DNA of 64,000 nucleotides from Chara braunii (GCA_003427395.1 BFEA01000027.1:2826469-2890468); one strand, 5' to 3'; numbered from the stretch's first letter, positions 1-64,000 are shown. The notes: generated from the letters alone by a model not told the origin. A program made the numbers and translations.

Positions 1-181
1 AAACCAAAAAGGAAGAAGAAAAAGAAAAAGAAATAACAAACTTAAAAAAACTTACCTGAACTGTCGAGCCAACGCCTTGGAGAAGAGCGGCTGTATATCC
101 CCTGTCTTAGGGGTAGATTCATTCGTTTTGGCTCATCCTATAGTCGGAAGTCGCGTTCGGCCAACTGCAGGTGAGCTGGCA

Positions 182-184
<3 letters not shown>

Positions 185-264
<80 letters not shown>
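185..264. repeat. (TC)n microsatellite
   Basis: Perfect TC dinucleotide run. Confidence 0.97.
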
Positions 265-266
<2 letters not shown>

Positions 267-490
267 GACAGTGTACCCCTCCACATTATGGGGGTAGATT
301 CATTCGATTTTTCTCCACCTATAGGTGGAGATAGTTTTTTTGCCAGTTGCAGCTTGGGAGTCTCGCCCGTTCGTTTTCAACAAACGGGCACATCAAACAA
401 ACGAGGAGAAAAAACGAAGAAATCTAAAATAAAGTTTAAGAGAAAAAAAAATCTAAAAAAATCTAAAAATAAATTAAGAATAGAAAAAAC

Positions 491-1345
491 CTGTGTTGCA
501 CGGCGTACGTGTACGCGGGTTGCGCGTACACGCGTACACGTATTCCTGTACGCGACACGTACGCGCGTACACGTACTCCCGTATGTGGGAATACGTAAAA
601 AAAAAAAAAAAAAAAACATCATCGAAAAAATCTGAAAAAAAACTATGTTATTATAAATGATATTTCAAACAACTTTTGCATGAGACTCATCGCCAAATTC
701 TTTACATAACTCGAGTGAAAAATCAAAGACACAAAACACAAATAAATTGAAATAAAAAATTGTAAAAAATAGGAAAAAAACTAGGCTACCAGCCGGGCCG
801 CCCGGGTCCCAGCTGGCCAGCCCGTGCAAGGACAAGGGAAGGTCCCAGCAAAAAAAAAAAAAAAAAAAACTCGAAAAAATCTGAAAAAACACGATGTAAT
901 GCAGAAAAACAAACTGAACAACTTTTGCCTCAGGGTCACATCAAAATTCTTTACCAAATTTAAAATAAAAAATAAACTTTTAAAATAATTTATTATTTTT
1001 ATTCTTTATGGCCCAGCCGGGCAAGTGACCCCGGGCCACTCTAGTAGCCTAGGAGAAAAATAGAAAAAATAAAAACAAACTTCTGTAACAAAAACATGTT
1101 ATGCAGAAACATGATACAAATAACTTTTGCCAACATAAGAAATATTTTAAAGATATTCTTCCCAATCTAACTCGAGTAAGAAATTAAAAACTAAAAAAAA
1201 AGTAATATTATCATAATAATTAAAAAAATTATTTTCAAGTTTTCTTTAAGGTTTTGTATTTTTAAATCAAGATTGGTTGGGAATTCGGGTATGACTCCCA
1301 GGCAAAGTTGTTTGTATCATTTTTCTGCAGAACATACTTTGTTTT

Positions 1346-1379
<34 letters not shown>

Positions 1380-1466
1380 GTATGTGTACGCGCGATTTCA
1401 GGTTCGTATGCGTACGCTGGAATACGTACACGTACGCACTGCGTACGCGTACACCGTGCAACACAG
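491..1466. mobile_element. Non-autonomous hAT-like DNA transposon (MITE)
   Basis: Terminal inverted repeats CTGTGTTGCACGGYGTACGYGTACGC at both ends. Perfect 8-bp TSD GAAAAAAC at 483-490 and 1467-1474. CGTAC-rich subterminal repeats and no transposase ORF. Confidence 0.85.
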
Positions 1467-1718
1467 GAAAAAACAAATAAAGAAATTGTTTGACGCCGTT
1501 GAAAACAGCGCCTGCTTTTCAGAGACTATAAGTCCCTGTTTTCTTCTTAATGCGCCATCTGGCGCTGTTCGTTTTTTTTCTTACTTATTATTCTTTTTTT
1601 TAATAAAAGAATGTCATTGGCATAATCCAATGGCCACAGTAGTCTGTACCAACCCTTGCTGGCACCTTCCCCCTTCCTTTCGATATGGGAGCTGAGTTCA
1701 ATTCCCGTCGGGGAATCG

Positions 1719-1780
1719 AAAAAATTTGAGTCATTTCTCGATTTATGCGTGTCATACTTGTGCAGGGGCCATACTGTATC
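1719..1780 (-). pseudogene. U6: U6 snRNA 3'-half fragment
   Basis: Reverse complement reads ATGGCCCCTGCACAAGTATGACACGCATAAATCGAGAAATGACTCAAATTTTTT, matching the plant U6 ISL and 3' end. Confidence 0.85.
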
Positions 1781-2727
1781 CGCGTTGTCGTAGCAAACAC
1801 CCCTACAAGGGTATTTCCTGTCCTTTTTAAAGGTCGCACTGAGTGCATCCTTGATTTGAAATGCGCTGATGAAGTAAATCCCGTCAGGGCGCTTATCTCG
1901 GCAGCCTCGCTCTTGGCAAGACTCCGAGTCAAATACGACCGAATTTGAGAGTATGTGGGGCATGCATTATTGTGTTGCACTGCGAAGTGACCGTTAGTCC
2001 TCGGCGGTATCAGGGCGGCCGAAGACATCAAAGTCATAGGATCCGGTTACCCCCTTTGTAGTTTTCAAATTGGTTATATTTTTATTTTATTTTATAAAAA
2101 TTAACTTCACTCCACGAGCCGGCTCAACCTTTCACGGGTACGTCACAAAGAAGATGAAGACGCTGCCTTGAGCACACGCAGAAAAAATGTGTTTGGCGAT
2201 GCATGGAAGGGCGCGGCGTTGGCAAACCTGGTATGGGGGGGAAGTCGAAAGCTTGACAGAACATGTCGAACGCTCGACGACCAGCCTTCCAGGTAGCCAC
2301 GATCCTAGGCGCGAGTGGTGTCTCGGCGTCTTCTGACGGCCAAAAGGTTGGCCGGTAGGCCAGATCGGAGACCTAGTTTGTGCAGGCGGGACCAATTACG
2401 GTCCCGTGAACTATTTATATGCGAGTTCGCGCCTACCTAGTTCAGACGTGGGCTTCGCCCTAACGGTTACGATATGGGACTTTCAAGCGGTAAGTTTGGG
2501 GTTCGAGGACAGCAAGCGACGATCAAGCAAAGGAGCGCGATCGGCAGAGACTGAGGGGTTGAGGGTCTTAAGTGACTAACCCCCTTCGTTTTGTCGGACG
2601 GGCCCAAAGCTGGGTTCGACTGGCAAGACCAAGAGGGCGTCGACAGATCCTCGTCCTCTTCAATTCTATTATTTTTAATTTTATTTTGTTGATTTATTTT
2701 TATTTTTATTTTTATTTTCCCCCGTTT

Positions 2728-3264
2728 TTCCGTCCATTGACCAGGTCGGAAACTGGCTCCGGGACCGACGGCGAGGAAGTATCGCGAGGAGGGATGAAAA
2801 TAACTTATAAAAAATAAAGTCGAAAGGGTGTTTAAAATTATCGAGCGAGGAGTGGATGGAAGAAGTCGTGTACCCCCACCTCCACGGGTGCGGACGGCGA
2901 TTGCGTCACCACCCTCCTTGATGGGTGTGGAGTGCATGCCGACGGGGGCTGCAGTGGCCGACATTGTGGTTGCGAACAATTGAACCCCCCCCACACGGAT
3001 AACAGTCACGGCAGTCGAGAGCCCTGAGCACCCGCCTCTTTTTGCGGGCCCGTGCGGGTTCCTGCATGTTCGGGATGCTGATGAGATTCCTCTATCCTCC
3101 CCGTCTTCAAAGCGCAGACCAACGGGGACAACGTGCAGGTGTGCCTAAGGGTGCAAATCCCTCGAAGCAGCGGGATCCTGAGTGGCGGGGATCTCCTGTA
3201 AGTGCACCATCCACCAACCATGAATCGTTGTGAGGAGTGCGAGTGTGAACAGGCCTGTGGGACC
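2728..3264 (+). pseudogene. Diverged 25S/28S rRNA-derived segment inside the LTR (region flanking and including D2, into domain II)
   Basis: Collinear matches to plant 25S: TTCCGTCCA; GCGAGGAAGTATCGCGAGGAGGGATGAAAA...TTAAAATTATCG...GGATGG (25S GCGAACAAGTACCGCGAGGGAAAGATGAAAA...TTGAAATTGTCG...GGATGG); CCCGTCTTCAAAG..GACCAA (25S CCCGTCTTGAAACACGGACCAA); GTGCACC...CGAGTGTGAACAGGCCTGTGGGACC (25S CGAGTGTGAGCATGCCTGTCGGGACC). Confidence 0.8.
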
Positions 3265-3720
3265 TGCATCCGTGGGCCAAGTACAACCGGTACCCCCGCA
3301 GGCTGTTGAAAAACAGGCCTGTGGGACCAGCACCCGTAGGTCAAGTTCAGTCGGTAACCCCGCAGGCTGTTGAAAAACAGGTCTGTGGGACCAGCACCTG
3401 TAGGTCAAGTTTAACTGGTACACCTGCAGGCTGTTGAAAAACAGGTCTGTGGGACCAGCACCCGTAGGTGAAGTTCGGTTGGTACAGCAGCAGGCTGTTG
3501 AAAAGCAGGCCTGTGGGACCAGCACCCGTAGGTCAAGTTCAGTTGCTACACCTGCAGGCTGTTGAAAAACAGGCCTGTGGGACCAGCACCCGTGGGCATA
3601 GCTCAGCTGGTACACCCACGAACAGTTGAAAAGAGGTATGTGGGAGCACAGCCACTGGGCCTAGCGCAGGTTGGTACCTCCGCGGACTGTTGGAAAACAA
3701 TCCTGTGGGATGAGCACCTA
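3249..3720 (+). repeat. 64-bp tandem repeat in the LTR (~7 units)
   Basis: Unit CAGGCCTGTGGGACCAGCACCCGTAGGTCAAGTTCAG...GCAGGCTGTTGAAAAA at 3314, 3378 and 3442. Also present at ~29415-29820. Confidence 0.93.
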
Positions 3721-3974
3721 AGCAAACCCAGTTAGCATACCTAGGAACTGTTGAAAATACAGACCTGTGTTCGAATCCAGATGACGGGGTGAGATGGGTA
3801 AAGCTTGTAAGACTAACCATTTCTGAATTACCCGGGGCTGGTCAACTAAGTGAAAAATAAAAGTAAAAAAAAAGTGTTGGACAGTGTCAGGGAGAGACAC
3901 AGCCAGAATGACACTATGGCAAAGGCACGCCAGGATCCGACATAGAGATCGTTATTGAACCTCAACACAAGGGT

Positions 3975-5022
3975 TGGAGACGAGGTCTTTCAGACTGATC
4001 CGGTCGCCTTGCTCGTATTGCCTAAGACATTGAACTGGGGCTGGAAATGAGGTCCTCCAGACTGATCCGGTCGCCTTGCTGTTTTGCCTAAGACATTGAA
4101 CNNNNNNNNNNNNNNNNNNNNNNNNNNNNNNNNNNNNNNNNNNNNNNNNNNNNNNNNNNNNNNNNNNNNNNNNNNNNNNNNNNNNNNNNNNNNNNNNNNN
4201 NNNNNNNNNNNNNNNNNNNNNNNNNNNNNNNNNNNNNNNNNNNNNNNNNNNNNNNNNNNNNNNNNNNNNNNNNNNNNNNNNNNNNNNNNNNNNNNNNNNN
4301 NNNNNNNNNNNNNNNNNNNNNNNNNNNNNNNNNNNNNNNNNNNNNNNNNNNNNNNNNNNNNNNNNNNNNNNNNNNNNNNNNNNNNNNNNNNNNNNNNNNN
4401 NNNNNNNNNNNNNNNNNNNNNNNNNNNNNNNNNNNNNNNNNNNNNNNNNNNNNNNNNNNNNAGGTTCTTCAGACTGGTCCGGTCGCCTTACTGTTTTGCC
4501 TAAGACATTGAACTAGGGCTGGAAATGAGGTCCTCCAGACTGATCCGGTCGCCTTGTTGTTTTGCCAAAGACATTGAACTGGGGCTGAAATTGAGGTCCT
4601 CCAGACTGATCCGGTCGCCTTGCTCGTATTGCCTAAGACATTGAACTGGGGCTGGAAATGAGGTCCTCCTGACAGATCCGGTCACCTTGCTGTTTTGCCT
4701 AAGACATTGAACTGGGGCTGGAAATGAGGTCCTCCAGACTGATCCGGTCACCTTGCTGTTTTGCCTAAGACATTGAACTGGGGCTGGAAATGAGGTCCTC
4801 CAGACTGATCCGGTCGCCTTGCTCGCATTGCCTAAGACATTGAACTGGGGCTGGAGACGAGGTCTTTAAGACTGATCCGTTCGCCTTGCTCGTATTGCGT
4901 AAGACATTGAACTGGGGCTGGAGACGAGGTCTTTCAGACTGATCCCGTCGCCTTGCTCGTATTGCCTAAGACATTGAACTGGGGTTTGAAATGAGGTTCT
5001 CAGACTTATCCGGTCGCCTTGC
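3975..5022 (+). repeat. 66-67-bp tandem repeat in the LTR (spans a gap)
   Basis: Unit AGACTGATCCGGTCGCCTTGCTSKTWTTGCCTAAGACATTGAACTGGGGCTGGAAATGAGGTCCTCC. Also present at ~30080-31120. Confidence 0.93.
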
Positions 5023-7411
5023 TAAGTCAATCGATTTTTGCTTGCTGAAAAAGGGTTGACTTTTCTCCTTGTGAGAATAGTCCAGGCTAGTGTATTGGTG
5101 ATTGCATGGGGTTTGACTGAGAACAACCTGGAAAGTAAAAATTAACTAAATAAGATACAGGACTCATGTTTTTGTGATAAGGACAAACGAAAGATGAAAA
5201 GTTTGGGTAAACAAATCCTTGTTTTGAATTAGTTGAATGTGTTATTGACTTGACATACCTGTTGGCAATGCCTTGTCTTTTGCTCAATGCTATGCTTGTC
5301 TTCTGCGTTATAGGGTAGTCTGTTAGTGTTCGCCTTATGCTTGAGCGATAGGCAGGTAGATGTTCACTTTTATGTTCGCATTTGTCTTTTTTCATGTATG
5401 TTTGTTTTGATAGGACTTCGNCTAGCCTTTGAATTAGTATAAATTCTGGGAGCCTCCTTTCCNAGGGGAAATGCTGCCNAAATTTCTGTTGAATCATCAA
5501 AGTTAGCCAAGGTTTTGNGATGTCAGCTAGGATATGGTATAGTTTAGTCTTTGGGGACAGTTGAAATTTTGGAAGTCTTCCTTTCTAAAGGAAGTGCTGC
5601 TGAAATTTCTACTGAAACCAAAAAGTTAGTTTAATTTCAGATGATTTTCATAGTCACGAGTTTTTCTTTTTAGATTTGGTATAGTAAATATTCTTCGAGC
5701 ACACTTCCCTAAAAGAAGTGCTGCAGAAATTTTCAGGATTTTTATATCGTTACCGGACGCTGCTGCTAAGTAAGCTTAGAGTGTGTTACGGAGTTGAACT
5801 CCGTTAACTCGACAGGCGATGCCTGCCTTGATTATTGTGGCGCAGGTCATTGCTACCTGCGAGAGTTTCTTCGAAGTCTTGAGCTTCATCAACTTCTGCT
5901 ATCACCTGATAGCACGTCGGTTTGCGACTCAACTCCTACCCACTGTGATACCCACGCCCAGATGTCTGTGACCCTGTAGGCGAAAGGCATTTCCGTATGA
6001 AATAAAACCTATCCTTGGAACCTCTCTTGAATGGCCATGCAAAAGCTGTGTGAATCGGGATAGGCGGATATGCCTTTGTTGAATGGGGTCGGAAACGGGC
6101 GTGTGGGACATGAGCCTGGGAGCAAAGGAGTTGACCACGTGTGGCATTTTGGATGTGAGTCTTCATTGGGTTTCATGTGTGTGCATGTATGTATGGGAGC
6201 GAGTACTCGCTCCTGGATTTGAGAGTGATATGAATGAATGAGTGCAGGGTGTGAGTGACAAGGTTCAACTATGGCTATGAGAATGACTCTCGTTGATTTC
6301 CCTCGCCATTTTCTTTCTCTTATTTTACTCCTGCCGTGTGCATCTAGCAAACAAGCAGGAGTAGCCGAGCGCAAGGTTTAGCGCTCGACCTTAGATCGGA
6401 CCGAGACTTAGCTTGGGTACGGCGAATTGCTCGCCAACCCGTGAGTACTCGTATTTTCCTTGCGCATGGGAAGGACGAGCGTACCCCGTCTCAAAAGGGG
6501 TCTTGCTTTTAAGATTATTAAATGGACGTTGGTCCTGACCCTGGAATTCGAGGTCTTTGTCCAAGACGTCCCAGACTCCGATCCAGCACAAAAAGGTTTC
6601 CCCCTTGAGGCGGACCTGCGCCCCTTGCTTATCCTCACCCACTGCCTAAAAAACACGGGTGACGCAAGGGCCGAACGACTTATCCTTCAGATGTGCAATA
6701 TCGTGAAGGAGAAACCCTTCACGATATTTCGCTTTCGACACTTGAGTGTCGTACGCAACCCCGAAACCCATGGGAGGTTGAACGGATGTGGGTAACACAT
6801 GAAGCGTCGCCGTGATAGTAGATTAAGTGAGAACACATGACTGAACGTTATGGTTCCCATGGCAGTGACATTCTTTTCATGTAACTATGCGCATACCTCG
6901 CTCAGACACATTGGCAGTTCTGAGTTATGGGTCAGGACGTATGAAAAAGGGACTAGGCTAATTTGCTTGTATGGGTTACGTTGCTTTATCGTGTATCGCG
7001 TGGTTGATTTAGGATGTCCTAGTCGACCGACGCTGAATCGCACGTGGGAGATCAGCGCCCCAGCGTGATGGTTCGTGTACAGGTCCGAGCTAGGCGTGGA
7101 CCGTGCGTACCCCCTATGCTACAGCATACGAGAAACACCCTCGACTGGGCCACCTCCGTGATTGCAAGTAAAAGTTTTCGTGTGTGGTTCAGTAGCTCGG
7201 CGAGGATACGCCCACCCAAGGGATGGTGACAGCTTCCGCAGGTGGAGGTAAGTTGTACCTCGCGAGACCCTTTCCTGTCGTAGGGACAACTGGCGCATTC
7301 GGCCGGAGCGGCTCTGCCGCTTCCCTTTCCATGAAGCGACTTGCGAATACTGCCAATCCTGCGTGACGAGGCCGGGAAGGTTCCCCCAACGGGGACCGTG
7401 CGCACGACAGG

Positions 7412-7431
7412 TGGCGCCGTTGTCGGGGATC
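7412..7431 (+). promoter_or_regulatory. Primer binding site, tRNA-Asp
   Basis: TGGCGCCGTTGTCGGGGATC, 2 nt after the LTR end. Complementary to the plant tRNA-Asp 3' end with one G-U-type mismatch. Confidence 0.88.
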
Positions 7432-7851
7432 TCGGCTGCCTACCGAGGTCCATAGTGAACGGACTTGGGTTTAGTGCAGAACGATGATCCAGGCAAAACG
7501 ACACTTTTGTTTTTTTTGTGATTAGGGAAATGATATAGTATGTTTTTGACTTTGATATTTCCGTCATGACTTAAGGAAATGTCCTTAAGAATCTTATCAG
7601 GCCCAAAGAGGGGCCTCACTGTCATGGTTAGGAACGCTAAGTATTAAGAGTTGGTGTGGAGTGGACGAATTCGTAGTATGATTATATGAAGGTGTGGATG
7701 CTTGTGTATGAGTGTCGAACGTTTGAATTTAGTAGTAGGACACAACCTCTTAAGGTTGAGGTTGGACTAGCTATAAAGGTTTGTTAAAGTAATTAGGTTG
7801 ACCATGTATAAGTGTTGTATATTGACAGGGAACTGATTGTCGAAGAACGAT

Positions 7852-10800
7852 ATGGCGGGCGATGAACTCAATCAGGCCGATGGCGCGGGCCAGCGGTCGG
7901 TTACGTTCGGTCAACTGGTTGCTCTACTGGATGGGCGCGCGGTGACGCGATCCAACATCCCTAAGGTTCCAATCTTCCACTTCAAAGGAGATAAGGTGTT
8001 AGAGTGGCTTGAGTTGCTCGAGCAAATTACTGACGAGATGACGGAAGAAGAAAAATTTCGTCAAATCTCTAAGTACGTCTGGTGGGAGATGCGGCCGGAA
8101 GTTATGCGAGTAGCAACTGAGGCCGCATGAAATTGGGAGAACTTTGAGGCAGAAATGCAGAGGCGGTATCAGTTGTGAGATAACCTCCTTACGATGAAGG
8201 ACTTGGAAAGGCTACAGAGGTCTGATTTCACGACAGTGGGTGCCTTCGCGACGACTTTCGAGAAGATGGCGAAGAAGGTTTCAGGGTTGGCCGAGGAGTC
8301 CCAATGTGCCATCTTCCTAAGCAACTTCACGGAATGCGAGAGTGTTTCCCTAACCAGAAGAGGGGCCATAGGGAGGAAGTTGACTTGGGAGACGGTGAAG
8401 CAAAGCTTGGCAGATGGGGAGTTGGACCAGGTATACTAGTTTCAGATAAAACAACAACGGCATAAGCGAAAGGCCCGAGTTGTTACTGAAGGAGCAGGTA
8501 TCAACCTTCAACAACTTATTGCGGATGGAATAGCCAAGTACCAAGCCGACCAACAGAAGGCGGCAGGGAAACAGGTTTTGATAGTGACTCAGCCTCAGGC
8601 AAAAGCTGCGAAAAAGGTGGTGGAGCAGGTGGAAGATGATGATGACGATGAGGAAAAAGAACCAGTGAAGCTGACAAAAAGTCAGAGAAAGACGAGGAAC
8701 CAGGCCTTAGGTGGTCAAGGTTCGGGGAAGAATACAGAAGTACAAGTCGTCGCGCCAGCCCAAGTAAATGCCAATCAGGCAAGCACGAGTGCGTCACCAC
8801 CACAGGGACCAGCGCCGGTTGGACCTTGGCCAGGGACCATTCCTCCTGTTTGGTCGGGGTATAGTCCATATGGCCCATGGCTGTTTTACAACCAAGCCGG
8901 GCCGCCTGTGGGAGGGCCGACTATGCATGCTGCAGGAGTATACCCCGATGCGCCGGCTCAAGGAGTGAATCAGCAAGGGGGGGGCCAACAGCAGCAGCAA
9001 GCACCCCCGCCCCAAGTCAACCAACCCGGTCAAGCAGCGGGTCAAGGACAAGGTCAGAACCAGGGAGGTAACGGGCAGAGCAATCAGGGCCGAGGCAATG
9101 GAGGCCGCGGATAGGGTAACAGTAATGGTGGACAAGGCGGTCAAGGGGGCGGACGTGGAGTCAATTGGAATGGGCAAGGCGGAAATGATAGGCCAAGGTT
9201 CGATTGGAGAAATGTCATTCGCCATCATTGCGCACTAAAAGGGCATAGCTTCAGGTTTTGCCAAATTCGGAAAGTAGATGAGGGAAATGGCCTTATCTCG
9301 ACGAACATGGACGGAGATGTCTATGATATGCATGGGAAATATATTGACCCTAACATTGCAGGTGGTATGCGCAAGGAGGCGCTTCGTCGAGCCGAACTAG
9401 GTCCGCCACCACTGACCATGTTCCGACTCTGGCAAGAGGAAAATGTCAGGTCAACGATAAAAGTGGAGGAACTGGCCAATAATGAGTCCGAAGAGGACAT
9501 CAGGAGGGAAGAGTCAGTCGTGATAGAAGAGGAGGAGGAAGAAGAATCGTATTGCCAAGGAAGGACCATAGATACCATGGAGCGAATGGAAGACCTCGTG
9601 GAGAAGATGCAGAGGTTGAATTTGAAAATGAGGTCCATTTGCGACGAGGTGGCGAAACCAATGGTTTACTTACTAGGCTCAGAAATAGGGCCATCGAGTG
9701 TCAAACTGGCTCGTCAGACCTTGGGATCAACCCCGGGATCAGGCATTACATTCCGACCTCCTCGAGGGCAACCCACATTCCCGCAAGCAGTATGCACGAG
9801 AAGTAAGAAAGGAAATCCCAGTAGCAGTCAGGAACCTCCAAGCGAAAGTCAACCTCGTGAGAAGGAGTCAGTTATCAATGTGGGGGATAAAGGCAAAGAG
9901 GATGAGGAAGATGAGCGGCTAAGGAAGGAAGAGGAAGAACAAGCTGCTCAACGTGCAAAGAAGAGGAAGCCGGAAGATAGGTCAGAAAGAGCAGCAAAAG
10001 GAGAAGGCTCGCGAAAACAAAAATATGGAGTACCATTGGAAGATGGCCTGGATTTTGAAGCCTTGGTTGATAGGCTTCTGGAAGGGCATAATGACCTGCT
10101 TAACTTAAAGGATATCCTCGCCTCTGCGCCTAAGCTTAGGGAAGGATTCAAAACACGACTCTCTTGTCGAAGGGTGGTGAGCGTGCGACTAGGAGATCTC
10201 ATCCCTGCCGAGGCTCATTGGGCGGTTTCTGGGACGGAAATGGATTGGAAATCGGTCGGGACTGGGAGTGTGAACCTGAGTATAAAGGGTAAGCCGTGTA
10301 GCGGAATGCTAGATACAGGAGCGGAGATGAATATCATCAAGGAATCTGACGCACTCCGCTTGGGGATGGACATCGATCGAATGGACTCAGGATTCCTCTA
10401 TGACGCAAGTGGGAGAACTCCTTTTACTGGGACGGCATCGAATGTGGTGATTGAAATCGGGAAAGTGAAGGTGCGGTCCTGCTTCTTCGTTATGCCCGAT
10501 TTGGACCATCCTCTCCTGCTGGGAAGGTCATTCCTTTGCCGCACTGAATCAATGATACTTAACAAGTATGACGACACAATGTATGTCAACCTAAGTGATC
10601 CAGTTTGCGGCAACTACGAGATTATCACCTGTCACAATACAGGACCTCGTAGCTTGAGGAATAGGCCGAACCCAGGTTCCTATACCTTTGAGGAATCTGA
10701 AGGGGAGAGGAGGAGATAAATGGGTGAAGACGAAGAGGAATGTGAGCCTACTGACGAGATGTGCTTAAGCCTAACCAATATCAACGATGCTATGGAGATA

Positions 10801-11013
10801 GTGTCGTCATATGGGATGGCGGATCCCATTGCTGTAGAGCCTTTGAGAGAAAGAATAGTGGAAGATTCCGGCGAGGGAGAAGTGGAGCTCGTATATCGAT
10901 TACCGGCAAGGACAAGTGAGTCGGGGGTACCTCAGAGTCGTGCTGCAAGCCAGCCTTTGATACGATTAGGGGTGGGCTTAAGCAGGGTTCCAAAAGAAGG
11001 TACAAACGCGTGA
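7852..11013 (+). pseudogene. gag: gag-protease (single frame, several in-frame stops)
   Basis: ORF fragments from 7837 to 11013 share one frame. Capsid-like N-terminus, Q/G-rich linker, decayed CCHC knuckle (~9220-9262, RHHCALKGHSFRFC) and aspartic protease motif LDTGA (~10310). Confidence 0.9.
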
Positions 11014-22844: not shown

Positions 22845-25655
22845 CTGGCTTTTTTTTTCGTTGTTGATTCGCTTACCTGCTAGTGTGAGACTGGACTACC
22901 GCTAGCGGAGGTGCTAGGTGCGAGCGCCAGCAGATCGGCGCCAGCAAGCAGGATTATCGCGAGGTGGATGAACCCAGGCAGGCGCCTGCGCCAAGTGCAT
23001 GCGCAGAGAGAGAGAGGAAGAGCTGACGGGCGGACCACTGCAGGGTGAAGTCGGGCCAGGCGAGGCGCCGAGTACGTGTCAGGCAGCGCCAGGCAGTTTT
23101 GGGCAAGGAGAGTGTGATGGGCGCTGAGGCGGCAGGCAGCAGGTAGCGAGCACGAAAGCGGGGGAGTGACGGGGAGTTGCGGAAGGGCCAGGTAGTAGGC
23201 GGGGCAGTCAAGGAGAAGGATGGGCTGAACCTGGGCGGTCCTACGTGCCAGGTATGTGCAAGGGTAGAGGAGAACGTCGCGGGGGCAAGCGCGAGTCATG
23301 GCGAACGAAGGAATGATCGGGAGAAAACTGAGAAAATCGTAGCCCGCCCGTTCTTCGATGGCATCGGGGGGAGAAAAAGGCGATTTGGGGGTTCTAGTCT
23401 AGGGCGAATCGATTGGCGAAGGCGGAATCAGAGGTAAGTTAGTAAAATTAGACTTAGTAGAGAAATGAGTTGCGCGGGCTATGGCGGAGACAGATACAAG
23501 AAGGGGTAAAAGTTTATGTATCTCGGCCATTTCTTGGCCGATTTCGTTGAACGAAGGCTCTAAATGGGGGTTTTGGGGCGTCGCGAGTTGACTGGCGGCG
23601 TTAGATTGGGCGATAGAGTAGTGGGTTGGGCGCTACGATGGTGAAAGACTGCGGGGGGGGTAAGGAGGAAAGTGATTGAACTTGGACGGGTTTCAGCGCA
23701 AGGTGCATGTGTAGAAGTGGGGAGGTAGATCATTGATCTTTCCCGTTTCTTGACGAAAACGGGCAGAAGAAGGCTTGGATCCAGAGTTTTCGAGGCGGGC
23801 AATCCGGATTCCGAAGTCAGACTTGGTAATGGGTTGGTAGTTTAGGAGGTTAGTAAGAAAGTTAGTGGGCGGGCTATGATGGGAGCGGGAGCGAAGGTGT
23901 AAGGAGAGAGGTATGGTTCGTTCGACTGAGGATGGAAATCGAACGAGCCATGGAGTTAAGCGGGGGTTTTGCAAGGCTACGAAGTGAGAGGTGGGGATAG
24001 ATTTAAGAGAAGGATAGTAGATTTGGAGTAAAAAGGGTGAGCGAACCTAGGCTGCAGGGTGTGCCAGGTGCAATCAGTAAGGAAAGGAGCGAAAGGGGGC
24101 AAAGGAGTCAGAGTGACCAGAGTGGAAGAGTGAGGAGATCGAAAGTGACGAAGAGGAAAAGCGAAGGAAAAGAAATGGAAGCCAGAGCACGGGATGAAGT
24201 TAAGAGGGGGGGGGGATGTATCTCACCGAGTTCTAGTGGAAGATTCATTGCAGTTTTGCATTTTTGGCCCATCCTATCGAAGAAAGTAGCTTCCGCCAGT
24301 TTGTGCGAGTACAATCAGACTGGTTGTGCGGGACGAGCCAAAAGCTAACTACGAAGCCACCCTGTGCCCTGATCAGGCTGGCGTGCGGATCCAGGCTCGT
24401 GCGACTTTGCCTTTCCTATCGATGGAGTGACTGGCCAATGATCACTGGCAGGTTGGAGGTCCTCCCGTTATTGAACTGTGGGGGATACCGGGGAGAGCGT
24501 CGTCTTGCTCAGAGAAGACCAGCTGCGAAATTGTTGTTGAAGCGGGGATGGGAAACGCTACAGGCGGGATAAGCCAGACGGACTGTGGGCTATGGAACTG
24601 CCAGACTGTGGACTGTGGACTACAAAACTGTGAACTGTGAACTGGTTGCCGACTGTCATGATAGAGTGCGCGCGGACTGTCGTTGTTGCAGTTGGTTGCT
24701 GGGTTACGTAGCCCTGCATAGACTACTGTTGCAGGTCCATCGCAAGTTGTGCACGGACTGCCACTGCTGAAAACCACGACTTTTGCTGTTGGACTGCAGC
24801 TATTGCTGCTGGTTAAGGCTATGTGTGACGATATCTGTCGCTGGGCTGCTGTTGTTACAGCTGGCTGTTGCCATATGTCGCTGCGTTTGTTGCAGAATTA
24901 CTGTTGTTGCCTACCTGGCCACTCTCGTATATGGTTGTTGCGCTGAGGGACTGCGTATGAACTGCTGCTATGATTAAGGACCATTACACGCTATTAAAAC
25001 AGCCGCGAATCGGGCGAGGCTTGAAGAGGTGGCCGGACTGGACAAGGAGGGAAGCTAGTACTACGATTTAAAAAGGGTCAGTAGAGGGTTTGACTTCAAC
25101 ATTTTGAACCAGAACTTGGTCAGACTGATACTAATTGGCTGCCATTGCGGGCCCCTCAGGTGTCTAGGCATCAAGGCCCTCTCATGTGGGTCTGAGTGCA
25201 CCATTCTTGGATCTGAGAGTCTCTACCTTCTATTTCTATCCCTTTCTTACTCTAAGTCTAGTCTATTGGTTCTGAGAGGAAGGCGACAGGCGGGATTGCA
25301 ACCCGTAGGTCCGCATCAAGACTCTGTGGGGAGTCCACCCATCGATTGCGGGAGCTCTCCCAGAACCTAGGCGAGGTTCTGGAGGCAGGGAATCATCAGG
25401 TATACCATCTCCATTTGTACAACCTACTATTACCCATGTTTGCCTATCTCCCTTTAGTAGGATTGCAGTATGCATGTGTTGTCCCTATGGTTTTTGCTTT
25501 CTCTTCATGACTTTAATCAGATTGAATGAAGAGAATGTGTGAGAGTGAAACTTAAGTTTCATTTTTGTTTTGACTGAAAGTAGACTAAGGATGAACTGGG
25601 GGAAGGTGGGAGGAAGGCAGTTTTGCATGCGTTTGGAAGGGTCAACCAAAGCCTG

Positions 25656-26215
25656 AGCATTGTTTCTACTGTGAATGGCTCGGGGCTATGTTTTATTTGG
25701 CTGTTTTTTGAAGGACCAGGCATTGTTTCTACTGTGAATGGTCTTAGTTGCTAGGGAGGATTTTTGGTCTAAGGTTGAGCATTGTTTCCATGGTGAATGG
25801 TTTAGCCTGAAAACCACGCACATAATTTAAACTAAGTATAAAGGAAAGTATTTTATGTATGTTTGCATGTGAACTGGCAGTTGAGCATCGTTTCTACTGT
25901 GAATGACCCAGTGTTAAGCCATATCATTAAGAAGAGAAAAAGGAAAATACAAAGTATAAATGGAAATAATTTGGGCAAGCTGAACATTGTTTCTACTGTG
26001 AATGGTTCAGTCCCCTGCCGATATTTGCCTTTTCTTTTAAAAACAAAGTCATAGAAATACTAAATCCTTGGATATTAAACAGCTTAGGGCGACTAGGCAT
26101 TATTTCCATGGCGAATGGCCTAGTCATCTGCCCAAAAGAAGAGAAAAGTAGTTTTGCAACCTGTTCGTGTATATCATAAAGACAAGCTGAACATGGTTTC
26201 CATGGCGAATGGTCC
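25656..26215 (+). repeat. Spaced repeats of GCATTGTTTCTACTGTGAATGG in the solo LTR
   Basis: About 7 copies with variable spacers of roughly 40-100 bp. Confidence 0.8.
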
Positions 26216-26534
26216 AGCTCTATGTCTTCTGTAAGATGGGTATAAGGATTCAAGAACTTGAAGATTCCTTAACTATATATATGGAATGAACTTGGGATGG
26301 TGAGAGTACTTACATTTGTGGTTTGATTTGCATGTGACTGGATAGGATGACTAGTTTGTTTGGGTTTCCGTTTTATAGGTAATTGCTTTAGTTGCTCGCC
26401 ACGTGCTAGAGTTTTAGGAGTTAGTGTCAATTCCTGCATTTTCTGTAATAATTTTTTTTTTACTTAGGTCATTTCCTGCATTTTCTGAGATCTTTTCTTA
26501 TATTTGGCTTTCTATAAATCTTGGCAAGCTACTT

Positions 26535-27245
26535 TTCCTACGGGAAGCGCTACCGAAATTTCTACAAATCCAAGAAGTTAGTCAACTTTTGACTTGTCAG
26601 AGTTCAACTTGTTTTTTCCATATACCTGGCTTAGTTAAATCTGGGAAGTCTCATTTTCTAAAGGGAGTGCTGCCCAAATTTTTATTAATTCAGGGAGTTA
26701 GACAAAAATTGAACTTTGGGAAGTCAAAGTTACTTTCAAAATATGAACTTAGCCTTGTATAAATTTTGGAATAACACTTTTCTAGAGGGAGCGCTGCCAA
26801 AATTAAGGAGTTAGTTAAATTCAGTCTAAAGTTGAGCTCGAGCTGTTGTTCGAGTTCATATCTGACTTAATATAAATCTGGGAAGTCTCCCTTTCTAAAG
26901 GGAGTGCTGCCCAAATTTCTACTAATTTAGAGAGTTGTACAGAATTTGACTTTCCAAAGTTAGAGATTATTTTTGCTTTTATANNNNNNNNNNNNNNNNN
27001 NNNNNNNNNNNNNNNNNNNNNNNNNNNNNNNNNNNNNNNNNNNNNNNNNNNNNNNNNNNNNNNNNNNNNNNNNNNNNNNNNNCTGGGAAGTCACCCTTTC
27101 TAAAGGGAGTGCTGCCCAAATTTTTACTAATCCAGAGAGTTAGACAGAATTTGACTTTCCAGAGTTAGAGATTATTTTTGCGTTTATATTTTAGCTTATA
27201 TAAATTATGGAAAGATACTTTTCTTACGGGAAACGCTGCCGAAAT
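26535..27245 (+). repeat. ~120-bp degenerate tandem repeat with core TTTCTAAAGGGAGTGCTGCCCAAATTT
   Basis: At least 6 cores. The related core AAGGAAGTGCTGCTGAAATTT occurs in the outer LTR (5460-5730). Confidence 0.75.
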
Positions 27246-29062
27246 TTTCTTAGTTTAGAGGAGATAGACTATAATTTGACAGGTGGCGATTCAGGTGACC
27301 CGCCCAGAATAGAGGAGTTTCCGCAGGTGGTCTACCTTTAGCTTAAAACATTGGCTTAAAAGTAGACTTAAGTTTAGCTTATAAGGAGATTTTGAGTAAG
27401 GATGTATTATGGAGTTGTATTCTCCATACACTTATGATCTTAGCTTGGGGATTGGTCTGCCGTGTGTTACAGGTCCTTTTGATCATTAGATCCAAGTTCA
27501 GGGCTAGATCCAGCTTGATCCCTTGAGGATCACTTTCTGTTATCACTGATAACAGATCGGTTGCCGATTCGTCGGCTTACGACTCAATTTCAACTCACCC
27601 TCCACACTCAACCTAAAAGGCTTTAGCCCTGGTGATTTCGTTGTTTTATTAAGGTTTCACCCGGACTTTTATTGAATGGTCATTTCACAAAGGTACTGAG
27701 TATTTAATTAAGGTTGGTTGGACAGAAGGTTTGGGGTTTGCATGGCTAAAGCGAGGGGTATGAGTGTCGAAGGTGGTTGGGGTTAACTCCGTATAGTGTG
27801 TGGGCTGTTGATTTGGTTCGTTGATGTGATTGCAGGTATGTGATGTGAATCAGATTCTGGATTTGGTTGCCTACGATCACATATATACGTATTGTTGTGA
27901 GAGACCCCAGTGAGAGTGTGAGAAGTGATCATTACATACTTAACCCTTATATATGTATACATGGGTATACTCGGGATGAATGTTTGCATGGGTTGAAGAC
28001 CCCCCCTTCTAAAATCCTACTCAGAAGCTGAGGCTGAGAAGCTTAGGGGAGACCTCTCCTTCTATTTTTTTGTTCTTACTTTTTGATGATTTTTTTTAGT
28101 CGGACATTTGGTCCTAGGCCGGGATTCGAGGTCCTTGTCTAGGACACCCCAAGCCCTAGGCTCTGCAGGGGAGGGGGTTTCCCTCTCGCTGAGCCTATTT
28201 GATTTACCTACCGAGACACTCAGGCCGAGAGCCGGAGGTGCCGCGGCGGCTGCACGGCTATTCCTTCAGCCGTGCAATGTCGTGAAGGGTTAGGCCCTCA
28301 CGACACTTCGAGTCTGACACTTGAGTGTCATAAGCGGTACTCGGATCCACGAGGGACCGCTTGATTATGGGTACTACATAGTACGCCATCATTGCGACTA
28401 CTTGCGTACGCTGCATTGCGAGTCGATATGAGTAGGCCCTGCGTCCGCGCGGTTTTATCCTAAGTCTCGCGCGCGACGCCTATTCGATTTCGCGTCGGAA
28501 AGCTACGGGACGGCTACCTAGGGGCTAGGAGCGTTGTCGCGTTGTTTATGTTGTGTCGTTTTGTACGCATGCGTGTGTATGTTTTATTTTTGTGTTCGTA
28601 AAGTGGTCTGCGCGTGGTGTGTGGGATGCGTCATAGTCGACCGACGATGGGCCGCGCTTCGGACTTCAGCCCCCCAAGATATCGGTTCACGTGCGGGTCC
28701 GATAGAGGCGTATTACCGCGTGTACCCCCTCTGCTACAGCGAACAAGAAACGCCCTCGGCTGGTCTACCTCTGCGATTGCAACTGATTAGCTTTCGTACT
28801 GTGGACTAGTAGCTCGGCAGGGATACGCCCACTGAAGGGAGGTGACAGTTCCCATAACGTGTAGGTAAGTCGTGCCTCGCGTAGGCCCTATCCTGTCGTA
28901 GGGACTCGCGAGAGGTATGGCTGGCGCACTCGGCCGGAGCGGCTTAAGGAAGCTCCACATGTATTGTCTGTGACGAAGGATTTAAACCAACTCCTGCGTG
29001 ACGCGGTCGGGAGGGTCCCTCGGTGCCCTGGTGCGGTGCCGGACCGGTGCACTCGACAACGG

Positions 29063-32000
29063 CGACTGCGTCACCACCCTCCTTGATGGGTGTGGAGTGC
29101 ATGCCGACGGGGGCTGCAGTGGCCGGCATTGCGGTTGCGAACAATTGAACCCCCCCCACACGGATAACAGTCACGGCAATCGAGAGCCATCAGCACCCGC
29201 CTCTTTTTGCGGGCCCGTTCGAGTTCCTGCATGTTCGAGATGCTGATGAGATTCCTTTATCCTCCCCGTCTTGAAAGCGTAGACCAACGGGGACAACGTG
29301 CAGGTGTGCCTAAGGGTGCAAAGCCCTCGAACTAGCGGGATCCTGAGTGGCGGGGATCTCTTGTAAGTGCACCATCCACCAACCACGAATTGTTGTGAGG
29401 AGTGCGAGTGTGAACAGGCCTGTGGGACCTGCATCCGTGGGCCAAGTTCAGCTGGTACACCCCGCAGGTTGTTGAAAAACATGCCTGTGGGACCTGCATC
29501 CGTGGGCCAAGTACAGACGGTACCCCCGCAGGCTGTTGAAAAACAGGCCTATGGGACCAGCACCCGTAGGTCAAGTTCAGTCGGTACCCCCGCAGGCTGT
29601 TGAAAAACAGGCCTGTGGGACCAGCACCCGTAGGTCAAGTTCAGCTGCTACACCCGCAGGCTGTTGAAAAGCAGGCCTGTGGGACCAGCACCCGTGGGCA
29701 TAGCTCAACTGGTACACCCACGAACATATGAAAAGAGGTCTATGGGAGCACAACCACTGGGCCTAGCGCAGATTGGTACCTCCGCGGACTGTTGGAAGAC
29801 AGTTATGTGGGATGAGCACCTAAGCAAGCCCAGTTAGCATACCCAGGAACTGTTGAAAATACAGACCTGTGTTCGAATCCAGATGATGGGGTGAGATGAG
29901 TAAAGCTTGTAAGACTAACCATTTCTGAATTACCCGGGGCCGGTCAGCTTAGTGAAAAAAAAAAAAAAAAAAAAAAAGTGTTGGACAGTGTCAGGGAGAG
30001 ACACAGCCAGAATGGCACTATGGCAAAGGCACGCCAGGATCTGACATACAGATCGTTCATTGAACCTCAACACAAGGGTTGGAGACGAAGTCTTTCAGAC
30101 TGATCCGGTCGCCTTGCTCGTATTGCCTAAGACATTGAATTGGGGCTGGAAATGAGGTCCTCCAGACTGATCCGGCTTCCTTGCTGTTTTGCCTAAGATA
30201 TTGAACTAGGGCTGGAAATGAGGTCCTCCAGACTGATCCGGTCGCCTTGCTGTTTTGCCTGAAACATTGAACTGGGGATGGAAATGAGGTCCTCCAGACT
30301 GATCCGGTCGCCTTGNNNNNNNNNNNNNNNNNNNNNNNNNNNNNNNNNNNNNNNNNNNNNNNNNNNNNNNNNNNNNNNNNNNNNNNNNNNNNNNNNNNNN
30401 NNNNNNNNNNNNNNNNNNNNNNNNNNNNNNNNNNNNNNNNNNNNNNNNNNNNNNNNNNNNNNNNNNNNNNNNNNNNNNNNNNNNNNNNNNNNNNNNNNNN
30501 NNNNNNNNNNNNNNNNNNNNNNNNNNNNNNNNNNNNNNNNGGTCCTCCAGACTGATCCGGTCGCGTTGCTGTTTTGCCTAAGACATTGAACTGGGGCTGG
30601 AGACGAGGTCCTTCAGACTGATCCGGTCGCCTTGCTGTTTTGCCTAAGACATTGAATTAGGGTTGGAAATTAGGTCCTCCAGACTGATCCAGACGCCTTG
30701 CTGTTTTGCCTAAGACATTGAACTGGGGCTGAAAATGAGGTCCTCCAGACTGATCCGGTCGCCTTGCTCGTATTGTCTAAGACATTAAATTGAGGCTAGA
30801 AATGGGGTCCTCCAGACTGATCCGGTCGCCTTGCTGTTTCGCCTAAGACATTGAACTGGGTAAGACATTGAACCAGGGTTGGAAATGAGGTCCTCCAGAC
30901 TGATCCGGTCGCCTTGCTTGTATTGCCTAAGACATTGAACTGGGGCTGGAGACGAGGTCCTTGAGACTGATCCGGTCGCCTTGCTCGGATTGCGTAAGAC
31001 ATTGAACTGGGGCTGGAGACGAGGTCTTTCAGACTCATCCGGTCGTCTTGCTCGTATCGCCTAAGACATTAAACTGGGTTTGGAAATGAGGTCCTTCAGA
31101 CTCATCCGGTAGCCTTGCTAAGTCAATCGATTTTTGCTTGCTGAAAAAGGGTTGACTTTTCTCCTTGTGAGAATAGTCCAGGCTAGTGTATTGGTGATTG
31201 CATGGGGTTTGACTGAGAACAACCTGGAAAGTAAAAATTAACTAAATAAGATACAGGACTCATGTTTTTGTGATAAGGACAAACGAAGGATGAAAACTTT
31301 GGGTAAACAAATCCTTGTTTTGAATTAGTTGAATGTGTTATTGACTTGACATACCTGTTGGCAATGCCTTGTCTTTTGCTCAATGCTATGCTTGTCTTCT
31401 GCGTTATAGGGTAGTCTGTTAGTGTTTGCCTTGTGCTTGAGCGATAGGCAGGTAGATGTTCACTTTTATGTTCGCATTTGTCTTTTTTCATGTATGTTTG
31501 TTTTGATAGGACTTCGACTAGCCTTTGAATTAGTATAAATTCTGGGAGCCTCCTTTCCNAGGGGAAATGCTGCCNAAATTTCTGTTGAATCATCAAAGTT
31601 AGCCAAGGTTTTGNGATGTCAGCTAGGATATGGTATAGTTTAGTCTTTGGGGACAGTTGAAATTTTGGAAGTCTTCCTTTCTAAAGGAAGTGCTGCTGAA
31701 ATTTCTACTGAAACCAAAAAGTTAGTTTAATTTCAGATGATTTTCATAGTCNCGAGTTTTTCTTTTTAGATTTGGTATAGTAAATATTCTTCGAGCACAC
31801 TTCCCTAAAAGAAGTGCTGCANAAATTTTCAGGATTTTTATATCGTTACCGGACGCTGCTGCTAAGTAAGCTTAGAGTGNGTTACGGAGTTGAACTCCGT
31901 TAACTCGACAGGCGATGCCTGCCTTGATTATTGTGGCGCAGGTCATTGCTACCTGCGAGAGTTTCTTCGAAGTCTTGAGCTTCATCAACTTCTGCTATCA

Positions 32001-33524
32001 CCTGATAGCACGTCGGTTTGCGACTCAACTCCTACCCACTGTGATACCCACGCCCAGATGTTTGTGACCCTGTAGGCGAAAGGAATTTCCGTATGAAAGA
32101 AAACCTATCCTTTGAACCTCTCTTGAATAGTCATGCAAAAGCTGTGTGAATCGGGATAGGCGGATATGCCTTTGTTGAATGGGGTCGGAAAGGGGCGTGT
32201 GGGACATGAGCCTGGGAGCAAAGGAGTTGACCACGTGTGGCATTTTGGATGTGAATCTTCATTGGGTTTCATGTGTGTGCAGGTATGTATGGGAGCGAGG
32301 ACTCGCTCCTAGATTTGAGAGTGATATGGATGAATGAGTGCAGGGTGTGAGTGACAAGGTTCAACTATGGCTGTGAGAATGACTCTCGCTGATTTCCCCC
32401 GAGACTCGCCATTTTCTTTCTCTTATTTTACTCTTGCCGTGTGCATCTAGCAAACAGGCAGGAGTAGCTGAGCGCAAGGTTTAGCGCTCGACCTTAGATC
32501 GGACCGAGACTTAGCTTGGGTACGACGAATTGCTCGCCAACCCATGAGTACTCGTATTTTCCTTCCGCAGGGGAAGGACGAGCGTACCCTGTCTCAAAAG
32601 GGGTCTTGCTTTTAAGATTAATAAATGGACGTTGGTCCTGAGCCTGGAATTCGAGGTCCTTGTCCAAGACGCCCCAGACTCCGATCCAGCACAAAAAGGT
32701 TTCCCCCTTGAGGCGGACTTGCGCCCCTTGCTTATCGTCACCCACTGCCTAAAAAACAGGGGTTCCGCAAGGGCCGAACGACTTATCCTTCAGAAGTGCA
32801 ATATCGTGAAGGAGAAACCCTTCACGATATTTCGCTTTCGACACTTGAGTATCGTACGCAACCCCGAAAACCATGGGAGGTTGAACGGATGTGGGTAACG
32901 CAAGAAGCGTCGCCATGATAGCAGATTAAGTGAGAACACATGACTGAACGTTATGGTTCCCATGGCAGTGGCATTCTTTTTATGTAACTATGTGCAGACT
33001 TCGCTCAGACACATTGGCAGTTCTGAGTTATGGGTCAGGACGTATGAAAAAGGGAGTAGGCTGATTTGTTTGTATGGGTTACGTTGTTTTATCGTGTATC
33101 GCGTGGTTATTTAGGATGTCCTAGTCGATCGACGCTGAATCGCACGTGGGAGATCAGCGCCCCAGCGTGACGGTTCGCGTACGGGTCGGAGCTAGGCATG
33201 GACCGCGCGTACCCCCTATGCTACAGCATACGAGAAATGCCCTCGGCTGGGCCACCTCCGTGATTGCAAGTAAAAACTTTCGCGTGTGGTTCAGTAGCTC
33301 GGCGGGGATACACCCACCCAAGGGATGGTGACAGCTCCCGCAGGTGGAGGTAAGTTGTACCTCGCGAGACCCTGTCCTGTCGTAGGGACTCGATGGAGGT
33401 ATAGCTGGCGCACTCGGTCGGAGCGGCTTCGCCGCTTCCCTTTCCATGAAGCGACTTGCGAATACTGCCAATCCTGCGTGACGCGGCCGGGAAGGTTCCC
33501 CCAGTGGGGACCGTGCGCACGACA
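29063..33524 (+). repeat. 3' LTR, second part
   Basis: Resumes collinearity with 2898-7409 and ends CACGACA. Confidence 0.93.
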
Positions 33525-33589
33525 GCGCGGCTGTTTTCGGTCGTCAAATCTGTAGATCTCGCGACCGAAAATGGCCGCGCTTCATGCTA

Positions 33590-33945
33590 TTATGATGGGC
33601 TGCTCCAAAAAGGAGTTAGCCCAGGCAGAGCATCGTGTGGCTCGATCCCAGCCTCTGTTGGGTGAAAGTTTGAATGCGATACCTATTGGGCTAGCTCCTA
33701 TCACGGAAGCTATCCCTGTCGCCCTTCTGTTTGAAAGGTTGCAGCCCATAAGGCCGCCTGATTCAGGCCTATACTACGGGCAACTTCAAAAAGGAGTTAG
33801 CCCAGGCATGAAATCGTCGGGCTCGATTCCAACATTTGTTGGGTGAAAGTTAAGTGTCGTACCTACTGGGCTAGCTCCTATGATAGGAACTATGCCTACC
33901 ACCCTTCTATTTGAATGGTTGCGGCTAGTAGGCCGCCTACTCTCT
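33590..33945. repeat. ~180-bp degenerate tandem duplication
   Basis: CAAAAAGGAGTTAGCCCAGGCA...GGGTGAAAGTT...GGGCTAGCTCCTAT occurs twice. Confidence 0.75.
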
Positions 33946-36656
33946 GGGCTAGGCTGGTGCAGTTTGTCTATCCCCTCCAAAGGCAGACCGCCCCGCCACC
34001 TGGCCGGCTGGGTTTAGTCTAGTAGGCCCGACAATCCACCCCTTTCGTCGTGGTTTGCCTTTGGACTCCTGACGCCCGTCTTTTAGAAAAGACACGTCAT
34101 TCTGATTGTGTCAACTTTTATCACCGTCACCATACCCCTGACGTGACTAAATTTTCTTATTTCTAGTCCTAAATCGTCCGGCTGCTACCCAATTTTAGTC
34201 AAAACAATTTATTTTTATTTATTTTTATCCGCCTTCTCTCTACCCGACCTTGTTTCGACGTAAGAGTGTCCGATTACACCATCTACCCTTGTCGTTCTGT
34301 TTGTCGGGAGATAGATGGCTGCATAAATTATATTTCTTCAATCGCGGACGAGTATAAATACCTTTCAGCGACGTTTTCATTTCATCAGACAAAATATTTT
34401 CAAAGCAAAACTTACTTCATAATTCAGATATTGTCCGACATTGAAAATACATGGCATATACCCTTGTCAGGGTTTCTGTACCGACACCGCAACTGTGAAA
34501 GTCTTGCAAGGAGCACAAAGGTAAGCAACGATTGTCATCCGAACTATCAATGATTAATTATCCTCCCCCGGACTGCCGATAAGGACATGTCATTTGCGTT
34601 GAGAGGATATCAATTTATCATCTAAATCTTCATATCGCAAGAAGGAACAAAAGCTTTACAAGTGCAATCCAAGTATTGACGTCAGAAGCACAAGATACGC
34701 AAGGGCTATCGCCCGAACTATCAATGATTAATTATCCTACTCCAAACTACTAAAAGGTCCACGCCATTTACATCGAGGGGATTATGAATTTATCACGTCG
34801 ATTCCGAATCTAAATATTCGTAAGAATGGAGAGGAGTCTCATGAGTCCACCAATGGTAGGAGATCTTCATTGAAGGCATTGCGACAACATCAGGGGTTAC
34901 GACCACTCTTGTGCTACTAGGAAGACATTGTATGAAGTGCATCACTCCAAGCACTTCCAGGGCTAATTGCTTCTCCATAACCGCTTCCCTCTCACCCTCC
35001 CGAACTTTCACAATTCCCAATTCAAATTTTCAGGCACTTCTAGTCCAACGATCCACTTCTCCTACCCGAACCACACCGTCCTCAGTCTTAAAACAATTTT
35101 TTTTGCCACCTAAAACTCCCATTACATACCATAACCATACTGCATAAAAGTTCCCACACTACTCCACGTACCTTGCCTCATCCTCTCCCTCATACTTCAT
35201 CCCTCTTCTATCCTCACTTGTACTCCCCTAAGTCTAAAGCTATGCTTTCTCTCCGCTTCACAAACTTCAGCTTCCACGAACCATTTATGTACCCTCTTGA
35301 CGAACCACCCACCCCCCAATGGCCCGTACTCTCGCCCTGATCTAAAAATGTACCCGTATCGCAAATCCTGAACCAACCTCATGTAAACCATATTTTTTTC
35401 TTGAAGCATTCCCAAGCATGTCTCCTCACCGCTACGAGGTTCTTTCCAATGTATTAAGAACCTTCCCCCCCTGCCAGTCTTTGTGTATCCTGTTCGCACA
35501 ACTAATTAATGTCAATCTCCTTTAACCGCAATCTCAACCCCTCCCCACACCACTGCCAACTCTCCCACAGATAAAGCATGGTGCCATCGCTCGCCTCCTT
35601 CTCCAGCTGCCATCGCTCATTCGCTCGTTCCACCATTCCGAGTCCCTGCAAGATGTCGGAGCCACTTGCGGGACGATGGAGGGAGATGGGCGGTCTAGGA
35701 GGTGTGCGGGCATGTGGTCCACCTTCACGACTCTCTCCTGTGCGATCAAGCAGCATCTATGGACTACTATTTTCCTATTTTTATCTGGATCGAACTTGTG
35801 CAGCAACCGTCCTACTCCACCCATTGCAGTTGGACCCTACTCTCGTGGCTCACGACCCTCCTTCAATTTTCAGGCAGTTGACAATGGTTGTTGGTCCTGG
35901 GCTACGACCGGACACGACTGTTAGGACTTCACTCTTCATGCCATTTGACTTCTGAGACTCACATCCACAAATTCATGACGTCGAGCATCCGGGCTGGTCT
36001 TAAGATCTCAGCATCCCATTCGCCCTCAACATCCACGATGATAAAACGGCGCCAGCATTCATCTACTATTGCCATCACTCATGAGTTCAAGGTACCGAGG
36101 AACTTGTCCAGAATGGAGTGCCGTGTTGCTGACCCTGCTCCCACTTCCTAAAGCCGCGACTGTATAACAAGTAACTGGTGACTGGCTGGTCACCGCAGGT
36201 TAAGTTCCTTCACGTGCTGCGCCCTCGGGAACAGGACCAGCCGCAGTTGTCATCGCTTACGCGAACCTGCGCACGCACAGTAAGGGCAGCCAACCGGTTG
36301 CACAGAGGAAGAGTCGTTTTCCCTCGCCTGATTTTGGCGCAGTCCCACCCACCTAGGAGGTGTTGCAGGCCTGCGGCCCACCTTCGTGACTCTCTCCTGT
36401 GCGATAGATCAAGCAGTATAGATGGACTATTCTTTTCCTAATTTATCTGGATCGGACCTGTGCGTTGGGTCTCCAGTACGTACAAAAATTCGGCACTTGT
36501 CTCTCATCTATATTTCTCTCACCTACATATTGACACGGTGACTCGGGGAGAGGCTCGGCACAGGTCTAGCAATACTACCCGGCCTGGTCAGGTCAGGTTC
36601 GGCGGCAGTGTTGGGTGTTGGCTGGTTCAGCGCTACTGGTAGTGCCAGTGCCGCGG

Positions 36657-36767
36657 CTACCGACTTCCCCCGAACACAACGCACCCTCATTTTGGCTGAA
36701 CATGACCGGAGATATAGGTTGTGTACGGTCATTATCAGGGTGCGTTATGTTCGGGGGAAGAAGGCAG
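36657..36767. mobile_element. ~110-bp foldback MITE (Tc1/mariner-pogo-like)
   Basis: TIR CTACCGACTTCCCCCGAACACAACGCACCCT and its inverse; same family as the copies at 40.5-43 kb. Confidence 0.75.
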
Positions 36768-37402
36768 GTGCCGGACTCACCACCATCAGCTTGCGCGGCT
36801 ACTGGTTGTTCACACGGGCGCCTACCTACTGCAGCAGCGTGCCATGGTCTAGCGGGCTAGCAACTGTCAGATATGTGCACACTCACAACGCATCTGACTG
36901 GAATTACTGCGGATCTCGACGCATCTGCCCGTAATCACGACTAGAGTTCAGTCGAAAAAGTACTAGTGTGAGTAAGTACTGAAAGAGGACTTTCCTGGAC
37001 TGCAACTGTCCCTCCTGGACGTACTTGACCGCAATTACGTCCAGAGGTTAGTTGAAAAAGTCCCCACCTGTAGCGATACCGCTCTACCAGTTGGCGATTT
37101 CGATTCGAGGGTTTCCAGGGTCGTCTTCCCGTAGTCTCTTCAGCGATCTGGCGCCCTTCCGACTCTCAAGCTTTTCACCCAAGATTGGCTACTGGCTCTA
37201 TTCCCCGTAGGCAGCCAGCAAGGCAACCAGACGAGGAGAGTGTCGGAACGCAATTGGAGCGGGAGTCGAGAGCGAGAGTTGCGTGGAGAGGGGGCGAGGA
37301 GGGTGTTCCTCGCGCGAGCCAACGTCGAGCGCGGCAGCAAACCTATCCTGTTTGTAGAGGGCGCTACCGTCGCAGGAACAGGAACAGGGTAGGTCAGCGA
37401 AG

Positions 37403-37513
37403 ATGATCGACGACGAAGGGCTGGGCATGTTCGCCAACATCCTGGGCATCTTGATCTTCCTTCTGGTGGTGGCCTACCACTACGTGGTGGCCGACCCCAA
37501 GTACGATAAGTAA
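37403..37513 (+). CDS. OST4: Oligosaccharyltransferase subunit 4 (36 aa)
   Basis: [36 protein letters not shown], matching the plant OST4 pattern MxDDxxLGxxANxLG...YHYVxADPKY. Intact ORF with GC3-rich codons. Confidence 0.95.
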
Positions 37514-37519
37514 GCTGGA

Positions 37520-37760
37520 GGAAGAAGACGGAGATGGAGATGGAGATGGAGAGGAAGGAAATGACGAAAGGAGATGGAGATGGAGATGGAGAGGAAGGAA
37601 ATGACGAAAGGAGATGGAGATGGAGATGGAGATGGAGAGGAAGGAAATGGCGAAAGGAGGTGGAGATGGAGGTGGAGATGGAGAGGAAGGAAATGGCGCG
37701 ACCGTAAGCAACGCTGACGATGAAGACGGAGATGCAGAGAGGGAGAAGACGGAGATGGCG
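37520..37760. repeat. (GGAGAT)n purine-rich repeat downstream of OST4
   Basis: Direct reading. Confidence 0.85.
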
Positions 37761-37929
37761 CGAGTTTTTAGCCGTCAAGCACTGGAGGACAGGAATTAGA
37801 ACAACCAAGGGGAAGCGAAGGGCGTGTGATTATGATCTGGGAATCGTATCGGGATTGGAACATGCGACTAGGGATCTTAATCTCCGACCTACTGGGGAGC
37901 CTAATCTGCGATAGCGGAGGGAGTTGTGA

Positions 37930-38113
37930 AACTGCAACCTGGGATCTTAAGCTGCGACTGCCGATCTTAAGCTGCGACTGCGGATCTTACGCTGCGATCT
38001 GGGATCTTACGCGGCGACCTGGGATCTTAAGCTGCTACCTGAGATAAAGAGTTGCGACCTGGGATCTTAAGTTGCGACCTGGGATCTTAAGCTGCGACCT
38101 GGGATCTTAAGCT
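37930..38113. repeat. 20-bp minisatellite GCGACCTGGGATCTTAAGCT
   Basis: About 8-9 tandem copies. Confidence 0.85.
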
Positions 38114-38919
38114 ATACTGGAGAGTCACCCTCTTTTACTATTTTGCCCTGTTGCCTGCTCTTTCTGCTCGGGGGATTATCTAGTACTTGCTGCAGACTGC
38201 TGCAGACGAACCTGGTCTCCGTTTGTGGTAGAGAAAAGGAAGGCTTCCGGCTTCCTTTCACTCGGGGTTTAAACCTTGGCCTTTTTAACTGAAGACTTCG
38301 GGCTTTTCCTTTCACTCGGGGTTTGAACCCCGCCCTTTTTAACGGTCGTCGGCGAAGATGGAAAGTACATGTCCATGTCATCGAATTTCTGTCATCCCAT
38401 TTGATGCAATCGGATGATTAATGGATTCTATTTCCATACCCTCACCCACACTCGCTCCCTCTCCTCCGCCCTCGGTCTTCCACCCCCCCCGCCTTCCCCC
38501 GTTTCCCCCCTGTCGTCCCCTTCGTCTCCTGCCTATTGTTTATTGTCTTGCCATTCTGAAACATCGCCGGTGGTTGTCGATGAACGATTATGCTTTTCGC
38601 TTGCGCCTTCCACGTCGGTTGCTCAGCTCCTCGGGTGCCAAAAAAAAAAAAAGAAAAAAGAAAAAAGAAAAGAAGGTTCCTATAGGGAGGAGATGTAGCT
38701 GTGTACTGTTCACGCACATATTCTCCGAGTGCTTGACGGTGTCACGTTTTCGAGGGTCTTGCTATTGAGTGGTTTTGGTGCTAGGCCTTGGAATCTTGAG
38801 GAGGGATGGCCGTTCGATATATCTAGCAATCTTGAGGAGGAGGGATGGCGGCTCATTGATCGCTCGGTAGATCGCTCGATTAGGTGGTCGATCGATCGAT
38901 TGATGGATCGATCAGTCGC

Positions 38920-38952
<33 letters not shown>

Positions 38953-39592
38953 CAGAAGGGGAGGGCAACGAAGTAGCGGAGGGCGTGTCGAGGGCGATTG
39001 ATTGATTGATTGGTTGGTTGGTTAATTAGTTGGTCGGTAGGGGAAGATAAAGAAGAAGCGGCGGGCGTGTCGAGGGGGTCTAGCTATCGGAGAGAGAAGT
39101 GTTATTTTTCTTCACCCATTTAAGGATTTTGCAGATGTTTTTGGCCTCACTCAATGTCTTTTTGTTTTATAAATGAACTACGCCAATTCTTGTCTCAAAT
39201 TCTTTCATTTTTCGCTACCTACCTGCTCTACTACATCCGAGGCTATACATGGGACCCCTTCAAACATAGCTATACTCTCCTGGTGAAGGGAGTTTCACCT
39301 ATCTCGGTGAAGGGCGGAGGGTTTTTCTCCTCTTTTAGTTCCTTTGTTGTGCTCATGTTGTGGAGTTTGTACATGGGACCCCTATCTACCTCTCTCGGTG
39401 AAGGAAGGCTTACCTATCTCGGTGAAGGGTGTTTTTCTCCTCTTTTGGTGTTTTTTGTGTGACAATTTTCTGGGAACGCTTTTTTTTTTTGGCTGTTTCC
39501 TTTTTCTTGGTTCCCTGACTGAAGAATTTGCGTTAAAAGGCGTCCTCACATTGTTACCCTCCTGGAGGTCTCTGAGAGGGCAATTGCGCCAC

Positions 39593-40312
39593 ATTCTATC
39601 TCGAGGAAGTCCTATAGGGTTAGTAAGCAAGCCCAATGGTGAATTTTCTTCCTGGACTGGATGTGGTGATGGCGAGCTGGACACGTATAAATTGACAAAA
39701 ACTATAGAAAAGAAGGAGAATAGATAAATGGAAATGAAGCTAGGCGAGCTGGACAAAGATTGGCCACGCGGGGGAGAGGGTGGAGAAGGAGGGGGAGAAC
39801 GGGGAAGCAAAGGGGAGAGAAAAGGGGGGCAGAAAAGGAGGTCGGGGGACAAGAGTGGATATAAGGGGGAGAAAAGAGGGAGAAGGGAGGAGGAAAGTAG
39901 GAGAAAAGGGGGAGAAAAGTGAGAAAAGTGAAGAAAAGGGGGACAAGGGGGGAGAAAAGAGGGGGAGAAAAATGAAGAAAAGAGGGAGAAGGGGGGAGAA
40001 AAGGGAAGAACAGGGGTAGAAGGGAGGGGAGAACGGGGAAGCGAAGGGGCAGAAGAGGTCGCGAGAGGAGTGGATATAAGGGGGTAAAAGGGGGGGAGAA
40101 AAGAAGCAAAAGGGGGGAGAAAAGGAATGAAAAGTCCGAGAAGGGCGGAAAAAAGAGGGAGAATGGGGTAGAAAAGGGAAGAAAAGGGGGAGAAGGGGGG
40201 AGCATAAGGGAGAACGAGGATGCTCTCTTTCATTCCTCGCCACCTCTACTCTGAGTTCGCGAAGAAATCGACAATTGGGCCTACTAACCCTGGAACTTCC
40301 TCGAGATGGAAT
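39593..40312. mobile_element. Putative degenerate foldback element with a purine-rich core
   Basis: ~55-bp imperfect inverted repeats (ATCTCGAGGAAGT..AGGGTTAGTA..GCCCAAT at 39593-39651; inverse at 40261-40312) flank a G/A-rich tract. Confidence 0.5.
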
Positions 40313-40540
40313 ATTGAGCGGTTGACCTAAGAGTATATGACCGTGTCGGTTATTTTCGTCTTTCCACTCACTCGTTCCTCCCATTTGGCATTGAAAGCAT
40401 CACTCACAAATGTAGAAATAAACAATTCAAGAAATACTAAATACATCAGATGCAACAACCCGTGTAAGGCGAAGAAGGGCATGACTCATATAGACACAGC
40501 CCGGTTCAGAGCTTTTTGCGATATGACATGCTAACGTACT

Positions 40541-40651
40541 CTACCGTCTTCACCCGAATAGAACGCCCTGTCATTGTCGCTCCATCCGGTCTAAAAGTTG
40601 GCCCAAATGCGGCCATAATGACCGGGCGTTCTATTTGGGTGAACACGGTAG
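40541..40651. mobile_element. ~110-bp MITE
   Basis: C-TA-CCGTCTTCACCCGAATAGAACGCCC ... GGGCGTTCTATTTGGGTGAACACGG-TA-G. Confidence 0.85.
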
Positions 40652-41009
40652 CCCCCGCTCAGGAATGCCTCTAGCTGGATGTGATGTGATGGTGCACAGG
40701 TAACAAAGCCCGCCGCAGCATGGTCCTTCCAACGCACGATCTGCGGCTGCAGTTGAGCAGAGAGAGGTAGGTACCCTACAGAAATGGTGAAGGTCCGTAT
40801 GATGGTAATTAGATCAATGGCGGATGTACTGTGGTCACGATTTTTCGAGCGAAATTAGGAGCTCTTAAGATTTTTCATTGCCAGGACAATTTATCTTTTG
40901 ATATTTTTTCTGTTCCGACGGTTTTTCATGATGTTTACGGTTTTACTTATTATGAACCCTTTTGCCTTTTTCCATTTGTTTGGGATTGTGTTTGTTTACC
41001 TTCCCATCA

Positions 41010-41342
41010 GTTGCCGTTTCCGTTTTTTCCGTTTCCGTTTTCCGTGTCCGTTTGCCGTTTCCGTTTTCATATCGCTTTTCGTTTCCCTTTTTTTCCGTTT
41101 TCCGGTTTCATGTCGCTTTCTGTTTTCCGTTTCCCGTTTTCATTTCGCTTTTCGTTTCCGTTTTTTTTTCCCGTTTTCCTGTTTCATGTCGCTTCCCGTT
41201 TTCCGTTTCCCGTTTTCATTTCGGTGTCCGTTTGCGTTCTCCGATTTACGTTTTCGTTTCCGTTTCGGTTTTCGTTTCCGTTTTTATCGCCGTTTTGGTT
41301 TCCGTTGTCGTTTATGTTTTCGTTTTCGTTGTCGTTATCGTT
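41010..41342. repeat. (TTTCCG)n-like degenerate microsatellite
   Basis: Direct reading. Confidence 0.85.
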
Positions 41343-41444
41343 CTTATATATATGATGGATTCGTGGTTTTGTTCCTCGTGCGAGCTGTAAGGTGATATGA
41401 TGGATGGGGCTTTACTGATCAAGTCCGTGTAGTTATAATGACTA

Positions 41445-41559
41445 TACTGTCTTCACCCGAATAGAACGCCCGGTCATCAAAGCTGCATCTGGACTGAAAG
41501 TTGCCCTGAATCGAGCTAAAAAAGAATGACAGGGCGTTCTATTCGGGTGTAGACGGTAG
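41445..41559. mobile_element. ~110-bp MITE
   Basis: Same TIRs, TA-flanked. Confidence 0.85.
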
Positions 41560-42077
41560 CAAGTTGTGCACATATGGCACTTATATAGCATCGCTTCGAA
41601 AGAGTACTCGTCTCCTTTTAACCCTAAACCTGTCTTCCCTAGGAATGCAACGCACCTAGTCAGTTCTTCGTCCAGATGCATCGCGCCTTAATTATGAATG
41701 TATGCAATCCGTCTTTCCTGCCCGAATACTCGTCTCCTTTTAACCCTAAACCTGTCTTCCCTAGGAATGCAACGCACCTAGTCAGTTCTTCGTCCGAATG
41801 CATCGCGCCTTAATCATGAATGTATGCAATGTCTTTCCTGCCCGAATGCAGTCGCGATGATGGTGCGTTGTATTCGGGGGAAGACGCGGTAGTCTGTGTT
41901 CTCTACCCCTAGTTTGTATTTCAGCCGGGCGTTCTATTGGATGAAGGCGGCTCTACCCCTAGTTTGTATTCCAGCCGGGCGTTCTATTCGGATGAAGACG
42001 GCTTGAGACGTGTCAGGTAGATTGAATGATATCCTCCTTAATTCCAATCCTGGGTTCGATCGAGGAGTTGTAGTAGA

Positions 42078-42188
42078 CTACCGGTTTCCTCTGAATTGAA
42101 CGTATGGGGATTGTTGAAGCTGTATTTGGGCGAAATTCCTGTCTAGACACAGCGATAATCACCGTACGTTCTAATTAGGTGACGACGG
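42078..42188. mobile_element. ~110-bp MITE (diverged)
   Basis: CTACCGGTTTCCTCTGAATTGAACGTA ... TACGTTCTAATTAGGTGACGACGG. Confidence 0.6.
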
Positions 42189-42354
42189 CCTTCGTCCGTA
42201 CAAATGAATGCAAAAGTACCGTTTGTAATTTGTATTAGGGTTATTATTATATTAAGAAATGCTATGGAACGCAAGAATTAGGTTTTCTTTCTTTCTGAGC
42301 AAGGGAACCGAACCTAACCTAACCTAACCTAACCTGACTTAACCAACCATGATG

Positions 42355-42462
42355 CTACCTTCCCCCGAATACAACGTACGGTCATTATAGCCTTATTTGG
42401 GGCATCTTCCAGTCGAAATACAGCTATACTGACCGTGCATTGTATTCGGGGGAAGAAGGTAG
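42355..42462. mobile_element. ~110-bp MITE
   Basis: CTACCTTCCCCCGAATACAACG ... TTGTATTCGGGGGAAGAAGGTAG. Confidence 0.8.
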
Positions 42463-42849
42463 GCCATACTCTTAACGGAATGAAACTATTTAACTAAACA
42501 AAAAAAATAGGAATGGAAGGGTCCCATTTGATCAAGCATCCCCCCCCCCCCCCCCCCCCCCCCCAACAAAGACCTTATTTAGTCATTTTTTCAGACCAAA
42601 GATGTTGAAGAGGGGAAAGAAAAACATAAAGTTCGGATTAGGTGAGGTTTTTTCACTCTTGTTGCATTGTTGGCACTGCTCCACTGTTGCATGTTAGTTT
42701 CTTCTACTGGTACTGTGGTACATGTTCTAGCCGACCTTGAGTGTGAGGGTGTTAAGTTGATTGATCTATAGGTCAGATAAGTAGGTCCAGGAAAGTGTTG
42801 GTCTCGGTGCCTTTTCTCCAGTAAGAGATGAAAGACCGACTCTACCTCT

Positions 42850-42980
42850 CTACTGTCTGCACAACCCAATAGAACGCCCGGTCATTATCTCTGTATCTAG
42901 ACTGAAAGTTGCCCACCTAAATGCACAGCTGTATTGGGCCGGGGCGTTCCGGGCGCGTTCTATTCGAGGGAAGATGGTAG
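42850..42980. mobile_element. ~130-bp MITE (diverged)
   Basis: AATAGAACGCCCGGTCAT ... GCGTTCTATTCGAGGGAAGATGGTAG. Confidence 0.7.
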
Positions 42981-43384
42981 GCTGTTCGGTATTACCCCAG
43001 GTACTAGGTGATATTAGTTAAAAAAAAAAATTGGAGATGGATAGACAAAGACAAGGCCCGCCTGCGTTACTTCAGGGTTTCCACAACAATCGGAAAAAAA
43101 AAAAAAAAATCTNCAGGTTTCCAGAGGGNATNTNNNTNAAAAAAAAAATTGGAGATGGATANAAAAANACAAGGCCCGCCTGCGTTACTTCAGGGTTTCC
43201 ACAACAATCGGAAAAAAAAAAAAAAAAAAATCTTCAGGTTTCCAGAGGGGAGAGGTGGATTCGGTTCGTTTATTATTATTACTAATTAATAATTAAAGAA
43301 AATTGAAAACTGCCTACTTTTTTTTTCGGTACACGTGTCAGACCGCCGCTGGATGTGTTTTATTTTGGCGGAAATTCTGTCAAA

Positions 43385-43625
43385 AACTAGGCTACCAGAG
43401 TGGCCCGGGGTCACTTGCCCGGCCAGGCCAAATATATATATATATATTTTTTATATTTTATTTTAAATTTGGTGAAGAATTATGATGTGACTTTGAGGCA
43501 AAAGTTGTTCAGTTTATTTTTCTTCATAACATAGTTTTTCGGATTTTTTTGATTTTTTTTTTTTTGGCCGGGACCTTCCTTGGTCCTTGCACGGGCTGGC
43601 CACCTGGGACCCGGTAGGCTAGGTC
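43385..43625 (-). mobile_element. Internal fragment related to the hAT-like MITE at 491-1466
   Basis: Reverse-complement matches to ~780-1050 (GGCCAGCCCGTGCAAGGAC; CCGGGCAAGTGACCCCGGGCCACTCT). Confidence 0.75.
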
Positions 43626-45889
43626 AAAAAAATCTCGAAATCCGTTATGATTTATTTAACAATATATTACGCCAAACGATTTGAGCGGAGTTCACACGGA
43701 GCATGGTCCCATTAGCAGGCGGATAGGAGTGCGGCCGATCCAGTGTGACACTGAGTGGCAGCGGCCTGACAGGTTCATTACGAATTTCTGGGGTGAGAAA
43801 ACAGGAGAAAGGCAAAAAAAAAGAAAAAAGAAACAGAGACCTCCCACCTGAAATCACGTCAGAGTGCTTCCCAGCCATCAGATCACAAATGATCTGATGC
43901 TGGTGCTTGCAACAACAGTAGAGAGTAACTGCCATATTTTCTAAACTCAACTTCTGTCAGCAGTGATCCTGACGCCCTCCATATACTCCGTGATTGAAGG
44001 AGGGCTCCACCCAGTGATCCTGACGCCCTCCATATACTCCGTGATTGAAGGAGGGCTCCACCCAATGAGATAATTGCACAACAGCAAGCAAAATACTGAA
44101 AACTTCTATCCAGTGGGCCTATGGCCGACCCCACTCTCTTTTGGGGTTGGCCATACCCCCAACGGATTGAAAAGATTTTGGCGGGAAGCTTCCTTTGCAC
44201 CAGCATGCTCAGTGTTAAGGAGAGGAGGAGGGGAACCAAGATCTCCTTACTGTCTCGGGTAATACATTTAAAGTACTGACCATGGGATCACGAGTACTGA
44301 CCATGGGATCACGAGTACTGCACGACCACACAAACTCTTTTCTATCCTATCCGGTTGCTAGTGGGACCATGCTCACGCTCGTATTTAATTGGAACCTCCT
44401 TTTTTTTTTTTTTTTTTTTTTTTTTAATCCACTCTTTTTTAAGATAAAAAAAAAACGCTTTTTTTCCCACTTTTTTTATGATTACAAAAAACAAAAAAAG
44501 CTCGGGTGAAGTAACTCTTTTATATATGCCTAAGAATTAGGAGCCCTCCAGGAATGCGCTCGAACGAATTATTTGATTTGGAATAAGTTTATTGAGCTTT
44601 ATTCTTTCTTTCTTTTTTGTTTTTTGTTTTTTCTTTTTCCCCAAAACACAGTCAAATTCATTATCTATGAATATTGAAAAGAGGCCAGGGACCGCACAAT
44701 TCAACCGGGATTTATGGCGCAGCAGCAGCAGCCGGTTTAGCTTACGAGTATCAATTTTTTGTTATCATGTTTTTCATTTCCCAGTTTTGCTGCTAAATTT
44801 TATGTTTCGCTGCTAAATGAACCAACGAGGGCTCTACTCGTTGTGAGTAAGAAAAACCACCACCACTCTAACCTGCCTAACTACCCACCTATTCCATCTG
44901 CTCTTAAGATTGAGCGTTATTCTTATTATTAGTTATTAAATTGTCTTTTTTTCTTTTTTTCTTTCAAAGATGACAGCAAAGTTAAGAGCAAACCCTCGAC
45001 TGACCGAAGTTCGAACTAATTTACTCTTGCAAGGGAAACATGAGTGAGAGCGATAGACACAAATCCAAATTGCAAAATCATGCTGTAGCCCAGATAGTTG
45101 TGTACCAAGCAAGCAGAATGCACAATGCACCGAGTTATCTATCAGCCAAATAAGAGCACAGCAATAAACTCAAATGTCAATGTGGACACTCTGTGTCTGC
45201 ACCAGCACAGTGTCCAAGGTCGCTCAAGTGTCCAAGATCACTCCACCAGCACAGTGTCCAAGGTCGCTCTTCTCTATTGGCGGTAGGCGCCGAGCCTATC
45301 TACTCAGCACCTATACTAGCCTACACTGTGTTCATGCAAAGAAATCACTTCTTTGCAGAATGATGTATGTGGTGACGATATCGCCAATGCAGACTGCCAG
45401 CATACGCCAGTATGCAGAATTGACAAAGATAGGCCTCTCGTAAATATTCTGGTCCTCCTTCACTTAGGGCGGGCACAAGTCTGTACGCGCCCTCAGCCGA
45501 GATGTGGGGTGAGCTCTAGCAGGGCCACTGCTGCGAAGATTTAGGCCCCCATGTAAATTCCGACAGCCCTTTAGCGTGATCACACTGGCCTGTATCCCAG
45601 GCCTTGGCACATATTGGCAGGCCCTGCCTTCACTTAGGGCGGTCAGGCAAGGCCTTTCCAGCACTGCCGAGGCCTCAAATTCTCGCACTCAATTGTAAGT
45701 ATGGTTAATTACGAGCCGTCCAGGTAATCCGTTCGAGCAAGTGTGATGGCCTAGAGATGTCATCGTGAAACTGACCAGCCCCAGGTAATACATACGGAGA
45801 ACTTGGTTTATCTATCATGGCTAGAAGTTATTTTGTCTTTTGTGCATGTGGTGAGTAGTGCAGTGTGGCTCACAGACCTAAGACTTCTG

Positions 45890-45960
45890 TTTTTTTTTTT
45901 TTTTTTGGCCATGCTAGTCTTCTCTGTATCGTTCCAATTTTAACAGATATCCCGAAGGAC
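45890..45960 (-). pseudogene. U6: 3'-truncated U6 snRNA retrocopy with poly(A) and TSD
   Basis: Reverse complement reads GTCCTTCGGGATATCTGTTAAAATTGGAACGATACAGAGAAGACTAGCATGGCC plus A17. 17-bp TSD ACAGACCTAAGACTTCT at 45872-45888 and 45961-45977. Confidence 0.95.
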
Positions 45961-47336
45961 ACAGACCTAAGACTTCTAATCATCGATAAACAAAACGTGT
46001 CCTGGCTCATTTTGCATGTTTGGCGAGTAGTGGAACGAGGCCCTTGTACCTCAACAACACTTACAGGTGTACCAACTGTGTTTGCCCCGTTGGTAAACAT
46101 ATTGTTTTATTGAAATTTATTCTGATTTGTTTTGTTCTTATTGGAATCCCTGTTGCTGCAAAATGATGCTGGGGGGATGTTGGGGGGTTCCCCCCCCCCA
46201 AAAAAAAAAGAAAAAATTTAAAAATCGAGGGGGGTTAGTTTGGTGAAAGAGGGGTGTAGCCTATACGTACCCTCTTTGGAGAGACTTCATGCTTTTCACG
46301 TACCCTCTTGGGGTTTCCTTGTTGGGTTGACAATGCAGCAACTGAACTGTCTGCTTGGCACGGATCCTCTCTTTTGAGAGGGCTTGCACATGCTCTCCAT
46401 TTTAACCACAGAGTGGCAGGGTGCTGTTAAGGTCAAGAGAGTGTGCTTCAGAGCTGGGCAAGTGTGCATGCCATGCTGTATCTCTTTTCAACCAGGCACA
46501 TAACACAGTGACGGAGTGCTGAAAAAGATTGTCCAAGAAGAGTACACAGTGAGGATTGGATGAGCGGTGCTCCTCTTATCTAGACACCAGGTCTTGGGAG
46601 CTTGGTGTTGAACTCTGTATCAGTCACTGGGGATGCGGTTCTCCACTTTTCTTGCCTCTCTCTGTCTGTCTGTCTGTTCTGCACTTTTCTTGTCAATCAT
46701 TCTCATCTAAGAGTTGAGGAAGAAGGTGAGGGNNNNNNNNNNNNNNNNNNNNNNNNNNNNNNNNNNNNNNNNNNNNNNNNNNNNNNNNNNGGTCCAGTTG
46801 TTTTGTTCTTGTTCAGTGTTAATGGGATGGTGGTGCATTTCTGAGTCGGCTTCCCGTGCGATTCGGTGTGTCCTTGCAGTTGGATTGTTGCCCTTTTGCA
46901 TGTCCTGTTGTGATGTGTGTCAGTCTGGGCTGTTTTTTTTTCTTTCCTTACCTGCCCGCTGCTTGGTTCAGCAATGAGCAGGTGTGGCGTTTAGGCAGAT
47001 GGGGTTGTAGTAACCCGAAAATCGGCAGCACCACTGCGCTCAGCCTCGTACGTTTGAACTCTTTGTTCTTGGGTTAAAAAAATGAAAGAAATGGCCATTT
47101 TGCTGCTGCACTCCATTTGGATGGTTCTGGGGCGATCTGGTCAGTCACATTATCATGGCCAACTTTGGGACTCGTGGCCTTCTCTTGTTTGCCACTTGCG
47201 GTTTTCGAGAGGACTTGCTGTTGGTAATAGGTGATTTTGCAAAACGAACGGGTATAAATATACACACACACACATTCACACACTCACACATGCACACATG
47301 CACAGTCGTTAATTTTTCGACTGTATGGCGAATATG

Positions 47337-47372
<36 letters not shown>

Positions 47373-47526
47373 CGTCCTTTTTAGGGTGGAGTTGTGTATA
47401 GTGAACATGGCGCGCGTGCGCACTGTCACACTTTTCCCAGTCTGGCCACGTCTGATGACCAGAAAGCCAACACGCTGTCACACAGGATTTTGATGATGTT
47501 TGCAAAAAAAAAAAAAATCCCTTCCT

Positions 47527-50200
47527 GTTGTGTGCATCCGGCTTTGAGCGAGACCCTTCAATTGCGGTCTTCGCCGGCCTTCAGTCTCAGGAATGTTTTA
47601 TTTTGATTCGGAACAGCAGAGAACATGCAAATGATAATTGTGAACTTTAATGTGTCATGCATGCATCCATTTTGCCAGTTTACTAATTTTGAGAACTGTG
47701 ACAAGATCATCAGAGAACTTTTGCTGAGTCAATGCAAAAGAAACAGGACTGACTGACTCAAGGCTTAGGCAAGGTAAGTGAGGGAAGAATGAGGTCTCAT
47801 AATAGTCTCCAAAGGTACAGATGGATGGGCACGGCCAACACTCGTCAAGAGTCCTCACTTGTCCCTCTTGCGTCTCTCCATCAGTCTCTCATTTAGCTGT
47901 GTGTCTCTTGTGCCTCAAGCCATGCCTATGTACCTCCTGAGATTGTGGGCTCTGAATGTAGAGCCACCTAAAGCCTGCAAGTTCAGAACACTTTCATCCA
48001 AGACCCATGACACAGCAATCGATCATAGCACAGAATTCCTCCCACAGGGTAGGAAGATGGGGTCGGGAGAAAATCCCTTGTCTGAGATGCCTAAACTCTG
48101 ACGGCTTAGTAGCCGCCTCGTAGTCAATCTCAGTAGGAGAAATATACCGCCTGGCAGGCTCCACTAAGTCACCCCACCAAGAGCCATCCGTGAGAGGGAA
48201 AGGGACTGGAGGCTTGGGATAGTCAGTAAAGCTTGGGTCCAAAGCTGCGTATCAGCCTGGTACCACCCTCATCAAGTTCCCTCTCCTTTCCTTCAAGGTA
48301 TCTTGCTCCTGAGGTCCAGACTGAGTAAAAGAGATCGTGAGTTTCCTTGCCTGCCTTCAAATAGATCATCAAATCGTGAACGGTACCGCCTGCAAACTCA
48401 GTGTGAACTACAAAAATTGGCAAATCCCTCTGCCTGAAACACACTGCGCTAACATACCGATACCGGAAGGCATCTTTGGAAGCAATCTGGTTGAGACTGG
48501 TCAGGATAGTCTCCTGGACTGGGAACAAGGAGATGCCGCTCATGTGTAGGAAAAAATGCAAAGAGTGAACAGAACAATAATGAAATGTGGCTGGAGATGA
48601 GCTGATAGTTTGTTGGTCGAGTAGCGTTGCCTTCCCTCTTCTTTGCTAACACATAGCATGGGATATCACCAAACGTTGCGAGGAGTCTGTTGCGGGGGGT
48701 CAGGCGTTGACTCGTTCAGGGGCGTAGATGACCAAGTTCTATATCGTTTATGCTGATCAGGGTTTTCAAACAGGACTATGGATTGCTTATTATGCCCAAG
48801 GGTTATTATCGGCCTTTTCTTCGATGCTACCGGAATTAGTAATAACAGAACTAATCTCTGTCAATCAAGAAACTCGTGAGTAAATAGGCAATTTTCTTCA
48901 GAACACAACTTTTCTTACCCATCAAGTTAGCAAACGTGGGAGGTGGAGTATGGCGAAATCACTATTCTAATTCTTTTCCCCATCTAGAGTGCCACATCTC
49001 TTTACAAGAGAGCAATTGATTGCCTCCAATCTCTGATCGACTGATCCGAGCCCGTTTGATGGGCACTGAAAGGGTACAATCAAAGAACAGTTCGCCAATC
49101 CCCTTTCTTTAGTTGTGTCCTTTAGTTAGAGAAAGACACAAAGCATGACTTAGCATTTGTACTGTCAGTGCATTGCACCAAGCATGATAATTGCGTTTGC
49201 GAGAAGAAAAGGTAGGGAGGTATGATGGACCAAGAAGGGAATTCTGACCCTTATCTGTCTGTTTGGATTTCCACGTTGCTTTTTCATGACCAGAAAATGT
49301 CAAACTAATTGAGGTTCCCTCGAAGTAACCATATTGGCTATATTGCCGGACTTTGAGCAACCATGTGCGTCACTGGTGCACCATGACAAAGACGCCCTCA
49401 CGTCTCTGATCAGTGAAGTTACAGTCACACACTATTCGTATCCACCTTCGACCAAAATCAGCTAGTGTCCATGGTTGACCATAGGAGAGCGGCATGGTTG
49501 CATCAATCTCAAGGCTTGGCGACAAGACTGCTCTGCTCAATTCGACCCAACACGGAAGGCGATCTTAATCACAAAGAGCATCGTCATCTTTACAAGCGGC
49601 TCAGATACTCTCCATACCTTACTCAGACCATTCTCGCTGGACTCTCCTGTTCTAGTATGGGAAGAGAGGCGGGCAGCATACAGAAAAGAGCGACATCAAC
49701 AACGGATAACTGCTCCGTCTCTCGTTCTTAACTCTGGAGAAGTCTTCGGGTGGCTCGCACGGTCTACTACGTCCCTACGGGCATACGATCTCGTTGGCGA
49801 GCTGCTTAGGACTACTCAGCTTCTCTCAACATCACATTTACAGCCCTATGAAGTTTACTCGAGAGTCGGGGTAGTCGGCCACAAGTCTCCCGAAACATCT
49901 AATCTTCGTGACTGACAACAGGTGACGGAGCTAGCCTCAGGAAAATCGTTCTTGACACCCACTGAGATGAGTGCGCAAGCCTTGTTCCTCAGTGAGCGCA
50001 TCTTGTCAACTGTATTTACACACTTTTGTCCCTCCTGCCCTATGATTGCTTTCCAATACGGGAAGGTAGCAGTGAGCACAACGATGAGCCGTAAAGATCA
50101 TCAAACTATCAAGTCGTCAGCGTGGGCATGCTCGTTCCCCCGTGCTTGTAAAAGTGCAGCTCCCGGAGTCGCTGCCCGTAGCAAATAGACTCGATTTCAT
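47527..50200 (-). mobile_element. Decayed non-LTR (LINE-like) element, copy 1
   Basis: The ~1-kb end (47527-48545) is homologous to 57190-58200 at DNA and protein level (FTDYPKPPVPFPLTD...PTEIDYEA). AATAAA near the 3' end. Only degenerate RT-like motifs upstream, so the 5' boundary is uncertain. Confidence 0.5.
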
Positions 50201-51632
50201 AGTACTAGTATCATGCGCATTGGCTGACCGCCGCTCCGTCACAACCGGGATCAACTTGAAGATGTTGATCTTTCAGTGGCTTCTCCGCCCGTTAACGTGC
50301 ATCACCATTACTCGCGGCCATACTCTTCCCCCGTCCTCTCACACAACACGACGACTCGAGTAGACAGGGTGAAGTCAGCTGCATTCAAGTTATCTTCCCA
50401 CGCGAGGACACTACGTCCTTCCGGCTAGTCCAAAACACTCCCACAGATGCCTGAGCCTGCCTCTGGCAAACACACCTCCTATAATGCCTCCTAGCGTGAC
50501 AACATCAACCAGTTGCTCGAGCGTAGCATGCTCCCTGTCATTTGGCCTCTCTCCCCCTCTCTCTCTTGATAGCCTCACGCATCTCTTGCACTGATTGGCA
50601 CAACACTATGTCAATCACACACGGATCGCGTGAAACGCATGCGCAGAGTTATTCACCTCTATTCACTCTAAAACCCAGCTACGGTGACAACAGCCTTGCG
50701 TGATGATCACCAGCGTGCCACACGTGCCCCCTGCATGTGACAACTGTCTCCCCTTTAGAACTTGGGGCTCCCTCTCGATAGTCATCCCCACGTGTCCCTT
50801 TGGCTGTCTCGCAAGTCCTCAGTCATCGCCCGGCTGGAGACAGTGCCTCTCTTGACACACCATCCCGGACTGTCATCCACACCCAATTACAAAGAACACG
50901 ATCATTTCTCTCTCTCTGGTCTCTCGTGTCTCTCTCCCGTAACTGCCTAGTGCCCCTCTCTCTCAGAGACCCGCTAACACGCGTTCAACTCTGAGAGCCT
51001 CCCTACCGACACCCCGGACTCAGCCTGGCCTCTCCGTCGTGAATTGGCCTCTCGGCCATCTTCCACGGGCTCAGCAAGCGGATGGTCCTTCCACCACTGT
51101 TCCAGCCCGTGCCAGGACTAGGTCTCCGCATCCAGGTCACTGGCCTCGCTCTCGGCCTCAGTGTCCCGGTCCAAGTGCTCATGCTCTCGCTCTGTAGTCC
51201 CAGTAGACGTCTCCACCTCGTGGTACTCGACGGTCACTTGGATTTCCGTCGTGACACCGTCCCTCCTGCACCTCCTCTTAGTCGATTGTTGGCCTCCGTG
51301 ACGGCCGCCTGTAGTCCCTGGTCCATCCTCTTCTCTCCTTTCCTACTCCCTTCAACCTTTATTTTTAGTTTTGCCTCCTCGTTGTAACGACTATAATCTA
51401 GGATGACCGTAATCACAGGTATCTCAAAGGTAGGGGGTGGGAGGAACCAGGGTGTAGCAGCAGGTATCTGGCGCCAGGTTCAGGGTGAAGAGGTTCTCCC
51501 CCCCCCAACATCCTGCTCAGTCAATCCCCTGGACCCCAGGGTAATCAATGCTGGCAAGAATATTCCGCATCTCTGTTTTTCTGATATGGTTCGAATTCTG
51601 CCCATGTAAGGGATGCCGGACCCGTTTTCCAG

Positions 51633-51853
51633 CAGGTGTCGCTCCCCACCAATAGATGGAGCTCCCCCCCAGGTGTTAGCGGTNTCTGCTCTTATCAGCA
51701 CCACTAACACTGACGGGAGCGTGTTCAAAAGAAAAATAATAATCAGGTGTCGCTCCCCACCAATCGATGGAGCTCCCCCCCAGGTGTTAGTGGTGTATGC
51801 TCTTATCAGCACCACTAACACTGACGGGAGCGTGTTCAAAAGAAAAATAATAA
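51633..51853 (+). repeat. ~110-bp tandem duplication with a hairpin and A-rich tail (SINE/LINE 3'-end-like)
   Basis: Two copies with a TGTTAGTGGTG...CACCACTAACA stem. A related sequence with poly(A) lies at ~61190-61263. Confidence 0.6.
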
Positions 51854-54800
51854 TGATAATAAAAGAATCCAAATAATTATTTAAGCGCGTGCCACTCTCA
51901 ATCAGAGCCAGTTGTCCTTTCAGCTAAGTCTGAGAAGGCAATTGGCTCGGCGCGCAGTGGTCCCATAACGGGAAACCAATCGAAGTTTTCCCGTCCTCAA
52001 AATCGACCGCTGGCCTTGCCCTCGATGGGTATCCACTTTTGATGGCAAGGAGGGGGCTTATGACCTTCCCCGGGAGGTGATAAGCCTCCTACCAAAGCGG
52101 CCGCGGGCTACCGCTTTTTTCTGGAGTCCCTCTTCGCGACGATTAGCAGGTTGTGCCCGCAGCAGATCGAAATGCGCAGGGTTGGATGGCCTAGATTACA
52201 TACCTTCAAATCATAATTTGAGACTTTAACCGTTCGCCCTCCCGCAAGGTGACTGGCGAGGATTGAAGTCCGAAAGAGCTATAAGAAAGGGAGGTGATAA
52301 AAGAAAAGGAGGAAGGGAAAAGACCCCTGCACCATTACAACTATGGGACCGTCTGATTTAACACCCTAGGGTAGCGGTTTGAATTCGGTCGCAAATGTGA
52401 AACGTAAAGCTTTCTGTTTCCATTTTCCTCTTTCCCTCTTTATTTTATTTCTCTTTTCCTTCTTCCTTTTGAGTTTTTACAGCCTCTGTATCTATCCCCA
52501 AAACCCGACTGTTGACGCTCGGTGCGCGTCAGGAAAGACTTCGCCCGCTTCTCACTGTCGCGCCCCCAGGTGAGCTCGACGGCCAGCACAGCCACAGGCC
52601 GATCTGCTGTGCAACAGGGCTCCGAGCGTGTGCGGATCAGCAATAGTTCACTGACGCACCCACCTTTTTTCAGTGGCAGCGTCGACTGGACCGGTCCCAT
52701 AGGAGGGGTACATTAGCAGGTATAGGATACACAACGAAGGTTCCCTGATCAGGCACATTGGGCCAAGAGTTGTGCAACGGTTGGGAGATTTTCCACCCCA
52801 TGGTTGCTTTTTCGCTTTGGGGGGGGGGTGACTGAGACACTGACAGTGGGCCGCACCGCTGTACAACAACAGAGTTGCGGTTAGTCCATCATCATAAGGG
52901 GGGTGCGTTCAAATGTTCAAATTAGAAAACAAAGCAAGAGGCTTGAAAGGTAAATTTGACATGTTTGGTCGCACGTGCTCCATTCAATGTTGAACTATAT
53001 CCACATTGCGCTTCATCTACTGTTTGGACTCTGGACATGCTTGTTTTCAATTTCTATTCCACAGCAATACAAGAAAAATCCGAAAAAACGAGAACATAAT
53101 GAAACAACTCGCCAACTAATCATTATATATTGAGAAACTAATTACGCAAAGTAGTAAACATGACTTCTTCTTTTTATTCCCTTTTTGTGGGGCTTAAAAA
53201 AAAAAAAAAAACTGGATCGAAGGAACCAATGATATCAACCTGAAAGCTATCTCCTAAAATCGGGGTGCCAGACAAAGCAACAACAATTCCCACCCAAGTT
53301 GGGGATCCGATCGAGCCTCTCCTGAAATTTAGGAGGCTTGGGACAGGGTATCCGAAGGGGCCGTGGCAAAAAAAAGTGTCCCCAATGCCCCATGCCATTC
53401 GGTGGCAGTAGTCCTAACCTTGAAAAAAAAAATAGAAATTATGCCCGCCCCCAGGCGGGCTGTGTTCCGAGATCCCTAACTTTTCGGAGAGGTGCATTCA
53501 AATTTTTCAGATGTACTGGCGGTTCAAACAATCTATTATTTCTATGGTTTTTTCTGCCTCTCTTTCAAGAATGGACAACACAACGTATGCACGGGCAATC
53601 TTTTGTAAGATTGTGTTTTCTTATAGGTAAATCATCATAAATGGCAATAAATTGAATAAAATACGAACAATCCAGACTAACACAGTTGTATGAAAGAGTG
53701 TTGTGTGACTGGGCAAGTGGTGCAGCTTCGGTAGCTTTTGTAGTTATTTATGTTGCTCTGTTTTTTGATAGTGAAATGACATAAAACACGAACAATCCAG
53801 ATTAACGCAGTTGTATGAAAGCGTGATGTGTAACCAGGGCAAGTGGTGTAGCTTCAGTAGCTTTGGTAGTTGCTCATGTTGCCCTATATGGCGGCAATGC
53901 ATGGGCATTGGCTGGGAGGGAATAATCGGGTATATAGACCTATGTATACTGACTCGTATCATCATATAGAAGTTAATAATAGAACTACCCGGTGAACCGC
54001 AGGCAGAGAGGGTGAAGAGGAGAACAAATGAGGCGTTGTAACACATTGTTTCGTTGGATTTTTTTTCATGGACTCGTCACGAGGTTCGACATATAGTGAG
54101 GTTCGATCTTATTATATTGTTGCACAACCCACCCCAATTGAGTTGGCTTATTATTGTTTGTATGAAAACAATGACCATTTATGGCTGATTACCCAAATAG
54201 CTGATTTTGTCGAAGTGCACAAATAATTGTAAGATCATCATTCAGTCATGTATAAATAGAATAATAATATGATGATTAAGTGTTGCCACTGCTGCGCACC
54301 GAATTGAAAACAAACCATGCAAGCAGTCCAAGGTCAACAAATGGACCAAAAGCTCAAAACACTTTGACTTTTCAAGTTGGTTCTCCCATTCATTTACTAG
54401 CTTTTCTTAAGGCTTGTTTTTGCAAAACTCTTTGAGACGAATTTCGTTTTTCAAAACTGCAAAAACACCAGTTAAAACCAGTTCAACAAAACAATTCATT
54501 ATTGAAAGATGGGGAACAAATAATATGACAAATTGTGCTCACGTTCTCCACAATTTGGAGTAGTGCGCATATGCGGCATACAGTAGTTGCCTTCAAATTT
54601 GCTGCTTGGAATTGGGTGCATTAGCTCTGACAACCGCCCTTTTCTTAACTACAATATTATAGCCCAGTCAGTCTCTTATCCATGAGATTTTGGATTCATC
54701 TCGATAATGAAGTGAGAGTGATGTTGCAGGCTTTCACGTGTTCCTCGACTGAGATACAAACAAGGTCCAATCACATTTTGGATTGGTCCATCCAACCAGT

Positions 54801-56537
54801 CGAGTATTAGATTGAAATCTACAATGTGTTTACTCGTCGGGACCAACTTCATGTATCTGGTACTTCATGTACCTGGTCCATTATCCTTACCTTCTGCTTT
54901 AGCGAAGCCGTTTTTTTACTTTCATGTGTTGCGTTCAGGCAAAACCTATCACTAGGCATACCGCGCATGTGTAGCTTACACCCTTAGCCTGGGTCAACTT
55001 GAGATGGCGTGACAAAGTTGGAGATCGGTATGCTGAAGTACTCTTTTCGGTTAGCAAGGGCATAATGGCACACAAACCGACTTTCAAGTGTACTTATCTA
55101 ATTTGCTACTCTTTGAAAAGTGGTGGAAATTCCATAGGGAACCAAAATGGAAAGAACATCTTTGTCTTAAGTTTTGAATCGTGCCTAAAACGTAAAATGA
55201 TAGCTATGAATCATAAAAAAAACTTGTCAAATAACAATTTAATAGCACTTTGTGTGGTGTACTTTTTTGTTTTGTTTTCGGAAGGGACATAATTTATAGT
55301 AGGCATGAGAGTATACCATTTTTTCGAGACAAGGATCTAGAAAACTTTAAGGGGGTTGATGAACACCGACACATACTCATCATCCTTTTTTTTCTCCAGC
55401 CCCTCGTTGACTTGTTGAGTGCCCTTTTTCTTGTTGACCTCCTAGCTGGTCCCAACGCCATCTCTCGATCTCCCTCTACCATTGACAAAATTTCTCGATT
55501 GCATGCTGCCATCTCTAGTTGTTGGGTCCCTTTTACGTTTCTCGGAACTGCTGCCCGACTTTCCTCCAGTGACTGTTTTTTCGGGCATGAGGTTACATTT
55601 GGCGGTTTTCGCTTTCTTTTCTGCGGGGTTTTACTCGTATACATATTCGTTGACTTTTTTTTTGTATTTCCTTCCCCACCTCCTTCCTCACCGACTCCCT
55701 TATCCACTGAGACTTCTTGTATTTTTTTCTCTCACATGCACTCCTCTACTTTGCGAATGTTTTCCCCTTTTTCAGTTGTTCGGTCACTTCTTCACGCACC
55801 GCATTATCTCGATTGCGCTTCTGTTATAAAATACTTGGAATAACAATACCACTTCAGCCCCATCATCCTTAGCAACAAGGTCATTTCTTGCAGGCCTTTT
55901 TGACAATATATATATTGGCGAAGCTCCAATGAAACATAACCCCACAACCATTCATGAGTTGACGAAACTCCGACGAAACAGAATCCCATAACCCTTCTAC
56001 ACCATCGGTTTACCGAGTAGGTCTATTTAACGAAAAGGGTCCGCCTCCTGATAAGTGGGTGAAACTCTGACAAAATAGTTTGTTGTGACCTCTCGTTTGT
56101 TATCCTCTGCTCTCTTTCTGCCTACGATTTACCAGGCGATTTTGTTTATTGCCAAATGACCTTTATAATAGCCAGATTCGCAAGATTAAATTTTCACAAA
56201 CTTTAAATATAAATCTTAGATATATTATATACATCGTCAAACAGAGTTGCCTGCTAAGTGTTAGGCAAAGATGGAAAAAAAAACAACAAACGAGGGGCTA
56301 TACATATATATCGTCAAACAGAACTGTACGGTAAATCGTAGGCAGAGAGGGAGAAGAAGATAACAAACGCGGGGTTGTAACAAACTATTTCGTCGGAGTT
56401 TCATCATATATATATATATATATATAAAACTTCGACGAAACAGTTTGTCACAACCCCCTGTTTTTTTTCCTCTTCTCACTCTCTCCCTACGATTTATCGA
56501 ATAGCTCTATTTGATGATGATATATATATATATATCC

Positions 56538-56736
56538 AACAATCATTTGGTAGATTATCCAAGTCCTAACAATCTCAGCTATTGGTGGGGTTTTGCATCT
56601 CTTGCTAGTATTTGTTTCGTAATCCAGATAAATACAAACATATTTTTAGCAATGCCTTATACACCTCATGTAGATTTAACTTTCTACAATGTAAAACGTC
56701 TTATGAGATTTTGAAGGAGGATAACTCCTTCAATAT
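56538..56736 (+). pseudogene. cob: Mitochondrial cytochrome b fragment (NUMT)
   Basis: NHLVDYPSPNNLSYWWGFASLASICFVIQINTNIFLAMPYTPHVDLTF..., then frameshifted EGG*LLQY. Matches the N-terminus of plant mitochondrial Cob. Confidence 0.92.
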
Positions 56737-57189
56737 GGAGAAGTATGTAGGCAATTGTCAAGTTACTTGAAGTTAATTTTATATATTGGCTAGGGGGTCT
56801 CTGGTGGTCAGATTTCACATATTTGTGGCCTTAGCTAATCTACTCTGCCACCTGGTCAAACCCTAGTTGGGGTTGCATGTTGAAACACCCCTTAGACCGG
56901 GCCTACAGGTGCAGTCGGGACGGACGATTACGACCACCTGATTGTAGGTTTTGATAGAAGCACTTGCTGACCGATGATTAGCACACACTTGCATTAGTAA
57001 GTCTTCTGCAAAAACTGTGTTGCTGCGCATCTAAAGAATGAGAGTTTTACGTTCAGGCTTTGAGCGTTGTCGCACTTTTTTTAGTCGGGCCTTCTCGGAC
57101 GACCAGAAAGGCAACAGACTATCACGCATAATTTTGTTGTTTGTTTGCAATAAATAACTGGATAAATTAAATAAAGCAAATCTCTTTTT

Positions 57190-59800
57190 GTTGTGTGCGT
57201 CCGGCTTCGAGCGAGACCCTTCATTTGCGGTCTTCGTCGATCCCCGACCTTAGGAATCTTTTATTTTGATTCGGAACAGTAATTATGAAATTTGGGTGTG
57301 CCATGCATATATCAAATTTGCCAATTTGCTAATTTTTAGAACTACTACAAGATCATCAGGAAGCATAATCATCAGCAAAGTCAATGTAAACGAAGTAGAA
57401 CCGACTGACTCAAGGCTTAGGCGAGGTAAGTGAGGGAAAAGTGAGAACTCGTAATAGTCTCAGAAGATAGGAATGAATTAGACACGGTCAAACTCTAGTC
57501 AAGAGTCCTCACTCATCCCTCTAGAGCCTCGTCATCAATCTCTCATTTGGTTGTACGTCTTTTGTGCTTCGAGCCATGCCTATATACCTCCTGAGATTGT
57601 GGCCTCTAAATGTAGAGTCACCTGAAGCCTGCAAATTCCGAGCACCTCCATCCAACACCCATGACACGGAAGTCAACCATGACACAAAATTTCTCCCATA
57701 GAGTAGGGAGATATGGCTGGGAGAAAACCCCTCGTCGAAGACGTCCGAACTCGAATGGTCTGATGACCGCCTCATAGTCAATCTCTGTTGGAGAAACGTA
57801 CCTCTTAGCTAAATCATCCAAAACACCCGAGCAACAACTGTCTGTGAGAGGAAAGGGAACTGGAGGCTTGAGATAGTCAGTGTAAAGCTTGGGTCCAAAG
57901 TTGCGGATTAGCTTGATACCAATCTCATCAAACTCTCTCTCTTTCACCTGAAGGTATTTGGCCGCTGAAACCTAGACTGAATCAAATGCTCATGGGTTTC
58001 CTTGCCTTTCTTTACGTAGAGCCTCATGCCGTGAATGATGTCTTCTGCAAAACTAAGAATGACGAAGATGGACATGTCTTCTTGTCTGAAGATGACTGCA
58101 CTGGCATATCGATATTGGAAAGCATCTTTGGAGGTAATTTGGTTGAGACTGGTCAAAACTGACTCATTGATTGGAAATGAAGTAATGGTACTCATGTGTC
58201 ACTGATGTGAATAATGATGAATTCTGATTGATAACGATCGCAAGTGTTGATAATAGCTGACAAACTGAATGTCTCCGACAAGAATACCGATTGAGTGATA
58301 CTGACTTGTTGCAATTGTTGGATGAAACTCGTTGATTGGAGTTTTGGTAAAATCCTCAAAAAAAACATGAGCATTCATATGTTCACCCGAGCTTAGCCCT
58401 GACCTGCTTAATCGTCTCCAAGTATGATCCCGTGCTATGCAGCTTCTCATTACGATTGTGGAATTGGATGACGTATTCGACATATTTCCTCTCACTAATT
58501 CTACTAATTGCTCCTTCCCTCAAAACGGACTTGCCACGCTCCATGTCTTGAATTGCTTCTGTCTCCCAACCCTAATGTTTGTGTCGGTTGATGATGCCTT
58601 TAACTACTAATATCTCAGCATCCTTCATGTTCTCCCTATCCCCTTTAGGATGATAACTTAGGAGCTGGGAGGAAGGAGGGGTGACCGGCAGTTTTGGCGA
58701 ACTGCATATAACAAGAGAGGGTAGGCGAGTCTTGCCACACACGTGCTTTATAGAGTTCGGTTGACTCCGGTCTCGACTGTGTGTTCTACGTGAAAGCACA
58801 GCAGAGGCCAAGATAGGTCGGTGTTCCACTCACACACCCAGTTCAGTTGAGCCTATTGAGACACCGGATCGAGTTTTAGCCCCTCCCCTTGTGACTGCGA
58901 AAGGTAAGCTGCCACTGAACAAGAGTCAGGTAGCATCGCGTGCTGCCTTCTGCACACTGTATCAACCGGTCCCTGATCAAGTGGCTAGGACCCTCGGTTG
59001 AACACTTCAGTACTCATCCTGAGTTACCACAGGCTGAGCACTAAAATGAGGCCAAACTGTCCGAGTATCATCCGTGGTCTGATTCATTGGCGTGGTCTCT
59101 TTGGGCCGTCCCTCCCTTTTTTCCGAGTTCGAGCTTGGCCCACTCAACAACTTTCAGCGGTGAACAAATGTTGTGCAGTCGCCCACTACGGTCGTGAAGA
59201 TTGGAGACAAATTCTATATAATTACCCTTCACTCTCTGGGCAGCTCACTCTCTCACTCTTAGCTTATGCGATTACCTGTCCTCGGCTGTTACCATTTCCC
59301 TTCCGTAAGTGTTTCCTTTGTTACTCCTACATCTTCACACTGAATCTTTTTATATCCTTCTTGCTCCCGTCCCTTCCGGCTAGATGCTTGGCTGAATGGT
59401 TATTGCACTACCTCCCTTCAAATCTCTCGTGAGTAGGCTTCCTTTTAACTAGCAACAGATAGCACTATGCGTTAGATTCAGGTATTAAAATTTCACTGCC
59501 TCAGTTAATTAGTAATTTAGTACCATGGTTGACCAGTGGTAAACTCAGCATAACAGGTGCACAGGAAAATGCGAACTCTCGTGCCAACCAGTCCACTGCA
59601 TGGATAGCGTCGGATGTCATCCTCGGTCACATACCGCTTTCTTTCAGTGATCGGGAGACTTCAGGGTTCTGCTCTCAATCACAGAGTGCGAAAATCCTAA
59701 GTACATCGTTTGTTGGCATCCAGTCCTGGGTACGGCTGGTTAGATCCCTGCCTGGGCAACGCTCAGGATGATGCTAGCAAACCGACCTCATCCCGACCCC
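57190..59800 (-). mobile_element. Decayed non-LTR (LINE-like) element, copy 2
   Basis: Homologous to copy 1. Minus-strand remnants PGLDA (~59720), LSPIF (~59200) and TTDDT (~59070) fall in RT motif order. 5' boundary uncertain. Confidence 0.5.
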
Positions 59801-62061
59801 TGAGGTTTAATGCATGCTACGCATCCCCTACTCAACTACACAGCCATTGTCCGCGTACAGAGATAGGCAACACTGCACCATTCCTCCCTCGCTATTCGTG
59901 CTCAGAAGGGGATGACGCCATGCACCGTTCCCTACCTCCGTTCGTGTACAGGGCTGGGCGACAACGAACATTCGTTCGTGTTTTGTGGGGGAGACATTCC
60001 GCTGTCTCAGCTCACAGACTGCACAGGACACTGTAACAATTCGAGAAAGGCCCAGACTGACGCCGCGCCGGTCAGATTGGTTGGATGGTTGGTGAATTGG
60101 CAAGTGGCTGAGTGGGGTAATTATCGAAATAGAACAAAATCAGTCAGCCTGGCGCAAAAGGGGTTTTCCTCTCGGAGACTGTCCTCTCCCGTTTATATTG
60201 CAAAAGTGGACATTGGTGATGATCCCCTCCAGGATACTTACGCAGTGTAACGTTCAACGTTTTCCGTTTGAGCACCACACAGCGTATTATGGAGGGTTAT
60301 CATCGTCGACGCTCAGCAGTGCGCAAACCTGTAAACAATGAAATATGAGACTATTGCCGAGAAAATTGCCAAGGAATCTTGAAATCAAAGTTGATAAACT
60401 GGCTGTCTGATTTTAAAGAAGAGGTTCTAATCACAGTACACCAAAATCTCAATAGTTAGAGTCAGGAATTGAAAACATTGTTTCGAGCAAGCAAGGTGAG
60501 CAAAAATCTAAAATTAGTCTCCATCAACCAAGAATTTGGTGAGCAGGTACACGATTCTCTCGCAAATGCGCTGTTTCTTGCCCATCTAATCAGTTGCAAA
60601 TAATAAAAGAAAAACGTCAGACTCCTGTCTCTCGCTTTATGTGAGGGAAGGACTTCATGTGATCCTTAATTGTCCAATTAAAGCTTACTGAACGAAGCGT
60701 AGAGAGTCTAGAGACACCGAGTACTTGCTGTCAGGAGTGTCGTTTCCTAGTCAGCTCGTTCCTTCTCGAAGCAATCGCATATGGGACAACACCCACCCTT
60801 TTCTCACATCATTACTCGCCTCTTCCCAAATTCTCCCATATCCCCCAATTTAAACTTTTCTCAAGCCCCTGCCCTGGTTCGTCATAGGCTCTCTACTTAG
60901 CATTAATGGACTCAAGATCAATGGCTCTCACCTGTGAAGAGCAAGGATCCCATAACCAAGTCACAGTGGGCCTGCCGTTCGATTGATGGAGAGTGGTTAC
61001 TTAAAAAGGGGACCAGTCTGCTGACTTAGTCACAACCAGGGAAACGTTCGTTAATGAGATCAAGAATCAAGGCACAGATTGGGGTCTCAAGGGAACTTGA
61101 CAGATAAGCAGACCGGTTTGCAGGGTGGCACGTGGCGCGTTTGATTGTTCTATAAGGGAAAAACTTCAAAAAAGTGAGTTTGCACCCTGTAGTGGTGTCT
61201 GCTCTTACCAGCAGCACTAACACTGGTGGGGGGTTGTTTTTTTCAAAAAAAAAAAAAAAAAAAGGTCTTATACTTGGGTAACGAGATCTATAAGGAAGGT
61301 TTGCGTCAGGAAGATGCAAAAGCGTCACTGAGCTAAGATCATTCTTAGGGATCGCAGGTTATTACAAAAAAAACTATTTGCAAAAAATGACACAGCACCA
61401 TAGTTTGTCCCTTGATTGATCTCACTTGATTGGATCCCCCCTCGGACTGGGATCACTCATGTGACATGGATTTGAAACACTGGAAACACTGTCTCCATTG
61501 CAGGCACTTCGAAGTGAGATCTGACCGAAAACAAACTGGCATGACACTTTTATTGTTTTTCTTTGTTGGTTGGCACTGCCAACCAATCGCTGCCAGCCAA
61601 AGAAACGAGCGAAAGTCTCATGCCAGTCCATGGCGTGACAGTCCCGTCTTCCTTTTTTCACCTTTCACTATCCAGCTAGCACTACTCCTCAGCCTATACA
61701 GGGGACCCCTGCAAGCATAGCTACCTCTCACAATTATGGGGATGCACATTGCCCCCCACCCATATTGGTGGTGGTCAGGGAGTAGGGTGGGGCTGCCGGC
61801 AGGGGGGGGGGGGGGGGGGGGCGGCTGGCCCAGAGACCAAGCATTTTGTCAGTAGCTGAGCCTCCTGTCTACTTCCCCCACCCCCCATTGAGTAGCTGCA
61901 GTGGTTATGAACTTTCAACTTATGGCCAACACTCTCCCAAACGCCACACACAACCGACTCACGCTCACACTCACACCCATATTGGTCATATACCCTACTA
62001 ATACCAATCAGGGGAATCAAGCGGACTATCACAATTGGTTGGCACTAAATGCACCGCAGGT

Positions 62062-62131
62062 GGTCATGCGGATTGAACCCACAACCTCTGGAATGCGACT
62101 TGCGTGCCTAATCAACTGAGCTAGGCCACTG
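62062..62131 (-). mobile_element. tRNA-derived sequence (pseudo-tRNA or SINE head)
   Basis: Minus strand GGCCTAGCTCAGTTGATTAGG...GAGGTTGTGGGTTCAATCCGC has A and B boxes at tRNA spacing but an imperfect cloverleaf. Confidence 0.6.
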
Positions 62132-62594
62132 GATGGTGTGACACCCCTGTTTTTGCTGCCAGCCCTCCTGTTTTCGCTGCCCACCCAAAAAAAAGTGTCA
62201 TGCCAGTTCGTTTTGGACTTATCTGGGAGGCCAAAGTGGTGGTCCAGCCGTGGTGGGGACCACTTTGTTGCGCAGTTTGGCAGGCTTAGCTTGGCTCGGA
62301 GGGAAGCGTCAGAAGAGGTAGTGGTAGTTCAATGCCGAACTCCAGTATTAAAATGTGATTAAACGAGAAGAGGTAGTGGTAGTTTAATGTTGGACTCAGT
62401 ATTGAAATGTGATTAAGAGAGCAAAAACCAACGTCATGTTCTCTGTTGCTGGAGGGAAGCATAAAGTTTTCCAGTTCTTTTTTCTTTTCCAGAGGAGGAA
62501 GAGACAGCCTCGAAGCCTCCCCTTTTGTACATACATCAACAATTGGTGCCAAGAGGAATCGCAGCGTTCACCGACTCAGCATATGCCGTTTCCC

Positions 62595-62681
62595 GCGTGT
62601 CATCCTCGAAAGCGCAGGGGCCACGCTAATCTTGTCCAGGTTCTCAGTATCATTCCAGTTTCACCAGATGTCCCAAAGGCC
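62595..62681 (-). pseudogene. U6: Old degraded U6 snRNA retrocopy
   Basis: Plus strand GCGTGTCATCCT..GCGCAGGGGCCACGCTAATCTT..TCTCAGTATCATTCCA..GATGTCCC..AGG is antisense U6 with two small insertions. Flanked by TSD-like CAGCAT(AT)GCCGTTT. Confidence 0.8.
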
Positions 62682-63488
62682 CAGCATGCCGTTTTGATAG
62701 CACGCCAAACCCACATACCAAATGATTCCAACGAGTCAGTACAGGGATCAACGGCTGAAAGTGTCCTCGACCCCAAACCAAACGATTACGTCAAAAATTG
62801 TGTTCAGAGAAAAAAACAAACACAAGAAGTTTCGCATAGAATGGACTGTAAGGCAGAACAAAACAAAACAAAACAAAACAAAAAACTTTTGCCTAAACGT
62901 TTGTAAGCTTCGCCCCTCGCTTCCGGAAAAAGGGGAAAAAAAAGCCTAAACGTCGGGCAAAGCAGGACAAGGAAGGTATTGCAGTTGACGGGCGGTGGTT
63001 GAGCAAGCGATGGCAACCTGCAATCCATGCAAGAGCTCACGGGAGGCTAAACCTATGCCGTTCACTGCTCTTATTTCACGACGAGGGTATTTAGTGGACA
63101 CACGCAATATACGAACCAAACCTGAGCTCTCTTCCCGATCTTGCCGTCACAAAATGCTCTCTGGAAGCTAAAGTCTTTTTTTTTTCATACCAGAGTGCTT
63201 ACTCATGTCAAATTCTCCAAGGCGGTCCCCGCTTCACAAAATGGTCTTCAGTCGTCAATGTGAACAAAACATCAAAAGAGTGATTTCCCTCTTCGCGACG
63301 ATGGCGAGCCACGGTAGTTTTCAAGCACCTTCCTAGAGCTTTTCGTCTTCTTCTTCACAATTCATCGAAACGCAATGCACAAAAGAGTCAACTCCCAAAA
63401 AAAAAACAAAAAAAAAACTCCGAGAGTCTGAGGACTGACAAAAAAAATACAGCACAAACCAAAGACGGAGGTATTGCTGAGCTCAAAA

Positions 63489-63496
63489 CACACATA

Positions 63497-63557
<61 letters not shown>
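63489..63557. repeat. (CA)n microsatellite
   Basis: Direct reading. Similar runs at 47262-47368. Confidence 0.95.
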
Positions 63558-63561
<4 letters not shown>

Positions 63562-64000
63562 AGCACCACTGCCACAATCCACTCAACCGGATCCACCCGC
63601 AGGGACGACGAAATGCAATGCATGAAAAAAGAGTCAAAAAGAGTTAAAATTCCAAGGGCTCAAAAAACAAATTTTCAGCACAAACCCAAGTCCAAGGAAA
63701 TTGCTGGACGAGGAAGAAAAAAAGAAAAAAACAAGAGGAGCACCGCTGCCGAGATCCAATGAACCAGCCAGATCCAACGGCAGGGACTAACACAAGAATT
63801 GCACGCCGCCTCCGCCACTTCCTTGCTGTTACGCGCAACAGCTTATTAGCCAGTTTCCTTAACAGCTCCCGTTCTCAGAGTCTAGGAGAGAAAAGCAGAG
63901 GGCCTGCACACCCCCTCCTCCAGACTCTGGTCACATCCACGACCTCAATAAATCATTGTTGAAAGGCGGCGCATCACACCAGGTCCTGCTTGCTCTGGCC

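Follow-up and report, generated by a model that had tools for sequence, protein, structure and literature searches.

Both LTRs of a giant Ty3/Gypsy retrotransposon, found in a 64,000-nucleotide stretch of DNA (the window, GCA_003427395.1 BFEA01000027.1:2826469-2890468) whose host is most likely the charophyte alga Chara braunii, contain about 540 bases of decayed large-subunit (LSU) rRNA sequence in sense orientation. The donor was the host lineage's own rDNA, and the capture is much older than the insertion that now carries it. The segment is probably a real, old capture that forms an inert, passive module of the LTR. We think it likely that it is a passenger, left from an old capture of LSU rRNA and U6 snRNA that has been decaying ever since and has been deleted to different extents in different LTR families.

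A first-pass annotation of the window had recognised the LSU-like stretch and suggested that it might work as an rRNA mimic. Here, we describe the element and its host, the evidence for the rRNA origin and for the donor, the related LTRs of Chara, the age and constraint of the segment, and the ways in which it may have been acquired.

The element and its host

By self-comparison, ORFs and Pfam, the window holds a structurally complete Ty3/Gypsy element with giant LTRs (Table 1), family A in what follows. A 12.9 kb internal region with gag-pol lies between the LTRs, and the order of its domains (protease, RT, RNase H, integrase) bears out the earlier assignment to Gypsy. A purine-rich tract stands directly before position 20333, where the 3' LTR starts, as a polypurine tract does. 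The element is flanked by CGCGT and GCGCG, which have CGCG in common, offset by one base; the target duplication is not clean. The 5' and 3' LTRs are 95.6-96.8% identical when the nested insert that splits the 3' LTR is excluded.

The integrase ORF has 58 matches, 57 of them named, and all of these come from Chara braunii, with identities of up to 86%. These relatives make the charophyte the most likely host, rather than a land plant, and the 'plant' 25S rRNA named as donor in the first-pass annotation needs to be amended in the same sense. Related loci (L119, L120 and L122-L127) were fetched via the integrase relatives from the assembly GCA_003427395.1.

Table 1. Coordinates of the features in the window and content of the related Chara LTRs
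Feature	Position	Strand	Basis and remarks
5' LTR, family A, 5.6 kb	1786-7409	+	TG...CA ends; direct repeat with 20333-21457 and 29059-33524 in self-blast
Module common to related LTR families, ends in T-rich run, directly 5' of LSU-derived segment	2414-2727	+	64% identity to nested LTR 21957-22258; also in L120, L122, L124, L126 and L127
LSU rRNA-derived segment, LSU positions ~297-818, sense	2728-3264	+	111 bits; start near 2728-2741 in multiple alignment
Conserved core 1, LSU domain I, positions ~333-430	2763-2859	+	73% identity, 59.7 bits alone
D2 expansion-segment-like middle	2860-3069	+	Collinear inside long alignment; host rRNA reads align to its 3' part
Patch at least 85% identical to host genuine LSU rRNA/rDNA	3007-3107	+	RNA up to ~15,655x (run X6), DNA word depth up to 1e4-1e5
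Conserved core 2, LSU positions ~620-818	3070-3264	+	69% identity, 89.7 bits alone
64-bp tandem array, 7.4 copies	3248-3718	+	Tandem Repeats Finder; unit starts with last ~17 nt of LSU-derived segment
Predicted primer-binding-site-like 17-mer, TGG-initiated, two bases past 5' LTR	7412-7428	+	Read from the sequence
Gag-protease, RT, RNase H and integrase ORFs, Ty3/Gypsy order	9307-14345	+	Pfam
3' LTR, left part, including LSU-derived 21288-21457	20333-21457	+	Self-blast; blastn against LSU
Nested insert, read as solo LTR of sister family N, 7.6 kb	21458-29058	+	TG...CA ends, 4-bp duplication ACGG; splits 3' LTR
LSU-derived piece in N, LSU positions ~822-1035, sense	22562-22740	+	96.8 bits, 80% identity over 124 nt; no simulation above 38 bits
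Full-length U6 snRNA copy, directly 3' of N's LSU piece	22745-22850	+	Rfam U6 84.6 bits, model positions 1-105; ends in T-run
3' LTR, right part, including LSU-derived 29059-29429	29059-33524	+	Self-blast; blastn against LSU
L122: module, then U6 alone			Few bases before U6 common with N
L126: module, then U6 alone			93% identical to N's U6
L123: LSU ~620-818-like piece, coordinates of A core 2			Borderline, 41 bits; no module detected
L120: module, then just the first ~40 nt of the LSU edge			
L124 and L127: module, neither LSU nor U6 after it			

Across LTR families that have otherwise diverged, the ~300-nt module at 2414-2727 is better conserved than any other part of the 5' region, and the captured RNA pieces start after it; no Rfam family matched it. 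Downstream of the LSU-derived segment lies the 64-bp tandem array. By eye, the whole array unit had seemed LSU-derived; beyond its first ~17 nt the similarity is not significant. A second tandem array, of 66-67 bp, is found in both LTRs (3954-5045 and 30059-31140). At 4023-4101 within it, DNA contig depth reaches ~1.2e5-1.5e5 and both RNA strands are covered, and its unit may also be a high-copy satellite.

Similarity to LSU rRNA

We searched the LTR by blastn (word size 7, +1/-1) against 118 eukaryotic rDNA loci taken from metagenome contigs; a search of this sensitivity, against host rDNA, had been proposed with the first-pass annotation. The loci were retrieved with a 24-mer of LSU domain I, and the six that were checked all proved to be LSU_rRNA_eukarya. 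Window positions 2763-3264 are collinear, in sense, with LSU model positions ~333-818; in an example alignment, to locus L041 at 696-1181, identity is 62% over 518 columns and the score is 111 bits. When the same stretch was simulated 200 times with a first-order Markov model, no score went above 38 bits, and with the segment reversed blastn gave zero matches to the 118 loci. The claim of about 500 bp of sense-oriented collinearity is thereby confirmed, as is a start near 2728, since a multiple alignment places the onset of similarity at 2728-2741.

The details of the earlier description fared less evenly. Two conserved cores, 2763-2859 and 3070-3264, are each significant by themselves, and to that extent the proposed set of cores stands; the D2-like stretch between them (2860-3069) is not significant against foreign LSUs in the blastn comparison with the 118 loci. 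A weaker match proposed at 3757-3843 has to be given up: its score of 25 bits is exceeded in the simulations, which go up to 35 bits, and the stretch is also unlike the LSU piece of the nested LTR. A possible 18S/5.8S/25S-5' order upstream of the segment was likewise set aside: blastn scores for 1957-2670 and 2400-2762 fall within those of the simulations, and Rfam has no match on 1957-2762.

That the segment is present in both LTRs, and was copied as part of the element, is supported. The two parts of the 3' LTR match LSU in their own right (21301-21436 with 68 bits, 29227-29429 with 78 bits), and the LTRs differ from each other by ~4%.

Profile methods do not see the segment in LTR A. Rfam on the whole window gave no LSU match at the gathering threshold, the Rfam LSU_rRNA_eukarya covariance model gave no match on 2300-4100 at E <= 10, and nhmmer with a 67-sequence LSU profile missed LTR A and found the nested LTR piece alone. 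Since the Rfam LSU model gives just 17.6 bits (E = 0.17, model positions 822-948) to the 80%-identical nested piece, we take its blank on LTR A as a limit of sensitivity and not as a contradiction; these methods fail because the mismatches of a decayed copy at invariant columns count heavily against it. An Infernal search with this model had been put forward, beside blastn, as a test of the rRNA origin. It is too insensitive for that role, and its blank result would lead to a wrong rejection.

The donor

We aligned DNA contigs (two sets) and oligo-dT RNA reads (two runs), all with the same species label, to the region 1500-4101. A huge depth peak appears at 2979-3152, where DNA word depth reaches 1e4-1e5 and RNA depth rises to ~15,655x (run X6). 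Almost all reads in the peak have their first mate on the minus strand; calibrated by the genuine rRNA reads, a first mate on minus means RNA on plus. The reads are mostly 85-90% alike to the window, carry ~12 fixed differences from it, and have unaligned ends that run on into the canonical LSU motif after CCCGTCTT. Because of these fixed differences and loose ends, the peak reads are recognised as the host's genuine rRNA and rDNA.

The stretch at 3007-3107 is the 3' part of a lineage-specific D2 expansion segment. In that region, the motif CAACGTGCA is common to the LTR and the host read consensus and occurs in none of the 118 foreign LSU loci. The donor is the host lineage's own rDNA.

Between the patch and host rRNA, identity is 85-88%, and at flanking, universally conserved positions it is ~65-73%; in the adjacent conserved stretch it is ~65%, over 30 host bases visible in the read ends. 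The contrast may be a matter of sampling, as only stretches above the 85% threshold are visible, or it may reflect a later exchange with rRNA.

The nested LTR and related LTRs of Chara

The insert that splits the 3' LTR reads as a solo LTR of a sister family, N. It has no ORF of at least 150 aa, and homology to LTR A, at ~62% identity, extends over its termini and its last kilobase. The two LTRs are collinear in their termini, in the conserved module (A 2414-2703, N 21957-22258) and in the RNA-derived region. In LSU coordinates, the N piece begins ~5-40 nt past the end of the A piece, and a complete U6 copy follows it.

Among the related loci, remnants of LSU and U6 come in several combinations (Table 1). 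The survey of presence and absence is incomplete because assembly gaps strike these very LTR regions: multi-kilobase runs of N fall exactly in the 5' parts of the giant LTRs at L119, L120, L122 and L123. Two loci of the same family as A, L119 and L125, were left out, their 5' LTRs lying in an assembly gap or being truncated.

About 7 kb upstream of another family A copy, L125 870-1178 is a decayed fragment that resembles the 3' end of SSU rRNA. It is 70-74% identical (E = 1e-49) to a stretch ~620-925 bases upstream of the LSU in several loci, a stretch that is taken as the SSU 3' end.

Age, constraint and expression

The LTR matches 35 of the 48 columns (73%) that are at least 95% invariant among 105 diverse eukaryotic LSUs. 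The mismatch at these columns is 27%, or 0.34 after Jukes-Cantor correction, against an LTR-LTR divergence of ~0.042, so the capture is roughly an order of magnitude older than this insertion. That divergence from rRNA far exceeds the divergence between the LTRs had already been noted and taken to mean old capture and long retention. The first part stands (~27% at universally invariant columns against ~4% between the LTRs), and the second reads better as slow decay. The LSU-derived part is 95.9% identical between the LTRs, the upstream flank 95.6% and the downstream flank 96.8%; such equality is uninformative on function because segment and flanks were copied at one insertion.

An RNAalifold consensus of the 105 LSUs had almost no consensus pairs, and invariant and variable columns were therefore compared instead. 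Core 1 retains 32 of 43 universally invariant columns; its identity is 74% at invariant, 69% at intermediate and 73% at variable columns. Positions that a ribosome would not tolerate being altered have changed as often as the others, a sign of decay without rRNA-like constraint. The fold of the segment is no more stable than that of shuffled sequences (z = -0.56), in a weak test in which a true LSU fragment reached just -1.37.

The two oligo-dT RNA runs have zero depth at 2718-2978 and almost none at 3153-3239. The proposed mapping of RNA-seq reads thus found no depth on the segment besides the cross-mapping of genuine rRNA. What RNA signal there is elsewhere in the 5' part of the LTR is low, runs antisense and stems from diverged copies. 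The contigs of two DNA samples cover the segment with variants of their own, which implies that other genomic copies carry it too. Their summed depth is ~115 on the segment and 350-2500 over other parts of the LTR, these depths not being copy numbers, and some contigs skip 2774-3010.

U6 copies elsewhere in the window

Three further U6-like stretches lie on the minus strand. At 45872-45977, a U6 copy cut after about nucleotide 54 (U6 part 45907-45960) is followed by an A-run and bounded by an 18-bp direct duplication (AGAAGTCTTAGGTCTGTG), features of LINE-type retroposition. A few bases upstream of the 5' LTR, 1720-1776 corresponds to the U6 3' half (Rfam 40.7 bits, just under threshold). DNA contig depth there is ~1.3e5 and the read ends are U6 3' ends followed by long A-runs, from which U6 retrocopies seem to be extremely abundant in the genome. 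A weaker, fourth U6-like stretch of the window, 62595-62679, is 70% identical to the U6 of the nested LTR. Weak matches at 42540-42573 and 63484-63540 were discarded as low-complexity runs.

Origin of the captured segment

We propose that host-lineage LSU ~297-1035, followed by full-length U6, was copied in sense into an ancestral giant Ty3/Gypsy LTR of Chara. The insertion point would have been in the 5' third of the LTR, just downstream of the module that is still conserved across families. The capture would have preceded the split of the families, and its most likely route is template switching of the reverse transcriptase onto co-packaged host RNAs; the particles of retroviruses are known to take up U6 and other non-coding RNAs of the host. 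The insert was then propagated with the rest of the LTR, which accounts for its presence in both LTRs, and has decayed without rRNA-like constraint, with descendant families losing different parts. Family A keeps LSU 297-818 and has grown the 64-bp tandem array from its 3' edge, and family N keeps LSU 822-1035 and U6. Others are left with U6 alone, LSU 620-818 alone or the 5' edge alone.

Template switching is suggested by an insert that is in sense, a U6 that is complete from nucleotide 1 to its T-run, and the way this U6 abuts an internal LSU breakpoint. One composite capture is suggested by the near-adjacency of the A and N pieces in LSU coordinates, by their common position downstream of one module, and by the leftovers in L120, L122, L123 and L126. 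The ~62% identity between the A and N LTRs is compatible with LSU pieces that are 20-27% away from rRNA. A single capture is the simplest reading; the A and N pieces do not overlap and cannot be aligned to each other, so it stands on adjacency and position in the LTR. One old capture followed by uniform neutral decay would not be expected to leave a patch of 85-88% identity beside flanks of 65-73%.

Acquisition at the DNA level is possible, although we regard it as unlikely. An element copy in or near rDNA, or an rDNA pseudogene or LINE-made LSU/U6 retrocopy landing in an LTR, would later have become the master copy. The ingredients are at hand: a LINE-type U6 retropseudogene with A-tail and 18-bp target duplication (45907-45960), U6-like DNA at very high depth, and the decayed SSU-like fragment near another copy. 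The cassette itself, however, has neither A-tail nor flanking duplication, its U6 is the 3' component, the reverse of the arrangement in classical LINE U6 chimeras, and a signal of 18S or 5.8S upstream is absent. It also lies inside the LTR rather than at its edge, where read-through would have put it.

That the segment is a functional module appears doubtful. LSU-derived RNA would be kept for nucleolar or ribosomal-protein binding, for silencing evasion, or through copy-choice refreshing as in Cassandra 5S. That remnants persist in no fewer than two or three LTR families, which share just ~62% identity, would fit such a role, and so would the closeness of the patch at 3007-3107 to the fast-evolving D2 of the host (at least 85%), which exceeds that of the universal cores to any LSU (~73%). 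Against it, families keep different, non-overlapping parts of LSU or none, invariant rRNA positions are not preferentially retained, and RNA depth over the segment is zero outside the cross-mapping patch. There is no covariance-model match and no excess fold stability, the true LSU control also being weak, and DNA contig depth at 2805-2978 is below that of the rest of the LTR. The rRNA mimic proposed in the first-pass annotation is not borne out by the retention of invariant positions, by segment-specific RNA depth or by what the families have in common.

The patch also brings in a more specific and likewise improbable scenario, in which Chara Gypsy families co-package rRNA and U6, and copy-choice refreshes the LTR segment patch by patch from the evolving rRNA of the host. 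If true, this would explain a D2 patch of at least 85% identity beside cores of ~73%. It would then be the LSU counterpart of the co-evolution of Cassandra with 5S and could bear on packaging, nucleolar targeting and silencing.

Chance similarity, an assembly chimera or rDNA contamination is barely credible. In its favour are the blanks of Rfam and nhmmer on LTR A and the many gaps of the assembly. Against it, the score exceeds all 200 simulations by far, the same decayed segment stands in both LTRs with ~4% differences and is covered, with sample-specific variants, by contigs of two independent DNA samples, and an identity of 62-73% rules out misassembled real rDNA.

Implications

If the route that we infer is right, the passenger segment is a naturally preserved trace of an LTR retrotransposon whose reverse transcriptase switched to non-coding RNAs of the host. 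The birth of a tandem array is visible at the edge of the captured piece. As covariance-model scans miss decayed captures, cases of this kind are probably under-reported. There are also practical consequences for work on Chara. The RNA-derived region of these LTRs is systematically under-assembled in the public Chara braunii assembly, and genuine rRNA cross-mapping on 2979-3152 will inflate estimates of family expression, rDNA copy number or FISH signal unless this stretch is masked.

Comparison with known systems

The giant plant Gypsy lineage Tat/Ogre is recognised by an intron that separates protease from RT, by an additional ORF and by its own RT/integrase phylogeny. The element described here, with LTRs of 5.6 kb, long ORFs on the 3' side and a gap that separates the protease ORF from the RT ORF, resembles it in size only. 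LTR retrotransposons and retroviruses transduce host RNA in sense, maize Bs1 being an example, and what they take up is mRNA fragments placed in the internal region. Here, by contrast, the transduced RNAs would be non-coding LSU rRNA and U6, and they are sited in the LTR.

Chimeras that arise when a LINE switches templates have U6 as their 5' partner, a poly(A) 3' end and target-site duplications around the whole. LTR N shares with them a full-length U6 fused to another cellular RNA, which suggests template jumping by reverse transcriptase. Unlike them, it has U6 as the 3' partner, ending in its own T-run with no A-tail seen, and the fusion is embedded in an LTR. The copy at 45907-45960, which is unrelated to the N cassette, does have the features of LINE chimeras.

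Cassandra is a short, non-autonomous TRIM, unlike our element with its 5.6 kb LTRs and gag-pol. Its 5S sequence keeps an internal Pol III promoter, is conserved and tracks the 5S of the host. The Chara element instead carries an internal LSU fragment (~297-818) with no known promoter, with 27% mismatch at invariant positions and with uneven retention, and as to a transcript of its own, of the Cassandra type, RNA depth at 2718-2978 is zero.

A 2024 review of rDNA borne by transposable elements lists 5S in Cassandra, Ajax and 5S SINEs, 28S in SINE28, and IGS repeats in Pokey (PMC10946416). It names no LTR element with LSU rDNA in its LTR, in agreement with the first-pass annotation, and our own literature search for such an element, and for Chara specifically, found none. 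Cassandra in plants and Ajax in nemerteans resemble the present case in having rRNA-gene sequence in both LTRs, spread by retrotransposition (PMC10946416). Mammalian SINE28, derived from 28S, likewise mobilises an LSU rRNA fragment within a retroelement (PMC10946416); it is a short, LINE-dependent, non-LTR element, whereas here the fragment is a passenger in a 5.6 kb LTR. To these systems the window adds a case of LSU rRNA in an LTR, from a streptophyte alga, joined to U6 in sister families.
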